Part shown: positions 1 to 64,000 of the stretch, piece after piece | How positions within the stretch are numbered: the stretch's first letter is position 1 | How the letters are laid out: the number at the start of each line of letters is the position of its first letter | From: Vicinamibacteria bacterium | GTDB lineage: Bacteria; Acidobacteriota; Vicinamibacteria; Fen-336 | Length of the DNA: 64,000 nucleotides | Reading direction: 5' to 3' | NCBI GenBank assembly: GCA_035570235.1 | Contig: DATMML010000037.1 | Span: 46,977 to 110,976, forward strand | Program-made: the position numbers and the translations under genes | Notes under the pieces: model-generated | Databases searched by the model: none | What the model saw: only the letters and a program-made list of their open reading frames with translations | Told to the model about the DNA's origin: nothing

Positions 1-993
1 GCCCCCGCGGGGGCCCTCCGGGGAGCGATCGTGCGCTCCTACGGCACCGCCGCCGAGGAGGACAACGACGGGGCGGGCCCCATGTACCTCATGGGCAAGG
101 TCCTGCCCGGAGCGCCCCCGGCCCTCATCCCCGACGTGGTCATCCTGACGGAGGGGACGGGCGACTCGCGGAAGGGCGCGCTCGGCATCTACCGGGGTCA
201 ACGCGGCCGCATGCAGATAGAGGTCACGGTCACGGGGCGCTCCTGCCACGGTTCGATGCCCTGGGAGGGGCTGAACCCCTTGGAATACGGGGGGGCCATG
301 GTCGCGGAGGCGGCCCGGCGCTATGAGGCCCGCAACGGCTTCCTCGACCACCCCTTCCTCGGCCACGGCACGCGCACCGCCTCCTTCGCCACCCTCGACA
401 CCCCCAGCGATTGCGCGGTGCCCGAGCGCTTCACCTTCCGCTTCGATCGGCGTCTGACCATCGGGGAGACGCCGGAGCGGGCGATCGGGGACGTCGAGGC
501 CCTGGAGTCGGTAAAGGCCGCGCGCGCGGCGGGGCTTCGGGTAGAGGTCACGGTCCCCCGGTACGCCCAGAGGACTTGGCGGGGCTACTTGGCCGACAAC
601 CCCCAGGTCTACCTCGGCTGGCTCACCCCCGAGGAGCACCCGGTGATCCAGGCCGCTGTGGCCGCTTACCGGGGCGTGGTGACGCCCCACGTCCAGGAGC
701 CTAAGGGCGGGGCCACCGCGGGCGCGCTGCGGAAGGAGCCGCGGGTGGATCGGTGGATCTTCTCTACCGACGGCGTCGGCTTCCCCGTCCCCAAGGACGA
801 TCGCTCGATCGCGGTGCCGGAGGGGAAGCGCTGGGTGGTCTCCGGCAACACGAAGCACCCGCCCATGGTGGGTATCGGCCCCGGGCTCGAGCAGAACACC
901 CACCGTATCGGAGAGTGTGTGGACCTCCGTGAGCTGCAGCACGCCATCGCGCTCCTCGCGCGGTTCCCGAGCGCGTTCGTGACGGCCGGCTAG
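1..993 (+). CDS. M20-family metallopeptidase (YgeY/DapE/ArgE-like), C-terminal ~330 aa; 5' end outside window
   Basis: Frame 1 is open from base 1 to TAG at 991-993. M20 catalytic/dimerisation-domain-like sequence (TVTGRSCHGSMPWEGLNP). Adjacent to an SsnA-like amidohydrolase and a Mo-hydroxylase, as in selenium-metabolism YgeY contexts. Confidence 0.6.
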   Translation, partial: APAGALRGAIVRSYGTAAEEDNDGAGPMYLMGKVLPGAPPALIPDVVILTEGTGDSRKGALGIYRGQRGRMQIEVTVTGRSCHGSMPWEGLNPLEYGGAMVAEAARRYEARNGFLDHPFLGHGTRTASFATLDTPSDCAVPERFTFRFDRRLTIGETPERAIGDVEALESVKAARAAGLRVEVTVPRYAQRTWRGYLADNPQVYLGWLTPEEHPVIQAAVAAYRGVVTPHVQEPKGGATAGALRKEPRVDRWIFSTDGVGFPVPKDDRSIAVPEGKRWVVSGNTKHPPMVGIGPGLEQNTHRIGECVDLRELQHAIALLARFPSAFVTAG

Positions 994-1023
994 CCGGGCA
1001 CCCGGAGCTCGAGAATAGAGCGC

Positions 1024-2208
1024 TTGTCACCCAAAGACCCGGGAGAAGCCGCCCCGAGTCGGGCGCGCCTCGAGTCGATCGACCTCGTCCGGGGCGTGAT
1101 CATGATCATCATGGCCCTCGATCACACCCGGGACTTCTTCGGCAGGCCCGGCCAGAATCCCACGGATCTGGCCACCGCGACCACCGCCTTGTTTCTCGCC
1201 CGTTGGATCACCCATTTCTGCGCACCGGTGTTCTTCCTGCTCACGGGCACGGGCGCGTATCTCTCGCTTCGACGTCGGTCTCCGGGCGAGCTGTCCCGGT
1301 TCCTCCTCACTCGAGGGCTGTGGTTGCTCCTGCTGGAAATCGTAGTCCTTCGGTGTTTCGCCTATCAGTTCAACGTCGACTATCGGGTGACGATGCTGGT
1401 CGTCCTGTGGGCACTTGGCTGGGCCATGATCACCCTCTCCGCGCTCGTGCACCTGCCCCCGTCCGTCATCACCGCGCTCGGCGTCCTCATGATCGCGAGT
1501 CACAACCTCCTCGACTCGGTGCGCTCGGCGAGCCCGCTCTGGAGGATCCTGCATTCACCGGGTTTTGTTCTCAACAACCCAGACCGCGTCGTGTTCGTCG
1601 CTTATCCGCTGATTCCCTGGGTCGGCGTTACTGCCGTGGGATATGGAATCGGACAGATCTACGGCTGGAGCGCCGATCGCCGACGGAGGTTCCTCCTGCG
1701 ACTCGGGTTGGCGCTGAGTCTGGCTTTTCTCGCTGTTCGCGGCTTCAATGTCTACGGCGACCCGGCGCCCTGGACGGCCCAGAACAGCGCGACCCGCACC
1801 GTGCTTTCGTTCCTGAACACCACCAAATACCCGCCCTCGCTGCTATTCCTGCTCATGACGCTCGGTCCGACGATGATCTTCCTGTGGTCCGTGGACCATG
1901 GCTCGCCGCGACTCCTTCGGCCCGCGCTCATCATCGGCAGAGTGCCGTTGTTCTATTTCATCCTTCACTTTTCCCTCATCCACGCCCTCGCCGTCGCTGT
2001 CTGCATCGTACGGTACGGATCAGGCCATTGGATGTTCGAGTCGCCCGACCTTGCGAACTATCCCTTCACCGCACCGCCGGACTGGGGATACTCGCTGCCG
2101 CTCGTCTGTCTGGTGTGGGTGTTTGTAGTGGTGGCAATGTTCCCCCTCTGCAGGTGGTACGCGGAGTTGAAGCAGGGGCGGCGCGAGGCTTGGCTCAGCT
2201 ACCTCTAA
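1024..2208 (+). CDS. DUF1624/HGSNAT-like acyltransferase-family polytopic membrane protein
   Basis: 394-aa ORF with a TTG start. N-terminal SIDLVRGVIMIIMALDH motif is typical of DUF1624. About 10 hydrophobic helices. Confidence 0.6.
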   Translation: MSPKDPGEAAPSRARLESIDLVRGVIMIIMALDHTRDFFGRPGQNPTDLATATTALFLARWITHFCAPVFFLLTGTGAYLSLRRRSPGELSRFLLTRGLWLLLLEIVVLRCFAYQFNVDYRVTMLVVLWALGWAMITLSALVHLPPSVITALGVLMIASHNLLDSVRSASPLWRILHSPGFVLNNPDRVVFVAYPLIPWVGVTAVGYGIGQIYGWSADRRRRFLLRLGLALSLAFLAVRGFNVYGDPAPWTAQNSATRTVLSFLNTTKYPPSLLFLLMTLGPTMIFLWSVDHGSPRLLRPALIIGRVPLFYFILHFSLIHALAVAVCIVRYGSGHWMFESPDLANYPFTAPPDWGYSLPLVCLVWVFVVVAMFPLCRWYAELKQGRREAWLSYL

Positions 2209-2264
2209 CGCACCGTAGTCTCCTCTGGAGCTCGTCTGCGAATCAGAAGTTCTTCCGCACTCTC

Positions 2265-3554
2265 TTAGAGCCGCTCGATCCGGCCCCATAGCGCCTCCGC
2301 CGCGGCCCGGGCGCGGGCAAACACGGCGTCCGCGTCCACGGTCACCAGCCGGCGGTCCCGCACCACCCAACGGCCGCGGACCAGGACCGACCGGAGGTGG
2401 CTGCGGTCCAGGCCGAAGAGGAGGTGACCGCCCAGGTTCTCGGCCCGGAAGGGGGTCGGAGACGGGTAGTCGAAGACGCCGAGGTCGGCGGGGCCGCCCC
2501 TGTCCAGGGAGCCGAAGGGCAGGCCGAAGAGGGCGGCGGCGAGCCGCTGCCCGCCGGCCAGGAGGCGGAGGGTCGCTCCGACCGCGTCCTTTCGCCCCGC
2601 GTCCTTCATCTTGAGATAGGCGGCCCGTGCTTCCGCGAGCATGTCCCCGCCCATCCCGTCCGTGCCCAGGGCGGCCTGCTTGAAGGCGTCGGTGGGAGCG
2701 TGCCCCACGGTGTTGTTCATGTTGGACCGCGGATTGTGGGCGATCCAGGCCCCGCGCGCCTGGGCCTCCTCGATCTCGTCGGGGCGGAGGTGGACGCCAT
2801 GGGCCAGCAGGGTGCGGGGAAGCAGCAGCCCGTGCCGGTCGAATCGCTCCACGAGGCCACCCGCGTAGCGCTGCCGACAGTCGTCCACGTCCGCCTGGTC
2901 CTCCGCCATGTGGACATGGAGGCTCGCTCCCGTTTCCCGCACCGCCGCGGCCAGGCGGGCCAGCGTCTCCTCGTTCAAGGTAAAGCTGGCATGAGCCCCC
3001 ACCATGCCCCGGCTGAGGGCGGTCGGGGGATCGGCCAGGAAGGCCAGGTTCTCCTCGATCCCGCGGTCGCGCCCCTCCCCCCCGTTGCGGTCCGTGGTCT
3101 CGTAGCAAAGCACGGATCTGAGGCCGACCTCCTCCACCGCTCGCCGGAGAACGAAGAGAGATCCCCGGATGAAGCTGGGGGAGGCGTGGTGGTCCACGAG
3201 GAGGGTCGTCCCCGAGAGGGCGGCCTCGATCGCCCCCACGAGCCCCGAGAGGTAGATCGACTCCTCGTCCAGGGCACGGTCCAGGCGCCACCAGACCCGC
3301 TCGAGGATCTCCACGAAGCTGCGGGGCGCGCGGGCGGGCCCGGGCATGCCCCGGGCGAGAGCGCTGTAGAGGTGGGTGTGGGCGTCGACCAGCCCGGGAA
3401 GGACGAGGGCCCCGGCCAGGTCCAGTACCTCCTCGCCCGGCCGGGGGGATATGGCCAGGCTCCGCTCCCCGATCGTCTCGCCCTCGATCCTGAGGTCCCC
3501 CCGCTCGACTCCCGGAGGATCGAGAGCGACGAGGGCGGCATTCTTGAGCAGCAT
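2265..3554 (-). CDS. amidohydrolase-superfamily chlorohydrolase/deaminase (SsnA-like)
   Basis: 429 aa. HxH metal motif (LVDAHTHLYS), a later HVHMAED motif and TIM-barrel amidohydrolase organisation. In an operon with two PLP enzymes. Confidence 0.7.
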   Translation of the reverse strand: MLLKNAALVALDPPGVERGDLRIEGETIGERSLAISPRPGEEVLDLAGALVLPGLVDAHTHLYSALARGMPGPARAPRSFVEILERVWWRLDRALDEESIYLSGLVGAIEAALSGTTLLVDHHASPSFIRGSLFVLRRAVEEVGLRSVLCYETTDRNGGEGRDRGIEENLAFLADPPTALSRGMVGAHASFTLNEETLARLAAAVRETGASLHVHMAEDQADVDDCRQRYAGGLVERFDRHGLLLPRTLLAHGVHLRPDEIEEAQARGAWIAHNPRSNMNNTVGHAPTDAFKQAALGTDGMGGDMLAEARAAYLKMKDAGRKDAVGATLRLLAGGQRLAAALFGLPFGSLDRGGPADLGVFDYPSPTPFRAENLGGHLLFGLDRSHLRSVLVRGRWVVRDRRLVTVDADAVFARARAAAEALWGRIERL

Positions 3555-3565
3555 GGACGGTCGGC

Positions 3566-4813
3566 TCAGGAGAGCGGCCGGCCCTTAAGATAGGCGGCCA
3601 GCTCCCCATCGTCCGGGCGCAGGCTCACGGGCGGGCCGGCGGCGCGCAGGGCGCTCTTCACGTCCTTGAGGCCGCTGCCGGTCAGGACGACGAGTGCGGC
3701 CTCCCGCCGACCCACGATCTTCTCCGCCACCGCGCGCCGCAGCCCGGCCAGGCCCGCGACGCCCGCGGGCTCGCCAAAGAGGCCGGCCAGGCCGCCCGCC
3801 TTCCGCATGGCCTCCAGGATGGCGTCGTCGGGGACGGCGACGAAGGCACCTCCCGAATCGCGGACGGCCTTGAGCGCCTTGCGCCAGTTGCGGGGATGGC
3901 CCACGCAGATGCTGTCGGCCAGGGTCTCCGCGGGGCCGGGGAGGAGGTCCCGGCCCTCTCGGAAAGCGTCCACCAAGGGTCGCGCACCCTCCGCCTGGAC
4001 GCCGAGCATGCGGGGCAGTCGGGGGATGAAGCCGAGGGCGTGCATCTCCACCAGGCCCTTCCAGGTCCCGGCCAGCGTGCAGCCATCCCCCACCGCCACC
4101 GCCACCCAGGCCGGCACCTCGCGACCGCACTGCTCTGCGATCTCCAGGCCGCAGGTCTTCTTCCCCTCCACCAGGGAGGGGTTCACGGCTGCGTTCCGGT
4201 TGTACCAGCCGTACCGGTCGCAGGCCCGCTGGCAGAGCTCCCATGTCTGGTCGTAGGTCCCTTTCACGCGGATGACCCGGGCTCCGAAGATCAGGAGCTG
4301 GGCCAGCTTGGGCTCGGGGGCGAAGTCAGGCACGAAGATGACGCAGGGCAGGCCCACGCTGGCCGCCGCCCCCGCGAGCGAGGAGGCGGCGTTGCCGGTG
4401 GAGGCGCACGCCACCACGCGGGCCCGCCGGGCCAGGGCCCGGGCCACCCCCACCACACTCGCCCGGTCCTTGAACGAGCCCGTGGGGTTCCGCCCCTCGT
4501 CCTTTACCAAGAGGGAGCGGACCCCCGCCCAGGCGGCCAGGCGCGGCTCGTCCAGGATGGGAGTCCACCCCGGGGAGAGGGGCGGGAGGCGGGCGCGGGT
4601 GGGGACGGGGAGCAGCTCGCGGTAGCGCCAGAGGCTCCGCGGCCGCGACGCGAGCCTGCGCGGGTTCAGGGTGCGGCGCGCCCGCGCGAGGTCGAAGCCG
4701 ATGTCCAGCACTCCCTCCGGACCGCAGGCCGGGCAGGGGCCGTCCAGGCCGCGGCGGTAGCGTCGCCCGCAGCGCAGGCAGGTGAGGTCGGTGACGTAGG
4801 GCAGCCCCGTCAC
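3566..4813 (-). CDS. threonine-synthase-family PLP enzyme with N-terminal Cx2C...Cx2C zinc ribbon
   Basis: Reading frame lies inside the long 3566..6217 ORF. SFKDR PLP-lysine motif and ThrC-like fold II sequence throughout. GTG start overlaps the upstream stop (GTGA). Confidence 0.65.
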   Translation of the reverse strand: MTGLPYVTDLTCLRCGRRYRRGLDGPCPACGPEGVLDIGFDLARARRTLNPRRLASRPRSLWRYRELLPVPTRARLPPLSPGWTPILDEPRLAAWAGVRSLLVKDEGRNPTGSFKDRASVVGVARALARRARVVACASTGNAASSLAGAAASVGLPCVIFVPDFAPEPKLAQLLIFGARVIRVKGTYDQTWELCQRACDRYGWYNRNAAVNPSLVEGKKTCGLEIAEQCGREVPAWVAVAVGDGCTLAGTWKGLVEMHALGFIPRLPRMLGVQAEGARPLVDAFREGRDLLPGPAETLADSICVGHPRNWRKALKAVRDSGGAFVAVPDDAILEAMRKAGGLAGLFGEPAGVAGLAGLRRAVAEKIVGRREAALVVLTGSGLKDVKSALRAAGPPVSLRPDDGELAAYLKGRPLS

Positions 4814-6147
4814 TCTCGGCGCTCGCGGATGCGGCGGTCGATCTCCCCCGTCCGCTCCTGATGCTCGACCCAGAAGGCGGGGTCCTCTAGGGCGCGCAGC
4901 TCGGCCGGGGTCTTTCCCTGTTGCTCGACCCAGGTGAAGTACTTCTGGTTGTGCCAGCGGCGGCGGACCGCGGCCGTGCCCTCCAGGAGCCAGCCCTCCT
5001 TGGGGGCGCGGAAGATCGCGAGCCGGCGACGCGCCTTCTCCGCGTCCATGGGGCCCTGCTCGTGGTCCAGCCTCCGCAGCACGGAAGGGTAGCGATCGAA
5101 CCCGTCGGTGGCCACCGTGACCACCGCCTGCTTGGAGGTGAAGCCGTAGTGACGGGCGGCGCGGATGGATGCGAGTACGTTGCAGATCCCGCTGATTCCG
5201 AAGAAGTCCACGAGGCCCCGCGCGCTTCCGCCATCGATCCCCTCCGATTCCAGCGTCGCCGTCCCCTCCTGGAGGAGCTGCAGGCCTTCCAGGCACTCTT
5301 GGTCGTCGACGCAGACCAGGAGGTCGGTGGCCCACACGTTGTGGATCCAGGTCACGTGCTTGTCGCCGATCCCCTCGATCCGGTGGGAACCGAAGCCCAC
5401 GTTGAAGAGGGTCGGGCACTGCACCGGCTCCACTGCCACCGTGACCGCGGCGGGGTAGCTCCTCTTGATGCCCTCCCCCGCCGCGATCGTTCCCGCCGAG
5501 CCGGGGGCGGAGACGAAGGCGGCGATCCCGAGGCCCTGCCCCTCGGTCACCTCCCGGGCCGCGGCCGCGGTGCAGTGGTAGTGGAAGCGGTAGTTCCCGA
5601 ATTCCTCGAACTGGTTCAGGATCCGGTTGGCGGGCACCGCCCCGAGCGAGCGCACCCGGTCGTAGATCTCCTTGACGTTGGACTCCGAGCCGGGGGTGGC
5701 CACGACCTCCGCGCCGTAGCCGCGGATCTTCTCGAACCGCTCCGCGCTCATCTCCTCCGGCAGGACCACCAGGGAGCGGTAGCCCATGCGGGGCCCCACC
5801 CAGGCCCCCCCGATCCCGAAGTTCCCGGTGGAGGGGAAGACCAGGGTGTGGGGGCCGGGGGCGCAGACCCCTTCGAGCTGCTTCTCGACCAGGATCGAGT
5901 AGGCGGCCCCGACCTTGTGGGAGCCGGTGGGAAAGCGGCGACCGGAGAGGACCACGATGGGAGCGGGGACGCCGGTCAGGGCCTCGGGCAGGACCGCGAA
6001 GGGCACCGCCCCCTCCGCCCGCCAAGAGAGGTTCCAGAGGTTCGCCGGATCCAGGGGTCGCGCCCGGGCCGCGCGCGCTCTTTCCCGTACCGCGGGGGGG
6101 AGGAGGGAAGGGTCTCGCATCTCGGCGAACGTGGGACCGTAGAGCAT
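4810..6147 (-). CDS. fold-type-II PLP-dependent enzyme (TrpB/cysteine-synthase-like)
   Basis: TGSHK lysine motif and a glycine-rich PLP phosphate loop. Start is ambiguous: ATG at 6147 or TTG at 6183. Confidence 0.6.
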   Translation of the reverse strand: MLYGPTFAEMRDPSLLPPAVRERARAARARPLDPANLWNLSWRAEGAVPFAVLPEALTGVPAPIVVLSGRRFPTGSHKVGAAYSILVEKQLEGVCAPGPHTLVFPSTGNFGIGGAWVGPRMGYRSLVVLPEEMSAERFEKIRGYGAEVVATPGSESNVKEIYDRVRSLGAVPANRILNQFEEFGNYRFHYHCTAAAAREVTEGQGLGIAAFVSAPGSAGTIAAGEGIKRSYPAAVTVAVEPVQCPTLFNVGFGSHRIEGIGDKHVTWIHNVWATDLLVCVDDQECLEGLQLLQEGTATLESEGIDGGSARGLVDFFGISGICNVLASIRAARHYGFTSKQAVVTVATDGFDRYPSVLRRLDHEQGPMDAEKARRRLAIFRAPKEGWLLEGTAAVRRRWHNQKYFTWVEQQGKTPAELRALEDPAFWVEHQERTGEIDRRIRERRE

Positions 6148-6658
6148 GGGGGCCCAAAAGCATGGACGAGGCGCTCCCCACAATCAAGCCGCAGCCCGGG
6201 AAGTGGGTCCGTCTCAAACTGACCCACGACCCGAATGACCCGGGACAACCGGCACCCCCCCGGAAGCCCGGGCGGTTTATTCCGCTCTCGTTTTGGCCTG
6301 TCCTGAGTTACTGGCCTGCACTCTTGAGCCGGAGCCGCCGAACTCGGAAAGGCGAATCTGGAGGCCCGAGCGCGAAATAAAAGACCGGGTGATACGTAAA
6401 TCGACTCGGCAATGAAGTTCTCTTCCTAAGGCCGGCCGCTGCGCCAGCGCCCCCACGAACACCCATTGGGTGCTGGAGAATCTGGCTGCGGGGGCCGAAG
6501 GGTCGGGGCTTCGCGGACCGGCTCGACAACCTCCCCTTCAGGGCGGCTGGCGGTGCAGCGCTCGAGTCCCAAAGTGATTCGGGTCACACACTTCCGATGG
6601 AGCGGAAGTACTCTGATGGACGGAATTGAGCAATAACCTTTTTTGCTCGGGAGATTTC

Positions 6659-7450
6659 ATGAAGAACGGACGAGGAGTTTGTTTCTTGGGCCTGGTGACC
6701 CTCACCAGCTTGGCCCTGGTCTCGTGTGGAGGCGACAGCCCCCTGGCTCCCTCGGGTACGGCCATAATCGAGGGAACCGTCAACGCGGGGGCCGCTGTCG
6801 CCGCAATGTCGACGCACACCAGTTCCGCTGGTCGAGCGGCCGCCACAATCCAGGTGGCGGTCGTAGGGATTAACATTTCCACGATCGCGGATTCCTCCGG
6901 CCATTTCGTATTGACCGGTGTGCCCACGGGCCCGGTGACCCTCCGCTTCCAGGGCCCGGGCATCGACGCGAATCTCGGAATCTCCAGCTTGGCGGCTGGG
7001 CAGACTCTCACGATCGCGGTCCAGGCCTCGGGCAACACGGCGACGCTTTTGTCCTCGCCTTCTGCTTCACCCACCTCGTCGCCGTCGCCTTCACTCTCCC
7101 CGTCGCCCTCGCCTTCCCCCAAGGCGCAGAAGTGCTTCGACGTAGGTGAGAAGGCGGAGGTCGAGGGGATTATCACCTCGAAGTCCGGCGGCGGCGCGGG
7201 TAGCAGTGTCGGTGGGGGCACAGCGCAGGCCGTCACGCTCGGCAGCATCACCGTTTTTCAACAGGGCGCGGTGAAGGGTGACTACGTGTGTCAAGTGAGT
7301 GACACAACACGGATCCGGCACGGGAACACGGCCATGACCTTCGCCCAGCTCGAAGTAGGCAACCGTGTGCACGTGGCGGGCTCGGGCCTCGGGTCACCCA
7401 ACGGTATGTGCAAGGTGATGGCGGACGAAGTCATGGTGCAGCAGCCCTAG
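6659..7450 (+). CDS. lipoprotein with carboxypeptidase-regulatory-like beta-sandwich, Ser/Pro-repeat linker and DUF5666-like C-terminal domain
   Basis: Signal peptide plus lipobox (LVSC). SGHFVLTGVPTGPVTLRF motif. SPSPSLSPSPSPSP linker. Sits in a low-GC region and is followed by a terminator. Confidence 0.6.
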   Translation: MKNGRGVCFLGLVTLTSLALVSCGGDSPLAPSGTAIIEGTVNAGAAVAAMSTHTSSAGRAAATIQVAVVGINISTIADSSGHFVLTGVPTGPVTLRFQGPGIDANLGISSLAAGQTLTIAVQASGNTATLLSSPSASPTSSPSPSLSPSPSPSPKAQKCFDVGEKAEVEGIITSKSGGGAGSSVGGGTAQAVTLGSITVFQQGAVKGDYVCQVSDTTRIRHGNTAMTFAQLEVGNRVHVAGSGLGSPNGMCKVMADEVMVQQP

Positions 7451-7473
7451 TCGGGCCGAAGGTTTTCGAGGCT

Positions 7474-7501
7474 CAGGGGAGCTTCCCCTGGGCCTCCTTT
7501 T
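7474..7501 (+). terminator. intrinsic terminator downstream of lipoprotein gene
   Basis: Hairpin caggggAgcuUccccug (7-bp GC stem) followed by ggccuccuuuu. Confidence 0.5.
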
Positions 7502-7815
7502 GTCTCCTGCTCTCGCACTGCGGTTAGATCGTAGAATCTCGCTGCCGGGGACGTTTGCTGGCCGTCAAATCGGCGCTCCCGCACTCTTGCTCTTACCGCC
7601 TCGGGGGGCTGCGCGGTACCTTGTGGCACGAGTACCCCAAGCCACAGCTTTGCTTCGATGCTTCACGCCGGCGCCCGCCGACGCACGAGAGGCCACCACC
7701 GAAGCACTTGGAGGGGATTCGGATTAAGCAAGGTCGGGCAACCAATCGGAACTGAGCCGCCACCGCAGCCCCGGGGTTATGATAAGCGTGGAGCGCGCGC
7801 CGCGCGGAGAGCCAG

Positions 7816-10443
7816 ATGCCCGTCCAGTTCGGCCTCAACGGCCAGATGCGTACGATCGAGCCCGAGCCGGGAGAATCCCTGCTCGACGTTTTGCGCGACC
7901 GCTGCGGCATCCACTCCGTCAAGGACGGCTGCCAACCCCAGGGACAGTGTGGCTGTTGCTTGGCCCTGGTCGACGGCAATCCCCTCGTCACCTGCGCGGT
8001 GGAGGCCCGCCGGGTGGCGGGCAAGCAGGTCCTGACCGTGGAAGGCCTCAGCGCCGAGGAGCGGCAGGCAACCGCGAGGGCGTTTGTGGCCGTGGGCGGC
8101 CTCCAATGCGGCTTCTGCATCCCCGGAATCGCCCTGAGGGCCAAGCACCTCCTGGATCGGCGGCCGGACCCCAGCCGGGAGGAGATCGCGCGCGCGATCG
8201 ACGGCCACCTCTGCCGTTGCACGGGCTATGTGAAGATCGTGGACGCGGTCGAGCTCATGGCCCGGACCCGCCGGGGGGAGCCGCTCCCCGAGCCGTGTGG
8301 GGGGCGGGTGGGGGAGTCCCTGGCGCGCTACCAGGGGTCGGACCTCGTCCTGGGGGAGCGGCCCTACGTGGCGGACATGACGCGGGAGGGCCTGCTTCAC
8401 GGCGCCCTCCTCCTCTCCGCCCACGCCCGCGCGCGCGTCGTCGGCCTGGACACCACCAAGGCACGGGCCGTGCCCGGGGTGCGCGCGATCGTCACCGCGG
8501 CCGACGTGCCCGGCGAGCGCTGGTACGGCCTGCTTTACGACGACTGGCCGGGCTTGGTGGCGGTGGGCGAGGAGGTGCGCTGCGTGGGCGACGTGCTCGC
8601 CGCGGTGGCGGCGGACGACGCGCGCACCGCCCGCCGCGCCGCGGCCCTCATCGAGGTGGACTACGAGCCCCTGCCCGCCGTCCTCGACCCGGAGGCGGCC
8701 CTGGCCGATGGCGCTCCCCGGGTGAATCCCAAACATGCGAACCTGCTCTCCCGCTCCGTGATCAGCCGGGGGGATGCCGAGGCCGCGCTGGCCGCGAGCG
8801 CGCACGTGGTGAGCGGCACCTGGCAGACCCAGCGCGTCGAGCACCTCTTCCTGGAGCCGGAGGCGGCGCTCGTGGAGCCGCGGCCGGGCGGAACCCTCGC
8901 CATGTACAGCCAGGGCCAGGGCGTCTTCGATGACCGGCGGCAGGTGGCCCGCTTCCTAGCGATGCCCGAGGAACGGCTCCTGGTCGAGCTGGTCCCGAAC
9001 GGGGGGGCCTTCGGAGGCAAGGAGGACATGTCGGTCCAGGCCCAGACCGCGCTATTGGCCCTGGTCTCCGGGCGCCCGGTCCTCTTGGTCCTCAACCGCG
9101 AGGAATCGATCCGCATCCACCCCAAGCGGCACCCGATCACCCTGCGCTACACGGTGGGCTGCAACGCGGAGGGGCGGCTCACCGCGGTCAAGGCCCGGAT
9201 CTTGGGCGACTCCGGGGCCTACGCCTCTGTGGGGGGCAAGGTCTTGGAGCGCGCGGCCGGCCATGCCTGCGGCCCCTACCGGGTCCCCAATGTGGACGTC
9301 GAGTCCATCGCCGCCTACACCAACAATCCGCCGTGCGGAGCCATGCGCGGCTTCGGGGCCAATCAATCCGCCTTCGCCATGGAGGGCTGCTTGGACCTTC
9401 TGGCCCAGAAGGCGGGGCTCGACGGCTGGGAGGTCCGCCGCCGCAACGTGGTCTCGTTGGGCGACCTCTCCACCACCGGCCAAGTGCTCGACAAGTCGGT
9501 GGGGATCGCCAAGACGCTGGAGGCGGTAAAGGGCATCTACTACGAAGCGCGGCAGGCGGGCCGGGCGGTGGGGATCGCCTGCGGGATGAAGAACAGCGGC
9601 ATCGGCAACGGGGTGGCGGAGTGGGGCAAGTGCCGCCTGGTCGTGGAGGAGGACGGCACCGTCTCCCTCTATAACGGCTACACGGAGATGGGCCAGGGGC
9701 TGCTCACGGTGCTCGTGCAGTTCGCGGTGGAGGTGACCGGCCTCTCCCCCTCCGTCTTCCGCCCCAAGGTGGACTCCACCTTTGCCCTGGGCTGCGGCCA
9801 GACTACCGGCTCCCGGGCCACACTCTTCGGAGGCCGGGCGGTGATGAGCGCGGCCCGCAAGCTGGAGGCGGACCTCAAAGGGGGTTTGACCCTCGCCGAC
9901 CTCAAGGGCCGGATCTACGCCGCGGACGAGGTCGTCTCCGACACCACCGCCCTGGGGGCTTCCGGGCCCAAGGTGAAGACCCACACCACCTACTCCTACG
10001 CCACCCAGGTCTGCGTCCTCGACGCCCAGGGCCGCGTCGAGCGCTTCGTGGCCGCGCACGACGTGGGCCGGGTAGTGAACCCCGCCCTCTGTCAGGGGCA
10101 GCTCGAGGGCTCGATCCATATGGGCCTGGGCTATGCCCTCACCGAGGAGCTGCCCTGCGAGGATGGGATGCCCGTCACCTTCAAGCTGCGCGAGATCGGG
10201 GTGCTGCGCGCGCGCGACATGCCGCGCACTGAGATCATCTTGATCGAGGAGCCGGAGCCGGAGGGGCCGCTGGGGGCCAAGGGCGTGGGCGAGATCGGCC
10301 TCGTGCCCACCGCGGGCGCGGTGGCGGGGGCGCTCGAGGCCTTCGACGGCAAGAGACGCTATCGCCTGCCCATGAAGGATTCCCCGGCCGCGCGGGCCAT
10401 GAGCGTGGGCCGTATCCGCCCCCGGAACGGAGGCGGGCGCTGA
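7816..10443 (+). CDS. molybdopterin-dependent hydroxylase of the xanthine dehydrogenase/aldehyde oxidoreductase family; fused N-terminal double [2Fe-2S] plus Mo-cofactor domains, no FAD domain (MOP/XdhD-like)
   Basis: 875 aa. N-terminus CQPQGQCGCC...GLQCGFCIPG...CRCTGY matches the two 2Fe-2S clusters. The remainder is a typical large Mo-binding subunit. Confidence 0.8.
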   Translation: MPVQFGLNGQMRTIEPEPGESLLDVLRDRCGIHSVKDGCQPQGQCGCCLALVDGNPLVTCAVEARRVAGKQVLTVEGLSAEERQATARAFVAVGGLQCGFCIPGIALRAKHLLDRRPDPSREEIARAIDGHLCRCTGYVKIVDAVELMARTRRGEPLPEPCGGRVGESLARYQGSDLVLGERPYVADMTREGLLHGALLLSAHARARVVGLDTTKARAVPGVRAIVTAADVPGERWYGLLYDDWPGLVAVGEEVRCVGDVLAAVAADDARTARRAAALIEVDYEPLPAVLDPEAALADGAPRVNPKHANLLSRSVISRGDAEAALAASAHVVSGTWQTQRVEHLFLEPEAALVEPRPGGTLAMYSQGQGVFDDRRQVARFLAMPEERLLVELVPNGGAFGGKEDMSVQAQTALLALVSGRPVLLVLNREESIRIHPKRHPITLRYTVGCNAEGRLTAVKARILGDSGAYASVGGKVLERAAGHACGPYRVPNVDVESIAAYTNNPPCGAMRGFGANQSAFAMEGCLDLLAQKAGLDGWEVRRRNVVSLGDLSTTGQVLDKSVGIAKTLEAVKGIYYEARQAGRAVGIACGMKNSGIGNGVAEWGKCRLVVEEDGTVSLYNGYTEMGQGLLTVLVQFAVEVTGLSPSVFRPKVDSTFALGCGQTTGSRATLFGGRAVMSAARKLEADLKGGLTLADLKGRIYAADEVVSDTTALGASGPKVKTHTTYSYATQVCVLDAQGRVERFVAAHDVGRVVNPALCQGQLEGSIHMGLGYALTEELPCEDGMPVTFKLREIGVLRARDMPRTEIILIEEPEPEGPLGAKGVGEIGLVPTAGAVAGALEAFDGKRRYRLPMKDSPAARAMSVGRIRPRNGGGR

Positions 10444-10502
10444 GCCCGCCGGCCTCCCCGAAGCCAGCCGAAACGCCGGCCCGGGACCAGGCGGAGGATC
10501 CC

Positions 10503-11621
10503 ATGGAGACGCCCCTGCCCGAGGTCGTCCGCGCCTATGACGCGGACGCGCCCTTGGAGCGAGCCCTCACCATCCCCGCTCCCTGGTACGTGGACCCCCG
10601 GGTCGCAGACCTCGAGCGGCGGGCCGTCTTTGGCGCGCATTGGCAGATGGCGGCCCGGGCAGACCAGCTCGGGGAGACCGGACAGTACGTGACCACGGAG
10701 GTGGGAGGAGAGCCGGTGGTGGTAGTGCGCGGAGGCGACGGCGTGCTCCGGGGCTTCTTCAACGTCTGCCGTCACCACGCGGCCGCGGTCATGACCGAGC
10801 CGGAGGGCCAGGCCGGCGTCCTGCGCTGCCCCTACCACGGGTGGACCTACTCCCTGGAGGGCGCGCTCCGGGGGGTGCCCGATTTCGACGGCGTCTGCGA
10901 GTTCGACCGCGCCCAGAACGGGCTCCTGCCCCTGGCCGTGGACACCTGGGAGGGATTCGTGTTCGTGAAGCTGGAGAGAGGTGGCCCCTCCCTGAAGGAG
11001 CACCTCGGGGGAATGGCCGACCTCGCGGCGCCCCTGGGCCTGGGCGGGCTCACCTTCGTGGAACGACGGGTCTACACGTTCAACTGCAACTGGAAGGTTT
11101 TCGTTGACAACTACCTGGACGGCGGTTACCACATCCCCCACCTCCACAAGGGGCTGAACAGCGTGCTCGAGTACAAGGACTACACCATCGAGACCGGCGA
11201 GCGCTTCTGCCTGCAGTCGAGCCCCCTGTCCGCGGGCGACGACAAGGCGGTGGCCGCGGTGCGGCGGGGCGAGAGGGCCCTGTATTTCTGGCTCCATCCC
11301 AACTTCATGCTGAACTGGTACGAGGGAGTGATGGACACCAACCTCGTACTGGCCCGGGGCCTCGACCGAACTCTGGTGGTTTTCGACTTCTACTTCGCCG
11401 ACGTCTCGAAAGCCGCGGCGGAGCGGAACCGGAGGAGCATCGAGGTGGGCCAGGCTATCCAGGACGAGGACCAGGCGATTTGCGAGTCAGTGCAGCGCGG
11501 GCTCCGCTCGCGCGCCTACGGGGCCGGCCGCCTCTCTCTGCGGCGCGAGGCAGGCGAACACCTCTTCCACCGCCTCCTCGCCGCCGACCTTCGGGCGGGG
11601 CTTCCGGGTAGCCGGACGTGA
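10503..11621 (+). CDS. Rieske [2Fe-2S] non-haem-iron oxygenase alpha subunit
   Basis: CRHH...CPYHGW Rieske motif, then a catalytic domain with NCNWK...DNYLDGGYH. 372 aa. Confidence 0.8.
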   Translation: METPLPEVVRAYDADAPLERALTIPAPWYVDPRVADLERRAVFGAHWQMAARADQLGETGQYVTTEVGGEPVVVVRGGDGVLRGFFNVCRHHAAAVMTEPEGQAGVLRCPYHGWTYSLEGALRGVPDFDGVCEFDRAQNGLLPLAVDTWEGFVFVKLERGGPSLKEHLGGMADLAAPLGLGGLTFVERRVYTFNCNWKVFVDNYLDGGYHIPHLHKGLNSVLEYKDYTIETGERFCLQSSPLSAGDDKAVAAVRRGERALYFWLHPNFMLNWYEGVMDTNLVLARGLDRTLVVFDFYFADVSKAAAERNRRSIEVGQAIQDEDQAICESVQRGLRSRAYGAGRLSLRREAGEHLFHRLLAADLRAGLPGSRT

Positions 11622-12367
11622 CAGGCGCAGAACGTCGCCAGTCGATCCGAATGGGGCTGGCCCTGCCCATGCGGGTGCAAGGCTTCGAAGCCGACGGGAG
11701 CACCTGGGAGGAGGCCACCACCACGGACGACATCTCCGAAGGCGGCTGCTCCTTCCCCGTCTCCCGCAAGGTGGAGTTGGGCCAGGTCCTCCTCCTGGTC
11801 ATTCCCCTCCCCAAGCGGCTTCGTCAGTACGACCCTAACGAGAGCGCCTACCGGGTGTACGCCCTCGTCCGGGGCCTGGTCTACCGGCCCGACCACCCCC
11901 GGGTGGGGGTGATGTTCTTCGGCAAGTACCCCCCCCGGGGCTTCGAGGAGCAGCCGACTCTGCGCTACCGACTGCCCTCCGACCCCCCGCCGAATCCGGA
12001 CGCCCCCGACTGGCCCGCGCCCGACGGGCCGGCTCCCCCTCCCGCCCCGGGGGCCACCGCCTCCGAGCGCCGCTCCTCCGCCCGCTACCACCGCCTGGTC
12101 GATTTCACCCTGCAGCAGGTGGACGAGTGGGGCACGGTGTTGCAGGAGGAGCTGACCGTGGCCGACAACCTGGCCAAGGGCGGAGCCCACGTGCTGACCT
12201 CCCTGGAATTCATGAAGGGGGACGTCGTCCTCTTGCGGCAAGCGGGCGGGGACTTCGACACCCGGGCCGAGGTGCGCGAGGTGGTCAGAGGCGAGGACGG
12301 GCTGCGCCGCCTGCACTTGAAGTTCCTGGACCGCGAGGCCCCCGACGGGTTGCTCCGGCCGCTCTGA
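11618..12367 (+). CDS. tandem PilZ-domain protein (c-di-GMP receptor-like)
   Basis: Two RxxxR plus D-x-S/A-x-G-G motif pairs (ERRQSIR/DDISEGG and ERRSSAR/DNLAKGG). GTG start overlaps the Rieske stop (GTGA). Confidence 0.6.
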   Translation: MTGAERRQSIRMGLALPMRVQGFEADGSTWEEATTTDDISEGGCSFPVSRKVELGQVLLLVIPLPKRLRQYDPNESAYRVYALVRGLVYRPDHPRVGVMFFGKYPPRGFEEQPTLRYRLPSDPPPNPDAPDWPAPDGPAPPPAPGATASERRSSARYHRLVDFTLQQVDEWGTVLQEELTVADNLAKGGAHVLTSLEFMKGDVVLLRQAGGDFDTRAEVREVVRGEDGLRRLHLKFLDREAPDGLLRPL

Positions 12368-12376
12368 CCGCGCGCT

Positions 12377-13498
12377 TCAGATCATGGCTTCCCGGCGTAC
12401 GGTGTCGCGCCGGGAGCGGTAGAAGGCCACCAGCCGGGGCACGTACTCCTCGAGGGGCGGGCACCGCACGCCGAGGGCCCCCAGGTCCCGGGTGGCCTCG
12501 GTCGCGTCGTGGCGCACGTCGTCGTCGAAGTACTCCAGGGCCTCGACCGGCATCCCGAAGAACCTCTGCACGACCGAGGGCCGGAACAAGAGGCGGGCCA
12601 GCCCCAGGGGCACGGGCACGTAGACGAACGTCTTGCCGAGAGCCCGGGCGAATATCTCGCTGAGCTCCCGGGCGGAGTGCGGATCAGGGTCGGTCAGGTG
12701 GTAGGTCTTGCCCTCGCTCATGGGCGCCGTGGAGAGGCGGGCCAGCGCTTCCACCACGAAATCCACGGGAACCACGTTCACGGTGCCGCGGCCGCGGCCC
12801 AGGCGGATGAAGGCGCCGGGGGAGGGCATCCTTTCCATAGCCCGCAGGACGAAGTAGGGACCATCGAACTTGCCCGTCTCCCCGGTGCGGGAATCCCCCA
12901 CCACCACCCCCGGCCGGTAGATGGTGCGGGGCACCCGGCTCCGCACCACCTCCACCTCGGCCTGGAACTTCGTCTCCTCGTAATGGTTCTTGAAGCCCTG
13001 ACCCACGTCCAGGTCCGACTCCCGGAAAATCCCCTTGGCCCGGCCGGAAACGTAGGCGGTGGAGACGTAGTGCAGGCGGGAGAAACGCGGGGCCTCCTGC
13101 AGGAACTCGAGGACGTTGCGGGTCCCCTCCACGTTGATGCGGCGGGCCACCTCCCGCGAGACCGCGAGGTCGTACACCGCGGCCAGGTGGTAGGCCTCGC
13201 GAAGGCGCCCCGGAAGGTCCCGGGCCGGGCCCGGATCCAGGCCCAGGCCTGGCCGGGTGATGTCTCCCCGCACCAGCCCGAGCCGGCCCTTTGTGCGGGG
13301 ATGGGCGTCCGCGATGGCCCGGACCGCGGCCCCCGCCGGCTCGAGGAACTTCTCCTGCACCAGGCACTCGATCCGGGCCCGGGGCCTGAGCTCCAAGATC
13401 CGGGGCAGGAGGCGCAGGCCGATGAAGCCCGGGAAGCCGGTGAAGAGGATGGTCTCCGCCTCCTCCTGCTCTCGGTCGGGGCCGGTCGGCGGGGGCAT
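12377..13498 (-). CDS. SDR-family NAD(P)-dependent epimerase/dehydratase or acyl-reductase-like
   Basis: TGFPGFIG Rossmann motif, YxxxK-like region. 373 aa. Confidence 0.7.
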   Translation of the reverse strand: MPPPTGPDREQEEAETILFTGFPGFIGLRLLPRILELRPRARIECLVQEKFLEPAGAAVRAIADAHPRTKGRLGLVRGDITRPGLGLDPGPARDLPGRLREAYHLAAVYDLAVSREVARRINVEGTRNVLEFLQEAPRFSRLHYVSTAYVSGRAKGIFRESDLDVGQGFKNHYEETKFQAEVEVVRSRVPRTIYRPGVVVGDSRTGETGKFDGPYFVLRAMERMPSPGAFIRLGRGRGTVNVVPVDFVVEALARLSTAPMSEGKTYHLTDPDPHSARELSEIFARALGKTFVYVPVPLGLARLLFRPSVVQRFFGMPVEALEYFDDDVRHDATEATRDLGALGVRCPPLEEYVPRLVAFYRSRRDTVRREAMI

Positions 13499-13576
13499 CG
13501 GCCCTTATCCTATCCCCGGCCGCACGCCAACCCGGGAGGCGCCTTCAATCCGCCTCGACCTCCGCGGGGCGGATCG

Positions 13577-14683
13577 CTAGCCCTGCTTCCGCCGGAACTC
13601 GGACATGAACTGCGCCAGGGCCTCGACCGAGGCCAGGGGCAGGGCGTTGTAGAGCGAGGCCCGCAGGCCGCCCACGGAGCGATGGCCCTTCAGCCCGTCG
13701 AGGCCCTCCTCTGCCGCCTTCGTCAAGAACGCTCGCTCCGCATCCGTGGAGGGGAGTCGGAAGGTCACGTTCATGCGCGAGCGGCTGGGGACCTGGGAGT
13801 GCCCGCGGTAGAACCCGCCGCTCTCGTCGATGGCGCGGTAGACGAGGGCGGCCTTGGCCTCGTTGCGCCGGGCCGCGGCGGGGAGGCCCCCCTCCGCCCG
13901 CAGCCAGCCCAGGACCAGCCCCGCCACGTAGATGGCGAATGCGGGGGGGGTGTTGTAAAGCGACTTGTGCTCGTCCAGCAGCCGGTAGTCAAGGAGGGCG
14001 GGGAGGCGGGGGGGCGTGCGGGAGAGAAGGTCGCGGCGGATCATCACCACCGTGACGCCCGCGGGGCCGAGGTTCTTCTGGGCCCCCGCGTAGATCGCCC
14101 CGTATCGTCCCACCTCGAGGGGCCGACTCAGAAAATCGGAGGAGGCGTCGCAGGCGAGGGGCACGCCCGGAGGGGGAGCGGGCTCGGAAGACCACTGGGT
14201 GCCGTAGATCGTGTTGTTGGACGTGAAGTGGAGGTAAGCGGCCTGGGGATCGAGGCGCATCTCCTCCGCGGCGGGGATGCGGTCGAACTGGGTGGCCTCC
14301 GTGGAGGCGGCCACGCGCACGCGGCCCAGCTTCTCCGCCTCCTTGAGCGCGCCCTGGGACCAGTGGCCGGTAAGGATGTAGTCCGCGGAGGCGCCCGCGG
14401 GCCTCAGGTTCATGGGCAGCATCGCGAACTGCAGGGTGGCCCCTCCCTGCAGGAACAGCACCGCGTAGTCGGCGGGGATCCCCAGCAGCCCCCGCAAATC
14501 GGCCTCCGCCCCCGCGATGATCTCCTCGAACCAGGCCGAGCGATGGCTCATCTCCATCACGGACATGCCGCTGCCCGCGTGGTTCAGGAGGTCGGCGCGG
14601 ACCCGCTCCAGAACGGGCACGGGCAGGGCCCCCGGGCCGGCGGAGAAGTTGTGGACGCGAAGGGCGGTCTGGGTAGCGGTCAT
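13577..14683 (-). CDS. serC: phosphoserine aminotransferase
   Basis: NFSAGP N-terminus and YAGAQKN PLP-lysine motif. Full-length class V aminotransferase. Confidence 0.85.
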   Translation of the reverse strand: MTATQTALRVHNFSAGPGALPVPVLERVRADLLNHAGSGMSVMEMSHRSAWFEEIIAGAEADLRGLLGIPADYAVLFLQGGATLQFAMLPMNLRPAGASADYILTGHWSQGALKEAEKLGRVRVAASTEATQFDRIPAAEEMRLDPQAAYLHFTSNNTIYGTQWSSEPAPPPGVPLACDASSDFLSRPLEVGRYGAIYAGAQKNLGPAGVTVVMIRRDLLSRTPPRLPALLDYRLLDEHKSLYNTPPAFAIYVAGLVLGWLRAEGGLPAAARRNEAKAALVYRAIDESGGFYRGHSQVPSRSRMNVTFRLPSTDAERAFLTKAAEEGLDGLKGHRSVGGLRASLYNALPLASVEALAQFMSEFRRKQG

Positions 14684-14863
14684 CGACCCATTGTCGCATG
14701 CCCGGTCGCCGTCCCCCCCCCGCCCCCCCGGACAATTTTTTGGACGAAACCTTTAGCCCTCGGGGAACGTCTCATTCCCACAAAGGGGGTCCGTCCGGGC
14801 TCTTCTAGCCCACCGCGGACCGGCCCGCGCTTTAAGAGGGGAACCAGCACCGGGGGACCATTG

Positions 14864-15085
14864 ATGGCAGAGGCTCAGAAGATGGACGCGCCGGGGCCCA
14901 ACCTGAAGGAACGGCTCGAGGCTTACGAAAGGGAGTTGATCGAGTCCGCCCTGATCGCGACCGCGGGCAACCAGCGCCAGGCGGCGGCCCGTCTCGGCCT
15001 GTTGCCCACCACCCTGCACGAGAAAATGAAACGGCTGGGATTGCGCCCCGGTGTCCGCGCGGCGATCCAAGCCCGGGCCAGCTGA
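14864..15085 (+). CDS. Fis-family helix-turn-helix DNA-binding protein (74 aa)
   Basis: C-terminal HTH (AGNQRQAAARLGLLPTTLHEKMKRLGL). ATG is preceded by aagaggggaa. Reading frame is embedded in the artefactual 12509..15085 ORF. Confidence 0.5.
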   Translation: MAEAQKMDAPGPNLKERLEAYERELIESALIATAGNQRQAAARLGLLPTTLHEKMKRLGLRPGVRAAIQARAS

Positions 15086-15104
15086 AGGAGGCCGCAGCCG
15101 CGGC

Positions 15105-16562
15105 CTAGTCGCCCACCCCCGGCCGTTCCGGGGCCGCCCGGTCCCGCCTCTTTTCGTCCAGCCGGCGGCACCCCTCAAGGAGGACCTGGCTGAAGGTCTG
15201 CCCGAGGGGTTGGCCGGGGCCGGGGTCGCCGGGAGCGAAGGAGAAGTGGCCTTCGCTGCAGGACACGAACTCGAAAACGGCGTCGGGGCCCGCGAGCGTG
15301 CCCGCTCTCGCCCCCACGATCTCGCCGTCGCGGAAGCTCACCTCTAGCCGCCGGTCCTCCGAACCCACGCTGAGCAGCCCGGTGAGTCGGCTCAAGTGGC
15401 ACATCTGCAGGAGCCCGGGCGTGCCGATCACTTCCAGGCGTCCCTCCATGACCGGGCCCCGCCCGGCCGCGGGGCCGAGGTCGGAGTAACGCTTGAGGAC
15501 GATCTGGATGCGGATGAGCAGCTCCCGGACGGGAGTGTCCTTGGAGAGGTACTCGTCGGCCCCCGCCTCCAGGCCGCGGTTCCGGTCCCGGTACTCGTCC
15601 CAACCGGAGAGGAAGATGAGGGGGGTGTGGCGCAGGAGGCTGTGCCCGCGCAGCCGGCGGCAGAACTCGATGCCGTCCACCCCGGGCATGGCCACGTCGG
15701 TGAGGACGAGCCAGGGACGCTTCTCCAGGGCCACCCGCAGGCCCTCCTCGCCATTGCCCGCCTCGTGGACGGTGAAGCCCCTCCGGGTGAGCGCATCCTT
15801 CAGGAACGTGCGGAAGATCCGGTTGTCGTCGACGACCAGGACCGTGCGCAGGGCCTCGGGAAGGGAATCCAGCTCGGGGAGGGCAGTCGGATCGCCGGGA
15901 AGACGGAGGGGGTTGTGGGAGGCGATCTGCTCGCGCTCGAGGTCCAGCTCCTGGAACTGGGCGCGCGCGTTCGCGCCGGTCTCGGGAGGGATCGTGCTCT
16001 CCAGCACCCGCCCGTCCTGGATCAGGGCCCGGCCCTCGCCCCCCTCGTGGGTGACGGTGAGCACGCCGCTGCGCGACTCGCGCCTCACCTGTTCGAGCAG
16101 GCCCGGAACCGCCTCCCCGCCCTCCTCCCGAACGCCCGACCGCTCGTGCCGGCCCCCGAGGACCCGCTCTACCTTGCGCAGGAGGATCTCGCGGGTGAAC
16201 GGTTTGGTCACGTAGTCCACCACGCCGAAGCGGAAGGCCCGCACGCGCTCGCCAAAGTCCTTGTGGGCGGTCACGAAGACGACCGGGCAGCGGGCGGTCG
16301 TGGGGTCGGACTGGAGGGCCTTGAGCACGCCGTAGCCGTCCAAGCCGGGCATGGCGATGTCGCACAGGACGAGGTCGGGGGGATCCGGGCGCGCCAGCTC
16401 CAGGGCGCGGGTGGGCTCGCCCGTCGAGAGCACCGAGTAGCCCGCAGAGCGGAGGATGGTCTCGACCAGGAGCCGGATCTGCGGCTCGTCTTCAACCACC
16501 AGGATCTTGGCGGCGGTCTGGCCTGCCAAAGCGTCTCCTCCGATCCCAAGATTATCGCGCAA
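15105..16562 (-). CDS. response regulator with two REC domains and C-terminal DUF4388 domain
   Basis: Two receiver domains (KILVVEDE...D...K and TVLVVDDN...D...K), then a DUF4388-like C-terminus. Confidence 0.7.
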   Translation of the reverse strand: MRDNLGIGGDALAGQTAAKILVVEDEPQIRLLVETILRSAGYSVLSTGEPTRALELARPDPPDLVLCDIAMPGLDGYGVLKALQSDPTTARCPVVFVTAHKDFGERVRAFRFGVVDYVTKPFTREILLRKVERVLGGRHERSGVREEGGEAVPGLLEQVRRESRSGVLTVTHEGGEGRALIQDGRVLESTIPPETGANARAQFQELDLEREQIASHNPLRLPGDPTALPELDSLPEALRTVLVVDDNRIFRTFLKDALTRRGFTVHEAGNGEEGLRVALEKRPWLVLTDVAMPGVDGIEFCRRLRGHSLLRHTPLIFLSGWDEYRDRNRGLEAGADEYLSKDTPVRELLIRIQIVLKRYSDLGPAAGRGPVMEGRLEVIGTPGLLQMCHLSRLTGLLSVGSEDRRLEVSFRDGEIVGARAGTLAGPDAVFEFVSCSEGHFSFAPGDPGPGQPLGQTFSQVLLEGCRRLDEKRRDRAAPERPGVGD

Positions 16563-16586
16563 CAGAGGCTCCGGGACGCGCTCTCC

Positions 16587-17180
16587 TCAGGGGCCGATGC
16601 GGCCGTCCCAAGAACGATCGCCATCGGTAAGGATGAGGCGGGCCCCCGGCCGCAGGGTCACCTGGGCGCCGGAGAGGCGCACCTCCACCCATTCGCCCCG
16701 CACCGAGACCCGGTCCGGGGTGGCCGCATCGTCGCCCCGCCACAGGCTGCGGCGGCGACCGTCGGGGCTAAGGGAGGCCAGGAACGCGGTGACCAGAGCC
16801 TGGGCGGGAAGGTTCTCGTCCTTGTCCGCCCCCAGGGCCACCACCCCGACCTCCAGGCGGTAGTCCGCGCCCGTGCGCAGGTCGCGTGGTCCCTGGTCGA
16901 GGCCGGTTGCCCGATCCCCGTCCGCGTCCAGGTAAAGAACCGCGCGGAGCCGGCCGGAGACGGGCTCGCCGGTCGGCAGGTAGAGGGCTTCCTGCACCGG
17001 GCGGTCCAGGGTCAGGCGCAGCACGAGGTCGCCCCGGTCGAGGGCGGCGTGCACCTCCACGATGCGGGCCTCGGGTCCCCGCTCCCCCTCCGCCTCGGTG
17101 GCGATCACGGGCGGCCGCGCCCCCCAGTAGAAGAGGGGTCGGCCCAGAGCGAAAGCGAGCAAGAGCACGGGGAGCAGCAC
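16587..17180 (-). CDS. hypothetical secreted protein
   Basis: 197-aa ORF with an N-terminal signal-peptide-like segment (MLLPVLLLAFALG). Protein-like composition. Confidence 0.4.
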   Translation of the reverse strand: MLLPVLLLAFALGRPLFYWGARPPVIATEAEGERGPEARIVEVHAALDRGDLVLRLTLDRPVQEALYLPTGEPVSGRLRAVLYLDADGDRATGLDQGPRDLRTGADYRLEVGVVALGADKDENLPAQALVTAFLASLSPDGRRRSLWRGDDAATPDRVSVRGEWVEVRLSGAQVTLRPGARLILTDGDRSWDGRIGP

Positions 17181-17282
17181 GGTGGCAGAAGCCTAGCACA
17201 GCGGGTGGGGCGTGCTATCCTCACCGGCCGTGCCCATCGCTGCCGACGGAAACCGTCTCTCGCCCCCTCCCCGGCGGCGGCC

Positions 17283-18122
17283 GTGATCACCGACGCCCAC
17301 ATCCACGTCCAGCCCTGGTGGGAGATGAAGCCCGCCGTCCTCGAGGTCATTACCCGGGGCCGCCCCGACGTGGACGAGTTGCAGAAGATCATGAAGAGCC
17401 CGACCCACCTGCTGCGTCGCCTGGACGCGGACGGGATCGACCGCGCGGTGCTGGTCAACTACCCGAGCCCCGATCTCATGGGCTTCGGCCACAAGGTCAA
17501 CGAGTACGTGACGGAGTACTGCGCGGCCGCACCCGACCGGCTCCTCCCCATGGGGGGGGTGCATCCCCGCTTCGCGGAGGACGCGGCGGCCGAGGTGCGA
17601 CGCGCGGCCGGGCTGGGCGTGCGCGCCCTCAAGCTGCACCCGCCTCACATGGGGGTGGAGCCCAACGCGTACCTCCATGGGCTGGACGCCCTGCGCGCCA
17701 TCTATGAAGAGGCCCAGCGGCTGCGCCTGCCCGTGATGATCCACACCGGGACCTCGATCTTCCCGGGGGCGCGAAGCCGCGCCGGCGAGCCCATGGCGGT
17801 GGATGACGTGGCCGTGGACTTCCCCGAGCTCACGATCATCATCGCCCACGGCGGACGGCCCCTCTGGATGGAGCAGGCCTTCTTCCTGGTCCGGCGCTTT
17901 CCACGGGTCTACATGGACGTGTCCAGCATCCCGCCCCGCAACATCCTGCGCTACTTCCCGCGCCTGGCCGAGATCGCGGACAAAGTGCTCTACGGCAGCG
18001 ACTGGCCGGCCCCCGGGGTCCTGAGCATGGCCAAAAACCTGCGGGACTTCCAGGCCCTGGGCCTGTCCGCGGATGTGCAGGCGAAGATCCTGGAAGACAA
18101 CGCCCGCAAGCTGTTCCCCTGA
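17283..18122 (+). CDS. amidohydrolase-2 family metal-dependent TIM-barrel hydrolase
   Basis: GTG start giving VITDAHIHV (the classic amidohydrolase_2 N-terminus). Reading frame lies inside the long artefactual 15396..18122 ORF. Confidence 0.65.
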   Translation: MITDAHIHVQPWWEMKPAVLEVITRGRPDVDELQKIMKSPTHLLRRLDADGIDRAVLVNYPSPDLMGFGHKVNEYVTEYCAAAPDRLLPMGGVHPRFAEDAAAEVRRAAGLGVRALKLHPPHMGVEPNAYLHGLDALRAIYEEAQRLRLPVMIHTGTSIFPGARSRAGEPMAVDDVAVDFPELTIIIAHGGRPLWMEQAFFLVRRFPRVYMDVSSIPPRNILRYFPRLAEIADKVLYGSDWPAPGVLSMAKNLRDFQALGLSADVQAKILEDNARKLFP

Positions 18123-18132
18123 AGGCGACGTC

Positions 18133-19359
18133 TCAGTCGTTCTCTTCCAGGGTGAAGGCCAGCAGCAGCGTGCGTTGGGGGGAGCGCCGCCTTGGGCCCG
18201 GATCCCGCCGGCAGTTGTTGTCGTCGGAGAGGAGATAGACCCAGGTCTCCCCCTCCGTGCCCGGCCGGGCGTCGATCCCCTCGAAGTTGTAAAGAGAGAG
18301 CGGCTCGTCGAGGCGCGCGATCTCGCGGCCCTCGAGGTTGCCGGCTTCCAGGCTGGCCCGCTCGATCAGACGGATCCGGCCGGCCAGGGGCGGATAGCGA
18401 CGCTCCAGGACCAGGACGTCCCCCGAGGGGAGCAGGGCGGCGCCCGTCGGGCGCAAGGCGGCCGCGGACCGGGCGCGATCGTAGAAGAGGGGAAAAGAGG
18501 TCAAGGACCAGGAACGGTCGCCGCCCAGCCAGGCGGTGGCGCCCTCGTGCTCGGGCGAGGCCACTTCGCCGATGGCGAGCAGGCGCCCGTCGGCCAGGCC
18601 GGTCATGGCCTCGATGCCGAGGTTGGGCTCCAGACGCGAGAACCCCGGGGCCTCGGGTAAGGCGGTGGCGATGCCCCTGAGCGGAGGCTCGCCCGGGGGA
18701 TACCGCCAGAGCCGGTGCCGTCGCTCGAAGCTGACAATCAGGCTCCCGTCGGGCATCCGCGCCAGGCCCTCCGCATCCCCTTCATCGTGGGTCAGGGCAA
18801 GGTCCCCGGGAGCCCGCAACGGGCTCAGCTCGGGATCGCTCAGATCGGAAAGCCACCCCTCGCTCCCGTAGACGAGGGTGGCCTCGAACTCGTAGCCGCA
18901 ATCGGAGATGGCGAGAAGACGCTGCCCGTTCCGACTCACGCGCAGATCCGAGAGTCCGCCGAAGTGCGCGTCGGGCGAGCTCAGCCAGAGCCCCCCCCGG
19001 TAGCGGAGGCTCCCCAGCTCGGCTTGGGCCGGCTTCACGGGGTTCAAGGGAACGGGTCTGACGTCGAGGGCGATGCGGGAGGCGCGCTCGCGGGGAAGGA
19101 CCGCCACCAGACCGAGGACGACAACCGCCAGGACGATGAGGACGCGTCGAGCCCGGGCCCCATAAGCCCGGGGCGCGGGCCCGGGAGCGGGGGGTTCCTT
19201 CTCCGCCAATCCCCGCCCGGCTTCGGTCGCAGCGGCCGTGGTCACCGACACCCTAGACTTTGAAGAGAAAGCGCTTCCGGGCGGGCCTGACCCTTCGTGT
19301 GCTCGCCCAACCGCATCTCCGATTATCTCCCCCGGAAAGACGCCCCGTCTGCCGGTCAT
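18133..19359 (-). CDS. phytase-like (esterase-like activity of phytase family) membrane-anchored protein
   Basis: One TM segment, then a beta-propeller-like phytase-like region. True start may be an internal GTG near 19230. Confidence 0.55.
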   Translation of the reverse strand: MTGRRGVFPGEIIGDAVGRAHEGSGPPGSAFSSKSRVSVTTAAATEAGRGLAEKEPPAPGPAPRAYGARARRVLIVLAVVVLGLVAVLPRERASRIALDVRPVPLNPVKPAQAELGSLRYRGGLWLSSPDAHFGGLSDLRVSRNGQRLLAISDCGYEFEATLVYGSEGWLSDLSDPELSPLRAPGDLALTHDEGDAEGLARMPDGSLIVSFERRHRLWRYPPGEPPLRGIATALPEAPGFSRLEPNLGIEAMTGLADGRLLAIGEVASPEHEGATAWLGGDRSWSLTSFPLFYDRARSAAALRPTGAALLPSGDVLVLERRYPPLAGRIRLIERASLEAGNLEGREIARLDEPLSLYNFEGIDARPGTEGETWVYLLSDDNNCRRDPGPRRRSPQRTLLLAFTLEEND

Positions 19360-19644
19360 GAATCGGCCCGGGTCCGACCCCCCGGGCGCAGGGACCGTGG
19401 GGAGAACAAATGGCGAATGATGGGTCCCGGCCTTCGAAACGCGAGGACACTCTCGGCTTCGAAGGGCAGGCGCACCGTCTTCTTTGACCTTTGGGCGGGC
19501 GCGTCGGTTGGCTGGGTTTTCGCGCGGCGACGCCGGAAGGCCTCGTGGGCATCAGATCACAGGGGAGCGTGCGCCTCGCGGCTCCTTGCGCCGCGAGCGG
19601 TTTCTTCGACGAGCAGGAGGCCCGACCGGCCTCCCCTAGACCCC

Positions 19645-19866
19645 TCAGGTCCCCCCGTAGCCGATGGTGATCCCGCCATCTTCCAAGATCACGGGAACCT
19701 GGCGGACGCCCTTCGAATGGCCGAGCATCTCCTCCAGGTCCGGGGCCGACCGCTTAACATTGCGGTAATCGACCCGGTAGCCTCTGCCGGCGAAGGCCTC
19801 ACGGGCCTCGGCGGTGTAGGGTCAGTTGTCCTTGCCGTAGATCACGACCCGGCGGTCGGCGCTCAT
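19645..19866 (-). CDS. glutaredoxin-like thioredoxin-fold protein with in-frame TGA at the first active-site Cys codon (candidate selenoprotein, U-P-Y-T)
   Basis: Manual translation gives MSADRRVVIYGKDN-[TGA]-PYTAEAREAFAGRGYRVDYRNVKRSAPDLEEMLGHSKGVRQVPVILEDGGITIGYGGT*. This matches the Grx fold (VVIYxKxxCPYC...VPxIfi.G..iGG). Not in the ORF track because the TGA splits it. Confidence 0.5.
19787..19814 (-). other. SECIS-like stem-loop 8 nt 3' of the Grx-like UGA
   Basis: mRNA ccgCcgaggcc[cguga]ggccuUcgCcgg: GC-rich stem, one bulged U, apical loop containing GU. Loop G is about 20 nt after the UGA, as in the E. coli fdhF SECIS. Confidence 0.35.
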
Positions 19867-19922
19867 GCCCCAGTATACCGGCCTCGCGGTCGGGGGACAG
19901 GCTTGGGGTATTATCTGGCCCC

Positions 19923-20780
19923 GTGGTCATCGAGAGCGTGGCCGTGGTGGGCTCCGGCCTCATGGGTCGGGGGATAGCCTACGCCGCTGCCCTGGGCGGC
20001 TTCCCCACCGCCCTGCACGACGTTTCCCGGCCCGCCCTGGAACAGGCCCTGGCCCAGATCCGCCGCGACCTGGACGAAGGGCTCGCCCGGGGCAAGGTCT
20101 CCGCGGAGGAGGCCGCGGCCGCCATCGCCCGCATCTCCCCCGAGCAGGAGCTGGAGGGGGCGATCGCCACCGCCGGCTTCGTGGTGGAGGCGGTACCCGA
20201 GGAGATCGGCCTCAAGCTGCGCACGTTCGCGCGTCTGGACGCGCTCGCCGCCGAGCACGTGGTCCTGGCCACCAACACCTCCGCCCTCTCCATCACCGAG
20301 ATCGCGGCTGCCACCCGCCACCCCGGGCGTGTGATCGGCATGCATTTCTTCAACCCCGTCCCAAAAATGAAGCTGGTAGAGATCGTGCGGGCCCTGGAGA
20401 CCACGGAGGCCGCGGTCGCGGCCGCCACCGAGGTGGCCCGCCGGATGGGGAAAGAAACCGTGCTGGTCAAGGAGTCGCCGGGCTTCGTCACCTCGCGCAT
20501 CAACGCCTTGATCGGCAACGAAGCCTTCTTCATGCTCCAGGAGGGGGTGGCCTCGGCCCGGGACATCGACAAGGCCTTGAAGCTCGGCCTCAACCACCCC
20601 ATGGGGCCGTTCGAGCTCGTGGACCTCGTGGGCCTGGACACGCGCCTGGCCGTCCTCGAGTTTCTGCACCGAAGCCTGGGCGAGAAATACCGCCCCGCCC
20701 CCCTCCTCGTCCAGCATGTCAAGGGAGGCCGCCTGGGCAAGAAGGCCGGCCGGGGCGTCTACGATTACGACGGGAGCTAG
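19923..20780 (+). CDS. hbd: 3-hydroxybutyryl-CoA / 3-hydroxyacyl-CoA dehydrogenase
   Basis: N-terminal Rossmann motif VAVVGSGLMG. Full-length HBD family. Confidence 0.85.
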   Translation: MVIESVAVVGSGLMGRGIAYAAALGGFPTALHDVSRPALEQALAQIRRDLDEGLARGKVSAEEAAAAIARISPEQELEGAIATAGFVVEAVPEEIGLKLRTFARLDALAAEHVVLATNTSALSITEIAAATRHPGRVIGMHFFNPVPKMKLVEIVRALETTEAAVAAATEVARRMGKETVLVKESPGFVTSRINALIGNEAFFMLQEGVASARDIDKALKLGLNHPMGPFELVDLVGLDTRLAVLEFLHRSLGEKYRPAPLLVQHVKGGRLGKKAGRGVYDYDGS

Positions 20781-20787
20781 GCCGCCC

Positions 20788-21573
20788 ATGTCCTACCGCA
20801 ACCTCGTCTTGGCGCTGGACGGAGCGGAGGGGGCACGCGTGGCGACCCTCACCGTGAACCGCCCCGAGGTGCGCAACGCCCTCGACACGGAGACGGTGGC
20901 GGAGTTCCATGCTGCCCTGGAGGCGGTGCGGGCCGAGCGGGCCACCGTGCTCATCATCACCGGGGAGGGGGACAAGGCCTTCGTCTCGGGGGCGGACATC
21001 CGCGCGATCCGCGCGCGTCGGCGCGACGACGCCCTCGCCTCCGTGAACTCCCGGCTCATGTCCGCGGTTGAGAACCATGACGCGATCTCGATCGCGGCCG
21101 TGAACGGCTACGCGCTGGGGGGCGGCTGCGAGCTGGCCCTGGCCTGCGACCTGCGCCTGGCCGCCGACACCGCGGTCTTCGGCCTGCCCGAGGCCAGCCT
21201 CGGCATCATCCCGGGGGCGGGCGGCACCCAGCGCCTGCCCCGCGTGGTCGGCTTGGGCCGGGCCAAGGAGTTGATCCTGACCGGGGCCCGCTGGGACGCG
21301 CGGCAGGCGCTGGCCTACGGGCTGGTCAGCCAGGTGGTGGCCCCGTCGGCCCTCATGGCGGCGGCGCGGGCGATGGCGGAGCGGGTGCTCCTTCTGGGTC
21401 CCCTGGCCCTCCGCCTGGCCAAGGCCGCCCTCAACGCCTCCAGCCAGGTGCCGCTCTCCGCCGGCCTGCTCTATGAGTCCACAGCCCAGGCCATCACCTT
21501 CGAGTCAAAGGACAAGATGGAAGGAACGGGGGCGTTTCTGGAGAAGCGGAAGCCTCGTTTCACGGGCGAATAG
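20788..21573 (+). CDS. enoyl-CoA hydratase/isomerase (crotonase)
   Basis: Crotonase fold ([18 protein letters not shown]). Directly downstream of hbd. Confidence 0.85.
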
Positions 21574-21582
21574 GAGACTCCT

Positions 21583-21795
21583 ATGCGGAATTTCGGCGGG
21601 ATTCTGATGATCCTTGGCATCCTGGGCTTCTTCTACAGCGCTTCCCAGCTGTCCAAGTACGACCCCGTGCCCGATGGCCTCAGCATCGGCGACACCATGA
21701 AGCTACCCGCCGGCCGGTGGGACATGGGCCGCTACGTTTGTGCGGCTGCGGGCGGCTTCGGCCTCCTCATGGCGCTCTACCCCAAGGGGCGATAA
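21583..21795 (+). CDS. small membrane protein (70 aa)
   Basis: Strong RBS aggagacuccuAUG. Two hydrophobic segments. Confidence 0.5.
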   Translation: MRNFGGILMILGILGFFYSASQLSKYDPVPDGLSIGDTMKLPAGRWDMGRYVCAAAGGFGLLMALYPKGR

Positions 21796-21798
21796 GGC

Positions 21799-22380
21799 GT
21801 GCGTCGGGTCTGCGTCTTTTGCGGCTCGAGTCCGGGCCGGGACCCGAGGTACGTCGCGGCCGCCCGGGAGCTGGCCGGGGCCCTGGCCGCCCGCGGACAG
21901 GGGCTCGTTTTTGGGGGCGGGAGCGTGGGCCTCATGGGCGTGCTCGCCGACGCCCTGCTCGCGGCGGGAGGCGAGGCCTTGGGCGTGATCCCCCACGGCC
22001 TGGTCGCCCGCGAGATCGCGCACCCGAGCCTCACCGAGATGCGGGTGGTTCCCAGCATGCATGCGCGCAAGGCCCTCATGGCGGAGCTGGCCGATGCCTT
22101 CGTGGCCCTGCCCGGCGGCTTCGGCACCTTCGAGGAGCTCCTGGAGATGGTGACCTGGGCGCAGCTCGGCATCCACCGCAAGCCCATTGGCCTGCTCAAC
22201 GTGGCCGGCTACTACGATTCCCTGATCGCGCTCGTGGACCACGCCGTGCGCGAGGGCTTCGTCTCCCCCACCAACCGCGGCCTCATCCTCGTGGACAGCG
22301 AGCCCGGTCCCCTCCTGGAGCGGCTCGCCGCCCACCGGGGCCCGGCGGGACCGGAGTGGGTCATGCCCGACGAGGCCTGA
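21799..22380 (+). CDS. LOG-family cytokinin riboside 5'-monophosphate phosphoribohydrolase-like (TIGR00730)
   Basis: PGGFGTFEEL motif plus VCVFCGS N-terminus. Confidence 0.8.
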   Translation: MRRVCVFCGSSPGRDPRYVAAARELAGALAARGQGLVFGGGSVGLMGVLADALLAAGGEALGVIPHGLVAREIAHPSLTEMRVVPSMHARKALMAELADAFVALPGGFGTFEELLEMVTWAQLGIHRKPIGLLNVAGYYDSLIALVDHAVREGFVSPTNRGLILVDSEPGPLLERLAAHRGPAGPEWVMPDEA

Positions 22381-22385
22381 GCGGC

Positions 22386-23480
22386 TCAGAATCCGAGGTG
22401 GCGCGCCAGGTCCGGGTTCTCGGGACGGACCCGCCAGATCCAGGCGTCGAGCGCGTAGTGCGTGGCCTGGGGTAGGGCCAGAAGGGGCACCAGCAGGGCC
22501 AGGGCGGCCGGCCCCAAGAGAATGGCGGGGCCGGGGAAGAGCGCCGCGCGCTCGTGCCAGACGAAGCGATCCCACGCCCATTCTTCGAACCAAGCCGCGG
22601 CCAGGAGGGGGGCGAGGTAGAGGGGCCAGGCCCCCGCCCGGAAGAGCGGGGCCACCGCCGCTCCCGAGCCCGCAAAGCGCGCCCGCCCGTAGATCCAGAC
22701 CAGGCCCAGATAGGGCAGGCCATGGACGAGCACGTTGGTCACGGTGAAAGCGTAGTCCGAGTTCAGGGCCACGATCCCCACGTACCACGACAGCCAGGTC
22801 GTGACCACGATGAGGTTCTTGCCCGCGCTCACGGGCCGGCCGCTGAGGAGGAGCTGGGCCTGGCGCAGGACGTAGGCGGCGGTGATGGCCAGGTGGAGGG
22901 GCCACAGGAGCTCCGCCGACCCCTTGGGCAGCCCGGGGAGGAAGTCTCCCTCGATGAACCACTCGAACTCTCGGGGCAGGTGGGCGTGCCAGTAAAGAAG
23001 CGGGTAGAGGGTGGCGCTGTATATGGCCGCGTCGTCAAGCACGCGGTCGAGGCGGGAGCGCACGCCCAGGCGACGGCGGTAGAGGGCGACCCAGCCGTAC
23101 TGCTGGCGCACAAAATGGACGACGGCCAGGTAGGCGAGCACCCGCCAGAACAGCGTGGCCGAGCCCGAGTAGAGCAAGACGCCGATCCCGTAGGCAGCCA
23201 CGGGGAGGCCGAGATAGAGACCCGGCCGCCGCCGCACCTCCGCGGGGTCCAGGTAGACCCGATAGGCGGTGGCCCAGACGTGGGCCACGTCGACGAAGAG
23301 GACCGTCGCCACCCACGTCCAGAGCGGCAGCGCCCCCGCCAGGCGCCCGTGTGCTTTCCCCCAAAGCAGGAGGGCGAAGGCGAGGAGGGCCGAGCCACCG
23401 AAGACGGCCACGTCCCAGCGCGCGGAGACGAGCCAGGGGCCGGGGGCGGGGCGCGGAGCCACGCTCGTGGTCACGCCGCC
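22386..23480 (-). CDS. polytopic integral membrane protein, unknown function
   Basis: About 10 hydrophobic helices. The N-terminal ~100 codons of the raw ORF overlap the upstream gene, so a start near 23480 is more likely. Confidence 0.5.
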   Translation of the reverse strand, partial: GGVTTSVAPRPAPGPWLVSARWDVAVFGGSALLAFALLLWGKAHGRLAGALPLWTWVATVLFVDVAHVWATAYRVYLDPAEVRRRPGLYLGLPVAAYGIGVLLYSGSATLFWRVLAYLAVVHFVRQQYGWVALYRRRLGVRSRLDRVLDDAAIYSATLYPLLYWHAHLPREFEWFIEGDFLPGLPKGSAELLWPLHLAITAAYVLRQAQLLLSGRPVSAGKNLIVVTTWLSWYVGIVALNSDYAFTVTNVLVHGLPYLGLVWIYGRARFAGSGAAVAPLFRAGAWPLYLAPLLAAAWFEEWAWDRFVWHERAALFPGPAILLGPAALALLVPLLALPQATHYALDAWIWRVRPENPDLARHLGF

Positions 23481-25102
23481 CAGCTCGGGAGGGTGTGCCC
23501 CCGCTCCTTGAGGATTCCCTCCGCGGCCCGGATCCCCCAATACTGCGCCTCCTCGAAGAGGGCCATTCCGGAGAGGTCGGTGTGGGCGAAGCGGACGCGG
23601 CCCAGCGGGCGCCCGGAGGCGGCGAGGGCCTCGCTCCAGCAGAAGCCGGGCCGCGGCCGCACCATGGCGTGGCCCCAGAGATAGACGTCGATCCGCTCCA
23701 CGAGGTCGCGCAGGTCGGGGTGGGCGGGCCGGAGATCGTCCAGGATCACGGTCACCCACTCTTTCCAGGCGGTGGAGAGCAGCCGTGCGCGGGCCCGACG
23801 CGTGTCGTCGTCGACCAGAGGCAGGTAGTAGGTGAGGACGGTTGGCCCATGGTCGCGACCGGATTGGTGGGTCGCCACCACGTAACCGAGGGAGGGGCTG
23901 TCAAAGAGGACATTGTCCCAGGCCAGGGGAAAGCCGCGGGAAAGGGGGCGGTCGCGGAGGGTAAGGTTGGCCACCATCCAGGAGCCGTAGACGGTCTCCT
24001 TAAGATGAGCGGGCGGCGACGCACGGTAAGGCGTAAGGAGGGGAGCGGCCAGGAACCGGGGCAGGGCGAAGACGACCTGATCCGCGCCCAGCGCCACCGC
24101 GCGACCCTCCGCCTCGTCGTAGTACGTCACCCGGACGCCGTCCGGGCCGGGATCGACCTCCGTCACGGTGGCCCCCAGCCGCAGGCGCTTCCCCACCCCT
24201 CTGGCCAGATGGCTCACCAGCCGGCCGTTGCCCTCGGGCCAGGTCAGGAACTCCGCCGGCTCCTCCTCCCCCTTCTCGTTCAGGAGGCGGGCCGCAAAGT
24301 AGTGAATGCCGGCCCAGGCCGAGGTCTGGCCGAGGTGGGCCCCGAAGTCGTCGCGGCAGCCGTATTCCACGAACCAACGCAGGGCGGGCGAGGTAAAGCC
24401 CCGCTGGGCGAGGTACTCGGCCATGGAGAGGCGGTCGAGGGCGCGCACCTCCCCCGCATCCGAGCCGCGGGCCCGGGGCAGAGCGAAGGCGCGGCGCCCC
24501 GCGGCGTCGCGCCAGCGGGACCACCGCCGCATGTCCTCCTCGAAGGCTTTGAGCTGGGCGAGGTCGTCCGCGCGGGCGGTCGCCCGCGGAAAGAGCCCCT
24601 CGTGCCATTGGCCGCGGAGGAAGAGCCGCTCCTGCGGCTCCCGGCAGAGGACCTCCTCGGCGTAGACCGGCCGTCCCCGGGCATCCCGGCCCCTCACCGC
24701 GCCCACCTCCTCCAGGAGCGCGACCAGCGCGTGGTTGTCGGGGGAAGGGACGGGCACGTAGTGAGCGCCCCAAGGGTAAGCCGTGACCGGTCCGGCGCCC
24801 GCGCGGGCGGTGCCCCCCGGCGCATCCTCCAGCTCCAGCATAAGAAAGTCGTGAAAGCCCGCCCGGTCCAGGGCCCAGGCCGCGGACAGACCGGCTACCC
24901 CCGCCCCCAGGATCGCGACCGCCACCTCCTCGCGCCGCGAGGCCGGCGGCCGGAAGCCATCCCGGATCCGGTGGCCACGACGGTGGGAGCCGCCCACGAT
25001 CGCGCCTTCGATTCTGGCCCCGCTCCCCCCGCGCCCTGTCCCGCAGGCGGCCAAGCCGAGACCGGCCAGGCCCCGGAGCACGTCCCGACGGGACAGGCCC
25101 AC
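23471..25102 (-). CDS. Tat-exported FAD-dependent oxidoreductase (amine-oxidase-like)
   Basis: Twin-arginine signal SRRDVLRGLAGLGLAA. GAGVAGLSAA dinucleotide-binding motif. Confidence 0.7.
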   Translation of the reverse strand: MGLSRRDVLRGLAGLGLAACGTGRGGSGARIEGAIVGGSHRRGHRIRDGFRPPASRREEVAVAILGAGVAGLSAAWALDRAGFHDFLMLELEDAPGGTARAGAGPVTAYPWGAHYVPVPSPDNHALVALLEEVGAVRGRDARGRPVYAEEVLCREPQERLFLRGQWHEGLFPRATARADDLAQLKAFEEDMRRWSRWRDAAGRRAFALPRARGSDAGEVRALDRLSMAEYLAQRGFTSPALRWFVEYGCRDDFGAHLGQTSAWAGIHYFAARLLNEKGEEEPAEFLTWPEGNGRLVSHLARGVGKRLRLGATVTEVDPGPDGVRVTYYDEAEGRAVALGADQVVFALPRFLAAPLLTPYRASPPAHLKETVYGSWMVANLTLRDRPLSRGFPLAWDNVLFDSPSLGYVVATHQSGRDHGPTVLTYYLPLVDDDTRRARARLLSTAWKEWVTVILDDLRPAHPDLRDLVERIDVYLWGHAMVRPRPGFCWSEALAASGRPLGRVRFAHTDLSGMALFEEAQYWGIRAAEGILKERGHTLPSWAA

Positions 25103-25103
25103 C

Positions 25104-27230
25104 TCAGCGCGCGCTGGAAGGACCGCCGATGCCGAGCGATTCGAGGAGCGGTTGGTTGGAGCGCTCGCGGCCCAGGAAGGTCCTGACCAGGTCCTCCGCG
25201 TCGCGGGAGCCGCCCGCGGCGTAGACGTCGTTCCGCAGGCGCATCCCCACCTCCTCGCTCAGGAATCCGTCTTTGGATTTCTCGAAGGCGGTGGCCATGT
25301 CCTCCGCGATGGCCTTGGACCAGAGATAGCCGTAATAGCCCGCGTCATAGCCGACCAGGTGGCCCCAGTAGGCGCCGAAGTGGCTGCCCTCGGGGGGGGC
25401 CAAGAACACATCCGCGAACGTCTGGTTGAGGATGGCCTGGGGGTCCTTGGGCTGGCCGGCCACGGGGGCCGCGTGCAGGCGCAGGTCGCCGAGGCCGAGG
25501 GCGAGCTGGCGGCAATAGTCGGTGCCGCTGGTGGCGAGCCGGGCCTCCTTCAGCCTCTTGATGACGGCGGCGTCGATCTTGCGGCTGGGGTCCCGGTAGT
25601 CGGCGGCAAAGCGGTCGAGGATCGCGGGGGCCCAGGTCCAGGCCTCCAGCATTTGGGAGGGGGCCTCCACGAAGTCGCGGGGGACATTGGTGCCCGCGAA
25701 CTGGCCATACTTGGCCCGGGTGAGGATGGAATGCATGGCGTGGCCGAATTCGTGGAAGAGGGTCTCCACCTCCGCGTGGGTGAGGAGGGAGGGACGGTCT
25801 TTCCCGGGGGCGGTGAAGTTGCAGATGAGGGCCACCACCGGCCGTTGGTAGAGGCCGTCCGCTCGGAGCTTGCCGTCGATGATCGGGAATTCCGCGAAGT
25901 GGTTGAACTTCCCGTCCCGGGGGAAGAGGTCGAGGTAAAAGGTGCCCAGGGGCTCCCCCGAGGCGGCGTCGGTGACGACCCAGAGGGTGACGTTCTCGAA
26001 CCAGGGGGCGGGGTTCTCGATCTGCTCGAATTTGAGCCCGAAGATCCGCTGGTACACCTCGAACATCCCCGTGAGGCAGCGCTCCATGGGGAAGAAGACG
26101 CGAAGGGCCTCCGCGTCCACGTTGTGCTCTTTCTTCTTGAGCTGGTTCTCGTAGTAGCGCCAATCCCAGCTCTTTATGGTGGCGTCCCGGCCGCCGGTGT
26201 CCGCCGCCTTCATGGCCGAGAAGCGGGCCAGCTCGGCCCGGAACTTGGGCTGCAGACCCCGGTTCAGGTCCTCCAGGAAGCCCTGGGCCCGGGCCCCCGT
26301 CTTGGCCATGCGGGGTTCGATCTGGTAGTCGTCCCAGCTCTTGTAGCCGAGCAGGGCGGCGATCTGGTCGCGCAGGCCGACGATCTGCGCGAGCAGGGGC
26401 CCGTTCTCCGCCTGGGCCAGGGTGGAGCGAGCCTCGTCGAACCGGCGGCGGGTGGCCTCCCGCCGCGCATTCTCCCCCACCATGATCGCGTGGGGAGTGA
26501 CGTTGGCGAGAAGGTCGTAGGTCCCTTCCTTGTTCTTCACCCCTTCGAGAAAGGTCTCGGGGACGCACTCCAGCTCCTCGCGGGTGAAGGTGACGACCTT
26601 CTTCGCGTTCGTGATGTTGACTTCGAAGTCGTTGGAGAGGCGGGCGAGCTGCTTCTGCAGGGCCTCCACCCGGTCGCGCGTAGCACGGTCGAGGTGCAGC
26701 CCCGCCCGGCGGTAGTCCCTCATCGTGTCCTCGAAGAGCTTCAGGTCTTCCCCCGCGAGGGGAGGCCGCTTTTTGGATCGATAGGCTTCTTCGAAGGCCC
26801 GGCAGGCCTTGTAGACGTCCTCGCGGTAGACGACACCCACCGACCACTCCTGCAGGGCCACCAGCTGCTGCCCGGCCGCCTCCCGCAGAGACTTGTCCGT
26901 CCGCGTCTCCTTCATGAGGAGGAGCCGCTCGGCGGCGAGAGAGACGGGGTAGCCGATGGCGTCGAGGGCGGCGATGGTGCTCTCGAAGGTGACCCGGGCC
27001 GGATCCTGAGCGGCCAGGGTGGACAGGTGTCGATCCGCCTCCGCCATCGCTCCCTTGGCGCTTGCCTCCACCTCGGCCGGGGTCTGCTCGAACCGCGGCA
27101 GCTCGAGCGCGGCCCGGGCCCGCGCGGCGGCGGCCTGGAAGTCGGCCAGGGTGCGGAGCTTCCGCGGCTCTGCGCCCGCGATACGCGACACGGCGACGAC
27201 CACGAACAGGGCGATGAGTACGGCACGCAT
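25104..27230 (-). CDS. M3-family zinc metallopeptidase (peptidyl-dipeptidase Dcp/oligopeptidase A-like), secreted
   Basis: HEFGHAMH zinc motif. Signal peptide MRAVLIALFVVVAV. ATG at ~27230 with RBS aaggag. Confidence 0.8.
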   Translation of the reverse strand: MRAVLIALFVVVAVSRIAGAEPRKLRTLADFQAAAARARAALELPRFEQTPAEVEASAKGAMAEADRHLSTLAAQDPARVTFESTIAALDAIGYPVSLAAERLLLMKETRTDKSLREAAGQQLVALQEWSVGVVYREDVYKACRAFEEAYRSKKRPPLAGEDLKLFEDTMRDYRRAGLHLDRATRDRVEALQKQLARLSNDFEVNITNAKKVVTFTREELECVPETFLEGVKNKEGTYDLLANVTPHAIMVGENARREATRRRFDEARSTLAQAENGPLLAQIVGLRDQIAALLGYKSWDDYQIEPRMAKTGARAQGFLEDLNRGLQPKFRAELARFSAMKAADTGGRDATIKSWDWRYYENQLKKKEHNVDAEALRVFFPMERCLTGMFEVYQRIFGLKFEQIENPAPWFENVTLWVVTDAASGEPLGTFYLDLFPRDGKFNHFAEFPIIDGKLRADGLYQRPVVALICNFTAPGKDRPSLLTHAEVETLFHEFGHAMHSILTRAKYGQFAGTNVPRDFVEAPSQMLEAWTWAPAILDRFAADYRDPSRKIDAAVIKRLKEARLATSGTDYCRQLALGLGDLRLHAAPVAGQPKDPQAILNQTFADVFLAPPEGSHFGAYWGHLVGYDAGYYGYLWSKAIAEDMATAFEKSKDGFLSEEVGMRLRNDVYAAGGSRDAEDLVRTFLGRERSNQPLLESLGIGGPSSAR

Positions 27231-27244
27231 GGAGTGTTCTCCTT

Positions 27245-28750
27245 TCAGTTCCAGTGGCGCCACTCCTCTTCGTAGTAGCGCACCAGGGCCTGGTTGTTCA
27301 GACGGTTCACCTCGGTGGGGACGGGTGCCATGTCGGGCCCCAAGATGAAGAGCGAGGCCAGCGTTTCGGGGTCGAGGTAGCGCAGGCCGGGGATGACCGC
27401 GCGGGGCGGGTCGAAAGGCCGGAGGGCGGCCAGAGCGTAGCCCCACTCGCCGAAGGAGGGGACGAGGGCGTGGTAGGGCCGCACGTGGAAGCCCGCGGCC
27501 TCCAGGGTCCGCGCGATGCACCAATACGACTTGCGGGCCATGAGGGGGGACGTGCTCTGCACGGCCAGCGCCCCCTCCGGGTCGAGGTGCCTGGCGACCA
27601 AGGCGTAGAAGCGGGTGGTGTAGAGCTTTCCCAGGGAAAAGCTGTGGGGATCGGGGAAGTCCGCGAAGGCGGCGTCGAAGAGGCCATGGCTGGTCTCCTC
27701 TCCCAGCCAGACGAGGGCGTCCTCGTTGACCACGTGCACCCGGGGATCCAGGAGCGATCCTCCGTTCAGCTCGCGCAGCATCGGGTTCTCCACCGCCAGG
27801 CGGGTCATCTCCGGGTCGAGATCAACCAGTTGAATTTCTTTCACGGAATCGTGCTTCAGGATCTCACGAACGGCGAGGCCGTCGCCTCCGCCCAGGACCA
27901 ATACCCGCTGGGCGCGGGGAACCAGGGCCAAGGCGGGATGCACCAGGGCCTCGTGGTAGCGGTACTCGTCCACGGATGAAAACTGCAGGTTCCCGTTGAG
28001 GAAGAGCTGGAAATGGTGCCGCGAGCGCGTGAGGACGATCCGCTGGTAGCGGGTGCTGCGGGCGAAAACGACCGTGTCCGCATAGAGCCCGTCTTCCGCG
28101 AGCTCCGTAAGATGGTCGCCGTAGGCGAATCCGGCCAGGAGGGCCAGGGTCACGGCCAGGCCCTTGATCCTGAGGTCGCGGACGGCGGGCAGCAAGGGAG
28201 CGAAGAGCCAGGTCGACCAGAGCCCCACCCCTGCGTTGGCCAGGCCCAAGAGGAGGGAGGTGCGCACGAGACCGAGCTGCGGCACGAGGAAGATGGGGAA
28301 CAAGAGCGAGGCCAAGAGGGCGCCCAGGTAGTCGAAGGTGAGAACCTTGGCCACCAATTCCTTGAAGTCGACGGTCTCGCGGAGGATCCGCAACACGAGC
28401 GGGATCTCGAGCCCCACCAGGGCCCCCACCAGGAGCACCACCCCATAGAGCACGGGTCGAAAGAAGTTGGGCAGGTGGGCGAAGGAGAGGAACAGAATCG
28501 GGGCCGAAGCCCCCCCCAGGAGCGCCACCGCCAGCTCGATCTCCACGAAGCGCCGAACGAGGCCCCGTTGGACGTAGCGGGACAGGTAGGAGCCCAGGCC
28601 CAGAGCCGAGAGGTAGACGCCGATGACGATGGAGAACTGGGTGACGGAGTCGCCCAGTACGTAGCTGGCCAGGGTCCCCGCCACCAGCTCGTAGACGAGC
28701 CCGCAGGCGGCCACCACAAGGACGGTCAAATAGACGAGGGGAGAGCGCAT
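27245..28750 (-). CDS. membrane-anchored spermidine-synthase-like aminopropyltransferase
   Basis: N-terminal ~7 TM helices plus a C-terminal SpeE-like domain (VLVLGGGDGLAVREILKH, D-x-D). Confidence 0.7.
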   Translation of the reverse strand: MRSPLVYLTVLVVAACGLVYELVAGTLASYVLGDSVTQFSIVIGVYLSALGLGSYLSRYVQRGLVRRFVEIELAVALLGGASAPILFLSFAHLPNFFRPVLYGVVLLVGALVGLEIPLVLRILRETVDFKELVAKVLTFDYLGALLASLLFPIFLVPQLGLVRTSLLLGLANAGVGLWSTWLFAPLLPAVRDLRIKGLAVTLALLAGFAYGDHLTELAEDGLYADTVVFARSTRYQRIVLTRSRHHFQLFLNGNLQFSSVDEYRYHEALVHPALALVPRAQRVLVLGGGDGLAVREILKHDSVKEIQLVDLDPEMTRLAVENPMLRELNGGSLLDPRVHVVNEDALVWLGEETSHGLFDAAFADFPDPHSFSLGKLYTTRFYALVARHLDPEGALAVQSTSPLMARKSYWCIARTLEAAGFHVRPYHALVPSFGEWGYALAALRPFDPPRAVIPGLRYLDPETLASLFILGPDMAPVPTEVNRLNNQALVRYYEEEWRHWN

Positions 28751-28776
28751 GGGGAGCGAGGTTCAGCGCCTCCCGC

Positions 28777-29004
28777 CTAGCCCCGGATGGCCGCGGAGAT
28801 GATCATCGAGAGCCCGAGGATGAACGCGCCCAGGATGATGCCGAGGCCGACGTTGTGATCCTCCGCGATCTCCTTGGTGAGCGAGAAAGGGAGGATCTTC
28901 TCGATGATCCAGAATGCCCCAAAAAGAACCAGGCAACCCAGCAGGGAGTAGAGCACCGAGTCCAAAACCGGCCGCGCATGGTTGGCGATCCATTGCTCGA
29001 TCAC
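28777..29004 (-). CDS. DUF350 small membrane protein
   Basis: 75 aa, two TM helices. Typical partner of membrane SpeE-like genes. Confidence 0.6.
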   Translation of the reverse strand: MIEQWIANHARPVLDSVLYSLLGCLVLFGAFWIIEKILPFSLTKEIAEDHNVGLGIILGAFILGLSMIISAAIRG

Positions 29005-29005
29005 T

Positions 29006-29173
29006 TCACTTTCCTCCTGTCCAGTAGTAGTAGGAACGGTAGCCGCCGGGGGACTGTCGCACGCTGGCGGGGACGAGCCCCCGGCGGGGAGAGCCGAAGT
29101 CCCAGCCCTTCCAGGTGGCGAGGCTATAGCCCCCGAGCACGATCACCGCGAACACGGTATACGCGAGCTTCAT
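29006..29173 (-). CDS. small membrane protein (about 55 aa)
   Basis: MKLAYTVFAVIVLGGYSLATWKGW... from an internal ATG of the 29006..29326 ORF. G-rich RBS upstream. Confidence 0.35.
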   Translation of the reverse strand: MKLAYTVFAVIVLGGYSLATWKGWDFGSPRRGLVPASVRQSPGGYRSYYYWTGGK

Positions 29174-29174
29174 G

Positions 29175-31097
29175 CTAGTCGTCTCCCCCTCCCCCCCTCG
29201 TAAACCAGGGATGGTCGCTGTCGCTCCACCGCTGCGACTCGAATCGGAAGTGCCGCCAGGCCAAGAAGAGGGGCCAAGCGGCGAGGGCCAGGAGGGCGAG
29301 GACGATCTGGTGGACGCGGGGGACATGGCTGCGCACGCTGACCTCGTAGCCCTGGGGCGGGCGACCCGCCTCCCATTGCGGGGCCAGGCGCATCACGTAG
29401 CGCCCCGCGGGCACCGCGGCCACGTAGGCAACCCCCTCCCTCCCCCCTTCCGACCAGGACCCATCGCTGTCCACGCCCGTGTAGTACGACACCTCAAGGT
29501 CGAACTCGTCCAGCCCTCCCGTCTCATCGTTGACGAGGGCCCCGTCCAGGTAGAGCCAGGAGTTGTTGACGGGGGCCCGGACCCGGACCTCCAAGTTGCC
29601 TTCGTCGGGGACCACGAAGGGATCGGTGAAGAGAGCTGCCTCCGGCGAGCCCGGCGCCGCAGTGCGGGGGATGCTCACCGACTCCTTGAGGAGAGGATGC
29701 CCGCCCGAAACTGTGAAGCCCAGGAAGAGAAGGACGGCTACGGCCAGGCCGAGAAGGAAGCGCGCATAAACGTGCCGGGCCTCGTGGAAGGGCGGCGGCT
29801 GGTGGGGCGCGATCCCCTGGGGCTCCGGAGGGCTCCCCGTGAGGCCGAACGCTTTCCAGATCGCCTCCCCCCCCGCGTACGTGCCCAGGCTCCAGTTGAG
29901 TTCCGTCCGGGTGCCCTCCCTGGAAAGCATGAGGGGAGGGCAGATGTAGTCCGCGGTGTCCGTCTCGTCTCCCCGCGCCACCGCCCAGTAGAACTCCCCC
30001 AGGACGTGGTCCACGCGGGCAGTGCCGCCCTGGAAGTGCCGGAAGGACTGACCCCGGTACTCCTTTCGCGACATACCGTTGATCACGTCCCCCGCGTTCA
30101 CGGGCTCCACGAATGACCAGTGGCCCTTGGCTTCCACCAGCCAGCGGAAGCCGTGGCGCGGCTCGTAGAGGAGGTACTCGTCCCAGGGGTAGCGCACTCC
30201 TTCCGCGGTGACGGAGCGCTGCATGAAGCCGATGACCGTCCATTCGATGCCCGCCCATCGGCCCGTCGATCCCAGGGGAACGAGAGGCGTCACCGGCGGG
30301 TGGGAAAGGGCCTCGAGCACGGCCAAGTCCCGGGTGGCGTCGAGCAGGGAGCCGCAGTAGGGACAGGCGATGCGCTGGGCCTGGTCGGGGGCGTGGATCT
30401 CCAGGGGACCACCGCATTTCGGGCAGGAGAGAGCCGCCACCGCGACTTTCGTCCGTCGCTCCTCGTCGCTCCGGGTCCGGGTGAGGCCCAAGTCCTCGAT
30501 GGCCACTTCCCGGCCCACGAACAGGGCTTCCGCGGTGGCGCCCGTGCCGTAGTCGAGGGTGCCGAACTGCCCGCCCGGCCCGGAGAGGTCGGCGTAGCGC
30601 AGCATGCTGCCCGGCGCCACGTCGAAGGGCAGCTCGCCCTCAGCCGTCACGAAGCGGGCTTCGCCGGCCTCGATCACCACGAACGTGCCCGGGGGGCCGA
30701 GATCCAGGGTCTGGCCCACCCGGAGGTCGCCAAAGTGGGGCGCGGGCGGCACCGGGACCCGTCCCAAGTAGTGGAACTTCCCCTGCGATTCCGAGAGCCA
30801 GGCCCAGGTGCCGTCGCGGAAGCCCAGGAGCCACTCGTCCCAGGCGCCCGTGCCATAGTCGAGTTGCAGCCGGCCCACGAGGTCGAAGCGCGGGGCGCCC
30901 TCGTACCCGCCCTCTTGGCCGAGGGCGAGCACGGAAGAGGTTGGGATCAGCTCCGCGACTTTGCCGTAGGCAGCCAGGTCCGCTCCCTTGCGAGCCACCG
31001 CCACTCCGCAGTGGTCACAGATCCGGAGCAGGGATGAACCTAGCCGGAAGACGAGGGGGCCTCCACAGGAGGGACACCGGCCCTCGTACCCGCTCAC
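29175..31097 (-). CDS. tandem DUF4178-domain protein with two Cx2C zinc ribbons
   Basis: CPSCGG...CDHCG and CPKCGG...CPYCG ribbons, each followed by a DUF4178-like region. GTG start overlaps the AdoMetDC stop (GTGA). Confidence 0.65.
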   Translation of the reverse strand: MSGYEGRCPSCGGPLVFRLGSSLLRICDHCGVAVARKGADLAAYGKVAELIPTSSVLALGQEGGYEGAPRFDLVGRLQLDYGTGAWDEWLLGFRDGTWAWLSESQGKFHYLGRVPVPPAPHFGDLRVGQTLDLGPPGTFVVIEAGEARFVTAEGELPFDVAPGSMLRYADLSGPGGQFGTLDYGTGATAEALFVGREVAIEDLGLTRTRSDEERRTKVAVAALSCPKCGGPLEIHAPDQAQRIACPYCGSLLDATRDLAVLEALSHPPVTPLVPLGSTGRWAGIEWTVIGFMQRSVTAEGVRYPWDEYLLYEPRHGFRWLVEAKGHWSFVEPVNAGDVINGMSRKEYRGQSFRHFQGGTARVDHVLGEFYWAVARGDETDTADYICPPLMLSREGTRTELNWSLGTYAGGEAIWKAFGLTGSPPEPQGIAPHQPPPFHEARHVYARFLLGLAVAVLLFLGFTVSGGHPLLKESVSIPRTAAPGSPEAALFTDPFVVPDEGNLEVRVRAPVNNSWLYLDGALVNDETGGLDEFDLEVSYYTGVDSDGSWSEGGREGVAYVAAVPAGRYVMRLAPQWEAGRPPQGYEVSVRSHVPRVHQIVLALLALAAWPLFLAWRHFRFESQRWSDSDHPWFTRGGGGDD

Positions 31098-31450
31098 ACC
31101 TCTCCCCGCGGGCAGGAGCGCACAAAGACCCGGCTCGCCTTTAGGACCTCGGTCAGGCGCTCTTCCCAAGGCCAGGGGTCGCGGGGACGACAGCAGTAGA
31201 GGTTGAACCCGGCAAAGCCCCGCTCCGGGAAGGTGTGGCACGCGAGGTGCGACTCCGTCAGGAGGAGAAGGCCGGTGACCCCGCCTCCATCCGGGAAGAC
31301 CCGCCACTGCGCGTCCCCCGCCGGGCGCAGCCCCAGATCCTGCACGATGCGATCAAAGATCCCGGCCAGGAGGTCGCGCGACCTTAGGGCAGCGGGCGCG
31401 CAGCCGTGCGCGTCCACCAGCCACTCCACGCCGAGGGGGACGGGCGTCAC
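31094..31450 (-). CDS. speH: pyruvoyl-dependent S-adenosylmethionine decarboxylase proenzyme (SpeH/SpeD small type)
   Basis: LLLLTESHLACHTFPE processing-site motif (serine becomes pyruvoyl). Confidence 0.8.
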   Translation of the reverse strand: MTPVPLGVEWLVDAHGCAPAALRSRDLLAGIFDRIVQDLGLRPAGDAQWRVFPDGGGVTGLLLLTESHLACHTFPERGFAGFNLYCCRPRDPWPWEERLTEVLKASRVFVRSCPRGEV

Positions 31451-31472
31451 ACTGAGGCCGGTGGACGGCGCT

Positions 31473-32528
31473 TCAGAGCTTCACCTCCGCGACCTTCCCG
31501 TCCTCGAAGATGACGGTGAGGTCGGCGTAGGTCCAGCGAGCCTTGTTGCCGAAGACCACCTCTCCCTGGGGGGCACCAAAGAGGCCGCGCACCTCGTCGA
31601 AGCTCATGCCGGGCTTGATCTCGCGGCGACCGCCGGCAGCCGCGGGCGCCGGGCCGGGCCCCGGACGCGCACCCGAGCCCGCCGCCCCCGCCATGGCCCC
31701 CGCGATCATCTGCGGCATCATCATCCCGATCCCCGCCCCCAGGCCGAGGCCGGCCGTGCTCCCTGTCTCCCCGGGGTTGTTGGCCGCCGCTTCCACCGCC
31801 CGCGCCGCCTTGAACGCCATGTACCGCTGCACGTCACCCACCGCGCCCATGCCCGCCCGCTCGTCGATCATCTTCTCGACCTCTTCGGGCGGGGTAATGG
31901 CCCCGATGAGGAAGTCCACCAGCTCCAGGCCGTACTTGCCAAAGTCATCCGCCACCCGGCCCTTGAGCGCTCCCGCCAACTCGTCGTAGTGGCGCGGCAG
32001 GTCCAAGATTGTCTTCAGGGTCTCTCCCAGGAGGTCGTTCAGGCGGGCCACGCAAATGTCACGGAGGAAGTCCTCGATGGCATCCGTCGAGTATTGGCCG
32101 CGGGTCCCCACGAGCTGGGCCAGGAAGATCCCAGGGTCGGCCACGCGCATGGAAAGGCGGCCGAAGGCGCGTAGACGCACCATCGACAACTCGGAGTCGC
32201 GGAAGGCGATGGGCTCCTTGGTCCCCCACTTCATGTCGGTGAAGGTCTGGCGGCTGATGAAGTAGACCTGGGCCTGGAAGGGGGAGGTGCCGCCGAAGGC
32301 TATCTTCAGGAGCCGGGTGAGGAGGGGTAGGTTCAAGGTGGTGAGGGTGTGACGTCCCGAGGCAAAGGTGTCCAGGGCCTTCCCATCCCGGAAGAAGGTC
32401 GCCCATTGGTTGTCCTGCACGATGAGCTGAGCGCCCAGCTTGATGTCCGCGGAGCCGGAGGGCGGCTCGCGATGGACGATCTCGCGGCCGGAGTCGTCGA
32501 AGTGCTGGATGACCTCGAGCAGCGCCAT
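31473..32528 (-). CDS. SPFH/Band-7 domain protein
   Basis: 351 aa SPFH-like fold, Gly/Ala-rich linker, small C-terminal beta domain. Confidence 0.7.
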
Positions 32529-32541
32529 TTGCCGTCCTCCC

Positions 32542-33048
32542 TTACTGGATGCCGCTCAGGATCGCCTCGCGATCGCCGAGGCGCGCGTCGAGGGCGTCGA
32601 GGGCGGCCAGGAAGGACTGGACCCCGGCCCCCCCCGCTGGGCTCCCCGCCGCTTGCACGGCCGAGCGGGCCGCATCCACCCCTCCCAGGAGGGAGAGGTC
32701 GAACGCATAGATCCGATCCAGCGCGGCCTCGTCTACCTTGACGGTGGCGAAGAAGCCGGCGTAGCCGCGATCCGCGTAGCGGATGCGGGCCACCACCTTG
32801 TCCAGCCGTTTGCGTGCGGTCTCGATGTCGTTGATGCCGTCGAGGGCGCCGGACCGGCTGGCCGCGAGGGCCAGCCCGTCGAGGATCTTTTTGGCCTCTT
32901 CCAGCCGTGCGGAGAGGTACTCCCTCTGTAGGCGATCGGCGTCGCGCCGCAGTTCCTTCTCCCGGTAGCCCTTGAAGCCCGGGATCTCGTTCGCGATCTG
33001 CTCAAGGGCGTTTTGTCCGCCCCGCGCCTTGTTGAGGATGGGCTCCAT
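32542..33048 (-). CDS. hypothetical protein (partner of SPFH protein)
   Basis: Coding-like, charged helical protein. Probable start at the second ATG (MEPILNK), preceded by a G-rich RBS. Confidence 0.4.
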
Positions 33049-33245
33049 GTTCCCCCCGTTTTGCCACATCGTCGGATCACGCCACGTTCTTGCCGCCGCG
33101 CCTCACGCCGGGAACCAATGCCTTAGTTTATGCCAAGATCCGCCGACGGGGGCCCCCAGAGGGGGTCCTGTCTAAGGCGACCGCGCCCACGGGGCATCCA
33201 CCCAACAGACTCGAGTCCGCGAGGCATGCCGCGAGCAGTCTCCGT

Positions 33246-34154
33246 TCACTTCCCAATCGGCACATCCAGTTTGTCGCTCGCAAACGCAACCGGCCCCGCA
33301 TAGGACGCCCGAATCGAGTCTTGCACCGCCGCCTTCTGCCTCTCTACGTCTGGAGCAATATGGCTCAGGAGCACGCTCTTTACGCCGCTCTCGCGCGCGG
33401 CCTCGCCGATCTTCCTGGGCGGGGTGTGCAGATCGTACAGTTGTGAGGGCGAAGCCGGAGGGTCGAGCACGGCACAGTTGAAGATCAACAGGTCCGCGTT
33501 CTTCGCTAGTTGCACCAGATTCGGCAGCGCAGACGCGTCCATGTCTCCCGAGAAAACCACCGCCGCACTCCCGAGGGAAATCCGGTAGGCCACCGACGGA
33601 CAGTCGCCGTGATGGGTGGCGATTTCCTCCACCACCAAACCATCCTCATCCAGAATTGTCGTGCGCGGGGAATCGAGGCGGATGGCCAGATCGCGAACCG
33701 CAAACGATTCCCGCACGCCAAATGTCTTCTGATATGCAAACGCGCCGCCTTCTCCCACCAGCAAGCTTATGAATCGTGACGTCTTGGGGAAGAGTCCTGC
33801 CCCGTCGGGGCCGAACACCCGGTAGGAGATTGGGCCGTCACTGGTGAGCGCGCGCGCGTTGAAGAACGCGGCCAGGTCTCCGCTGTGATCGATATGCAGA
33901 TGTGTCAACAAGACCGTGTCGGCCTTGTCCAGCGCCAGGCCCAATTCGCCGATTCGCAAGAACGCTCCCGGCCCGGCATCCACCAGAATCCGCGGCCTTC
34001 CTCCCACCAAGACGATGTAACTGGACCCGGCCCGGCCGAACGCCCGTGGCCCGCCCGAGCCTAGCACCACAACTTCCAACCCAGATCTTGCAGGAGTGGC
34101 TAGCAGACAGGTCGGGAGCAAGGCGACCGTGGCCAGCGCCGTCAGTGTCTTCAT
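33246..34154 (-). CDS. MBL-fold metallo-hydrolase, secreted
   Basis: HLHIDHSGD motif. Signal peptide. Locally lower GC. Confidence 0.7.
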   Translation of the reverse strand: MKTLTALATVALLPTCLLATPARSGLEVVVLGSGGPRAFGRAGSSYIVLVGGRPRILVDAGPGAFLRIGELGLALDKADTVLLTHLHIDHSGDLAAFFNARALTSDGPISYRVFGPDGAGLFPKTSRFISLLVGEGGAFAYQKTFGVRESFAVRDLAIRLDSPRTTILDEDGLVVEEIATHHGDCPSVAYRISLGSAAVVFSGDMDASALPNLVQLAKNADLLIFNCAVLDPPASPSQLYDLHTPPRKIGEAARESGVKSVLLSHIAPDVERQKAAVQDSIRASYAGPVAFASDKLDVPIGK

Positions 34155-34404
34155 GGTCGTTCCTTCCGCCTTAGCAACCGGATGCCGCTTCAGTCAGGTT
34201 AGCACTCAGCGGTAGGGGTCTCACCCTGACCGGCAACGTAAGGATGGCCCCTCAACGTGATGGCGACATATGGAACCGGTTAGGGTCCGGAGGGGTGTCA
34301 GAAGCCTTTTCTCACCGGCTCCGGCGACTCCGCTCTCGCGAACTCCCGATTGAGTCGCGTCAGGAAACGGCCCCGCTACCCAAGCGGGCGCAGCGGAGCG
34401 CCGT

Positions 34405-36552
34405 TCATCGGAACTTGACCACCCGCAAGAGGTTGCTGTAGGTGTCGGTCCACAGCGGCAGCCGGCGGTCGGTGACGTCGAGGTCCTCCTCCGCTTCCCG
34501 GACCTCTGGGGGGCCCAAGTCCGCTTCCTCGCGCGCGAGCAGGATCCAATCCGAGGACCACACCGAGCTCCCGGACTCGTCGGAGTCCACGAGCGCGGCC
34601 CGGAGCCCGAGCGCCCCCGCCAGGCCGCGGACCACCGGCTTCAGGTCCAGGTACTTGTTCGAGACGTGAACGGCCAGCACTCCTCCCCCCGGCCGCAAGT
34701 GCGAGAGGTAGAGGGCGAAAGCCTCGCGCGTGATCAGGTGGACGGGTATGGAGTCGCTGCTGAAGGCGTCCAGGGCGAGGACGTCGAAGTTCTGGGGGGG
34801 CTCGCGCTCGAGGGAGAGGCGGGCGTCTCCGAGCACGGTCGTCACCTGCCCGGGAGCGTCCTGGAGGAAGGTAAAGACCGGATGGGGACCCGAGGACAGC
34901 CGCACGACCTCCGGGTTGATCTCGTAGATGCGGAAGGTGTCACCGGGTCGGGCGTAGGCGGCCAGCGTCCCCGTCCCCAGGCCGACCACCCCGACCCGCA
35001 AGGGCTGGCCCGCCTCGCGCCGGGCGTGGTGCTCGAGCATGAGACCTACCCCGCTCGTCGGCCCATAGTAAGTGGTGGGCTCGCGCCGGCGGGCGGGGGC
35101 AGTGAGCTGCATGCCGTGGGTGATTCGGCCGTGCCGGAGCCTCAGGGTCTCATCCTCCGTCCCCTGGTCCTCCCGTATCACGCGCAGCACGCCGAAGAAG
35201 TTCCGAACCACGACCTCGGAGTCGCTGACGGCATCCGCGGCCAGGCGCTCTAGGCTGACCCCCAGGGCTACGAGCGCGGAGGGAAGGATGAGTCGCAGCG
35301 TCCACACCCGCCAGCGAGCACCCTGGTGGAGCCAGGAGGAGCGGTCGAGGAGAACCACCACTGCCACCAGGGCGGGACCGGCGAAAAGCGCGCAGTGCAG
35401 CTCCCAGAAGGCCGGGAAGATCCTGGGGGCGACCAAGCCGGTCAAGATGCCCCCCGCCGCTCCCCCCGCCGCGACGGTCAGGTAGAACGACGTGAGGTGA
35501 CGGGCGGCAGGCTTGAGGCTCACCAGCTCGCCATGGCAGGCCATGCAGTAAGCCCAGAGCACAAAAGAGTAGATGCCGATCTGCTGGGGGACCTTCAGGC
35601 TGGTCCCCCGGGTGAGCGCCGCCACCGCCGCCCCCGCGGCCAGGGCCAGGAGCATTACCCAGAACCAGCGCCGGTAGAACCCCTCATACTCGAAACAGAG
35701 GATGAAGGAGAGCAGGTACAGGATGAGCGGCAACACCCATAGAAACGGGATCACGGCCACTTCCTGGCAGATCTGGTTCGTCACCGCCAGCAGCATGATG
35801 GAGGCGACCGCGGCCAGGAAGAACCAGAGGATTCGGCGGGAGACCGCCGGCCCTGCCTCGTCCCCTGGCGGTGGGGGGGTGGCACGCGGAGGGGATGGGG
35901 GCGGCAACCGGCCCACGAAAAGCGCGGTCGCGGCACAACCGGCCGCGAAGACGGCGAATCCGCCCCCCCACAGCCACCCCTGGGCACCCAGGGGGAAGAC
36001 CGGCTCGAGCAGGAACGGGTAGCTCAGGAGCCCGAGCAGCGAGCCCAGGTTGGAGAGCGCGTAGAGGCGGTAGGGGGAGCGGCCCGGCCAGGCCCGGGTG
36101 AACCAGCTCTGGAGGAGGGGCCCCGTCGCGGAGAGGACCAGATAGGGCAGGCCCACGCTGAGCGAGAGGAGGGTAAGGATTTTCGTCACCGGGGCCTCGC
36201 CGGGGCGCGGCTTCCACGCATCCCCGGGGGTGAGGGGAGAGGGCCAAGCGAGGGCGCGCCAAAGGAGCAGGCCCACGGTCAGGCCGAGCACGAGCAGGTG
36301 CACCGTCCGCTGGCCACGGAGGGGGAGCTTCTCCGAGAGCACGTGAGCGTAGAGGTAGCCCAGAAGCAGCCCCACCTGGAAGAAGAGCATGCAGGTAGTC
36401 CAGACCGCGGGGGCCCCCCCGAACCAGGGCAGGACCTCCTTGCCGAGGATGAACTGAACCTGGAAGAGCAGGAAGGCGCCGAGCCCGATGGCGGCGGCGA
36501 AGAGGTACCGGTCGCGGTGGGGGTGGGGGTGGGGTGCGGGGAGAGAGCTCAA
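34405..36552 (-). CDS. fused polytopic membrane domain plus spermidine-synthase-like domain protein
   Basis: 715 aa. About 12 TM helices, then an aminopropyltransferase-like domain ([15 protein letters not shown]). Confidence 0.65.
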
Positions 36553-36635
36553 GCCGCGGGTATTCTACGCCCGCATCGCGTTTGCGGGTCGGGGAGCCGG
36601 AGGCTAGACTTTCCCGTCCCCACAGGCGACACCCC

Positions 36636-37322
36636 GTGACGGCGATTATCCACCTCGACCGCGTGAGCAAGGAGTACATCGAGGGCGGGAAGAGCCGCCC
36701 CGTTCTGCGCGAGGCGAGCGCCGCGTTTAAGGAAGGGGAATTCGTGGCCATCCGGGGGCGGAGCGGGAGCGGCAAGAGCACCCTGCTGAACCTGCTGGCT
36801 GGGATCGACCTCCCCACGTCGGGCGACGTCCTGATAGACGGAACGTGCCTGAACCGGCTCGCCCCGCGCGACCGCACGCTCTTCCGCCGCGACCACCTGG
36901 GCTTCGTCTTCCAATTCTTCAACCTCATCCCCACCCTGACCGTCCTAGAGAACGTCCAGCTTCCCGCCGAACTGGCGGGGGTACCGCCCCGGGAAGCGGT
37001 CCGGCGAGGGCTCGCGCTCCTCGAGGAGGTGGGGCTCGCGGAGCGGGGACACGATTTCCCCGATCGGCTCTCCGGGGGCGAGCAGCAGCGTGTGGCCATC
37101 GCCCGCGCAATCGTCCAAAACCCGCGCCTGGTCCTGGCCGATGAGCCGACCGGAAACCTGGACGATGCGACCGGCCAAGTCGTGCTCGATCTGCTCGACC
37201 GCGTCACGCGCCGGGCAGGCAAGACCCTGATCCTCGCCACGCACAGCCCGCAAGTGGCGGCCCGCGCCGACCGCGCCTTTGCCATCGAGGACGGCCTTCT
37301 CGTACCTCTGTCCCCCGGCTGA
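36636..37322 (+). CDS. ABC transporter ATP-binding protein (MacB/LolD-like)
   Basis: Walker [10 protein letters not shown], signature LSGGEQQR, Walker [16 protein letters not shown] start. Confidence 0.85.
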
Positions 37323-37331
37323 GCGGGCAGC

Positions 37332-39872
37332 ATGCTGACCCGCACCCTTCTGCTAACCGGCTTCCGTGACCTGCGGCGGCGGCCCCTCCCCACCGCCCTC
37401 ATGATCTTGGGCGTGGCGTTGGGCGTGGCGGTGCTGGTCGCGATCGACCTCGCCATCGCCAGCGCCGGGCGTGGGTTCGCGCGCAGCGCGGAGGCAGTGG
37501 TGGGGCGGGCCACCCACCAGATCCGGGGCGGCCCCCGCGGCCTCCCCGAAGCCCTCTACCGGCGCCTGCGCGTGGAATGGGGGGTACGGACCTGCGCACC
37601 CGTGGTCGAGGGCACGGCCATCGGGCTCGACCTGGACCGCCAGCCGCTGCGCATCCTGGGCGTGGACCCGCTGGCGGAGGGCCCATTCCGCGACCACCTC
37701 GATGGTCGCTCGCTGGGAGCGGGCGGGCTCGCGCAGCTCCTCACCCGACCCGACGGGGTGCTGATGGGCGCAGGCATGGCCGAGCGCTACCGGCTGACCC
37801 TTGGCAGTCCCCTGCGCCTCCAAGTCGGCGATCGTTTCTTGACGCTGAGTGTCCTCGGCTTGATCACGCCCGGGGACGAAGCCGGCCCCCAGGCCCTCGA
37901 CGGCCTCATCCTCATGGACGTGGGAGCAGTGCAGAAGCTCCTCGGTCAAGTAGGCCGCCTGTCCCGCATCGACCTCAGCGTCACCGCGGGCGAGGCCGAG
38001 CGGCTCGCGGCCCTGCTTCCGCCCGGAGTGCGCCTGGCCCCCGCCCACGAGCAATCGGACACCGTGGGCCAGCTCACCGCCGCCTTTCGGCTCAACCTCA
38101 CCGCCCTCAGCCTGCTGGCCTTGGTGGTGGGCATGTTCCTGATCTACAACACCGTCCTTTTCAGCGTGGTGCAACGCCGCCCGGTGATAGGAACATTGCG
38201 CATCCTGGGCGCGACCGGGGGCCAGGTCTTCACCCTCATCCTCGCGGAGGCGGCGACCGCCTCCGCGGCGGGAACGGTCTTAGGCCTGGGCCTGGGCTGG
38301 GTCCTCGGCCAGGGGGCGGTCCGGCTGGTGACGCGGACGATCAACGACCTCTACTACGTGCTGGCGGTGGTGGATGCGCCGCTCACCCTGGGGGTCGTCC
38401 TGGAGGGCATCGGCCTCGGCGTGGGGGCCGGCCTGCTGGCCGCCCTGGCCCCCGCCTGGGAAGCTGCGCGGGTGGAGCCCGTGGCCGCCCTCCGGCCGAG
38501 CACTCTCGAGGGCAAATCGCGTCGATTGCTGCCCTGGGTCAGCGGAGCGGGCTGTCTTCTCGTCCTGGGGGGGGCCGCCACCCTGGCCGCCCTCCCCCGC
38601 TCTCTCCTCGCAAGCTTTGGCGGCCTTTTCGGCATCGTCCTCGGCCTGGCCCTACTCGCTCCCGCCGCCACCGTCGGGCTCATGCGCGTCGCGGGGCCCG
38701 CGGCCTCGGCCTTGGTCGGGCCCCTCGGCCGCCTGGCCGCGGGTACGGTGACGAAGGCGGTGAGCCGAACGGGCGTGGCCATCGCGGCTTTGATGGTGGC
38801 CGTCTCCGCAACCATCGGGGTGAGCCTGATGATCGCCAGCTTCCGGTCCACCGTACAGGACTGGCTGAACACGACGCTGCGGGCCGACATCTACGTCGGC
38901 TCCCCCGCCGCCGGCGGAGCGCGCAACGAGCGGACCCTCTCCGCGGACGTGCCAGCGCGGGTGGCGGCGGTGCCGGGGGTGGTCGCGGTTGAGACCCTCC
39001 GCTCCGCGCGCGTGGCGAGCCCCCAGGGCGAGGTCCAGCTCGCGGTCCTGGACTCCCGCCGCGAGCGCGGCCGTGCCTTCTATCGGTTCACGGAGGGTGA
39101 CCCCGCCACCACCTGGGCCCGGTTGGGGGAGGGGGCGGTGATCGTGAGCGAGCCCTTTGCCTACCGTCGCCAGATTCCACCCCACGGCGGCAGCCTCGTC
39201 CTCAACACGGACGCGGGCGCACACACCTTCCCCGTGGCCGGGATCTACTACGACTATGCGAGCGAGCAGGGCACCGTGCTCATGAGCCGGTCCGTCTACG
39301 AGCGCTTCTGGGACGACCGGGGCGTCTCGTCCTTAGCCGTGTACGTGGCCGAAGGCCGATCGGCCGACGCCGTGGCCGACGCCCTGCGGGCCGCCCTCGC
39401 CGGCACCGCCCTCCAGGTGACCCCGAACCGCTCCCTGCGCACCCAAGCCCTCAAGGTCTTCGATCGGACGTTCACCGTCACCCGATCCCTGCGCGTGCTG
39501 GCGGTGGTGGTGGCCTTCATCGGAGTTTGGAGCGCGCTTCTGGCCCTCCAGGTCGAGCGCACGCGGGAGCTGGCCACCCTCCAGGTCCTGGGCCTCACCC
39601 CCGGCCAGCTCTGGGGTCTCACCCTCTTGGAGACCGGCCTCATGGGCGGGGCGGCGGGGCTGTTGTCGCTACCCACGGGAACTCTCCTGGCCCTCATCCT
39701 GGTCGACGTGATCAATGTCCGCTCGTTCGGCTGGACCATGCGGCTGACTCTCGAGCCCGGCATCTTCGTGGAGGCGGTCGCGGTGAGCGTGCTCGCCGCC
39801 CTGCTGGCTGCGGTCTACCCCCTCCGGCGGCTACAGCGGATACCCCTGGCCGCGGCCCTGAGGCAGGAATGA
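37332..39872 (+). CDS. ABC transporter permease, duplicated FtsX/MacB-type
   Basis: 846 aa with two FtsX-like 4-TM modules separated by periplasmic domains. Confidence 0.8.
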
Positions 39873-41023
39873 GGCGGGCCCTCCTGGCCACGCTCGCGGT
39901 GGTGGGCCTGGGCGGGCTTTGGGCCTGGGTCTGGCGCGCGCCCGCCAGGGAAAGCCGGGCGCCTAGCATCCGCATGGCTCCCGACCCAGCCCCCGTAACC
40001 TTCGAGCGCGCGATTCGCCCGCGCCCGTTCCTCCTGCCCCAGGACCACGGCCCTCACTACGACTATCAAACTGAGTGGTGGTACTACACCGGCAACCTGA
40101 GGACGGAAGACGGCCGGCCTTTTGGCTATCAGCTCACGTTCTTTCGCCGCGGGCTCCTTCCCGGGGCTCCTCCCCCGGGCCCGGGCCTGGCCACCAACCA
40201 GCTCTACCTTGCCCACCTCGCGGTCACCGACGTCACCGCCGCGACCCACGTTTTCCGGGAGCGCTTCAGCCGCGGGGCCGCCGGCCTGGCCGGAGCGGCG
40301 GGCGCTCCTTTCGAGGTGTGGCTGGAGGACTGGCGGGCAGAGGCGGTGGACGCCACGGGGAGTGACGTGCATCTCCGAGCGCGCGACGCCGGCTTGGCCC
40401 TCGACCTCGACCTCAAAGCCGCCAAGCCGCTCATCACCTACGGCGACCGCGGCTTGTCCCCCAAGGGGGAGGAGCCGGGCAACGCCTCTTACTATGTCGG
40501 CTACCCGCGCCTTCACACGCGCGGCACGATCGGCAGCGGGGGGGCCCCCGCCGACGTCGAGGGTGAGAGCTGGTTTGACCACGAGTGGAGCACGAGCGCA
40601 TTGGGCCCCCAGGCGGTGGGCTGGGATTGGTTCAGCCTTCAGCTGAGCGACGGCCGCGAGGTGATGCTGTTCTCCATCCGGCGCCAAGACGGAACCTTGG
40701 AGCCGGTCTCGGGAGGAACCCTCGTCGACCCGGAGGGGCGCACCCGCCACCTGGGGGCGGGCGACTTCCAGGTAGAGGTAAAGAGCAGGTGGCAGAGCCC
40801 AGAGAGCAGAGCCGTCTATCCCTTGCGCTGGGACGTGACCATCCCCTCCACCGGGATGCGCCTCCGGGTGGAGCCCTGGCTCGAAGACCAGGAGATGCGC
40901 ACGTCGTTCACATACTGGGAGGGTGCGGTCCGCGTCACGGGATCCCAGGGCGGCGCACCCCTGACCGGCCATGGCTATGCGGAGCTCACCGGCTACGCGC
41001 GCAGCATGCGAGTCCTGTTCTAG
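39869..41023 (+). CDS. AttH/CrtC-like (hydroxyneurosporene-synthase family) secreted protein
   Basis: ATGA overlap with the permease. Signal peptide. CrtC-like motifs (DHGPHYDYQTEWWYYTGNL, FDHEWS). Confidence 0.6.
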   Translation: MRRALLATLAVVGLGGLWAWVWRAPARESRAPSIRMAPDPAPVTFERAIRPRPFLLPQDHGPHYDYQTEWWYYTGNLRTEDGRPFGYQLTFFRRGLLPGAPPPGPGLATNQLYLAHLAVTDVTAATHVFRERFSRGAAGLAGAAGAPFEVWLEDWRAEAVDATGSDVHLRARDAGLALDLDLKAAKPLITYGDRGLSPKGEEPGNASYYVGYPRLHTRGTIGSGGAPADVEGESWFDHEWSTSALGPQAVGWDWFSLQLSDGREVMLFSIRRQDGTLEPVSGGTLVDPEGRTRHLGAGDFQVEVKSRWQSPESRAVYPLRWDVTIPSTGMRLRVEPWLEDQEMRTSFTYWEGAVRVTGSQGGAPLTGHGYAELTGYARSMRVLF

Positions 41024-41063
41024 CCCATTTGCCTCCGCGGCGGTCTCCTGAAAAAATGACGCC

Positions 41064-43133
41064 ATGATCGACGAGACCTTGCCCCTGGGCGGCGCGGCCG
41101 CGGCCGCGGTGGCGAAGGCCGCGGCGGAGGCGGTGGCCGCGGCGAGCCTGGTGGAGGGTTTCACCCCCGACCGTCTCCGGCAGCTACACCACGCGCTCCT
41201 CCTGCCCCGCATGATCGAGGAGAAGATGCTGCTCCTCGTTCGCCAGGGCAAGCTCTCCAAGTGGTTCTCGGGAATCGGCCAGGAGGCGATCGCCACCGGC
41301 GTGGTCACGGCGCTGGAGCCCGAGGACACCATCCTCCCCCTGCACCGAAATCTGGGAGTCTTCACCGGGCGCGACCTGGAGCTGGGCCGGCTCTTCCGCC
41401 AGCTCCTGGGCAAGGAGGGCGGCTTCACCAAGGGCCGCGACCGCACGTTTCATTTCGGGCATCTGGAGAAGAGGATCGTGGGCATGATCAGCCACCTGGG
41501 GGCCATGCTCCCGGTGGCGGACGGCCTGGCTCTGGCCGCCCGGCTGCGGGGCGAGAAGCGCGTAGTGGCCGCGTTCAGCGGCGATGGCGGCACCAGCGAG
41601 GGCGACTTCCACGAGGCGCTGAACCTGGCCGCGGTCTGGAAGCTTCCCGTTCTCTTCGTCATCGAGAACAACCAGTACGGTCTCTCCACCCCCGCCCACG
41701 AGCAATACGCCTGCCGGCATCTCGCCGACCGGGGCCTAGGCTACGGGATGCCGGGCATCGTGGTGGACGGGAACGACCTCCTGGCCGTGCACCGCGCGGT
41801 CACGCGAGCGGCCGAGCGCGCCCGCCGCGGCGACGGGCCGACGCTCCTCGAATGCAAGACCTTCCGCATGCGGGGCCACGAGGAGGCCTCGGGCACCGAC
41901 TACGTGCCCCCGGAGCTCGTGGCGGAGTGGGCGCAGAAGGATCCCGTGGGCCGCTACCAGAAGTTCCTCGTCGCGCACGGCGTCCTCTCCACGGAGGAAG
42001 TCGAGCGCGTCCGCGGCGCCCACAAAGCCCGCATCGATGCCGCGGTGGAGGAGGCCCTTTCCGCCCCCGATCCCACCTCCGCCGCGGCCGAGGAGCAGAA
42101 GGATGTCTTCGCGCCCAGCCTGCTTGAACCCCGCCCCCCCCGCCCGGAGGACGAGGCGGGAGCCCCCGAGCTGCGCTACGTGGACGCCATCCGCGACGGG
42201 CTGCGAGTGGCCATGCAGCGCAACTCCGACGTCATCCTCCTCGGGCAGGACATCGCGGAGTACGGCGGCGTCTTCAAGGTGACGGAAGGCTTCGTCGAGG
42301 AGTTCGGCAAGGCCCGGGTGCGGAACACCCCCATCATCGAATCGGCGGCCTTGGGCGCCGCGTTGGGCCTGGCCTTGGACGGCTTCCGGCCCATGGTGGA
42401 GATGCAGTTCGGGGACTTCATCACCTGCGGCTTCAACCAGATCGTGAACAACCTCGCCAAGACTCATTACCGCTGGGGGGGGCGGGTGGCGGTAGTGGTG
42501 CGGGCCCCGGTGGGCGGGGGGGTGGGCGCCGGCCCGTTTCACTCGCAGAACGTGGAGTCGTGGTTCACGGCCGTGGCTGGACTCAAAGTCCTGGCTCCGG
42601 CCACCCCCTACGACGCCAAGGGCCTGCTCCTGGCCGCCTTCGAGGAGGGCAACCCGGTTCTCTTCCTCGAGCACAAGGCCCTCTACCGCTCGGCCCGGGG
42701 CGCGGTTCCCGAAGGCTTTTATTCCCTGCCCATCGGCCAAGCTCGAATTGCCCGCGCCGGGCGTGACGCCACAGTGGTGACCTACGGTGTGGGGGTTACC
42801 TGGGCGCTGGAAGCGGCCGCCGCCCTGGCCGCGGAGGGCAAGGAGCTCGAGGTCGTAGACCTCCGGTCTCTAATGCCCTGGGACACCGAGACCACCATCC
42901 GCTCCGTGGCCAAGACGAGCCGGGCCTTGGTCCTGCACGAAGCCCCCGTGACCGGAGGCTTCGGGGCAGAGATCGCCGCGACCCTGAGCAGGGAGGCCTT
43001 CGAGTGGCTCGATGCGCCGGTGGCGCGGCTGGGCGCTCTCGACACCCCCGTGCCCTTCAGCCGGAGCCTGGAAAGGATCTTCTCCCCCCACGGCCGGCTC
43101 CTCGACGCCCTGCGCGAGCTGCTCGCCTATTAG
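41064..43133 (+). CDS. 2-oxoacid dehydrogenase E1 component, fused alpha+beta subunits (TPP-dependent)
   Basis: N-terminal E1-alpha TPP motif (GDGGTSEGDFHEALN), then the E1-beta transketolase-like domain. 689 aa. Confidence 0.8.
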   Translation: MIDETLPLGGAAAAAVAKAAAEAVAAASLVEGFTPDRLRQLHHALLLPRMIEEKMLLLVRQGKLSKWFSGIGQEAIATGVVTALEPEDTILPLHRNLGVFTGRDLELGRLFRQLLGKEGGFTKGRDRTFHFGHLEKRIVGMISHLGAMLPVADGLALAARLRGEKRVVAAFSGDGGTSEGDFHEALNLAAVWKLPVLFVIENNQYGLSTPAHEQYACRHLADRGLGYGMPGIVVDGNDLLAVHRAVTRAAERARRGDGPTLLECKTFRMRGHEEASGTDYVPPELVAEWAQKDPVGRYQKFLVAHGVLSTEEVERVRGAHKARIDAAVEEALSAPDPTSAAAEEQKDVFAPSLLEPRPPRPEDEAGAPELRYVDAIRDGLRVAMQRNSDVILLGQDIAEYGGVFKVTEGFVEEFGKARVRNTPIIESAALGAALGLALDGFRPMVEMQFGDFITCGFNQIVNNLAKTHYRWGGRVAVVVRAPVGGGVGAGPFHSQNVESWFTAVAGLKVLAPATPYDAKGLLLAAFEEGNPVLFLEHKALYRSARGAVPEGFYSLPIGQARIARAGRDATVVTYGVGVTWALEAAAALAAEGKELEVVDLRSLMPWDTETTIRSVAKTSRALVLHEAPVTGGFGAEIAATLSREAFEWLDAPVARLGALDTPVPFSRSLERIFSPHGRLLDALRELLAY

Positions 43134-43205
43134 CTCGGGCGGGCGGTGCCGCCCCGCGCATACCGGGTAGAATCACGCGCATCCGCCCCTGGAGCGGGAG
43201 GGAGC

Positions 43206-45686
43206 ATGCTCAGATTTCACTCCGCCGCCGGAGGGTGGCCCCGGGCCGCGGCCGCCCTCCTGCCCGTTCTCTTCGGCGCCTGCACCCGGCCCGAGCCTCC
43301 CCCGAGCCTCCGCCTCGTCGACCTTTACCGGCCAACCCAGGTGGAGGGTCGAGTGGCGGAGGGCGTCCTAACGCGAGCCCGGACCGAGTGGCGGTTTGAC
43401 GGCCCGAGCCCGCCCGAGCCGGGAAGGCTCCCGTTGACCCGGGGATGGGAGGCCGGACCCGGCACCGCGGACCTCGTCCTGGGCGAGGGCCGCCTCGTCG
43501 GCCGCGCTACCGACGACCATCCCATCCTCCACCTCGAGCGCACGAGCGGACTCGAGGACAAGGACCTGCTGCACGAGGTCCAGATTCGCCTGCGCGTCTC
43601 CGCCGGCAACGAGCTGGCCTTCACCTACCGTGAGACGGAGAAGGTCGACCTGGGCGAGGTTGCGACCCGCGTGCGCCAGCTTCCCTGGCGCCTCACCTCC
43701 CCCATCATCCCGGGGGCAGAGACGAGGACGTATGTGCTCGACGCCCGGCGCCTCCCCGCCCCCCCGTCCTCGGCCGACATCCGCCACCTCCTCATCCTGC
43801 CCACCAACGCGCGGGGGGCGCGTTTCGAGATCGAGTCGGTGCGGCTGGTCTTCCGCCGGGAGCACTTGGCGGAGGTCCCTTCCGGCGTGGGGTGGCAGGG
43901 GCTCTCGGGAATTTACCGCGAGACCCTTGTCTCGCGAAGCCCGGAGACCATCCGCGTGAGCCTGCGCCTTCCCGCGCAGCCGCGGCTCGAGCTGGCCCTC
44001 GGCACCGTCGACGACGGACCCGTGACCTTCCGCGTGGGCCTCCGCCGCCCCCGCCGCGCGCGGGAGGACACCCTCCTCGAGCGGACGGTGACCACGCCCC
44101 AGCGCTGGGAAGATGCCTCCCTGGACCTCTCGTCCTTCGCGGGCGAGGAGGTGAGCCTCTCCCTTTCCCTCGCCGCCGAGGGGAAGGGGGTCCTGGGGCT
44201 TTGGGGGACGCCCATCGTGCGCAGCCTGGGCGCGCGGCCCCCGGCGGCCACGAACCGGAGGCTGGCCGGCCCGCCCCCCCAAGGCGTGATCCTGATTTGG
44301 GCCGACACCCTCCGTCGAGACCACCTGGGGGTCTACGGCTACGGGCGCGCGACCACTCCGATCCTGGACGCCGTGGCCCGGGAGGGGACCCTCTTTCGTG
44401 ACTGCGTGGGTCAGGCCACCTGGACCAAGGTCGCGACCCCTTCCCTCATGACCTCCCTCTACCCCACCTCCCACGGAGTGAAGGAGTTCTCGGACCGTCT
44501 ACCCAGCGCGGCGCGGACGATCGCCGAGGTCTACCGCGAGGCCGGGTACGCCACCTTGTCCTTCTCGTCCATCATGTTCACGGGTCGGTTCACTAATCTC
44601 CACAAGGGCTTCGAGGTGGTCCACGAGGACAGCTCCCTGCCTGACAGAGAGTCGAGCAAGACGGCCCGAGAGTACGTGGACCGGCTTCTCCCCTGGTTGG
44701 AGGCGCACCGCGACGTCCCCTTCTTCGTTTTTCTCCACGTTTCCGATCCCCACGATCCCTACCGCCCCTACCCTCCCTACGACTCCCTGTGGGCCGACCC
44801 CGCCTGGCGGGGCGAGCACGAGCGCCAGGCCAAGGAGGTGCAGAAGTTCATCGCGGACCCCTTGCTGAAGCTCTTTGGCATGCCCACCTGGGCAGAGCTC
44901 GAGAGGGCAAGGCTCGATCCCAAGGTCTGGGCGGCCCGCGACCGCGACTGGTACGACGGGTCGATCCGGGGGATGGACGCAGAGATCGGTCGTCTCCGCC
45001 AGCGTCTTGAGGCCCTGGGCCTAGCCGAGAAGACCCTCCTCGTCTTCACGGGGGACCACGGTGAGGAGTTCCTCGAGCACGGCCGGACCTTCCACGGCCA
45101 GAGCGCCTACGGAGAGCTGACGGGCGTGCCCCTGATCCTCTGGGGTCCGGGGAGGGTGCCCTCCGGCCAGGTGGTGGCGGACACCGTGCGCACGATCGAC
45201 ATCATGCCCACCCTGCTCGAGATCAGCCGCCTTCCCATCCCCGCCCCCGCACAAGGCGAGAGCCTCGTCCCCCTCTTGACCCTCAAGACGCCGGCCGGGG
45301 GCGGCAGCCTGCGCGCGGACGGTGGTCTCCTCCCCGGCCGAGGGCGCCCCGCGGTCTCGGAGAAGGCGTCGACCGTCGACGCCGGCGGCCCGGCCCCCCG
45401 CGACACCGAGTCGTTCGCCATCGTTTCCGACGGCTGGAAGTTGATCCACAACACGAAGCGCCATCAGGGGGACCCGGAATTTGAGCTCTACCGCCACGAC
45501 CAGGACCCCCTCGATCAAGCGGACCTCTCCGCCGAGCATCCCGAGCTGGTAGCACGACTGGCGCACGACCTTCAGGCCTGGCAGTCCCGGGCCGCGCGAG
45601 CCCGCCTGAAGCCGGACGAGGCCTCCGCGCAGACCATGAGCAAGGAGGACCTCGAGCGCCTACGGAGCCTGGGCTACATCCAGTAG
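43206..45686 (+). CDS. lipoprotein with N-terminal beta-rich domain and C-terminal alkaline-phosphatase-superfamily (sulfatase/LtaS-like) domain
   Basis: Lipobox LFGAC. GVILIWADTLRRDHLG metal-binding start. The nucleophile region ATPSLMTS lacks the sulfatase C/S-x-P-x-R signature. Confidence 0.65.
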   Translation: MLRFHSAAGGWPRAAAALLPVLFGACTRPEPPPSLRLVDLYRPTQVEGRVAEGVLTRARTEWRFDGPSPPEPGRLPLTRGWEAGPGTADLVLGEGRLVGRATDDHPILHLERTSGLEDKDLLHEVQIRLRVSAGNELAFTYRETEKVDLGEVATRVRQLPWRLTSPIIPGAETRTYVLDARRLPAPPSSADIRHLLILPTNARGARFEIESVRLVFRREHLAEVPSGVGWQGLSGIYRETLVSRSPETIRVSLRLPAQPRLELALGTVDDGPVTFRVGLRRPRRAREDTLLERTVTTPQRWEDASLDLSSFAGEEVSLSLSLAAEGKGVLGLWGTPIVRSLGARPPAATNRRLAGPPPQGVILIWADTLRRDHLGVYGYGRATTPILDAVAREGTLFRDCVGQATWTKVATPSLMTSLYPTSHGVKEFSDRLPSAARTIAEVYREAGYATLSFSSIMFTGRFTNLHKGFEVVHEDSSLPDRESSKTAREYVDRLLPWLEAHRDVPFFVFLHVSDPHDPYRPYPPYDSLWADPAWRGEHERQAKEVQKFIADPLLKLFGMPTWAELERARLDPKVWAARDRDWYDGSIRGMDAEIGRLRQRLEALGLAEKTLLVFTGDHGEEFLEHGRTFHGQSAYGELTGVPLILWGPGRVPSGQVVADTVRTIDIMPTLLEISRLPIPAPAQGESLVPLLTLKTPAGGGSLRADGGLLPGRGRPAVSEKASTVDAGGPAPRDTESFAIVSDGWKLIHNTKRHQGDPEFELYRHDQDPLDQADLSAEHPELVARLAHDLQAWQSRAARARLKPDEASAQTMSKEDLERLRSLGYIQ

Positions 45687-45846
45687 GGGCGCGCCTCTGC
45701 CCTCAAGGCTCCGTCCCCGGGTAGAGAGCCAGGAACTCCCGCAGGCGTGGATCCTCGCGGGAGAGAGGGGGTAGATACTCCCGCCCGCCGGCCCGAGCCC
45801 GACGGTAGGCTAGAATCGACAAGGAATACGGCCGGCAGGAGGTCTC

Positions 45847-46143
45847 ATGCCCGACGACGCACCCAAGAGCAGCTTCGAGTTGGCCATGGAGCGCCTCCGG
45901 AAAAAGGACCGCGAGACCGGGGTCGAAGAGCGCTCCTTGAGCGCGGAACAGCGGGCCGCCATCGCCGACGTGCGGAAAATATACGAAGCCAAACTGGCGG
46001 AGCGAGAGATCCTCTACCACTCGTCGCTACGAAAGGCTCGCGATCCGGAGGCGGCGTCCGTTTTGGAAGAGGAGTACCGTCGGGATCGGGAGCGGATCAA
46101 CTCCGAGCGCGACCGTAAGCTCGAAGAAGCCCGGCATCTCTGA
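45847..46143 (+). CDS. hypothetical charged coiled-coil protein (98 aa)
   Basis: RBS aggagg 6 nt before the ATG. TAGAAT -10-like box upstream. GC-rich hairpin after the stop. Confidence 0.5.
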   Translation: MPDDAPKSSFELAMERLRKKDRETGVEERSLSAEQRAAIADVRKIYEAKLAEREILYHSSLRKARDPEAASVLEEEYRRDRERINSERDRKLEEARHL

Positions 46144-46339
46144 GCCGAGCGGCGCCCTTCAGGGGCGCCGCGCCTCGCCACTCAACGCAATGAGGCGTTT
46201 CGGCGCGACCTGTCGCCAGGCCTACTCCAGAACCTCGCGAAGCTTGGGGGCGCGGACCCTCTTCTTGGGAGGCGTGCGTCCACGGGCGCGGCTCACCTCG
46301 AACTCGGACGGGTTAGCAGCGGGACGGGAACTAGGGACA

Positions 46340-47173
46340 CTACGGAGCCTGCAGCCTCTTCTTGAGCCGCTCGCTGTTCGGGAAGTCCGGGAGCAGGGAC
46401 TGCAGGTGCGCCCGGGCTCCCTCCTTCTGGCCGGCCGCTTCGAGGGCGTCCGCAAGCAGGAAGCCCTGTTGCAGACGCAGCCGGCGGTTGGACGAGGGAA
46501 CGACGAGCCGACCCAGCATGTCCAAGGCGCCCGCGGGGTCGTGCCCGTCGAGGAGCTTGGACTCGGCGGCCATGATCTGGACGCCGGGATCCCCGGGGAA
46601 TCGCCGCGCGGCTTCTTCCGCCAGGCGGGCCGCATCCGCAGACCGGCCCCCCTTGCGGTCGACCTGGATCTGGTTGTAGATGCCGGCCAGCAGCAGCCGG
46701 CCCACGTCTGCGGGATCGCCGGTGCGTATGCCCACCCCACCCGCGTAGGAATAGACCAGCCGGCCCCCGTACGAGCCCGCCTCATAGAGGCAGAAGAGTG
46801 CGCCTAGACCGAGGATGCCCGAGGCGATGAGCGCGTAGCGCTCCTTGCCCCAGCGGCCCAGGAGGAGGGCGATGATCTCGACGCCCGCGACAGCCAGGAA
46901 CATCGTGCGCGTCAACATGCCCCATTGCTCGTGGTCCACGACCGCGTCTGCCACCCCGGGGATCCGCTCCACCGGCCCGTGGGCGGCCTGCCCAGACTCC
47001 ACCGCCACCATCGCGGCTAGGGCGCCGGCCAGGATGAGGCAGAGGGCGGCCCCGCCCGCGAAGGCCAGGCGTCCGGTCAACGAGAGCCAGCGCAGGACCA
47101 CGCCCGCCGCGAGCAGGCCGATGGCAAAGTGGACGACGATGGGGTGGTAGGGTCCCAGGTCGATTGCGCTCAT
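46340..47173 (-). CDS. DUF2231-like membrane protein with C-terminal TPR-like region
   Basis: 4-5 TM helices plus a soluble helical C-terminus. Stop overlaps the glgC start. Confidence 0.5.
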   Translation of the reverse strand: MSAIDLGPYHPIVVHFAIGLLAAGVVLRWLSLTGRLAFAGGAALCLILAGALAAMVAVESGQAAHGPVERIPGVADAVVDHEQWGMLTRTMFLAVAGVEIIALLLGRWGKERYALIASGILGLGALFCLYEAGSYGGRLVYSYAGGVGIRTGDPADVGRLLLAGIYNQIQVDRKGGRSADAARLAEEAARRFPGDPGVQIMAAESKLLDGHDPAGALDMLGRLVVPSSNRRLRLQQGFLLADALEAAGQKEGARAHLQSLLPDFPNSERLKKRLQAP

Positions 47174-48423
47174 ATCACCGTCCCTTCGGGGATGATGGCC
47201 TGCTTGGGCACGACCACGATCCCGTCCCGGATGTAGTAGCCGATGCCGTCCCGCTCCCGCTCTTGGGCCTGGTTCACGATGCGAACCCCCCTGCCGATGC
47301 GGGCGTTCTTGTCCACGATCGCCTTTTCGATCACGGTGTCGGGGCCGATCCCCAGGGGGGGCAGACCCCGCGCGTTCGCACGCTCGATCTCGTCGAGGGT
47401 CTCATAGTAATCGGCCCCTAGGATGAGGCTGTCGCGGACCTGCGTGCCCCGGCCGATGCGGCTGCGGATCCCGATCAGCGACCGCTCGACCTGGGCCCCC
47501 ACGACGATGCTGCCCTCGGAGATGAGCGCGCTCGTCACCACGCAGTGCTCTATTTTGGTGGCGGGCAGGAAGCGCGGGTGGGTGTAGACGGGACGGGAGG
47601 CCTCGTAGAAGTCGAAGGGTGGGACAGGTTGGCAGAGTGCCAGGTTCGCCTCGTAATAGGAGGAGATGGTCCCCACGTCCTCCCAATAGCCACGGTAGGG
47701 ATGGGCGTGGACCCGCATCTCGCCCAGGGCGTGGGGGATCACGTGCCGACCGAAGTCCACCAGGGCAGGATCCTTGAGCGATCGCTCCAGGGCCTCGCGG
47801 CCGAAGAGGTAGATCCCCATCGAGGCGAGATAAGTGGGGCCAATGCTAGGCAGGTGGGAGACCAGGTCCTCCAGGCGATCCGGCCCCGGCTTCTCCTCGA
47901 AGTGGACGATGCGCCCCTGGCGGTTCATCTTGAGGATCCCGAAGGCGGGGGCTTGTTCGGCGGTCACGGGGGTCACGGCCACGGTGGCGTCCGCCAGGTG
48001 GCGCCGGTGGGTCTCCAGCATCCTGCGGTAGTCCATCTGGTACAGCTGGTCACCGGAAAGGATGAGGGCATCGCGAAAACCCTGGGTGCGGAGGTGGCGC
48101 AGGCACTGGCGTACCGCGTCCGCGGTCCCCTGGAACCACTCCGGGCTCTCCTCCGTCTGCTCCGCCGCGAGCACGGTGACAAAGCCAGAGGAGAAGATGT
48201 CGAACTTGTAGGTTGAGTTCAGGTGCTTGTTCAGGCTCTCCGAGTTGTACTGGGTAAGGACGAAGATCCGACGGAGGTTGGAGTTCAAGCAGTTGCTGAC
48301 GGGAATATCGATGAGCCGGTACTTTCCGGCGATGGGAACGGCGGGCTTGGAGCGATGCAGGGTCAAGGGGAACAGCCGTGACCCCCTCCCGCCGCCCAGG
48401 ATCACGGCCAGCACGTCGTCCAT
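47170..48423 (-). CDS. glgC: glucose-1-phosphate adenylyltransferase
   Basis: N-terminus LAVILGGGRGSRLFPLT. Full-length ADP-glucose pyrophosphorylase. Confidence 0.85.
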   Translation of the reverse strand: MDDVLAVILGGGRGSRLFPLTLHRSKPAVPIAGKYRLIDIPVSNCLNSNLRRIFVLTQYNSESLNKHLNSTYKFDIFSSGFVTVLAAEQTEESPEWFQGTADAVRQCLRHLRTQGFRDALILSGDQLYQMDYRRMLETHRRHLADATVAVTPVTAEQAPAFGILKMNRQGRIVHFEEKPGPDRLEDLVSHLPSIGPTYLASMGIYLFGREALERSLKDPALVDFGRHVIPHALGEMRVHAHPYRGYWEDVGTISSYYEANLALCQPVPPFDFYEASRPVYTHPRFLPATKIEHCVVTSALISEGSIVVGAQVERSLIGIRSRIGRGTQVRDSLILGADYYETLDEIERANARGLPPLGIGPDTVIEKAIVDKNARIGRGVRIVNQAQERERDGIGYYIRDGIVVVPKQAIIPEGTVI

Positions 48424-48513
48424 GGCGGCGGCATTCTCCCACGCCGCGCCCGCGAACTGTCAAGCAGGTGCGCGGTCTCTGGCCGGTCCGGAAAACTCTG
48501 ATAGGCTCAACCG

Positions 48514-49287
48514 GTGTCCGAGCCGATCCTGGCCAGGATCCCGCGACCTGGCCTCCTCCGCCGGGCGGCGGCCGGAGCCTGGCACGTTCCCGCCGGCTTC
48601 GCCTTCCTCCTGCGGAACCCATCTTTCTGGCCTCTCGCCGTGCTCCCCGCCCTGCTCGTCGTGATCTCCCTGGCCGGAGGTCTCCTGCTCGCCGCTTTCG
48701 CGGGCCCCTTTGTGGAGGGTGCGCTGTCTCCCGGGCGGGAGCGGATTCCCTCCGGCCTCGGCCTCCTCATGACCCTCCTGCGCTGGCTGGGCATGCTGCA
48801 AGCGGGGATGTTGCTGGGCCTGGCGGTGGCTTTCCTGGTCGCGGCTCCCCTCCTGGACCGCCTCTCCCGTCGGGTGGAGTCGCAGCTGGGAAACGCAGGG
48901 AAGGACCGCGAGCCCCGGCCGCGCCCGGAGGCCCTCGCGTCCCTCCAGGGCTCGCTCTACTTCCTGGCTGCGGCCCCGGGGGTCTTTCTGGTCGGCCTCG
49001 TTCCCCTCGCGGGACCGATCCTCGCCACGCTCTGGGGCGCCCACGCCCTGACCGAGCGGCTCACCGCGGAGCCGCTCGGCCAGCGCGGCCTCGGCTTCCG
49101 GGCCCGCCAGGCCTGGCACAAGGACTGGCGGGCGGAGAGCCTCGGTTTCGGGCTTGCTGGCCTGATCACGCTGGTCGTGCCCGTCGCCAACCTTCTCCTC
49201 GGCCCCGCGCTGGCCATCGGGGGGACGCTGCTCGTGCTCGACTTGGAGGCGTTGACGCCCCCCACGCCGAGGGTGACGGAGCCCTGA
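48514..49287 (+). CDS. EI24/CysZ-like membrane protein
   Basis: 257 aa, about 5 TM helices. CysZ/EI24-like organisation. GTG start. Confidence 0.5.
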   Translation: MSEPILARIPRPGLLRRAAAGAWHVPAGFAFLLRNPSFWPLAVLPALLVVISLAGGLLLAAFAGPFVEGALSPGRERIPSGLGLLMTLLRWLGMLQAGMLLGLAVAFLVAAPLLDRLSRRVESQLGNAGKDREPRPRPEALASLQGSLYFLAAAPGVFLVGLVPLAGPILATLWGAHALTERLTAEPLGQRGLGFRARQAWHKDWRAESLGFGLAGLITLVVPVANLLLGPALAIGGTLLVLDLEALTPPTPRVTEP

Positions 49288-49302
49288 AGACTCGCGGCCG
49301 CT

Positions 49303-50178
49303 CTATGTCGTCTCCTCGTCGCGCCGCGGCTCCAGCGCGCCCAACTGGAGCTTGAGGTCCAGGGGCTTGCCGTCGCGCTGCACGGTGATCGTGACCTCCT
49401 GGCTGGCCGCGTGCATCACCTCATGCCGCAGGTCCTCCCCGTCCCGCACGTCCTTGCCCCCGAACTTGAGGATCACGTCGCCGGCCTTCAGCCCCGCCTT
49501 GCCCGCGGGTCCGTCCTCGTCCACGCTGGTCACGAGCAGACCCCGGTCGTCGGGCAGGCGGAAGTAGTGGGCGAGCTGACCGGAGACCTCTTGATACTCG
49601 ATGCCGAGCCTCCGCGGGCCATGCCCGTGGCGGAAGAGCATGGTCCGTCCCTTGCCCCCGGCCCCGTCTTCCCAGCGGAGAGTACCGGGCGGCATGGGGG
49701 GCATGGGCGGCATGTGGGGCATATTGGGCAGGACCAGGTTCGGAACCTCGAGGTCGCCCAGCCGGAAAGCGGCGTCCTTCCCTTCCTCCAGCGTGGCGGA
49801 GAGCTTGTGGACGGCTCCCCCGCGGCTCACCTCCAAGCCGACCGTGCGGCCGGGCGGAGTCTCCCGGACGAGGCGAGCCAGTTGGACCGCGCCCTGCACT
49901 GCCTCCCCCTGGTAGCGGAGGATCACGTCCCCTTCCTTGAGCCCGGCCTTCTCGGCCGGGGTGTCGGAGTCGACGGACTTCACGAGGGCTCCGCGCTCTT
50001 CGGACAGCTTGAGCTTGGCGACGTCCGACTTGCCCACGTCCGCGAGCTGGACGCCTAGGTGGGCCCCGCCCATGCGGACGACCTGTACCCGGCGCCCTTC
50101 CGCCCCGGACGCCCCGGGGGCGAACCCGGCCGCGACCAGTGCGGAAATCCCTATGGTCAATCCAATCCAGCGTGGCAT
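49303..50178 (-). CDS. secreted tandem-PDZ-domain protein
   Basis: Perfect RBS gaggagg before the ATG (MPRWIGL...). Signal peptide. Two PDZ-like modules (GLKEGDVIL / GLKAGDVIL). Confidence 0.6.
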   Translation of the reverse strand: MPRWIGLTIGISALVAAGFAPGASGAEGRRVQVVRMGGAHLGVQLADVGKSDVAKLKLSEERGALVKSVDSDTPAEKAGLKEGDVILRYQGEAVQGAVQLARLVRETPPGRTVGLEVSRGGAVHKLSATLEEGKDAAFRLGDLEVPNLVLPNMPHMPPMPPMPPGTLRWEDGAGGKGRTMLFRHGHGPRRLGIEYQEVSGQLAHYFRLPDDRGLLVTSVDEDGPAGKAGLKAGDVILKFGGKDVRDGEDLRHEVMHAASQEVTITVQRDGKPLDLKLQLGALEPRRDEETT

Positions 50179-50474
50179 GCGACCTCCTCGAAAAAAGCTA
50201 CTCATGCAAGCCCTTAGACGCCGAGCCGCAAAAAAAGTCGGGGGGCTATGGGCCGGGCCCCCCGACGTGGGTAGGGACGATCTTATGACCTGCGGTTCAG
50301 GGGCCTGTATACCTGGGCGTGATGGCCCTGCTGGGGGGCAGCCGCTTTGGCCTCTCCCCCGCCAGTTCCGCTCGGCCCAGACGGAAAAAAGCAAGAGCTA
50401 AGAAGAAGCAGCCCCGCCCCCGGCCGCAGAATGGAGGCGTCGGCGGGCCGGGGAGGCCCGAAGGAGGCGGAGTC

Positions 50475-51143
50475 ATGACCGAAGTCCGGCAAACTCTCAT
50501 CGAGGCCGTGAAGAAGGGCGACGCCCCGGCCGTCAACCGGCTACTGGACGACAACCCGGCCCTCCTCAGAGCGCAGACGGATGAGGGCGTGTCCGCCATA
50601 CTGCTCGCCGTCTACTACCGGCAACCAGAGATCGCCCAAGCCTTCCTGGCCCGGGGTGCCGTCTTGAGCCTCTTCGAGAGCTGTGCCCTGGGCCGACTGG
50701 ATCGGGTCTCGCAGATCCTGGCCGAGGACAGCGCGGCCCTACGCTCCTACTCTCCCGACGGCCACACCCCCCTCGGATTGGCGTGCTTCTTCGGCCACCG
50801 GGACATCGTCCGGCTGCTCATCGAGAAAGGGGCGGACGTGAACGCGGCCTCAAAGAACGCGCAGCGGGTGGCCCCCCTGCACGCGGCCACGGCCCGGCCG
50901 GATGCCGAGATCGTCGAGGCGTTGCTCAGAGCGGGGGCGGACCCCAAGCGGCAACAGGAGGCCGGCATCACTCCCCTGCACGAGGCGGCCGCGGCTGGAC
51001 AGGAGGCGATCGCGCGCCTGCTGATTGCCCACGGGGCCGAGCGGGACGCCCGCGCCGACGATGGCCGAACCGCAGCCGATCTGGCTCGGGCCAAGAAGCA
51101 CGAAGCGCTAGCCGGATGGCTGGAGTCCCCCGGCAAGGGGTGA
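50475..51143 (+). CDS. ankyrin-repeat protein
   Basis: RBS aggaggcgg. Repeated TPLHxAAxxGHxxIVxLLLxxGA motifs. Confidence 0.75.
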   Translation: MTEVRQTLIEAVKKGDAPAVNRLLDDNPALLRAQTDEGVSAILLAVYYRQPEIAQAFLARGAVLSLFESCALGRLDRVSQILAEDSAALRSYSPDGHTPLGLACFFGHRDIVRLLIEKGADVNAASKNAQRVAPLHAATARPDAEIVEALLRAGADPKRQQEAGITPLHEAAAAGQEAIARLLIAHGAERDARADDGRTAADLARAKKHEALAGWLESPGKG

Positions 51144-51175
51144 GGGCCCACTGGATCTCCCCCAAACGGGGCGGC

Positions 51176-51802
51176 TTAGTGGGTGGTCTTGCCCAGGCCG
51201 TAGGTCTGCTCGAGCAGCAGGAAGTCCAGGATCTCGAGCAGGCGCGCGTAGCGGGCGAGGATGCTGTCGCAGTCCAGGAGCGACTGTCGCTCAACCGGGG
51301 CTAGGGTGAGGGTCTGGCAAAGGGCGTTCACGAACACGTCGTGGGGCAGCTCGGTTTGGAGCACCAGGGAGACGGGGCCATCCGAGGCCTTGCCGATCGC
51401 GGCGAGGACCCGCCGGCGCATGGCCTCGAGCGAAGCGGTGTCTCCCATTCCCTCGGGCAGGGCGTCCACCGCGGCCAGCCGGTAGAGTTCGCCCTCGTGC
51501 TCCTCGCGGATCCGGAAGCGCACCGTCCCCCGCAACAAAATATTGTACCGTCCCTGTTCGAGCGGCTCACTCTGCTCGATGACCCCTGCGCAACCCACCC
51601 CGTAGACCGAGGGTCGGCCCTGGTAGTGGGGCTCCCAGCCCGGCTGCAGGAGCGTCATGCCGATGGTTCGGTGGCTGTCCAGGGCGTCCGCCACCATCTT
51701 TCGATAGCGCGGCTCGAAGACGTGCAGGGGCATGGGCATCTGCGGGAACAGCACGACGTTCGGCAGAGGGAAAAGCGGAAGAAGGCCGGGAAGAGGCTTC
51801 AC
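51176..51802 (-). CDS. Lon N-terminal (LON substrate-binding) domain protein
   Basis: LPLFPLPNVVLFP N-terminus characteristic of the LON_substr_bdg domain. No protease domain. Confidence 0.7.
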   Translation of the reverse strand: MKPLPGLLPLFPLPNVVLFPQMPMPLHVFEPRYRKMVADALDSHRTIGMTLLQPGWEPHYQGRPSVYGVGCAGVIEQSEPLEQGRYNILLRGTVRFRIREEHEGELYRLAAVDALPEGMGDTASLEAMRRRVLAAIGKASDGPVSLVLQTELPHDVFVNALCQTLTLAPVERQSLLDCDSILARYARLLEILDFLLLEQTYGLGKTTH

Positions 51803-51887
51803 GAGGGTTACCGGGATGCGTCAAGCGTCCCCGGCCTCGCGCACGCCGTGGCGGCCGGTCTGAAGCCGGCCGCCCCGTAGCCCAGCC

Positions 51888-52247
51888 TCAGTGGTGATGA
51901 CCCCCGCCGCCACCTTCGCCGCCGGCGTTGAACGAATGGCCGCAGCCGCAGGTGGATGTCGCGTTCGGATTCTTGATGGCGAAGCCGCCCCCCATCAGGT
52001 CTTCCTTGTAGTCGACCTCGGCCCCCTCGAGGTAGCGCATGCTCATGGGGTCCACAATGACCTTCACGCCCTCCGCCTCGAAGACCTGGTCGCCGTCCGC
52101 GGCTTCGTCCAGCACCATTCCGTACGAGAAGCCGGAACAACCGCCGCCCTGCACGTAGATTCGGAGTCCACCCTGGGGGATGTTCGCCTTCTCCTGCTCC
52201 AGGATGCCCTTCACCTTCTGGGCAGCGTTCACGGTGAGGTTGATCAT
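51888..52247 (-). CDS. erpA: Fe-S cluster insertion protein, HesB/IscA/ErpA family
   Basis: Conserved Cys triad (GGGCSGFSY...CGCGHSF). Confidence 0.8.
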   Translation of the reverse strand: MINLTVNAAQKVKGILEQEKANIPQGGLRIYVQGGGCSGFSYGMVLDEAADGDQVFEAEGVKVIVDPMSMRYLEGAEVDYKEDLMGGGFAIKNPNATSTCGCGHSFNAGGEGGGGGHHH

Positions 52248-52650
52248 CGGTCAGCTCTCCTCATCCCGAGATCTGACCGCAAGCCTCCGCAAGCAGGCGG
52301 AAACCCGGCTCGACCTCGACAACTCCATCTTACCTCATCTGGACTTTTTTGTGAAGCTTGGTCCCGAGGCCCCTCCACGAGGCCATCATTATTAGAATTG
52401 AGATGCGAGGGCGCCTTTGAGGGGCTGCTCATGCTCCGCCTAGCGGGGTTCCGCCGTTCCACCTGCTCTAGTTTACGGGCCATGCTGGCCGTGGCCGGTC
52501 AGACGGCCGACTCCGAGTGCTACGATACTACGAACCGACGCCGAGTCGGGTCCAATAACCCTAGGCAGCCCCCGATTCGTCGCAAACGGCTGCCCGGTTC
52601 GCACCGTCAAGCGCTCAAAATGGCGCGGGGAGGGGCTCCTGGGTGAACTC

Positions 52651-53853
52651 ATGGCCACCAGCGACGGACCGGAGCTGATACGTCGCGTCATCGCGTCCGG
52701 GTTGAGGGGACGGGGCGGGGGCTGGTTCCCTACCGGCCGGAAATGGCAGGCCGTCCGCGCTGAAGAAGGAGACTCCTTCCTGGTCGCGAACGGGGCGGAG
52801 GGGGAGCCGGGATCTGTGAAAGACCGGTTCCTCATGACCACGCGGCCGGGGGAGGTCGTCCGGGGCCTGGCCCTTGCGGCCCGCGCGGTGGGGGCTAGGG
52901 AGGCGGTCATCTTCCTGAAGGGGTCGTTCGCGGGGCCGGCGGCGGCTCTGCGCGCCGCCCTCCGCGAGGCTCAGCTTGCCGATCTCACGGTCGAGGTCCG
53001 CCACGGCGATGATGGCTACATCAGCGGAGAAGAGACGGCCGTGCTGGAGGCTCTCGAGGACCGTCGGCCTTGGCCACGGCCGAAGCCCCCTCTCCCCGCC
53101 GCCGTCGGCTTTCGCGGGCGGCCGACCTTGGTCCAGAACGTCGAAACCCTGGCCCGGGTGCCCGCGGCGGTCGACGATCCCGAACGCTTCCGCCGCACCG
53201 AGTCGACGCTCGTCTCGCTCTGGGGTCACGTGCGGCGGCCGGGCATCTACGAGGTTCCACTCGGCACCCCGCTGCGCCGCCTGATCGAGGAGGAGGGCGG
53301 GGGCGCACCGGATGGTCTGGGCATGATCTTCCCGGCCGGACCCTCCGGAGCTCCCCTGAGCGCCGCCCAGGCCGACACGCCCCTCGATCCCGACGCACTC
53401 CGGGCCTCGGGCTCCGCCCTGGGAACGGCGTCCGTGCTGGTCCTGGGCGTGTCCGCCTGCCCGCTCGGCGTAGCGGCCTCGCTGGCCGCCTTTTTCGAGC
53501 GCGAGTCCTGTGGCCAATGCCCACCGTGCACGGTCGGCACATCGAGCCTGGGCCGGATCGTGCGAGCCGTGGAGGCGGGAGAGGCCCGGGCGAGGGACCT
53601 GACCGACCTCGGCGAGGTGTCGGGCTTCATGGCCAGCCACGGATACTGTGCCCACAGCCGGACCGCCGCGGGTTCTGTAACCGGACTCCTGACCCGATTT
53701 CGGGGCGACGTGGAGGAGCATCAGCGCCGGGGCCGTTGCCCGCACCCCGGCCCTCCCCTCGACCCCTTCGGCCCGGCGTCACCCGAGCGGACCGCAATCG
53801 AGGCGGTCCTGGCCGGGTTGCCCTCGCCCACGACCGCGGCCGAGGTCCGGTGA
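52651..53853 (+). CDS. NuoF-like flavoprotein (complex I 51-kDa subunit family) with C-terminal [4Fe-4S] motif
   Basis: GRGGGWFPTGRKW FMN/NADH-site motif and ESCGQCPPCTVGT 4Fe-4S motif. Confidence 0.65.
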   Translation: MATSDGPELIRRVIASGLRGRGGGWFPTGRKWQAVRAEEGDSFLVANGAEGEPGSVKDRFLMTTRPGEVVRGLALAARAVGAREAVIFLKGSFAGPAAALRAALREAQLADLTVEVRHGDDGYISGEETAVLEALEDRRPWPRPKPPLPAAVGFRGRPTLVQNVETLARVPAAVDDPERFRRTESTLVSLWGHVRRPGIYEVPLGTPLRRLIEEEGGGAPDGLGMIFPAGPSGAPLSAAQADTPLDPDALRASGSALGTASVLVLGVSACPLGVAASLAAFFERESCGQCPPCTVGTSSLGRIVRAVEAGEARARDLTDLGEVSGFMASHGYCAHSRTAAGSVTGLLTRFRGDVEEHQRRGRCPHPGPPLDPFGPASPERTAIEAVLAGLPSPTTAAEVR

Positions 53854-54641
53854 CCCCGGTCTTCTACCTTTTCCTGCTGCACCTCTCCCTGGGCCTGCTG
53901 GCCACACTCCCCCTTGTTCCTGCGCGCGCGGGGGTGACTTTCTTCAAGTTCTGCTCCGCCGCCGCCGCCACTCTGACCACCGCCGCCCTGGGTCTGCTTT
54001 ACCGCCGCTTCGGGCTCGCGGCCGGGCCGGGAGCCCCCGCGAACTCCGCCTATCGCGCCCTACTTCTGGCGACCGTGGCCTTGGTCCTTTTCACCGTCCT
54101 CTACAACCGCGCCTGGCACTTTGGCTGGAAGCCTCTGCGGGGGCCGTTCTTGGCGGGGGCCCTGGCCGCCGGGCTTACGGCCGTCGTCCTGGGCGCCCCC
54201 GGCCCCGTCTTCCTCGCCAGCGACCTCACCTCGCTCCTCCTGCTGGGAGCGGCGGCCTCCGCCATGATCCTGGGCCACTTCTATCTCGTGGTCCTGGACT
54301 TACCGATCACCGCCCTCAGGCGCTTGACCGTGGGCCTCGTGGTGGCCCTCGTGATGCGCGCGGGGGTGGTAGGGGTGGCCCTGGCCGGCCCCAGCCAAGC
54401 CGGATACGCGGAGGCCCGCCTCATCGCGGGGGGCCTCTGGAGCCCCGACGGGATCTTCGTTTGGATGCGGTTGCTCTTCGGGATCGCGGGCCCGCTCTGC
54501 CTTGTATGGTTCATCTGGAAGACGGTGGAAATCCGCTCTACGCAGTCCGCCACCGGGATCCTCTACGTCCAGCTGTTCCTCGTCATGGCGGGAGAGCTTC
54601 TCGCCCAGTACCTGAGCGTGGCCGCGGGCTTCCCGTTGTGA
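53850..54641 (+). CDS. polytopic membrane protein translationally coupled to NuoF-like gene
   Basis: GTG start overlaps the upstream TGA (GTGA). About 8 hydrophobic helices. Confidence 0.5.
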   Translation: MTPVFYLFLLHLSLGLLATLPLVPARAGVTFFKFCSAAAATLTTAALGLLYRRFGLAAGPGAPANSAYRALLLATVALVLFTVLYNRAWHFGWKPLRGPFLAGALAAGLTAVVLGAPGPVFLASDLTSLLLLGAAASAMILGHFYLVVLDLPITALRRLTVGLVVALVMRAGVVGVALAGPSQAGYAEARLIAGGLWSPDGIFVWMRLLFGIAGPLCLVWFIWKTVEIRSTQSATGILYVQLFLVMAGELLAQYLSVAAGFPL

Positions 54642-55069
54642 GGCGGCCGCCCGAGATCGCTTTTGCCTGCCCCCGATGCGGGGGGGAGGCCCGGGCGGGC
54701 CCCGACGGCCGGGCCCGCTGCTCCTCCTGCGGGGCGGAGACGATCCTGACCACCTCCTCTTCCCTGCTCGAGCAGGGACTGGTGGACCGATGCCCCGCCT
54801 GCGGCGGGGAACAACTCTACGTCCAGCGGGACTTCAACCAGAAGGCGGGGCTCGCGATCGTGGGCTTGGGCGCCGCCCTCGCCCCTTTCACCCCCTTCTA
54901 CTCGAGCCTCTTCGTGGCCGCGCTCGTCGACGCCATCCTATATATGATCCTGCCCGAGATAAGCGTCTGCTACCGCTGCCAGGCCCACTTCCGGGGCTTC
55001 GCGAGGAACCCGAAGCACGGGCCTTTCGACCTCCACGTGGCCGAGCAGTACGGCACCCGGACGCGGTAG
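54638..55069 (+). CDS. zinc-ribbon (3x Cx2C) protein with C-terminal TM segment
   Basis: GTG overlaps the upstream stop. CPRCGG...CSSCG...CPACGG...CYRCQ. Confidence 0.45.
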   Translation: MRRPPEIAFACPRCGGEARAGPDGRARCSSCGAETILTTSSSLLEQGLVDRCPACGGEQLYVQRDFNQKAGLAIVGLGAALAPFTPFYSSLFVAALVDAILYMILPEISVCYRCQAHFRGFARNPKHGPFDLHVAEQYGTRTR

Positions 55070-55201
55070 GGAGCCCTCGGAGAGCGGCCAACCCCGTCGG
55101 CGCGAGCGCGGTTTGGGATCGCCGTTCTTGAGAGAGTGACGCGCTTCCGCTCCCCCGACCGGCGCGGAGGGAACGCGGCGGGAAGGTAGAATGGGCGCTC
55201 C

Positions 55202-56035
55202 ATGCCCGAGCTGCCGGACCTGCTCTACATCCTCACGAGCCTCCGGGAGACGCTGCTCGGCCGGCACGTGACCGCAGAGCGCGTCAAGGAGCCGGTGGTC
55301 CTCCGTTACGCGGTGCGCGGGAACCTGTCCCTCCTGCTGGGCCGTAAGCTCGCCGACCTCGGGCGAAGGTCCCACTTCCTCGCCTTCCGCTTCGAGGGCC
55401 TGGACCTCGCCGTGAACCCCATGCTGGCCGGGCGCTTCCGGCTAGCCGCCCCGGGGCAGAAAGACGAGGCATCGCTGGCCTTCGCCCTCGGCTTCGGCGA
55501 TCTCGAGCTTCGCTATCTCGACGACAAGAAGATGGGCAAGGCCTACCTGATCGGGGCCGACGACTGGGGAGCCATTCCCGGGCTCCAGACGGGTGGGGTC
55601 GACGTCCTGTCCCCGGAGTTCACGCGGGAGCGGTTCGTGAGCCTGCTCAAGCATCGGCGCGATCAAGTGCGGGCCTTTCTCCTCGACAAGAAGGCCCTCG
55701 ACAGCCTGGGCAACGCTTACGCCGACGAGGTGCTCTTCGCAGCCGGAATCCATCCCAAGACCTGGTGCCGGTCCCTCTCCCACGCGGACGCTGTTCACCT
55801 CCACGAGGCGATCGTGACCGTGATGAAGGAGGCGGTGGCGGAGGTCGCACGGCGCGGAGAGCCCATCGACGTGAAGGTGCGCGACTTTTTGAAGGTCCGG
55901 TTGAAGGAGCGCTGCCCGCGCTGCGGCGGCAAGATCCGCGTCGCGGGCGTGAAGGGCATGGACGCCTACTTCTGCCCGCGCTGCCAGCCCGCGACCCGGG
56001 CCGGGCTCGTGGACTGGACGCGCACGGGGAAGTGA
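55202..56035 (+). CDS. Fpg/Nei-family DNA glycosylase/AP lyase
   Basis: MPELPD N-terminus (catalytic Pro2) and a C-terminal zinc finger (CPRCG...CPRCQ). Confidence 0.8.
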   Translation: MPELPDLLYILTSLRETLLGRHVTAERVKEPVVLRYAVRGNLSLLLGRKLADLGRRSHFLAFRFEGLDLAVNPMLAGRFRLAAPGQKDEASLAFALGFGDLELRYLDDKKMGKAYLIGADDWGAIPGLQTGGVDVLSPEFTRERFVSLLKHRRDQVRAFLLDKKALDSLGNAYADEVLFAAGIHPKTWCRSLSHADAVHLHEAIVTVMKEAVAEVARRGEPIDVKVRDFLKVRLKERCPRCGGKIRVAGVKGMDAYFCPRCQPATRAGLVDWTRTGK

Positions 56036-56060
56036 AGCGATAATGGAGTGAGGAGCGTGG

Positions 56061-56279
56061 ATGAGCAAGGAAGACTTAATCGAATTGCAGGGAGTGGTGA
56101 CGGAGGTCTTGGCCGGCGGCAACTACAAGGTCAAGTGCGGCGAGAACCACGAGGTCCTAGCCCGGCTCAATGGCAAGATGCGGCAGTTCCGGATTCGCGT
56201 GATCGCAGGCGACCGCGTTACCGTGGGCGTATCCCCCTACGACCTCAAGCGCGGCCTCATCACTTACCGCGCTAAGTAG
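56061..56279 (+). CDS. infA: translation initiation factor IF-1
   Basis: 72-aa S1-fold protein (MSKEDLIELQGVVTEVL...). RBS gaggag, -10-like GATAAT upstream. Confidence 0.9.
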   Translation: MSKEDLIELQGVVTEVLAGGNYKVKCGENHEVLARLNGKMRQFRIRVIAGDRVTVGVSPYDLKRGLITYRAK

Positions 56280-56285
56280 CCCCCC

Positions 56286-56978
56286 CTGGCCCGTTTCCGC
56301 TCCGTCCTCTTCGACCTCGACAACACCCTGCTCGATTTCGACCGGGCCGAGAGAGCGGCGCTCCGCGCCGCCCTCGCCCAGCTGGGTCTGCCCTTGAGCC
56401 GCTCCGCCTTGCGCGAGTACCGCCGCATCAACGATGAGCTCTGGGCCCTCTACCGCCGCGGGGGAATCGCCCAGCCGGTATTGGCGGTGGAGCGCTTCCG
56501 GCGGCTGCTCGAGTTCCTGGGGGGCGACCACCGGCGGGCGCCTCGCCTCGGCCGGGCCTACCTCGATCACCTGTCCGAGCGTGGTGACCGCCTGCCCGGC
56601 TGCCGGCCCACCCTGGCCCGCCTTTCGGCCCGCCACGGGCTGGGGGTCGTGACCAACGGCATCGATCGCGTCCAGCGAGCGCGGCTGCGGGCGGCCCGGC
56701 TGGAGCAATTCTTCCAGGTGGTGGTCACCTCGGAGGGCTGCGGCTTCGCCAAGCCCGATCCCCGCATCCTCGGCGTCGCCCTCACCGCGCTGGGGCACTC
56801 CCCGGCCCAGGCCCTCTTCGTGGGGGACGACGTGGGGACGGACGGAGGGGCCGCCGCGCGGGCGGGTGTCGCCTTCTGCTGGATGGACCGGGGTCGGGGG
56901 CACGCGCGGGGTCTCCGCCCGCCACGCCGCCGGGTGAGCAGACTCCTCGAGCTACCGGACCTCCTCTCGAGGACTTGA
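56286..56978 (+). CDS. HAD-superfamily hydrolase
   Basis: Motif I (VLFDLDNTLLDF) lies upstream of the first ATG, so a non-ATG start (CTG at 56286) is implied. Start uncertain. Confidence 0.55.
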   Translation: MARFRSVLFDLDNTLLDFDRAERAALRAALAQLGLPLSRSALREYRRINDELWALYRRGGIAQPVLAVERFRRLLEFLGGDHRRAPRLGRAYLDHLSERGDRLPGCRPTLARLSARHGLGVVTNGIDRVQRARLRAARLEQFFQVVVTSEGCGFAKPDPRILGVALTALGHSPAQALFVGDDVGTDGGAAARAGVAFCWMDRGRGHARGLRPPRRRVSRLLELPDLLSRT

Positions 56979-57108
56979 CCCAGCCTATAATCCCTCCGCC
57001 GGAGTAGGAGGCCAGATCCTGGACTCGCCCGTATCGATCCCGCGTGCCGCCGTCTCCTCGATCGTCTTCCTTCGCAGCGAGATCCCCGCTCAGCATCCCT
57101 CGGCAGCC

Positions 57109-57915
57109 GTGCTCGGAGAGGAGCGCCTAGGGGCGGGGGTGGCGGTGGCTCCCGACCAGGTCTTGACCGCGCACTACCTGGTCCTGGGAGCGGCGCAGGC
57201 GGAGGTGACGGGGGCGGACGGAAAGCCGCGTGGGGTGCGGGGAGTGGCCCTGAACCACGAGACCGGCCTGGCCCTTCTCCGGCTCGAAGGCCCCGAGCTC
57301 CGCCCCGCGCGTCTGGGCGAAGGCGGCCCCGTGGCGCCCGGCCTGCCCGTCTTCCTACTGACCTGCACGAGCGACCGGGAGCGCAAGGGCGCCACCGGCC
57401 ACATCTCGATGGTGGGCCCCTTCGAGGCCTTCTGGGAGTACATGCTGGACCAGGCCATCATGACCACCGCCATCAACCCAGGCTTGGCGGGAGCTCCCCT
57501 TTTCGACCCCGGCGGGCGGGTCATCGGCATCGTCTCCCTGGGCCTGGCCGCGGTGGGCCGCTACAGCCTGGCCATTCCGGTGGACCTCTTCCTGCAGCAC
57601 CGGGAGGAGATGGAGAGCGAGCAGGGCGTGCGCACGGATCCCCCCCGGGCTTGGGTGGGTTTTTACCCGCAGGGCTTCGACGGCGGCGTGGCCATCAACG
57701 GCATCGTGCCCGGGGGCCCCGGGGACAAGGCCCGGCTCGCCCGGGGAGACTTGATCCTCTCCGTGGACGGCGCGCCCGTTTCCAACCTCCGCGAGCTCTA
57801 CCGCGCCATATGGCGCAAGGGGCCCGGCGAATCGCTGGGGCTGCAGATCTTGCGCGACTCCTCGATCCGCGTGATCGAGGTCGTGGCGGGCGACCGCTAC
57901 GAGTTCTACAAGTAG
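57109..57915 (+). CDS. trypsin-like (DegP/S1C-like) domain plus PDZ protein with degenerate catalytic triad
   Basis: Catalytic His retained (LTAHYLV). Asp box is ETGLALLRL and Ser box is GLAGAPLF (canonical GNSGGPL), so Asp and Ser are replaced. C-terminal PDZ (GDLILSVDG). Confidence 0.55.
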   Translation: MLGEERLGAGVAVAPDQVLTAHYLVLGAAQAEVTGADGKPRGVRGVALNHETGLALLRLEGPELRPARLGEGGPVAPGLPVFLLTCTSDRERKGATGHISMVGPFEAFWEYMLDQAIMTTAINPGLAGAPLFDPGGRVIGIVSLGLAAVGRYSLAIPVDLFLQHREEMESEQGVRTDPPRAWVGFYPQGFDGGVAINGIVPGGPGDKARLARGDLILSVDGAPVSNLRELYRAIWRKGPGESLGLQILRDSSIRVIEVVAGDRYEFYK

Positions 57916-57935
57916 TTAGGCCTCAAGAGACGGCA

Positions 57936-58898
57936 TCATCGAACCCATCCCAGGGACAGGATGAGTGGGTAGTGAATTTGGGCGCCGACCGCCCGCGTGA
58001 GGAACGGCACCTGGGCCGTCATCGTCCACCCGCCTGACCGACCGAGAGGCCGGCCGACGCTCAGGGAGACCAGGCCGTCGGTGCGGCCGAGATTGCCCTC
58101 GGTTTCTCTCTTTCCGTCCCAGGTCTCGCTGTTCTCACGGATGACGTCCACTCCGAGGGTGGCCGTCCATCCCCGCCTGATCGGGTGAGTCAGTGACCCG
58201 CTCCCGTGGAACCGATCCCCCGCCCGGTAGCCGTAGTGATTTGCGTAGACCACGGCTCGAGAGTCCACGCTCGCCACCAGCGCGAACTGCCCGAACCGTC
58301 TTCCCGCGGCGAGGCCTATGAGCGGATCGAAGGTCCCGGTCCCGAACTGGATGTGCTCGTGAGGAAGCCCGAGGCGTCCGAGGGCGAACGGATTCACGAC
58401 TGTCGATCCGAGAGGCAGCGAAACACCCGCGCGGCCGGCCAGCGACCATGTCCCGACCTTCTTAGCCGCATGAAGTAACACCGCCGCGTCGGTGCTCCCG
58501 ATCAGGGTCTCGTTCCGGTGGTGGATACTGCCATGGGGAAGGACGACGGGGAGCCGATCGGGAGTCAGGAAGTGAACCCGGCTCGTGACTTGGCGAAAGC
58601 CGGCCACGAGCTCGAGGCCGAGGCCAGGCCTTAGGCCGCGGGCGGCGGTGACGCCGATCTGCCCGGTGGTGAAGTCCTGAACATGCCAGATGTCACCCTC
58701 GTCGGTGGCGACGTGCTCGGTATGGGTGAGAGTGCCTCCCAGGACGCCCGCCAACCTCCAGGCGCCCGGCGCCGGAGGCGCCAGCGAGAACCCGCCGACC
58801 GGCAGGTTCGGGTTCGATCAGCCCGCGCACGCACCAGCCCACAGGGGGGCGGCGGAGAGTGCCAGCAGCAAGCCAACGGAAAGGATCTGGAGCTTCAT
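57936..58898 (-). CDS. secreted beta-rich protein (outer-membrane-like) with in-frame TGA after the signal peptide; candidate selenoprotein (C-A-G-U), alternatively a pseudogene
   Basis: RBS gaggagg plus AUG. Reads MKLQILSVGLLLALSAAPLWA/GACAG-[TGA]-SNPNLPVGGFSLAPPAPGAWRL(TTG)AGVLGG... and continues in the same frame into the 272-aa track ORF 57936..58754. Confidence 0.45.
58787..58810 (-). other. SECIS-like hairpin 8 nt 3' of the in-frame UGA
   Basis: mRNA gaaccugcc[GGUC]ggcggguuc: 9-bp stem with one G-U pair and a GGUC tetraloop about 18 nt after the UGA. Confidence 0.4.
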
Positions 58899-58976
58899 GT
58901 TTCTCCTCCTCAGACCTGGCAGGCCTACGGCCGGCCCAGGTCGGACGTTCAGGCGACGGCCAGGCGGAGGAGAGGC

Positions 58977-59345
58977 TTAGAGGCGAAGAACGGTGTTCGA
59001 CGGCGGCGAGGGACCCGGAGCGACCTCAAGCGAGGAGGCGCGGCGCGGCCCCCAACGCCACTGCGGGGCCATGGCAACCGGGGTCGGGAGGCCGAGCGAC
59101 GGCAACGAACTCCATGGACCAGAGACCGTGCGCAGGTTGGGACTCTGAGCGGCCGCGATCGCATATCGCCCCGCAGGCGGAGTCTTTCGGCAGCAGTCCT
59201 CAGTCTTGCCCGACTGGTGGCAGCCGGCGGCGTCGCTCTGACAGCAAGCCATCGACGCGCGATCGTACTCGCCACAAGAGATGCCACTGAAGAGCGAAAG
59301 GACGAGGGCGGGGACGGGCAGGACGGCCGCCAAGGCGCGGATCAC
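58977..59345 (-). CDS. small secreted cysteine-rich protein candidate
   Basis: GTG start, signal-peptide-like MIRALAAVLPVPALVLSLFSG, then ISCGEY...CCQSDAAGCHQSGKTEDCC. C-terminal half is low-complexity and may be out of frame. Low-GC patch. Confidence 0.25.
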   Translation of the reverse strand: MIRALAAVLPVPALVLSLFSGISCGEYDRASMACCQSDAAGCHQSGKTEDCCRKTPPAGRYAIAAAQSPNLRTVSGPWSSLPSLGLPTPVAMAPQWRWGPRRASSLEVAPGPSPPSNTVLRL

Positions 59346-59563
59346 GTAAGGAGCATAGCACGGGCACTCGGTCCGACCGCGGGCAATAGCGGCGGGGCCG
59401 CGCCTGGCTCGGGGGCTCGCGGCGGCTTCGGGGTATCATCACCCCGTGAGACGGAAGCGATTGGAATCGCGTTGCCACGGCACCGCTAGCGGGGCGACGG
59501 AGCCTGCTCGGGATTTCCCGGGGACACGCGGCCCGGCCGACTTCGACCGGTTCAACAACTAGC

Positions 59564-60106
59564 GTGTCCATCCTCAAGGTCGCGCGCCTCGGCCACCCCG
59601 TCGTGCGGACTCCGGCCCGCGATCTCGCCCTCGACGAGCTGGGTTCATCCGAGATCCAGCGCTTCATCGACGACATGAAGGAGACCATGCACGAGTACGA
59701 GGGGGTGGGCCTGGCCGCCCCCCAGGTCCACCGCAGCCTCCGCCTGGCCGTGCTCGAAGTGCAGGCCTCGGACGAGCGCACGGAGCAGGCCGTGCCCTTC
59801 ACCGTCCTCGCCAACCCCGTCCTCACGCGGCTTGGAGCGGAGACCCTCACGGGCTGGGAGGGGTGCCTGTCGATCCCCGACCTGCGGGGCCTGGTCCCCC
59901 GCTCCGCGCGAGTGCGCCTGGAGGCCCTGGATCGCGAGGGTCGGCCTTACACGGTCGATGCGGAGGGCTTCTTCGCCCGGGTGATCCAGCACGAGTGCGA
60001 TCACCTGGACGGCCGCGTCTACCTGGACCGGATGCCGGACATGAGGAGCCTCTCGTTCTTCAAGGAGTTCCGGACCTACGCCGCCCCCGATCCCGACGAG
60101 GCGTGA
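59564..60106 (+). CDS. def: peptide deformylase
   Basis: GVGLAAPQV, EGCLSIP and HECDHLDG motifs. Confidence 0.9.
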   Translation: MSILKVARLGHPVVRTPARDLALDELGSSEIQRFIDDMKETMHEYEGVGLAAPQVHRSLRLAVLEVQASDERTEQAVPFTVLANPVLTRLGAETLTGWEGCLSIPDLRGLVPRSARVRLEALDREGRPYTVDAEGFFARVIQHECDHLDGRVYLDRMPDMRSLSFFKEFRTYAAPDPDEA

Positions 60107-60113
60107 AAGGGCC

Positions 60114-61661
60114 ATGGACGAACCGCTCCTCACCGGCCCCCCCCTGGTCACCCTCCGCAACGCCTCCTCCCGACCTTACGACGGGGCGGTGGCGGCCGCC
60201 CGCACCTGCTACTCGCCGCGGGTGGTGGGGGTGGAGGAGATCACGCCCGCCCAGCGCGAGTCGATCGGGCCCCTGACCTTCGCCGCCGGCCATCACACCG
60301 TCTACCAGCACGCCCACTTCGAGTTCGGCCTCGAGAACGTGAGCCGACAGTTCGTGTGGTCGTTCCTCCACTCCCACCCCTTCTACAACTCCGAGCAGTC
60401 CAGCCAGCGCTTCGTGCGCTTGGACGAAGTGCGGGCCTTCGTGCCGGGGGGGCTGGCTGCGGAGGCCTCGAGGGTCTACCAGGAGGCGGTGCTGGGGGCC
60501 TGGCGGGCCTACCGCCAGCTCTCCGGGATCCTGAAGGAGGAGACCCAGGGCATCCTGGCCGACCTCCGCCATCTGACCCCGGGCGCCTCCGAGAAGAGGA
60601 AAAAGAAGGTCGCGCGGGAGGCGGAGAAAAAGGCCATCGAGACCGCCCGCTATGTGATCCCGGTGGCCGGTTTCACCTCCATGGTGCACACCGTCTCCGG
60701 CATCGTCTTGCATCGGCTCCACCGCATGATGCGCACGGGGGACACCCCGCGGGAGAGCGCGGCCGTGGTCTCGGCCATGGTGGACCGGGTACGCGCGCTG
60801 GACCCCGAGTTCTTCGATCGCGTGGGGGAAGGACCCCTGTCCGAGGAGGAGGTTGTCGAGTTCCGCTTCCCCCGGGGAGCGGAGGACGGCGATGCGGAGG
60901 CGGCCCGGATCGACACCCGCCTGGGGCCGCGCACCTCCCTCCTCGTGGACTACACGGCGCGGGGCGAGGAGACCACGGCGGAGGCGGTGCGGGCCGTCCT
61001 GGGGCTGAGCGCCGAGGCCCTCCCCGACGATGAAGCCCTGGAGCGCGCCCTAAACCCCCGCCTGAACCGCTACCGCCTGGAGACCCTGCAGCTCTCCCTT
61101 CACGCCCCCCTGTCCCGCGCCCTGCACCACTCGACCTATACGTTCCTGAAGCGCCTCTCCCACACCGCGGACAGCCAAGACCAGCGCCACCGCATGGTTC
61201 CCGCCTCCCGGCCCCTCATGACCTTGACCGACACCGTGCGGCCCGACTACGTCACGCCCCCGCTGGTGAGCGCAAACCCGAGAGCGCGCGAGGTGTACGA
61301 GGAGGCCATGGCCCGGGCCTGGGCGGCCAAGAACCGGCTCCTGGAGATGGGCGTTCCCAAGGAGTCGGCCCTCTACCTGCTCCCCAATGCCAAGGCCCTC
61401 CGCTTCCATGAGAGCGGCAGCCTGCTCTACCTGGGCCACAAATGGGTGATGCGCACGTGCTTTAACGCCCAGGAGGAGATCTACCGGGCCTCCATGGACG
61501 AGCTGGAGCAGGTGCGGACGCTCCACCCCCGCCTCGTCCGCTACATGGGCCCCCCCTGCGTGCTCCGCGCCGGCCTGGTCACGCCCACCTGCACGGAAGG
61601 CGAACACTTCTGCGGGGTGCCGGTCTGGCGGAGCTTCCCGGACGTGAAGCGGCGGATCTAG
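60114..61661 (+). CDS. thyX: tandem ThyX-domain protein (flavin-dependent thymidylate synthase-like, duplicated)
   Basis: 515 aa, twice the normal ThyX length. First half has a ThyX core (AARTCYSP...HHTVYQHAHFEF...SRQF...SEQSSQRF) but HSH in place of RHR. Second half keeps RHR (QDQRHRMVPAS). Confidence 0.6.
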   Translation: MDEPLLTGPPLVTLRNASSRPYDGAVAAARTCYSPRVVGVEEITPAQRESIGPLTFAAGHHTVYQHAHFEFGLENVSRQFVWSFLHSHPFYNSEQSSQRFVRLDEVRAFVPGGLAAEASRVYQEAVLGAWRAYRQLSGILKEETQGILADLRHLTPGASEKRKKKVAREAEKKAIETARYVIPVAGFTSMVHTVSGIVLHRLHRMMRTGDTPRESAAVVSAMVDRVRALDPEFFDRVGEGPLSEEEVVEFRFPRGAEDGDAEAARIDTRLGPRTSLLVDYTARGEETTAEAVRAVLGLSAEALPDDEALERALNPRLNRYRLETLQLSLHAPLSRALHHSTYTFLKRLSHTADSQDQRHRMVPASRPLMTLTDTVRPDYVTPPLVSANPRAREVYEEAMARAWAAKNRLLEMGVPKESALYLLPNAKALRFHESGSLLYLGHKWVMRTCFNAQEEIYRASMDELEQVRTLHPRLVRYMGPPCVLRAGLVTPTCTEGEHFCGVPVWRSFPDVKRRI

Positions 61662-63010
61662 AGTCCTTCCACCGCGCGGGCCGCGGCAAAGCCGCTGCGG
61701 ACCGCGCCCTCGATGGTGGCGGGAAGGGCGGTCGCCGTCCAGTCGCCGGCCAGGAACAAGCCGCGCACGGGGGTGACGGGCCCGGGACGGAGCGTTTCCG
61801 CGGCTGGATCCGAAGCGAAGGTGGCGTCGGGCTCGCGCATCACCAGCGAGCGCAGCACGGTGGCCCCGGCCATGGCCGGGAAGTAGCGCTTGAGGGTGGC
61901 TTCCGCGGCCCCCTTCAGCTCCGCGTTGGGGCGGGGCACCACGCGGTTGGCCGCGCTCACGATGAAGGCCAGGTGCTGGGGGGCTCCGCGGCGGCCGTAG
62001 AGGCGGCCCTTGTCGAAGACCCACTCGACCGGGGAGTCGCGCAGGCCCACCATCGGCCGATCCACCACCACGCGGTCCAGCCACATCTCGATCGACACGA
62101 TGGGAGAGCGGGCGAGCCGGGCCAGGCCCGCAAAGGGCGGCTCCCCGCGGAGGGGCTCGGGGAGCAGCTCCCCCAGGGCATGCCAGGGAACCGCCGCCAC
62201 CACCGCGTCCGCGGCCAGGGACTCGACCACCGCGGGCTGCCCCTCCCGGATCTGGGCCCGCGTCTCCGCGCGTTGCCGGAAGCGGACGCCGGTGGCGCGG
62301 CCGCCCGTCACCTCGATGGCTTCCACCAGGGCCCGCCGCCGGACCACCCCCCCGCGGCCCTCGAAATAGCGGGCGAGCCGGTCGTGGAGCCGGCCGTAAC
62401 CCTGACGGAGGAAGATGAGGCGCGAGGCCCGGTGGCTGCTGAGGAACGCCTCCCGGTACACGTTCCAAAAGAGGACGGCGGCGGCGCGCTCGGGGGTCTC
62501 GTTGAGGATGGCCAGGGCCAGGGGGTCCCAGAGCAAGCGACGGGTCTCGCCGCCCTGCCCGGTTTTCCGGAAGTACTCGGCCAGCGTGATCCCCTCGGGC
62601 GGCGCGCCGAACCGGATGGCCAGGCCCAGCCGCAGCGCGTCCCAGCACACCCGCCAGGGCACGCGCAGGCGGAGGAGGCCGACCAGGAGGTGGAGGGGCG
62701 CGGCCAGGGGCGGGCAGTCGAGGACCGCGTAGCCGCGCTCGTCCATGTAGTCGATGTGCAGGTCATCCTGGACCAGAACCAGGTCCTCCGCCCCCGCCCG
62801 TCGCACGAGGTCGAGGGTGGCGGCGTAGGCGGCCACCATCAAGTGGGTACCGTTGTCCACGTCCTCGCCGGAGGGGACGTCCCGGAAGGAGGTGGCGCGG
62901 CCACCCAGCACGCCCCGACGCTCCAGGAGCGTCACCGAATGACGGCGCTCCTGGAGCGCGATGGCCGCGGCCAGGCCCGCGAAGCCGCCCCCCGCGACCA
63001 CGACCCTCAT
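61658..63010 (-). CDS. hpnE: hydroxysqualene dehydroxylase (phytoene-desaturase-like FAD enzyme)
   Basis: MRVVVAGGGFAGLAAA dinucleotide-binding motif. Downstream of hpnD with an ATGA overlap. Confidence 0.7.
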   Translation of the reverse strand: MRVVVAGGGFAGLAAAIALQERRHSVTLLERRGVLGGRATSFRDVPSGEDVDNGTHLMVAAYAATLDLVRRAGAEDLVLVQDDLHIDYMDERGYAVLDCPPLAAPLHLLVGLLRLRVPWRVCWDALRLGLAIRFGAPPEGITLAEYFRKTGQGGETRRLLWDPLALAILNETPERAAAVLFWNVYREAFLSSHRASRLIFLRQGYGRLHDRLARYFEGRGGVVRRRALVEAIEVTGGRATGVRFRQRAETRAQIREGQPAVVESLAADAVVAAVPWHALGELLPEPLRGEPPFAGLARLARSPIVSIEMWLDRVVVDRPMVGLRDSPVEWVFDKGRLYGRRGAPQHLAFIVSAANRVVPRPNAELKGAAEATLKRYFPAMAGATVLRSLVMREPDATFASDPAAETLRPGPVTPVRGLFLAGDWTATALPATIEGAVRSGFAAARAVEGL

Positions 63011-63852
63011 AGGCCCCAGTAGACGCGGGGGACGGTGCGCAGGGCGAGGAAGGCCTTGTGCGGACGCGAGAGCCGGAGGGGGGGCGTCCAGGGGAAGTCC
63101 CGTCGGACCAACTCCTCGAGGAGGGCGCCGTAGACCGCCCCCATGATCTCCGCCGCCAGCATCGAGCGCCGGTCCTCGCCGGGCAGGTGAGCGCGGGCGC
63201 GCCCGTAGTGGTCGCGGGCCCTCTCCGCCTGCTGGAGCAGGAGGGCGTGCACCCCGGGGGACCGCCGGGCGGGGGGAGCGGCCGCGGCTTCGCGAAGCTC
63301 CGTCTCCGAGACGCGGAAGCGCTCCAGGTCCTCGAGGGGGATGTAGAGCCGGTCGCGGGCCGCGTCCACCGCCACGTCGCGCAGGATGTTGGTGAGCTGC
63401 AGAGCCAGGCCCAGCTCCACCGCGTAGTCCCTTGTGGCGGGGTTCAGGTAGCCGAAGATCTCGATGGAGGCCAAGCCCACCGCCGAAGCCACCCGCTCGC
63501 AGTAGAGGCGCAGGTCGGCGAAGGTGGGGTAGCGCCGGGTGGTGAGGTCCATCCGGCACCCGGCCACGATGTCCTCGAAGCAGGCGCGCGGGATCGGGAA
63601 CTGGAAGAGACACTCCGCCAGGTCGCGGCCGAGCTCGGTGGTGGGCTGGCCAAGGTAGCAGCGGTGGACCTCCTCCAGCCAGTGGTTGAGGCCCGCCTCC
63701 CCCTCCCCCCCCGCCTCGTCCACGCAGTCGTCCACCACGCGGCAAAAGGAATAGAGGGCGAAGATGGCGCGGCGCTTCTGCGCGGGGAGCAGGCGGAAGG
63801 CGTAGTAGAAGTTGGTGCCGCTCTTCTGGGTCAGGCGGGCGGAGACGCTCAT
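63007..63852 (-). CDS. hpnD: presqualene diphosphate synthase (squalene/phytoene synthase family)
   Basis: FYYAFRLLP...RVVDDCVDE (first Asp-rich motif), and a later DxxxD-type motif. Confidence 0.75.
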   Translation of the reverse strand: MSVSARLTQKSGTNFYYAFRLLPAQKRRAIFALYSFCRVVDDCVDEAGGEGEAGLNHWLEEVHRCYLGQPTTELGRDLAECLFQFPIPRACFEDIVAGCRMDLTTRRYPTFADLRLYCERVASAVGLASIEIFGYLNPATRDYAVELGLALQLTNILRDVAVDAARDRLYIPLEDLERFRVSETELREAAAAPPARRSPGVHALLLQQAERARDHYGRARAHLPGEDRRSMLAAEIMGAVYGALLEELVRRDFPWTPPLRLSRPHKAFLALRTVPRVYWGL

Positions 63853-64000
63853 GGCCGCCAGCGCCAGGCCCGCCAGGCGAGGCCCAGCTTGTCCAGGGGC
63901 CCGAAGCGCGGGCGCCGCCGGAAGACATCCGCCCCTACCGCTTCGATGCGGTCCAGGATGCCCGCCCCCCCCAAGAAGGTCAGCCGCATCTCGAAGCGGA
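63849..64000 (-). CDS. hpnC: squalene/phytoene-synthase-family protein, C-terminal fragment (start beyond window)
   Basis: Open frame ending ...GILDRIEAVGADVFRRRPRFGPLDKLGLAWRAWRWRP* with TGA overlapping the hpnD ATG. Assignment rests on conserved hpnCDE order. Confidence 0.4.
   Translation of the reverse strand, partial: RFEMRLTFLGGAGILDRIEAVGADVFRRRPRFGPLDKLGLAWRAWRWRP

What the first reader, a model, noticed from the sequence alone, without database searches (positions are those of the whole stretch)
1..11621. Selenium-linked purine/N-heterocycle catabolic island: M20 peptidase, SsnA-like amidohydrolase, two fold-II PLP enzymes and an FAD-less Mo-hydroxylase, in a window that also carries two Sec candidates
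The neighbourhood recalls the E. coli ygeW-ygeX-ygeY-hyuA-ygfK-ssnA-xdhD region: an M20 peptidase (YgeY-like, truncated at the window edge), an SsnA-like chlorohydrolase, a ThrC-like and a TrpB-like PLP enzyme (DpaL/YgeX analogues), and an XdhD/MOP-like 2Fe-2S plus Moco hydroxylase without an FAD subunit. That region is associated with the selenium-dependent molybdenum hydroxylase system. Appended are a Rieske oxygenase, a DUF1624 membrane acyltransferase and a low-GC lipoprotein. Together with the two SECIS-bearing TGA genes elsewhere in the window, this suggests an organism with an active selenium economy using both labile-Se cofactor and Sec.
Basis: inference. Interest (0 to 1): 0.55.

Follow-up and report, generated by a model that had tools for sequence, protein, structure and literature searches.

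The report
Variant reductive urate-degradation gene cluster
A soil acidobacterium carries a rearranged version of the recently solved oxygen-free uric-acid breakdown gene cluster, in which two uncharacterised vitamin-B6 enzymes stand where the usual final enzyme would be; the proposed link to selenium is plausible but not shown.

Summary
The window is the reverse complement of a 180-kb metagenome contig from a Vicinamibacteria bacterium (Acidobacteriota). The cluster continues about 8 kb past the left edge, with a YgeW-like carbamoyltransferase, a short YgfK and a conventional FAD-containing xanthine dehydrogenase. Together these form a variant of the 2,8-dioxopurine (reductive urate) pathway solved in E. 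coli and Clostridium in 2025.

- The "TrpB-like" enzyme is CysK-like.
- The FAD-less Mo enzyme belongs to TIGR03311 and groups with the clostridial-type FeS-Moco fusions, not with XdhD or MOP.
- The Rieske, DUF1624 and lipoprotein genes are lineage-specific additions. The lipoprotein sits on a 1.57-kb insertion.

What looks new is the CysK-like/ThrC-like pair, which is operonic with SsnA. It recurs next to SsnA in at least six phyla and never occurs together with YgeX. The ThrC-like protein has lost four residues that are invariant in solved threonine synthases.

Selenium: one gene elsewhere in the window is a genuine two-Sec UXX-star selenoprotein, so SelD is implied. No selD, yqeB or yqeC lies in the roughly 80 kb read. 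Sister clusters in Planctomycetota carry plain XdhC, not YqeB. The labile-selenium claim therefore remains untested.

The parts
1..993 (+). M20 metallopeptidase, YgeY-like, 5'-truncated by the window edge (full length 515 aa on the source contig). Proposed ureido-group hydrolase.
   Evidence: PF07687. Best NCBIfam hits are YgeY models: NF009555 161 bits for the fragment and 191 bits full length, below the cutoff of 321. DapE scores 64 bits. 30% identical to E. coli YgeY, with insertions.
1102..2208 (+). HGSNAT_cat/DUF1624 membrane protein. A lineage-specific insert between the M20 gene and SsnA, not a conserved part of the cluster.
   Evidence: PF07786 51.6 bits. Absent at this position in the 92%-identical relative L003, which has other genes there, and in L006, L017 and L090, which have only 0.5-0.8 kb gaps.
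2265..3554 (-). SsnA-like amidohydrolase (ring-opening step). Last gene of the CysK-like > ThrC-like > SsnA operon.
   Evidence: NF005540 436.7 bits (cutoff 444) and TIGR03314 427.9 bits (cutoff 455.5). The next family scores 168 bits. 41-47% identical to SsnA in the E. coli-type loci returned.
3566..4813 (-). ThrC-like fold-type II PLP enzyme with an N-terminal Cys4 ribbon and a remodelled substrate pocket. Proposed to act on the C3 amino-acid end product.
   Evidence: PALP 246 bits. TIGR00260 208.7 bits (cutoff 167), whereas real ThrCs score 302-311. T88A, S155A, R160L, Q164K and N188D relative to four solved ThrCs; the same or a similar change is found in all 27 SsnA-linked homologues. Its GTG start overlaps the stop of the upstream gene (GTGA).
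4810..6147 (-). CysK-like fold-type II PLP enzyme, 445 aa, with a conserved C-terminal extension (WHNQKYFTW). First gene of the operon.
   Evidence: PALP 84.7 bits. cysK model 118 bits (cutoff 351). Best PDB hits are cysteine synthases at 106 bits or less. Public sources name its relatives only 'cysteine synthase' or 'PLP-dependent enzyme'. Linked to ThrC-like, SsnA and YgeW in many phyla.
6201..7774 (.). 1574-bp low-GC insertion in the divergent promoter region, flanked by 12-nt direct repeats (6189-6200 and 7763-7774). It carries the lipoprotein gene at 6659-7450 (+). Not part of the pathway.
   Evidence: Relatives L003 and L085 have an uninterrupted 97-bp spacer here. The alignments show both junctions, and the repeat is D3. 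CarboxypepD_reg domain 31 bits.
7816..10443 (+). Fused 2x[2Fe-2S] plus molybdopterin hydroxylase with no FAD domain or FAD subunit. Proposed urate / 2,8-dioxopurine oxidoreductase (DOPDH type).
   Evidence: TIGR03311 914.4 bits (cutoff 830.45). Domains Fer2_2, Ald_Xan_dh_C, MoCoBD_1 and MoCoBD_2. The NJ tree places it with the FeS-Moco fusions that sit next to YgfK-SsnA in Bacillota, apart from E. coli XdhD and XdhA and from the conventional XDH of the same contig.
10503..11621 (+). Rieske non-haem-iron monooxygenase of the CntA/GbcA type. Downstream of the Mo enzyme. Found only in relatives of 92% identity or more.
   Evidence: PF00355 plus PF00848. GbcA model 131 bits (cutoff 670). Closest solved structure is carnitine monooxygenase CntA at 160 bits. 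Present in L003 and L085 only.
19636..19866 (-). UXX-star glutaredoxin-like selenoprotein with two in-frame TGA codons (19824-19822 and 19647-19645). This is the evidence that the organism decodes Sec.
   Evidence: Coding potential on both sides of the first TGA. Codon-by-codon reading ends ...GGT TGA GGG GTC TAG. With U replaced by C, NF041114 scores 109.3 bits (cutoff 72) over model positions 1-70 of 70.

Best explanation
The region is the window-side half of a roughly 20-kb purine-catabolic cluster in an uncultured Vicinamibacteria bacterium. It encodes a variant of the reductive urate (2,8-dioxopurine) pathway.

Inferred flow:
1. A conventional FAD-containing XDH, just outside the window, makes urate.
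2. The FAD-less FeS-Moco enzyme (7816-10443) reduces urate to 2,8-dioxopurine.
3. A short YgfK (694 aa) dearomatises it. This protein keeps the N-terminal domain and the 4Fe-4S dicluster but lacks the NADPH/FAD module, so it probably takes electrons from a ferredoxin-type donor.
4. SsnA (2265-3554) opens the ring.
5. The YgeW-like carbamoyltransferase and the YgeY-like M20 enzyme (1-993) remove the two ureido groups.
6. The operonic CysK-like/ThrC-like PLP pair (4810-6147 and 3566-4813) processes the resulting C3 amino acid (2,3-diaminopropionate or albizziin). This is the place occupied by YgeX in E. coli.

Shown here: gene identities, operon structure, synteny, the altered ThrC pocket, and mutual exclusion with YgeX.
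Inferred: every substrate and reaction, the electron donors, and how the hydantoinase (HyuA) step is covered.
For: Family assignments:
- SsnA 437/428 bits against 168 for the next family.
- TIGR03311 914 bits, above its cutoff.
- YgeY, YgeW and YgfK are the best hits for their genes.

Known pathway and enzyme roles come from PMC12507026 and bioRxiv 10.1101/2025.04.24.650524.

Synteny:
- In 81 SsnA-anchored loci the same gene set recurs.
- L130 has SeXDH, ThrC-like, CysK-like, SsnA, short YgfK, YgeW and M20 in one co-directional run.
- The PLP pair is present in 37 of 81 loci. YgeX co-occurs in 0 of those and HyuA in 1. Thirteen loci have HyuA or YgeX only.
- In 80 CysK-like-anchored metagenome loci, HyuA and YgeX are each found 0 times. 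Sixteen of the 26 well-flanked loci carry purine-cluster genes.

Protein-level evidence:
- The ThrC-like protein has T88A, S155A, R160L and N188D (the same or a similar change in all 27 SsnA-linked homologues), while four solved ThrCs are invariant at these positions.
- The CysK-like stop and the ThrC-like start overlap in GTGA, and an 11-nt gap separates ThrC-like from SsnA.
- G7 clusters with the Bacillota FeS-Moco fusions adjacent to YgfK-SsnA.
- The short YgfK aligns to E. coli YgfK residues 7-458 and 905-962 only.
Against: - No HyuA, YqeA or YgeX homologue lies anywhere in the roughly 80 kb read, so at least the cyclic-imide hydrolysis step has no candidate.
- SsnA, YgeY, YgeW and YgfK all score below NCBIfam's curated cutoffs. 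The M20 enzyme is only 30% identical to YgeY.
- About 40% of well-flanked CysK-like loci have no purine gene within 5-10 kb, so that family is not exclusive to this pathway.
- The co-occurrence counts are not phylogenetically independent.
- The pathway was described in anaerobes. Cultured Vicinamibacteria are aerobes (my own knowledge), and a Rieske oxygenase sits in the same transcription direction.
- Nothing here is biochemical.
Confidence: 0.65

Rival explanations
1. One reading: the Mo hydroxylase is a selenium-dependent molybdenum hydroxylase that uses a labile selenium cofactor, so the island is part of a selenium economy together with Sec use.
For: - G7 passes TIGR03311, named 'selenium-dependent xanthine dehydrogenase'.
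- The same-architecture enzyme of C. sporogenes (XdhAC/DOPDH) is inactive when purified from a selD mutant, and all gut strains with the cluster had YqeBC and SelD.
- In Actinomycetota loci L038 and L045, selD lies about 1 kb from the orthologous cluster.
- This organism decodes Sec, so SelD should be present.
Against: - No yqeB, yqeC or selD lies in the window, in L001 or L165, or in 15 Vicinamibacteria/Acidobacteriota loci.
- In Planctomycetota clusters of the same variant, the gene after the orthologous Mo enzyme is plain XdhC (NF045664/TIGR02964). TIGR03309 YqeB was found only in Bacillota L051.
- No known protein residue marks selenium dependence, so family membership is only a naming inference.
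Confidence: 0.3
2. The cluster degrades a different N-heterocycle, or runs oxidatively. In this reading G7 is a second xanthine/purine hydroxylase, as its NCBIfam name says, and SsnA, YgeW and M20 act on another ureido or amidine compound. The Rieske oxygenase prepares the substrate, for example by N-demethylation.
For: - TIGR03311 is named after a xanthine dehydrogenase activity.
- SsnA, YgeW, YgeY and YgfK are all below their equivalog cutoffs.
- HyuA, YgeX and YqeA are missing.
- A CntA/GbcA-type Rieske monooxygenase follows G7 with a 59-nt gap on the same strand.
Against: - The Rieske gene is present only in relatives of 92% identity or more.
- The conserved core across phyla is exactly the set of families of the 2,8-dioxopurine pathway, next to a conventional XDH.
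- G7 clusters with the Bacillota enzymes adjacent to YgfK-SsnA.
Confidence: 0.2
3. The two PLP genes are ordinary housekeeping threonine synthase and cysteine synthase that merely sit next to SsnA.
For: - G4 passes the TIGR00260 thrC cutoff (208.7 against 167.1).
- Its closest solved structures are threonine synthases.
- Public sources name G5's relatives 'cysteine synthase'.
- Some CysK-like loci have no purine genes nearby.
Against: - The pair is linked to SsnA in Acidobacteriota, Planctomycetota, Sumerlaeota, KSB3, a Betaproteobacterium, Actinomycetota-like and Chloroflexota-like contigs, with varying gene order.
- Four residues invariant in solved ThrCs are replaced in all 27 linked homologues.
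- Real ThrCs score about 100 bits higher on TIGR00260.
- G5 scores 118 against a cutoff of 351 on cysK and has a conserved 90-aa extension.
- The genes are translationally coupled within the SsnA operon.
Confidence: 0.05

Closest known systems
E. coli ygeW-ygeX-ygeY-hyuA-yqeA ... ygfK-ssnA-ygfM-xdhD cluster (reductive urate / 2,8-dioxopurine pathway; Li et al. 2025 PMC12507026; Liu et al. 2025 bioRxiv 10.1101/2025.04.24.650524)
   Same: SsnA, a YgeW-like carbamoyltransferase, a YgeY-like M20 peptidase, the YgfK N-terminal and 4Fe-4S parts, a Mo hydroxylase, and a neighbouring conventional XDH.
   Different: - No HyuA, YgeX, YqeA, YqeB, YqeC or YgfM.
- YgfK lacks residues ~460-900, the FAD/NADPH module.
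- The Mo enzyme is TIGR03311, not XdhD.
- A CysK-like/ThrC-like pair is present instead of YgeX.
Clostridium sporogenes / C. difficile uricolytic cluster (XdhAC = DOPDH without an FAD subunit; UacX, UacY)
   Same: - FAD-less FeS-Moco fusion of the same architecture.
- G7 clusters with the Bacillota enzymes adjacent to YgfK-SsnA.
- The reductase lacks its own NAD(P)H module, as Li et al. note for UacX.
   Different: - Clostridia keep HyuA and YgeX and have YqeB/YqeC/SelD.
- None of these was found here.
- I did not have the C. sporogenes sequence itself to compare.
Chloroflexota SsnA clusters with an F420-dependent reductase (noted by Li et al. 2025)
   Same: The Chloroflexota-like metagenome loci (L111, L126, L133, L134, L148, L162) also carry ThrC-like and CysK-like genes next to SsnA, YgeW and YgeY.
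   Different: They use an LLM-class F420 enzyme plus F420 biosynthesis genes and have YqeA. This locus uses the short YgfK. Li et al. scored any PF00291 protein as 'YgeX' and do not mention ThrC-like or CysK-like enzymes.
Threonine synthase (TIGR00260; PDB 1UIM, 2ZSJ, 2D1F, 6CGQ)
   Same: About 206-215 bits to solved ThrCs. The PLP lysine (SFKDR), the STGN loop and N154 are kept. Same fold type II.
   Different: T88A, S155A, R160L, Q164K, and VGNAGN changed to VGDGC(T/S). From my memory of Omi et al. 2003, T88, S155, R160 and N188 bind the substrate phosphate. I could not verify this in the paper library.
Cysteine synthase CysK/CysM and CysK-like C-N bond enzymes (SbnA; O-ureido-L-serine synthase DcsD, PDB 3X43)
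   Same: Fold-type II core. The PLP lysine, an STGN-type loop and a GSAGT phosphate loop align with CysK.
   Different: Only 118 bits on the cysK model (cutoff 351). It has a ~45-aa N-terminal and a ~90-aa conserved C-terminal extension. No curated family covers it.

Membership tests
SsnA (TIGR03314 / NF005540) | Scores at or above the curated HMM cutoff | tested here: inconclusive
   427.9 bits against 455.5 and 436.7 against 444. This is just below cutoff, but 2.5 times the next family at 168 bits.
SsnA (TIGR03314 / NF005540) | Genomic linkage to YgfK/UacX-type reductase, Mo hydroxylase, YgeW and YgeY | tested here: met
   L001 gene table and NCBIfam. The same linkage is seen in relatives.
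YgeY (TIGR03526 / NF009555) | Scores at or above the curated HMM cutoff | tested here: not met
   Full-length protein scores 191.4 and 160.3 bits against a cutoff of ~321. YgeY is still the best family (DapE 64 bits). 30% identical to E. coli YgeY, with insertions.
YgeW knotted carbamoyltransferase (TIGR03316 / NF005538) | Scores at or above the curated HMM cutoff | tested here: not met
   361.7 bits against 453 and 337.5 against 500. Best family by a wide margin, since the next scores 154. The gene lies outside the window (L001 14124-15236).
YgfK / DOPOR (TIGR03315) | Full architecture: N-terminal domain, GltD-like FAD/NADPH module, and 4Fe-4S dicluster | tested here: not met
   The 694-aa protein matches model positions 5-397 of 1012 (387 bits against a cutoff of 835). 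It aligns to E. coli YgfK residues 7-458 and 905-962 only.
TIGR03311 'selenium-dependent xanthine dehydrogenase' | Scores at or above the curated HMM cutoff, with fused 2Fe-2S plus Moco architecture and no FAD domain | tested here: met
   914.4 bits against 830.45. Pfam domains Fer2_2, Ald_Xan_dh_C and MoCoBD_1/2 only.
Selenium-dependent molybdenum hydroxylase trait (Haft & Self 2008) | yqeB and yqeC marker genes, and selD, in the genome | not testable with these tools
   None in the window, L001 or L165 (about 80 kb), nor in related Vicinamibacteria loci. The rest of the genome could not be reached. selD is implied indirectly by the selenoprotein.
Selenium-dependent molybdenum hydroxylase trait (Haft & Self 2008) | Enzyme activity requires selenium or SelD | not testable with these tools
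   Needs biochemistry. Sister clusters in Planctomycetota carry XdhC rather than YqeB, which argues for caution.
Threonine synthase (TIGR00260) | Scores at or above the curated HMM cutoff | tested here: met
   208.7 bits against 167.1. Solved ThrCs score 302-311 on the same model.
Threonine synthase (TIGR00260) | Conserved substrate-pocket residues T88, S155, R160 and N188 (T. thermophilus numbering) | tested here: not met
   A, A, L and D in G4. The same or a similar change is found in all 27 SsnA-linked homologues, while four solved ThrCs are invariant.
Cysteine synthase CysK (TIGR01139) | Scores at or above the curated HMM cutoff | tested here: not met
   118.1 bits against 350.95.
Diaminopropionate ammonia-lyase YgeX/DpaL (TIGR03528 / NF006058) | Sequence membership | tested here: not met
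   G4 scores 60 bits and G5 25 bits on NF006058 (cutoff 276). tblastn with E. coli YgeX gives only 22-29% identity cross-hits.
UXX-star selenoprotein family 1 (NF041114) | Glutaredoxin-like fold with Sec in the N-terminal redox motif and Sec three residues before the stop; score above cutoff | tested here: met
   The ORF at 19636-19866 (-) reads ...KDN-TGA-PYT... and ...GGT-TGA-GGG-GTC-TAG. It scores 109.3 bits against 72 over model positions 1-70 of 70.

The most novel reading that the evidence does not exclude
Outside guts, a widespread environmental branch of the 2,8-dioxopurine pathway replaces the terminal diaminopropionate ammonia-lyase, and perhaps the hydantoinase route, with a dedicated pair of uncharacterised PLP enzymes. 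It is found in Acidobacteriota, Planctomycetota, Chloroflexota-like contigs, Sumerlaeota and KSB3. One partner is a threonine-synthase paralogue that has lost its phosphate pocket and gained an Asp. The other is a CysK paralogue with a conserved C-terminal lid. Together they would perform chemistry not yet described for this pathway. Examples are beta-replacement of the beta-amino or beta-ureido group by water to give serine, or direct elimination of urea from albizziin. In this lineage the branch is fed by a ferredoxin-type short YgfK.
Probability: 0.35. Interest if true: 0.65.

Novelty: new variant of a known kind. Interest (0 to 1): 0.45.

Why it matters
The reductive urate pathway was worked out only in 2025, in gut bacteria, and is being pursued for gout therapy. 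This locus and its relatives carry the same gene families in abundant soil and sediment phyla, but with a different ending and a different electron input.

- It names two concrete, testable enzymes for the unknown steps.
- It flags a likely systematic misannotation. These ThrC paralogues pass the permissive TIGR00260 cutoff and are called 'threonine synthase'. The published neighbourhood analysis counted any PF00291 protein as YgeX.
- It cautions against reading 'selenium-dependent' from TIGR03311 membership alone.

Tried and rejected
- In-frame stop joins at 15105-17192 (-), 41052-45686 (+), 20581-22380 (+) and 56052-56978 (+) looked like Sec candidates. They are separate genes or have TAG/TAA stops. 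The TGA at 37320 is an ordinary ABC ATPase/permease junction.
- The Rfam gathering search of the whole window, ARAGORN, and an E-value search around the selenoprotein found no tRNA-Sec, SECIS or riboswitch.
- I tried to reach the last 9.5 kb of the contig beyond L001. A homologue search returned only a 94% cluster representative on a 4-kb contig. The HpnE look-up was not on record.
- The extension on the right side (L165) showed only housekeeping genes.
- I could not verify the ThrC phosphate ligands in the literature. The paper searches found nothing and PMC7050208 is not held.
- I looked for a common partner in the CysK-like loci that lack purine genes. Their contexts are heterogeneous.
- I rejected the BMC-T shell gene, the Rieske oxygenase, DUF1624 and the lipoprotein as conserved parts of the cluster.
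- I did not run structure prediction. It would not identify substrates.

Full report
**What is in the sequence**

The window is about 70% G+C, so plain ORF lists are full of shadows. Third-position GC and a codon log-odds caller give one clear gene per stretch. In 1-12367 these are:
- 1-993 (+): a 5'-truncated M20 peptidase.
- 1102-2208 (+): an HGSNAT_cat/DUF1624 membrane protein.
- 2265-3554 (-): an amidohydrolase.
- 3566-4813 (-) and 4810-6147 (-): two PALP-domain enzymes.
- 6659-7450 (+): a lipoprotein in a low-GC stretch.
- 7816-10443 (+): an 875-aa 2Fe-2S/Moco protein.
- 10503-11621 (+): a Rieske oxygenase.
- 11651-12367 (+): a PilZ protein.

- The second PLP enzyme is CysK/CBS-like. The cysK model scores 118 bits, the best PDB hits are cysteine synthases, and no TrpB hit appears.
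- The Mo enzyme is not XdhD- or MOP-like. It passes TIGR03311 (914 bits, cutoff 830) and is far below the XdhD and aldehyde-oxidoreductase models.

**Source and true extent**

An exact-protein look-up places the window on ENA metagenome contig ERZ27253551:k141_2469804 (180 kb), in reverse orientation. SsnA is 92% identical to a Vicinamibacteria MAG, and the nearest relatives are all Vicinamibacteria or other Acidobacteriota.

The 8 kb beyond the window's left edge (L001) carries the following:
- the rest of the M20 gene (515 aa; YgeY is the best hit at 191 bits, cutoff 321);
- a YgeW-like carbamoyltransferase (362 bits, cutoff 453);
- a tandem-BMC shell protein (CcmP-like, 256 bits);
- a 694-aa protein matching YgfK positions 5-397 plus a 4Fe-4S dicluster;
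- a conventional XDH, made of a 743-aa Moco subunit and a 2Fe-2S/FAD subunit.

The island is therefore about 20 kb, and the window holds roughly half of it.

**What is known about this kind of cluster**

Two 2025 papers solved the E. coli and Clostridium cluster as a reductive urate pathway:
1. XdhD or XdhAC (DOPDH) reduces urate to 2,8-dioxopurine.
2. YgfK or UacX dearomatises it.
3. SsnA opens the ring.
4. HyuA hydrolyses the hydantoin.
5. YgeW (with YqeA, yielding ATP) and YgeY remove the two ureido groups.
6. YgeX converts 2,3-diaminopropionate to pyruvate.

In C. sporogenes the FAD-less XdhAC needs SelD, and all gut strains with the cluster had YqeBC and SelD. Neither paper mentions threonine-synthase-like or cysteine-synthase-like enzymes, Acidobacteriota or Planctomycetota. 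One of them scored any PF00291 protein as 'YgeX'.

**Synteny**

I compared 81 SsnA-anchored loci from species-representative genomes with the island's proteins and the E. coli reference proteins.
- The CysK-like/ThrC-like pair sits beside SsnA in Vicinamibacteria and other Acidobacteriota, Planctomycetota, Sumerlaeota, KSB3 and one Betaproteobacterium. ThrC-like alone sits beside SsnA in two Actinomycetota-like contigs. That is 37 loci in all.
- YgeX never co-occurs with the pair. HyuA co-occurs once (L030).
- Thirteen loci, from Actinomycetota, Bacillota and one Deltaproteobacterium, have HyuA and/or YgeX and no pair.
- Fisher's exact test gives p = 0.002, but the loci are not phylogenetically independent.

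I then anchored on the CysK-like protein in metagenomes.
- All 80 loci lack HyuA and YgeX.
- 34 have ThrC-like adjacent.
- Of the 26 loci with at least 5 kb on both sides, 16 carry purine-cluster genes.
- L130 has all seven functions in one co-directional run.
- A Chloroflexota-like group adds YqeA and F420 genes, matching the F420 variant noted by Li et al.
- About 40% of well-flanked CysK-like loci show no purine genes nearby and no common alternative partner.

**The ThrC-like enzyme is not an ordinary threonine synthase**

It scores 206-215 bits against four solved ThrCs. In T. thermophilus numbering, those four share SFK61DR, STGNT88, N154-S155-VNPx-R160-xEGQ164KT and VG-N188-AGN. G4 reads STGNA, NAAVNPSLVEGKKT and VGDGCT. 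All 27 SsnA-linked homologues from the various phyla show the same or a similar change.

From my memory of Omi et al. 2003, T88, S155, R160 and N188 hold the phosphate of O-phosphohomoserine. I could not verify this in the library.

On TIGR00260, real ThrCs score 302-311 bits and the linked proteins 165-209, which straddles the permissive cutoff of 167. Pipelines will therefore name most of them 'threonine synthase'.

In the window, the CysK-like stop and the ThrC-like start overlap (GTGA), and SsnA follows after 11 nt. The three genes form one operon.

**The Mo enzyme and the reductase**

A neighbour-joining tree of 61 Moco subunits puts G7 with the Vicinamibacteria, Planctomycetota and Actinomycetota orthologues. 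It also groups with the FeS-Moco fusions that lie next to YgfK-SsnA in Bacillota. This clade is separate from E. coli XdhD and XdhA and from the conventional XDH of the same contig.

This supports a DOPDH-type role by architecture and context. The C. sporogenes sequence itself was not available to me.

The 694-aa YgfK aligns to E. coli YgfK residues 7-458 and 905-962, so it lacks the FAD/NADPH module. This parallels the ferredoxin-type UacX discussed by Li et al.

**Parts that do not belong to the conserved cluster**

- Rieske and PilZ occur only in relatives of 92% identity or more (L003, L085). The Rieske protein is closest to carnitine monooxygenase CntA.
- DUF1624 is replaced by other genes, or by nothing, in relatives.
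- The lipoprotein lies on a 1574-bp low-GC insertion flanked by a 12-nt direct repeat. L003 and L085 have an intact 97-bp spacer there.
- The BMC-T gene was found only on this contig.

**Selenium**

No selD, yqeB, yqeC, selA or selB homologue and no tRNA-Sec is present in the window, in L001 or in L165. None is present in the related Vicinamibacteria loci either.

A systematic screen for coding potential on both sides of TGA found one convincing case. It is a 76-codon glutaredoxin-like ORF at 19636-19866 (-), reading ...GKDN-U-PYT... and ending ...GYGGT-U-G-V-stop. With U replaced by C it matches NF041114, UXX-star selenoprotein family 1, at 109 bits (cutoff 72) over the full model.

The organism therefore decodes Sec.

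Whether the Mo enzyme uses selenium is a separate question and remains open.
- selD lies next to the orthologous cluster in two Actinomycetota loci.
- The maturation gene following the orthologue in Planctomycetota is plain XdhC. True YqeB appeared only in a Bacillota locus.

A second Sec candidate has a signal peptide followed by C-A-G-TGA at 58820. It has a strong hairpin after the TGA but no family match.

**Verdict**

The island is a member of a now-known pathway family, in a new phylum and with a distinct architecture: a short YgfK, no HyuA, YgeX or YqeA, and a dedicated ThrC-like/CysK-like pair. I rate it a new variant of a known kind, of moderate interest. The selenium-cofactor part is unproven.

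Noticed in passing
window 19636-19866 (-): Glutaredoxin-like UXX-star selenoprotein gene with two in-frame TGA codons (19824-19822 and 19647-19645). It passes NF041114 above cutoff. The source's gene callers would truncate or miss it.
   Followed up: yes
window 57936-58898 (-), TGA at 58820-58818: Possible secreted selenoprotein: signal peptide MKLQILSVGLLLALSAAPLWAGACAG, then TGA, then a 293-codon frame to the stop (called from an internal start as a 272-aa gene) with no family hit. A 9-bp GC-rich hairpin starts 11 nt after the TGA. Unverified.
   Followed up: partly
window 6201-7774 (repeats at 6189-6200 and 7763-7774): A 1574-bp low-GC insertion carrying a CarboxypepD_reg-domain lipoprotein splits the 97-bp divergent promoter spacer seen in relatives L003 and L085. 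It is flanked by the 12-nt direct repeat CCGCAGCCC(G/C)GG.
   Followed up: yes
L001 15270-15911 (just left of the window): A lone tandem-BMC shell protein (CcmP/CsoS1D-like, 256 bits) is the first gene of the YgeW-M20-DUF1624 transcription unit. No other shell genes were seen, and it is not conserved in relatives. L115 has a 49% homologue next to a deoxyribose-phosphate aldolase, 7 kb from a CysK-like gene and an XDH.
   Followed up: partly
L038 4016-4942 and L045 4073-4999: In two Actinomycetota MAGs, selD lies about 1 kb upstream of the YgeY-SeXDH-SsnA-YgeW cluster. This is the only direct selenium linkage seen in the 160 loci.
   Followed up: partly
L008, L011, L013 (Vicinamibacteria/Acidobacteriota): Alternative cluster form. 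An AguB-like carbon-nitrogen hydrolase and a D-aminoacylase-like amidohydrolase (UacY-like) sit between SsnA and the short YgfK, in place of YgeW and M20.
   Followed up: partly
L110, L111, L126, L127, L133, L134, L148, L162: Chloroflexota-like loci join YgeY, YgeW, YqeA, ThrC-like, CysK-like and SsnA to an LLM-class F420 oxidoreductase, an F420 reductase and CofC/CofD/CofE-like genes.
   Followed up: partly
L022, L030, L044, L048, L062: Some Planctomycetota clusters use a PreA-type dihydropyrimidine dehydrogenase subunit (449 bits, above cutoff) plus a GltD/YgfT-like partner instead of YgfK. This is a third reductase solution alongside the PLP pair.
   Followed up: partly
window 3566-4813 and relatives: The TIGR00260 cutoff (167 bits) admits these pocket-altered ThrC paralogues (165-209 bits), while solved ThrCs score 302-311. 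This is a likely source of 'threonine synthase' misannotation in many phyla.
   Followed up: yes
window 27245-36552 (-): Polyamine-looking block: two large membrane-fused spermidine-synthase-like proteins, a small SAM-decarboxylase-like gene, a DUF4178-like protein and an SPFH protein. These labels come from reading the translations only.
   Followed up: no
window 60114-63998: A 515-aa double-length ThyX-like protein (Thy1 domain matched twice), followed on the opposite strand by hopanoid-type genes: an amine-oxidase-like HpnE candidate and two SQS_PSY genes.
   Followed up: no

What the first reader, a model, noticed from the sequence alone, without database searches (positions are those of the whole stretch)
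19645..19866. Unannotated glutaredoxin-like gene with UGA at the first Cys of the CPYC motif (U-P-Y-T): candidate new selenoprotein
The minus strand between the phytase-like gene and hbd encodes MSADRRVVIYGKDN-TGA-PYTAEAREAFAGRGYRVDYRNVKRSAPDLEEMLGHSKGVRQVPVILEDGGITIGYGGT*. This matches the glutaredoxin/NrdH fold end to end (VVIYxK..CPYC...VPxIxxxGxxIGG). The only stop falls on the codon that normally encodes the nucleophilic Cys. The resolving position is Thr, analogous to monothiol CPYS Grx. A SECIS-like hairpin starts 8 nt after the UGA (19787..19814): stem ccg(C)cgaggcc, loop cguga, a bulged U, loop G about 20 nt from the UGA, close to E. coli fdhF geometry. Both halves are under 60 aa, so the ORF track missed the gene. 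A TATACT -10-like box sits 6 nt before the AUG, suggesting a leaderless transcript.
Basis: partly seen in the sequence, partly recalled or inferred. Interest (0 to 1): 0.85.

Follow-up and report, generated by a model that had tools for sequence, protein, structure and literature searches.

The report
Known glutaredoxin-like double selenoprotein, unannotated here
This is a real but missed 76-codon gene for a small glutaredoxin-like protein with two selenocysteines, one in the active site and one three residues before the end; it belongs to a selenoprotein family that is already catalogued, so it is a correct catch but not a new kind of protein.

Summary
The reading frame is in the sequence exactly as described. 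The TGA it took as the stop (19647..19645) is followed by GGG GTC TAG, so the product ends ...GGT-U-G-V*. The gene is 19866..19636 on the minus strand and has two Sec codons.

The read-through product matches NCBIfam NF041114, "UXX-star selenoprotein family 1", end to end (109.3 bits, cutoff 72). A 2026 review lists this family with motif UxxT and 2 Sec.

In 83 related loci:
- TGA is kept at site 1 in 82; the other has TGC.
- TGA-x-x-stop is kept in all.
- Codon periodicity continues through both TGAs and ends at the true stop.
- Cys-form homologues exist for both sites, and the all-Cys form lacks both hairpins.

Each UGA is followed by a hairpin that fits the published bacterial SECIS model and shows compensatory changes. 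A -10 box 4-9 nt before the start codon is conserved across the family, which supports a leaderless transcript.

No selA, selB, selD or tRNA-Sec was seen in about 82 kb of the source contig, so the machinery remains untested for this genome.

Verdict: a real selenoprotein gene of a known family, missed by the gene caller. Its function is still unknown.

The parts
19636..19866 (-). Complete coding sequence of 76 codons plus TAG stop: MSADRRVVIYGKDN-U-PYTAEAREAFAGRGYRVDYRNVKRSAPDLEEMLGHSKGVRQVPVILEDGGITIGYGGT-U-GV*
   Evidence: Sequence and translation. NF041114 matches residues 7-76 to profile 1-70/70 at 109.3 bits, cutoff 72. Codon-position entropy periodicity continues through both TGAs and is lost after the true stop.
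19822..19824 (-). Sec codon 1 (codon 15), in the U-P-Y-T motif at the position of the nucleophilic Cys of glutaredoxins
   Evidence: TGA in 83 of 84 sequences (window plus 83 loci) and TGC in L005. Cys, or W where TGA was translated as Trp, aligns here in database homologues.
19787..19814 (-). SECIS 1, inside the coding region. Upper stem 19808..19804 pairs with 19798..19794. Apical loop CGUGA is 19803..19799, 18 nt after the UGA. A lower stem has a C-C mismatch and a bulged U.
   Evidence: Fold at -14.7 kcal/mol. Stem pair at alignment columns 18-30 is GC 47, CG 13, UG 2 and never unpaired; 0 of 500 shuffles reach the covariation score. The loop Arg codon is only CGT or CGG. The hairpin is absent from Cys forms L005 and L090.
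19645..19647 (-). Sec codon 2 (codon 74), three residues before the stop; this is the 'UXX-star' motif
   Evidence: TGA is invariant in all 84 sequences. The two following codons vary only at wobble positions, entropy 0.0/0.1/1.52. Cys aligns here in P0024/L090.
19636..19638 (-). True stop codon, TAG
   Evidence: An in-frame stop two codons after Sec 2 is present in every locus: TGA 46, TAG 22, TAA 2 of 70 unique sequences.
19615..19635 (-). SECIS 2, entirely in the 3' UTR and starting directly after the stop. 8-bp stem GGGAGGCC/GGCCUCCU, apical loop GGUCG at 19627..19623, 17 nt after the UGA.
   Evidence: Folds. 62 of 69 unique family sequences meet the published bSECIS criteria, against 23% of dinucleotide shuffles; 34 distinct inner stems; the loop keeps G-U or G-G. 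No T-run follows, and the scan calls no terminator on this strand.
19872..19877 (-). -10-like box TATACT, 5 nt upstream of the ATG; probable promoter of a leaderless transcript
   Evidence: 57 of 71 unique family upstream regions have TANNNT 4-9 nt before the start, 33 of them an exact TATAAT. Only 7 of 51 other genes on the contig do. No -35 match was found.

Best explanation
This is an intact, expressed gene for a 76-residue glutaredoxin-fold protein with two selenocysteines. It is a member of the catalogued 'UXX-star selenoprotein family 1' (NCBIfam NF041114).

How it is made:
- The mRNA probably starts at or next to the AUG and is leaderless.
- At codon 15 a UGA is read as Sec. The signal is a short hairpin inside the coding sequence whose apical loop (C-G-U-G-A) starts 18 nt downstream.
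- At codon 74 a second UGA is read as Sec. The signal is a separate, stronger hairpin (loop G-G-U-C-G) that lies wholly in the 3' UTR, because only two codons and the stop follow.
- By analogy with all bacterial selenoproteins, SelB-GTP-Sec-tRNASec binds each loop. This step is inferred.

What it does (inferred, not shown):
- Sec15 sits where glutaredoxins carry the nucleophilic Cys, and the usual resolving Cys is Thr.
- The protein ends four residues after the conserved Gly-Gly turn, which in glutaredoxins borders the active site.
- The flexible tail could therefore bring Sec74 to Sec15. The most likely chemistry is a reversible Se-Se bond between them, with the tail Sec acting as the resolving or electron-shuttling residue of a small redox protein.
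- The physiological partner is unknown.

The confidence given applies to the gene, its family and the double recoding. The Se-Se redox mechanism on its own I put at about 0.35.
For: Family membership:
- NF041114 (equivalog model) scores 109.3 bits against a cutoff of 72, covering profile 1-70/70. The three tail residues add 9 bits over the truncated query.
- The family is listed with motif UxxT and 2 Sec in PMC13188914.

Translation through both UGAs:
- In 68 unique in-register sequences, positional entropy (codon positions 1/2/3) is 0.29/0.26/0.77 before TGA1, 0.43/0.43/0.92 between the TGAs, 0.0/0.1/1.52 in the two tail codons, and 1.6/1.5/1.6 after the true stop.
- No sequence has an extra stop between the sites.

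Sec/Cys pairing:
- Site 1 is TGC in L005 and Cys in many database homologues. Both sites are Cys in P0024.
- Both sites are W in entries translated with TGA=Trp.

SECIS 1: conserved position, perfect G-C/C-G covariation at one pair, restricted Arg codon in the loop, and absent in Cys forms.

SECIS 2: 90% of sequences meet the bSECIS criteria against 23% of shuffles, with 34 different stems. Criteria come from PMC13188914.

Genome context:
- UGA is an ordinary stop elsewhere in the window. Only this gene's two TGAs have coding signal on both sides.
- Selenoproteins are recorded in Acidobacteria (PMC1794560).

Leaderless start.
Against: - No selA, selB, selD or tRNA-Sec was seen in the window or in about 82 kb of the source contig.
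- No other selenoprotein gene in the window gives independent support.
- The upper stem of SECIS 1 is only 4-6 bp. On its own it reaches the model's -7.5 kcal/mol in only 17 of 67 family members.
- Whole-segment folding energies are not distinguishable from shuffles in this GC-rich DNA: z=-0.85 and -0.39.
- The redox, Se-Se mechanism rests on fold homology only. No structure could be predicted here. The review suggests metal binding as an alternative.
- A CPYC variant that still carries the Sec tail (L091) shows that the tail is not simply a replacement for the missing second Cys.
Confidence: 0.88

Rival explanations
1. Same gene and same two Sec residues, but the pair acts as a soft-metal or metalloid ligand (Hg, As, Cu) rather than as a redox couple. 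The protein would be a chaperone or scavenger.
For: [quoted passage not shown] Other double selenoproteins in its table are metal binders. The CPYC-plus-tail variant would offer three chalcogen ligands.
Against: No metal-resistance genes are nearby. The conserved neighbours are hbd/ech and a PF04909 amidohydrolase. The fold and the cis-Pro and Gly-Gly motifs are those of thiol-disulfide oxidoreductases.
Confidence: 0.3
2. Only the first UGA is recoded. The second UGA is the real stop, and the downstream hairpin is a transcription terminator or mRNA stabiliser.
For: A GC-rich hairpin just after a stop codon is what a terminator looks like. Gene callers end the protein at GGT.
Against: The two codons after the TGA evolve as codons (entropy 0.0/0.1/1.52), and a second in-frame stop always follows. 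No T-run follows the hairpin, and the terminator scan finds none on this strand. The loop keeps G-U/G-G at a fixed distance from the UGA. A Cys codon replaces the TGA in L090, which keeps the G-V-stop tail and has no hairpin. The curated family profile includes the three tail positions.
Confidence: 0.04
3. The UGAs are decoded, but not as Sec. The decoder would be a suppressor or unusual tRNA (allo-tRNA), or a SelB-dependent tRNA-Cys (selC*), giving Cys or another residue.
For: Acidobacteria carry allo-tRNAs proposed as nonsense suppressors. SelC*-type tRNA-Cys that mimic tRNA-Sec exist in other phyla (PMC5389517). No tRNA-Sec could be shown for this genome.
Against: The selC* genes were reported in anaerobic Firmicutes, Thermodesulfobacteria, Nitrospirae and Proteobacteria, not in Acidobacteria. 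General suppression would not need position-specific hairpins that vanish when the codon is TGC. UGA terminates the other genes of the window.
Confidence: 0.05
4. It is a decaying glutaredoxin pseudogene whose nonsense mutation happens to fall on the Cys codon.
For: A TGC-to-TGA change is a single substitution. No gene is called here in the source record.
Against: The same TGA is kept in 83 of 84 sequences at 60-97% protein identity. None has a frameshift or extra stop, and periodicity is intact downstream. 362 relatives were found in metagenomes.
Confidence: 0.01

Closest known systems
UXX-star selenoprotein family 1 (NCBIfam NF041114; 'Distant Grx-like protein 1' in PMC13188914 Table 1)
   Same: End-to-end profile match above the curated cutoff, glutaredoxin-like fold, UxxT motif, two Sec, and a Sec three residues before the stop.
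   Different: Nothing that sets it apart. The window copy is an unannotated instance from a Vicinamibacteria-like soil metagenome contig. Whether the leaderless promoter and the hairpin details recorded here have been described for the family is unknown, because the primary paper (Haft & Tolstoy 2025) was not available.
UXX-star families 2 and 3 and the HUGP/GUXX-star fusion (NF041211, NF047338, NF045501)
   Same: The same small glutaredoxin-like domain with a C-terminal U-x-x-stop. All give partial matches.
   Different: Scores are far below their cutoffs: 32.9 vs 100, 42.1 vs 97, and 44 vs 325. The review lists family 2 with a single Sec, motif GxGU.
E. coli fdhF SECIS, the reference bacterial SECIS
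   Same: A hairpin directly 3' of the UGA with a small apical loop presenting G-U. Counting the U of UGA as 1, SECIS 1 places G23-U24 in the loop. From my own knowledge, these are the same positions as the SelB-contacting G23 and U24 of fdhF. SECIS 1 also has a bulged U in the stem. SECIS 2 has the GGUC loop sequence.
   Different: The stems are unrelated in sequence, and SECIS 2 lies wholly outside the coding region. SelB binding was not tested.
C-terminal Gly-Cys-Sec-Gly tail of mammalian thioredoxin reductase, and its expression in E. coli with a SECIS placed after the stop codon (Arner et al. 1999; own knowledge)
   Same: A penultimate-region Sec on a flexible Gly-rich tail that is thought to swing to a buried redox centre. 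The SECIS sits in the 3' UTR because too few codons follow the UGA.
   Different: Here the arrangement is natural and bacterial. The tail belongs to a 76-residue glutaredoxin fold, and its partner is another Sec rather than a neighbouring Cys.
Classical dithiol glutaredoxins and NrdH (PDB 7c12, 3grx, 1h75)
   Same: Thioredoxin/glutaredoxin fold, active-site position, cis-Pro (VP) and Gly-Gly motifs. Weak but consistent sequence matches at E about 1e-3.
   Different: U-P-Y-T instead of C-P-Y-C. The protein ends four residues after Gly-Gly, so it lacks the C-terminal helix. Scores are far below the Grx3, NrdH and mycoredoxin model cutoffs.
SelL, a UxxU diselenide protein of aquatic animals (own knowledge)
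   Same: It would share a natural Se-Se redox pair within a thioredoxin-like fold, if the inferred mechanism is right.
   Different: In SelL the two Sec are in one UxxU motif. Here they are 59 residues apart, and any bond between them is inferred only.

Membership tests
[quoted passage not shown] | Score at or above the curated cutoff of the equivalog HMM, over the full profile | tested here: met
   109.3 bits vs cutoff 72; residues 7-76 match profile 1-70/70. Without the tail: 100.2 bits, profile 1-67.
[quoted passage not shown] | Sec codon (TGA) three codons before the true stop | tested here: met
   acc TGA ggg gtc TAG at 19650..19636. Conserved in all 83 related loci.
[quoted passage not shown] | Second Sec in a UxxT motif (2 Sec per protein, per the review's table) | tested here: met
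   U-P-Y-T at codons 15-18. Review Table 1.
[quoted passage not shown] | Glutaredoxin-like fold | tested here: met
   PF00462 at E=8.4e-9, 35.9 bits vs cutoff 22.9. PDB glutaredoxins and NrdH at E about 1e-3. No 3D model could be made.
Bacterial selenoprotein (general) | bSECIS after the UGA: loop 3-9 nt, stem of at least 4 bp, G in the first two loop positions, 16-37 nt spacing, energy at or below -7.5 kcal/mol | tested here: met
   Window SECIS 1: loop CGUGA, spacing 18, -8.2 (simple stem) and -14.7 kcal/mol (extended). Window SECIS 2: loop GGUCG, spacing 17, 8-bp stem. Criteria. Caveat: only 17 of 67 family members reach -7.5 with the SECIS 1 upper stem alone.
Bacterial selenoprotein (general) | Homologues with Cys aligned to the UGA | tested here: met
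   Site 1: L005 (TGC) and P0005, P0014, P0018, P0029, P0054 and others. Site 2: P0024/L090 (TGC).
Bacterial selenoprotein (general) | selA, selB, selC (tRNA-Sec) and selD present in the same genome | tested here: inconclusive
   None was seen in the 64 kb window or in about 82 kb of the 180 kb source contig. The phylum is recorded as having selenoproteins.
Bacterial selenoprotein (general) | Selenium actually incorporated into the protein | not testable with these tools
   Needs 75Se labelling or mass spectrometry.
Classical dithiol glutaredoxin (Grx1/Grx3 type) | C-P-Y-C active site and a full-length domain with a C-terminal helix; score above the Grx model cutoffs | tested here: not met
   U-P-Y-T. 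The protein ends 4 residues after Gly-Gly. TIGR02181 scores 33.2 bits vs cutoff 90; PRK10638 scores 18.3 vs 129.
NrdH redoxin | Score above the NrdH model cutoffs | tested here: not met
   NF007657 scores 25.5 bits vs cutoff 131; TIGR02194 scores 18.7 vs 85.75.

The most novel reading that the evidence does not exclude
Sec15 and Sec74 form a catalytic diselenide, which would make this widespread soil-bacterial protein a natural diselenide oxidoreductase with an unusually low redox potential. It would be made from a leaderless 231-nt ORF that needs two independent SECIS-directed recoding events. In two thirds of family members, a Sec-UGA and a terminating UGA lie only two codons apart and are told apart purely by their distance to the hairpin.
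Probability: 0.3. Interest if true: 0.55.

Novelty: already known. Interest (0 to 1): 0.25.

Why it matters
There are three practical points.
- The source record has no gene here.
- Public protein catalogues hold the family mostly as fragments ending at GGT, or as run-on products in which TGA was translated as Trp. Ordinary pipelines therefore mis-annotate the family systematically.
- The family is abundant in soil Acidobacteriota, with 362 metagenomic relatives in one scan, yet it has no known function.

Biologically, it is a compact natural system for studying three things: two SECIS elements in one short mRNA, a SECIS placed in a 3' UTR, and discrimination between a Sec-UGA and a stop-UGA six nucleotides apart. 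None of this changes what is known about selenoproteins. The family, its UxxT motif and its two Sec residues are already catalogued.

Tried and rejected
The proximity of Sec15 and Sec74 is therefore argued from fold homology only.
- The primary paper for the UXX-star name (Haft & Tolstoy 2025, PMC12013261) is not held. The 2008 GOS paper cited by the review lists Grx-like selenoproteins only with UxxC and does not clearly describe this family.
- A word-indexed protein search gave only 3 fragments. DNA for the 93%-identical Cys form P0001 is not on record, and it comes from a read-level catalogue.
- A MAFFT alignment of the 3' UTR hairpins mis-registered the 3' arm, and RNAalifold gave a poor consensus. 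I replaced it with a hairpin-anchored script with shuffle controls.
- Whole-segment fold z-scores are uninformative in 70% GC DNA.
- I considered that a second active-site Cys (CPYC) might substitute for the tail Sec. This was rejected because the CPYC form L091 also has TGA-GGC-GTC-TGA and a hairpin.
- An ARAGORN 'tRNA-Pro' of 97 nt directly after the gene in L009 was checked as a possible allo-tRNA or tRNA-Sec. It has no Rfam support and it overlaps the SECIS hairpin, so I treat it as a false positive.
- The search for sel genes was extended about 8-10 kb beyond each window end and found nothing. One look-up failed on the choice of start codon.
- A scan of the window for other in-frame TGAs with coding signal on both sides found none.
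- Rfam has no match in the window.

Full report
OBSERVATION. With the internal TGA read as Cys, the product matches Pfam Glutaredoxin (PF00462, E=8.4e-9). The source is a 180,208-bp ENA metagenome contig (ERZ27253551, k141_2469804). Its gene calls leave an empty gap where this gene lies, so the gene is unannotated there.

NCBIfam gave a specific hit: NF041114, 'UXX-star selenoprotein family 1' (100.2 bits, cutoff 72). It covered profile positions 1-67 of 70, leaving three positions unmatched. The DNA after GGT reads TGA GGG GTC TAG, so the 'stop' is a second Sec codon followed by Gly-Val-stop. With that tail added, the match becomes end to end (residues 7-76 on profile 1-70/70) and rises to 109.3 bits. 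[quoted passage not shown] The correct gene is therefore 19866..19636 on the minus strand, 76 codons, with Sec at codons 15 and 74 and TAG as the stop.

COMPARATIVE EVIDENCE. One scan of species-representative genomes returned five loci. Four are from Acidobacteriota MAGs; the closest is a Vicinamibacteria MAG at 96% identity. One scan of metagenome contigs found 362 relatives, of which 80 were fetched.
- Of the 84 sequences in which both sites could be read (window plus 83 loci), 83 have TGA at site 1 and one (L005) has TGC.
- All 84 have TGA-x-x-stop at the end, mostly GGT-U-G-V.
- In 68 unique in-register sequences, the entropy of codon positions 1/2/3 is 0.29/0.26/0.77 before the first TGA, 0.43/0.43/0.92 between the TGAs, 0.0/0.1/1.52 in the two tail codons, and 1.61/1.49/1.59 after the true stop.
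- No sequence has an extra stop between the sites.
This is the signature of translation through both TGAs and termination two codons after the second. It excludes a pseudogene.

CYS HOMOLOGUES. An exhaustive HMMER search used the 58-residue stretch between the TGAs. It returned three kinds of homologue.
- Many proteins have Cys at site 1 and end at GGT, where the caller stopped at the second TGA.
- Several entries were translated with TGA as Trp and show W at both sites (WPYT...GGTWGV). They often run on through another W, because their true stop is also TGA.
- One protein, P0024, has Cys at both sites and ends GTCGV.
An alignment confirms that these residues share the columns of the two window TGAs. 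In the DNA of the all-Cys form both codons are TGC, and neither hairpin is present (L090).

SECIS 1. After the first UGA the family keeps CCC UAC ACN NNN GAG GCC CGU GAG GCC.
- The stem AGGCC/GGCCU closes a CGUGA loop that starts 18 nt after the UGA.
- In 62 unique sequences, the pair at alignment columns 18-30 is G-C in 47, C-G in 13, U-G in 2, and never unpaired. It links the wobble base of a Glu/Asp codon to a synonymous Ala wobble base.
- 95% of cells are paired, and 0 of 500 shuffles reach the covariation score.
- The Arg codon in the loop is only CGU or CGG, never CGC.
- 66 of 67 Sec-form sequences have a qualifying hairpin, 63 of them at the identical spacing. The Cys form L005 has none.
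- Counting the U of UGA as 1, the loop presents G23-U24. From my own knowledge these are the positions SelB contacts in E. coli fdhF.
- Weak points: the upper stem alone is short (4-6 bp) and reaches the model's -7.5 kcal/mol in only 17 of 67 members. Whole-segment z-scores are not significant in this 70% GC DNA.

SECIS 2. Directly after the stop lies GGGAGGCC-GGUCG-GGCCUCCU (19635..19615), with its loop 17 nt after the second UGA.
- 62 of 69 unique sequences (90%) meet the published bacterial SECIS criteria (PMC13188914), against 23% of dinucleotide shuffles.
- 51% fold at or below -12 kcal/mol, against 4% of shuffles.
- The inner stems come in 34 different versions, while the loop keeps GUC, GGUC or GUG.
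- No T-run follows, and the terminator scan finds nothing on this strand.
- Because only two codons follow the UGA, this SECIS lies wholly in the 3' UTR. From my own knowledge, this is the layout engineered to express mammalian thioredoxin reductase in E. coli.

START OF THE GENE. TATACT lies 5 nt before the ATG (19877..19872). In 57 of 71 unique upstream regions a TANNNT box lies 4-9 nt before the in-frame start, most often 6 nt, and 33 of these are an exact TATAAT. Most of the rest have GATAAT or CATAAT, and two distant members have GGAGG instead. Only 7 of 51 other genes on the contig have such a box. No -35 element was found, and no transcript data exist.

SEC MACHINERY. No tRNA and no Rfam family is present in the window. 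The contig's precomputed Pfam calls, over about 82 kb including 8-10 kb beyond each window end, show no SelA, SelB or SelD domains and no tRNA. Only this gene's two TGAs in the window have coding signal on both sides. UGA is therefore an ordinary stop elsewhere, and there is no second selenoprotein to lean on. Selenoproteins are recorded for Acidobacteria (PMC1794560).

MECHANISM.
- Shown: the frame, both conserved TGAs, Cys replacement at both sites, two conserved hairpins that disappear with the TGAs, and family membership.
- Inferred from established knowledge of bacterial Sec insertion: SelB-Sec-tRNASec binds each loop and delivers Sec.
- Inferred from the glutaredoxin fold: Sec15 is the nucleophile. 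The tail begins right after the Gly-Gly turn that borders the active site in glutaredoxins, and the C-terminal helix is missing (the PDB alignments stop at residue 70). Sec74 can therefore plausibly reach Sec15 and form a selenenyl-selenide.
- Rival: the review's suggestion of metal binding is a serious alternative.
- Against a simple reading: a CPYC variant that still carries the Sec tail (L091) shows that the tail is not merely a stand-in for the missing second Cys.
- Neighbours give no functional lead. They are a divergent hbd-ech pair (about 11-13 loci), a convergent PF04909 amidohydrolase (40 loci), and a phytase-like gene inserted in the window.

VERDICT. The claim of novelty is not. The gene is an instance of a catalogued double-selenoprotein family, missed by a standard gene caller. 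Interest is low to moderate. The value lies in correcting the annotation and in a tidy natural example of dual recoding on a probably leaderless mRNA, in a protein family whose function is still unknown.

Noticed in passing
window 19867-19922 (intergenic) and 19923 (hbd GTG start, + strand): The divergent hbd gene also has a -10-like box (TATTAT) 8 nt before its GTG start. The 56-nt intergenic region may therefore hold two back-to-back promoters for leaderless transcripts.
   Followed up: partly
family loci L002-L085, just after the tail codons: In 46 of 70 unique family sequences the true stop after U-x-x is itself TGA. A Sec-UGA and a terminating UGA then lie six nucleotides apart and are presumably told apart by their distance to the hairpin. 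The window copy uses TAG.
   Followed up: partly
window about 17283-18122 (+) and 18133-19359 (-): A PF04909 amidohydrolase gene lies convergent to, and just downstream of, the selenoprotein gene in 40 related loci. In the window and five other loci a phytase-like gene sits between them. No functional link is evident.
   Followed up: partly
database proteins P0015, P0019, P0020, P0033, P0034, P0039, P0045, P0050, P0066: Public catalogue entries of this family were translated with TGA as Trp. They show W at both Sec sites, and many run on past the true TGA stop into spurious C-terminal extensions. Other entries are truncated at GGT. This is systematic mis-annotation.
   Followed up: partly
L091 322-546 (Logan SRR8554445): A variant has a classical C-P-Y-C active site and still carries GGG-TGA-GGC-GTC-TGA plus a small hairpin with loop AGUUC. 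That gives three redox-active chalcogens in one small protein.
   Followed up: partly
L090 216-434 (ENA ERZ1823576): An all-Cys family member (CGYT ... GTCGV*) has TGC at both sites and lacks both hairpins. Its 3' flank is AT-rich.
   Followed up: yes
L009 3221-3317: ARAGORN calls a 97-nt 'tRNA-Pro(CGG)' 5 nt after the end of the matched gene region. It overlaps the SECIS 2 hairpin and has no Rfam tRNA support, so it is probably a false positive in GC-rich sequence.
   Followed up: yes
window 19575-19597: A GC-rich palindrome, CTCGCGGC...GCCGCGAG, is followed on the + strand by CGGTTTCTTC and is called terminator-like on the + strand, although no + strand gene ends nearby. It lies about 40 nt downstream of the selenoprotein gene on the minus strand and may act in that direction.
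   Followed up: no
L005 (CAYJPQ010000134.1): The only genomic locus with Cys at site 1 is labelled as a Bifidobacteriaceae MAG, on a 5.7 kb contig. All other genome hits are Acidobacteriota. The label may reflect a binning error or a real occurrence outside that phylum.
   Followed up: no
window 7816-10443 (+) and L087 15989-21290 (beyond the window start): The contig carries two xanthine-dehydrogenase-family molybdoenzyme loci, a Rieske oxygenase and a large Fe-S protein. Some enzymes of this family use a labile selenium cofactor. No selD was seen nearby.
   Followed up: no

What the first reader, a model, noticed from the sequence alone, without database searches (positions are those of the whole stretch)
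57936..58898. Secreted beta-rich protein with in-frame UGA two residues after a Cys (C-A-G-U) and a GGUC-loop SECIS-like hairpin
A perfect RBS (gaggagg) and AUG start a textbook signal peptide, MKLQILSVGLLLALSAAPLWA. The mature N-terminus then reads G-A-C-A-G-[UGA]-SNPNLPVGGF..., continuing in frame with no further stop into the 272-aa track ORF 57936..58754, whose TTG start is probably just an internal Leu. CxxU is the classic selenoprotein redox motif. Eight nt after the UGA lies a 9-bp stem (gaaccugcc/ggcggguuc, one G-U pair) capped by a GGUC tetraloop, with loop G about 18 nt from the UGA (58787..58810). The alternative reading is a 26-aa signal-peptide-only ORF plus a signal-less beta-barrel-like ORF, which makes little biological sense. 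Selenocysteine recoding or a nonsense pseudogene are the realistic options. A CxxU redox site at the extracytoplasmic N-terminus of an outer-membrane-like protein would be unusual.
Basis: partly seen in the sequence, partly recalled or inferred. Interest (0 to 1): 0.8.

Follow-up and report, generated by a model that had tools for sequence, protein, structure and literature searches.

The report
Selenocysteine outer-membrane barrel, unrecognised family
The in-frame UGA is almost certainly a genuine selenocysteine codon in a secreted 12-stranded outer-membrane barrel; it belongs to a widespread soil-bacterial family, most members carrying two selenocysteines (U-A-G-U) at the start of the mature protein, that gene callers truncate and selenoprotein catalogues do not list.

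Summary
On the minus strand there is an RBS, an ATG at 58898, a signal peptide, then C-A-G-UGA(58820..58818)-SNPNLPVGG, reading in frame to 57936. A 9-bp hairpin with a GGUC loop lies at 58809..58788.

The selenocysteine reading is strongly supported.
- Of 76 homologous loci (75 GTDB species genomes plus the window), 46 have TGA-x-x-TGA, 5 have TGC-x-x-TGA (window included) and 25 have Cys-x-x-Cys. The stops are never TAA or TAG.
- The GGUC hairpin is in 50/51 Sec forms and shows compensatory changes. Only 1/25 Cys forms has GGUC there, and their stem is not kept.
- A strict DNA pattern found at least 119 more metagenome contigs (111 UAGU, 8 CAGU).

Most homologues sit next to, or are fused with, a secreted HMA+thioredoxin protein. 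Some carry cupredoxin or HMBD domains, near MerR, CDF and RND genes. I therefore infer a soft-metal (Cu/Hg-type) binding or relay role for the N-terminal (seleno)thiol pair. That function is not shown.

No NCBIfam model matches. Neither the 2026 list of 119 prokaryotic selenoprotein families nor a text search of the BSepDB paper shows such a family. Sel genes could not be checked from this window.

The parts
57936..58898 (-). Complete coding sequence of the selenoprotein precursor: 320 residues with Sec at position 27. The terminal stop is TGA at 57938..57936.
   Evidence: Searches show a single frame with one internal TGA. Homologues align across the whole length, including full-length Cys forms P0113, P0105 and P0114.
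58905..58911 (-). Shine-Dalgarno sequence GAGGAGG, 6 nt before the ATG.
   Evidence: Read directly from the sequence.
58830..58898 (-). Signal peptide MKLQILSVGLLLALSAAPLWAGA. The predicted cut is AGA|C.
   Evidence: Every homologue has a hydrophobic leader ending in small residues directly before the first C/U. The cleavage site is inferred.
58827..58829 (-). Cys24 codon (TGC), first position of the C/U-x-x-U motif. It is TGA in 46 of 76 loci.
   Evidence: All 5 C..U loci use TGC, which is one base change from TGA.
58818..58820 (-). In-frame UGA, read as selenocysteine 27.
   Evidence: TGA in 51/76 loci and TGC/TGT in 25/76, never TAA or TAG; at least 119 further metagenome contigs. L084, a 66%-identical relative, has the same CAG-TGA.
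58788..58809 (-). Bacterial SECIS hairpin: 9-bp stem, with GGUC apical loop at 58800..58797, 17 nt after the UGA.
   Evidence: It meets the published bSECIS model. The loop and spacing are those of the E. coli fdhF element.
57939..58817 (-). Rest of the mature protein: the SNPNLPVGG N-terminal segment followed by a 12-stranded outer-membrane beta-barrel. Conserved motifs are HHRNET, NPFALGxxGLPHEHIQFGTGTxDP and ExWxG..EGNLGRTD.

Best explanation
The locus 57936..58898 (minus strand) is one gene for a secreted selenoprotein.

Decoding. Translation starts at the ATG at 58898. The UGA at 58820..58818 is decoded as selenocysteine by SelB and tRNA-Sec. These are recruited by the hairpin immediately downstream, which has a GGUC loop 17 nt after the UGA, the same loop and geometry as E. 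coli fdhF. Translation then continues to the TGA at 57936.

Protein. The leader is removed, probably at AGA|C. The mature protein begins C-A-G-U-S-N-P-N-L-P and folds into a 12-stranded outer-membrane barrel of the COG4313/FapF structural type. In the solved COG4313 prototype the N-terminal segment lies in the barrel lumen on the periplasmic side.

Family. The gene belongs to a large family in Acidobacteriota, Eisenbacteria, Myxococcota and other phyla. The motif is U-x-x-U in most members, C-x-x-U in a few (this window among them) and C-x-x-C in the rest. In the U-x-x-U forms one SECIS lies within the allowed distance of both UGAs (17 and 26 nt).

Function (inferred, about 50% likely). The N-terminal selenol/thiol pair binds or relays a soft metal ion of the Cu(I), Hg(II) or Ag(I) type at the periplasmic mouth of the channel. 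It would cooperate with a periplasmic HMA+thioredoxin partner that keeps it reduced and exchanges metal with it. A conserved histidine cluster (HHRNET, PHEH) maps to loops that are extracellular by topology inference. It would form a second metal site in or above the lumen.

Shown: the recoding signal, the Cys/Sec pairs, the barrel fold of Cys-form homologues and the gene neighbourhood. Inferred: the cleavage site, the position of the motif in the lumen, the identity of the metal and the direction of transport.
For: Sec decoding:
- Codon census: 46 TGA/TGA, 5 TGC/TGA and 25 Cys/Cys loci. No other stop occurs and the order U..C is never seen.
- The hairpin forms 6.3 of 7 core pairs with a GGUC loop in 50/51 Sec forms. 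Cys forms form 2.8 of 7 pairs, and GGUC is present in 1/25.
- Covariation: 90.3% of cells paired against 79.1% in shuffles (0/500 shuffles reach it). One pair is CG 26 / GC 16 / UA 4 / UG 3 / GU 1. Slid registers give 35-63% paired.
- The published bSECIS criteria are all met.
- E. coli fdhF has a GGUC loop 18 nt after its UGA.
- Independent replication: at least 119 metagenome contigs, 111 UAGU and 8 CAGU. Each is followed by the long ORF wherever the contig reaches far enough.
- The closest relative with DNA available (L084, 66% identity) has ...VWAGS-CAG-TGA-SSPNLPVG and a perfect AACCUGCC-GGUC-GGCAGGUU hairpin.
- Sec use is documented in Acidobacteriota.

Fold:
- Models of Cys-form homologues have pLDDT 86 and 92.
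- In 4RL8 the N-terminal ~14 residues occupy the lumen.
- Some relatives pass the Pfam PF13557 threshold.

Metal link:
- A secreted HMA+Thioredoxin gene lies directly upstream on the same strand, or its thioredoxin part is fused to the barrel, in 68/76 loci. It was hit in 84/119 metagenome contigs.
- Fused forms carry His-rich linkers plus Thioredoxin plus Cupredoxin_1 or HMBD.
- Neighbours include MerR-family regulators, CDF, CzcA/CusB/OEP efflux genes and an ars operon.
Against: - No selA, selB, selC or selD gene was found in the window: no tRNA, and no sel gene among 20 long ORFs or in the contig's precomputed Pfam list. The machinery is therefore unverified for this organism.
- There is no experimental evidence of Se incorporation for any family member.
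- The window copy, unlike most relatives, has no HMA-thioredoxin partner anywhere in the 64 kb and sits among housekeeping genes. The metal inference is borrowed from homologues.
- Metal specificity is unresolved. The MerR-family regulators score about equally, and below cut-off, for the Hg MerR, CueR and ZntR models.
- The models place the motif itself only at moderate to low confidence (pLDDT about 40-60). No coordinates were available to measure its position relative to the His cluster.
- A diselenide is thermodynamically hard for a thiol thioredoxin to reduce (general chemistry, from memory). This complicates the proposed partner role.
Confidence: 0.85

Rival explanations
1. Sec is real, but the motif is a catalytic redox centre rather than a metal site. 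It could act as a selenol/thiol oxidoreductase, a peroxide- or oxidant-scavenging site, or an electron-transfer site at the outer membrane, recycled by the thioredoxin partner.
For: CxxU, UxxC and UxxU are the classical redox motifs of most known selenoproteins. The partner always carries a thioredoxin domain with WCxPC.
Against: The partner or fusions also nearly always carry HMA, HMBD, cupredoxin or His-rich segments. The loci sit in metal-resistance neighbourhoods. A porin-like barrel has no obvious substrate site for redox catalysis. The two roles are not exclusive.
Confidence: 0.3
2. Nonsense pseudogene or assembly/sequencing error: an ancestral TGC became TGA and the gene is dead.
For: TGC and TGA differ by one base. 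The window copy lacks the usual partner gene.
Against: - TGA is at the same codon in 51/76 loci, and the pattern scan, which requires it, found at least 119 further metagenome contigs.
- The downstream frame stays open for 293 codons with family motifs intact.
- The SECIS hairpin is intact and covaries.
- A 66%-identical relative has the same CAG-TGA arrangement.
- The same protein is called from a contig in a JGI metagenome sample.
Confidence: 0.02
3. Two products: a 26-residue leader-only peptide that ends at the UGA, plus a signal-less barrel started at an internal TTG/GTG. Alternatively, UGA is read through with a standard amino acid.
For: This is how automatic gene callers treat the locus (P0001, 272 aa from the TTG).
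Against: - An outer-membrane barrel needs a signal peptide.
- The stretch between the UGA and the called starts (SNPNLPVGG...) is conserved in frame without stops. The called starts differ from locus to locus.
- Full-length Cys forms show one continuous protein.
- Only Cys alternates with TGA at this codon.
- The gene ends on a TGA, so the code is standard.
Confidence: 0.03

Closest known systems
COG4313 / Phenol_MetA_deg outer-membrane channels (PF13557; Pput2725, PDB 4RL8)
   Different: Sequence identity is 12-15%, and the window protein itself gives no Pfam hit. COG4313 channels are linked to uptake of hydrophobic aromatics. They have no CxxC/UxxU N-terminus, no His cluster and no HMA/thioredoxin partner.
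FapF amyloid-secretion channel (PDB 5O65)
   Different: It is trimeric with a coiled-coil and secretes amyloid subunits. There is no sequence similarity or context in common.
E. coli fdhF selenocysteine insertion sequence
   Same: A hairpin directly downstream of the UGA with a GGUC apical loop. The loop starts 18 nt after the UGA in fdhF and 17 nt after it here.
   Different: The stem sequence is unrelated. In most family members one element follows two UGA codons 9 nt apart. No Rfam model matches.
Predicted outer-membrane selenoproteins: TonB-dependent receptor FCYXU type (NF049945) and GSU2204 / MtrB-PioB family barrel (NF041027)
   Same: Computationally predicted Sec-containing outer-membrane barrels.
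   Different: They are different folds and families, with 22-stranded and large barrels. They have one Sec and it is not at the mature N-terminus. No NCBIfam hit to either.
UxxU selenoproteins: HMA-like metal-binding (seleno)protein NF041115, Prx-like oxidoreductase, FmdB family
   Same: Two Sec in a U-x-x-U motif. NF041115 is a heavy-metal-associated domain in which the CxxC is replaced by UxxU.
   Different: Those are small soluble proteins. Here the motif is on an outer-membrane barrel, and it is the partner, not the barrel, that has the HMA domain (weak hit to NF041115, E 8.5e-6, below cut-off).
PcoB/CopB copper-resistance outer-membrane protein (PDB 7PGE)
   Same: A small outer-membrane barrel in a metal-resistance context. 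It works like this family might: a copper route across the outer membrane.

Membership tests
Bacterial selenoprotein gene (Sec-UGA plus bSECIS) | In-frame UGA with the reading frame and protein conservation continuing on both sides | tested here: met
   A signal peptide lies upstream and 293 conserved codons lie downstream.
Bacterial selenoprotein gene (Sec-UGA plus bSECIS) | Homologues with Cys aligned to the UGA codon | tested here: met
   25 of 76 loci have TGC/TGT at that codon, as do the full-length proteins P0113, P0105 and P0114.
Bacterial selenoprotein gene (Sec-UGA plus bSECIS) | [quoted passage not shown] | tested here: met
   GGUC loop, 9 bp, 17 nt, -14.9 kcal/mol. In U-x-x-U forms the first UGA is 26 nt from the loop.
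Bacterial selenoprotein gene (Sec-UGA plus bSECIS) | Hairpin conserved with compensatory changes in UGA forms and absent in Cys forms | tested here: met
Bacterial selenoprotein gene (Sec-UGA plus bSECIS) | Genome encodes SelA, SelB, SelD and tRNA-Sec | not testable with these tools
   None were found in the 64-kb window or near 60 related loci.
Bacterial selenoprotein gene (Sec-UGA plus bSECIS) | Selenium shown in the protein (75Se labelling or mass spectrometry) | not testable with these tools
   This needs an experiment.
COG4313 / Phenol_MetA_deg (PF13557) | Score above the Pfam gathering threshold | tested here: not met
   The window protein and P0113 give no hit. The relative P0013 scores 29.8 bits against a cut-off of 22. 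The family is therefore a distant sister group at best.
COG4313 / Phenol_MetA_deg (PF13557) | 12-stranded barrel fold | tested here: met
COG4313 / Phenol_MetA_deg (PF13557) | N-terminal segment folded into the lumen | tested here: inconclusive
   In the homologue models, residues 31-40 have pLDDT about 88 and the motif about 62. No coordinates were available.
PcoB/CopB copper resistance protein B | Pfam CopB domain or close structural match | tested here: not met
Known selenoprotein families in NCBIfam release 20 and in the 2026 review table (119 families) | Match to an existing family model or listed family | tested here: not met
   No NCBIfam hit for the window protein, P0113 or P0105. No corresponding entry is in Table 1 of PMC13188914, and a term search of the BSepDB paper found no mention of such a family.

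The most novel reading that the evidence does not exclude
This would be a previously unrecognised and abundant family of outer-membrane channel selenoproteins. Two selenocysteines, decoded from adjacent UGAs by a single SECIS, form the first residues of the mature exported protein. They act as a bis-selenolate (or diselenide-gated) relay for soft metals such as Cu(I) or Hg(II), passing them between a periplasmic HMA-thioredoxin partner and a His-lined barrel. That would be a selenium-dependent metal route across the outer membrane of common soil bacteria.
Probability: 0.4. Interest if true: 0.8.

Novelty: new member of a known kind. Interest (0 to 1): 0.68.

Why it matters
Three reasons.

1. 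Annotation. Hundreds of protein clusters from soil Acidobacteriota, Myxococcota, Eisenbacteria and other phyla are stored as N-terminally truncated, signal-less 'hypothetical proteins' because gene callers stop at the UGA. There are 833 representative clusters in all. About 130 of the best 150 start well inside the profile.

2. Selenium biology. This would add an apparently uncatalogued family, dominated by a U-x-x-U form, to a list in which most families have a single Sec. It places Sec at the very N-terminus of an exported outer-membrane protein. It also supplies many natural examples of one SECIS serving two UGAs 9 nt apart.

3. Metal homeostasis. The tight linkage with HMA, thioredoxin, cupredoxin and HMBD modules suggests an unrecognised outer-membrane component of copper/mercury-type handling. 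It would also link selenium availability to metal tolerance in soils.

Tried and rejected
- Pfam and NCBIfam scans of the read-through protein gave nothing.
- Rfam gave nothing, both at gathering level on the window and at E <= 10 on the hairpin; the only matches were two chance hits.
Full-length Cys homologues P0113 and P0105 were modelled instead.
- The afdb50 fold library was unavailable.
- Model coordinates are not exposed, so the distance from the motif to the His cluster could not be measured.
- No sel genes or tRNA-Sec were found in the window or in 60 loci.
- A scan for other TGA-interrupted genes in the window found only adjacent-gene junctions and antisense frames.
- The two other SECIS-like hairpins, at 63446(-) and 54423(-), are off-frame.
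- The HMA-thioredoxin partner is absent from the window.
- DNA for the closest relative P0002 (83% identity) and for the window's own JGI contig could not be fetched.
- One literature search on selenoproteome plus phylum names returned only irrelevant papers. The Haft and Tolstoy paper on new selenoprotein neighbourhoods is not in the library, so I could not read it directly. Its families are listed in the review table.
- The first single-linkage clustering of neighbours merged unrelated ORFs and was redone with coverage limits.

Full report
**1. Observation**

- GAGGAGG lies at 58911..58905 and the ATG at 58898.
- The leader is MKLQILSVGLLLALSAAPLWAGA.
- Next come TGC (58829..58827), GCG, GGC and TGA (58820..58818).
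- After that, SNPNLPVGGFSL... continues without a stop for 293 codons to the terminal TGA at 57938..57936.

The list of mechanical ORFs splits this into a 26-aa ORF and a 272-aa TTG-started ORF.

Eight nucleotides after the TGA starts a 9-bp stem, GAACCUGCC/GGCGGGUUC, with one G-U pair. Its MFE is -14.9 kcal/mol.

In this 70% G+C window, only 3 of 1146 TGA triplets on both strands have a stem of at least 8 bp with a G[G/U]NN tetraloop 16-37 nt downstream. This site is one of them, and the other two lie in meaningless frames. Folding the wider 71 nt is only mildly better than shuffles (z = -1.84). The single-sequence evidence alone would therefore not be decisive.

**2. Comparative evidence for selenocysteine**

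A protein search with the read-through product gave 222 hits. Almost all are 250-290 aa, cover only about 78-88% of the query and lack its N-terminus. Three full-length homologues carry a signal peptide followed by H-A-C-A-G-C-(S/R)-N-P. That places Cys exactly at the window's TGA, with a second Cys three residues earlier.

Scanning one genome per GTDB species returned 205 confirmed loci, of which the best 80 were kept. In 75 of these, plus the window, the motif could be located.
- 46 have TGA-x-x-TGA.
- 5 have TGC-x-x-TGA: the window, L018, L057, L061 and L078.
- 25 have Cys-x-x-Cys.
- The stops are never TAA or TAG, and the order Sec..Cys never occurs.
- All five C..U forms use TGC, one step from TGA.

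In every case a hydrophobic leader precedes the motif and a long open frame follows it. The closest relative for which DNA could be fetched is L084 (66% identity). It reads ...AVWAGS-CAG-TGA-SSPNLPVGR with a perfect AACCUGCC-GGUC-GGCAGGUU hairpin.

I then searched metagenome contigs with a 35-nt degenerate pattern built from the motif and the 5' half of the hairpin. Each runs into the barrel ORF wherever the contig is long enough.

**3. The RNA element**

All 51 Sec-form sequences align without gaps over the motif and the hairpin.
- The loop is GGUC in 50 of 51.
- The seven core pairs are formed in 90.3% of cells, against 79.1% after shuffling (0 of 500 shuffles reach the observed value). Slid registers give 35-63%.
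- Pair 27-36 occurs as CG 26, GC 16, UA 4, UG 3 and GU 1. Two outer pairs also switch on both sides.
- A subgroup has a one-base bulge in the 3' arm (GGGAAGGU), which accounts for most 'unpaired' cells.
- In the 25 Cys forms the same columns form only 2.8 of 7 pairs, and GGUC occurs once.

[quoted passage not shown] The second UGA is 17 nt from the loop. The first, in UAGU forms, is 26 nt from it, so one hairpin is within range of both.

The E. coli fdhF element has the same GGUC loop 18 nt after its UGA.

Rfam has no matching model.

Part of the strong conservation of ...PVGG after the motif is therefore an RNA constraint. The N-P..P residues are kept in Cys forms too, so they are a protein feature.

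**4. The protein**

Two AlphaFold models were made, both of full-length Cys forms.
- P0113 with 119 sequences: pLDDT 86.4, pTM 0.84.
- P0105 with 143 sequences: pLDDT 92.0, pTM 0.86.

Both show a 12-stranded beta-barrel. The window protein itself could not be submitted, so its fold is inferred from 39-41% identical homologues.

The best matches among solved structures are as follows.
- Autotransporter barrels and KdgM/NanC follow.

In Pput2725 the N-terminal ~14 residues fold into the lumen from the periplasmic side (PMC4493636).

In my models the motif itself has only moderate or low confidence (pLDDT about 40-60), and the following ten residues about 88. No coordinates were available, so the position of the motif in the lumen is an analogy, not a result.

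By strand counting from a periplasmic N-terminus, three invariant or near-invariant motifs fall in long loops 2, 3 and 5, which would be extracellular. They are HHRNET, NPFxLGxxGxPHEHIQFGTGTxDP and ExWxG...EGNLGRTD. This topology is my inference.

The residues before the first C/U are small across the family (ADA, AGA, GGA, GFA, GWT...). The mature protein probably starts with the first Cys/Sec. In the window that would be a cut at WAGA|CAGU.

**5. Context and function**

In 68 of 76 loci a gene for a secreted protein is associated with the barrel. It has a heavy-metal-associated domain (GxDCxxC; PF00403, E 4.9e-9) and a thioredoxin domain (WCGPC; PF00085). Either it lies directly upstream on the same strand, ending about 65 nt before the motif, or a thioredoxin module is fused to the C-terminus of the barrel. 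The same partner was hit in 84 of the 119 metagenome contigs.

The fused forms, from Kofleriaceae, Haliangiales and others, read as follows.
- Barrel, then a His/Asp-rich linker, then thioredoxin, then Cupredoxin_1 (PF13473, E about 1e-11 to 1e-13).
- Or barrel, thioredoxin, then HMBD (PF19335, CPMHPE...CPKCGM, E 2e-12).

Further neighbours in subsets of loci:
- MerR-family regulators with a C-terminal CxC...CP motif
- cation-diffusion facilitators
- CzcA/CusB/OEP efflux genes
- ECF sigma factors
- an ars operon
- in Vicinamibacteria-like contigs, the order ABC-ATPase, MacB/FtsX permease, a 1077-aa unknown protein, HMA-Trx, barrel.

The MerR regulators score about equally for the Hg MerR, CueR and ZntR models and fall below all cut-offs. 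The metal is therefore not identified.

From this I infer, at about 50% confidence, that the N-terminal selenol/thiol pair is a soft-metal binding or hand-over site at the periplasmic end of the channel. It would be served by the HMA and thioredoxin modules, with the His cluster as a second site. A purely redox role is the main rival and is not exclusive.

The window's copy differs. It has no HMA-thioredoxin gene anywhere in the 64 kb. Its neighbours are a Trypsin_2-PDZ protease, a HAD hydrolase, IF-1 and Fpg on one side, and peptide deformylase on the other. Directly upstream on the same strand is a 122-aa Cys-rich ORF, described in section 8.

**6. What could not be shown**

No tRNA gene and no SelA, SelB or SelD domain was found among the 20 longer window ORFs scanned, nor in the precomputed annotation of the contig. 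No tRNA-Sec lies near 60 related loci.

Sec use is known in Acidobacteriota: Occallatibacter riparius has 3 known selenoprotein genes (PMC12013277).

There is no experimental evidence for any member of the family.

**7. Comparison with what is known, and novelty**

The mechanism, UGA plus a bacterial SECIS, is classical. The family appears not to be recognised.
- NCBIfam release 20 has no model for it.
- Sources call its members 'hypothetical protein' and truncate them.
- Table 1 of the 2026 review of 119 prokaryotic selenoprotein families has no corresponding entry.
- The BSepDB paper reports 111 families, and a term search of its text found no mention of an outer-membrane or UxxU family.

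The nearest listed items are two other predicted outer-membrane selenoproteins and three soluble UxxU families.
- Outer-membrane: TonB-dependent receptor FCYXU type, and the GSU2204 MtrB/PioB-like barrel.
- Soluble UxxU: Prx-like, HMA-like NF041115, and FmdB.

I could not read every primary paper, so prior description cannot be fully excluded.

A profile search of 1.84 billion representative proteins found 833 clusters at E <= 1e-3, 527 at <= 1e-10 and 298 at <= 1e-30. About 130 of the best 150 begin at profile position 36 or later. This is consistent with truncated calls, although some are contig-edge fragments.

I class the finding as a new member of a known kind, namely a new selenoprotein family. 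It has three unusual features: two Sec in most members, Sec at the first residue of a mature exported protein, and location on a 12-stranded outer-membrane barrel.

**8. Upstream ORF**

The ORF at 58977..59345 (minus strand) encodes a hydrophobic N-terminus followed by SCGEYDRASMACCQSDAAGCHQSGKTEDCCRK. It has no Pfam hit. One database homologue (P0239) is 70% identical over all 122 residues and keeps all six Cys. L084 has, at the equivalent place, an ORF with a similar hydrophobic stretch and a DCCKR motif, but the alignment is not significant (E 0.13). This ORF might replace the HMA-thioredoxin partner in this sub-clade. That is speculation.

**9. Verdict**

The pseudogene and two-ORF readings are effectively excluded by the comparative data. 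The metal-relay function is a reasoned inference from context.

Noticed in passing
window 58977..59345 (-): A 122-aa ORF directly upstream of the selenoprotein gene on the same strand. It has a hydrophobic N-terminus and then six Cys (SCGEYDRASMACCQSDAAGCHQSGKTEDCCRK). There is no Pfam hit. One homologue (P0239) is 70% identical with all Cys conserved. It occupies the place where relatives have the HMA-thioredoxin gene. L084 70..453 has a vaguely similar ORF with a DCCKR motif, but the alignment is not significant (E 0.13).
   Followed up: partly
L033, L022, L080, L069, L028, L057 (from the motif to about +1400..1900 nt): In Kofleriaceae, Haliangiales and Archangium-type loci the barrel is fused at its C-terminus to a His/Asp-rich linker, a thioredoxin domain (WCxPC), and either a Cupredoxin_1 domain or an HMBD (CPMHPE..CPKCGM).
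   Followed up: partly
L082 1..8774 and L083 (also L001-L003, L011): Vicinamibacteria-type loci share the gene order ABC ATPase, MacB/FtsX permease (858 aa), a 1077-aa protein with no Pfam hit, HMA-thioredoxin, barrel. The 1077-aa protein was not examined.
   Followed up: no
alignment A2 columns 6-20 (e.g. L017, L022, L033, L035): Many Myxococcota loci read GCGGGUUGAAGCAACCC around the second UGA. This can form a small GGGUU/AACCC stem with the UGA at the stem-loop junction. It is not conserved in Acidobacteria or the window, and it may simply follow from the A-G-U-S-N-P coding.
   Followed up: no
alignment A2, 3' arm of the hairpin (L022, L033, L034, L039, L046, L052-L054, L067, L077, L078): A subgroup has GGGAAGGU instead of GGGAGGU, giving a one-base bulge in the 3' arm of the SECIS stem. 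It is coded as G-K-V instead of G-G/R-x.
   Followed up: no
L023 5962..6015 (Limnocylindria MAG): This locus has TGA-x-x-TGA but a broken hairpin (2 of 7 pairs), and the peptide diverges straight after the motif (TNPNQPVAPDI) and resumes around residue 124 of the family. It is possibly a decayed or rearranged copy.
   Followed up: no
alignment A1 columns 66-79 (P0113, P0105, P0120, P0106, P0104...): Myxococcota-type members have an inserted segment with two extra conserved Cys (C-PD[IL]GP-[IA]-C) in what would be the first extracellular loop. It is absent from the window's clade.
   Followed up: no
window 63446 (-) and 54423 (-): These are the only two other TGA triplets in the window followed by a SECIS-like hairpin (loops GGCC and GGGC). 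Both lie in frames that do not look coding.
   Followed up: yes
window 51888..52250 (-): A HesB/IscA-like Fe-S biogenesis gene (PF01521 in the contig's precomputed annotation). HesB-like proteins are selenoproteins in some organisms. Here the motif reads GGGCSG, with Cys.
   Followed up: no
L081 3492..7845: In an Eisenbacteria-like forest-soil contig the MerR - HMA/Trx - barrel unit lies next to an ars-type cluster (ArsR-like HTH_5, MIP channel, metallophosphatase, LMW phosphatase/arsenate reductase, glutaredoxin-like) and CusB/OEP efflux genes.
   Followed up: no
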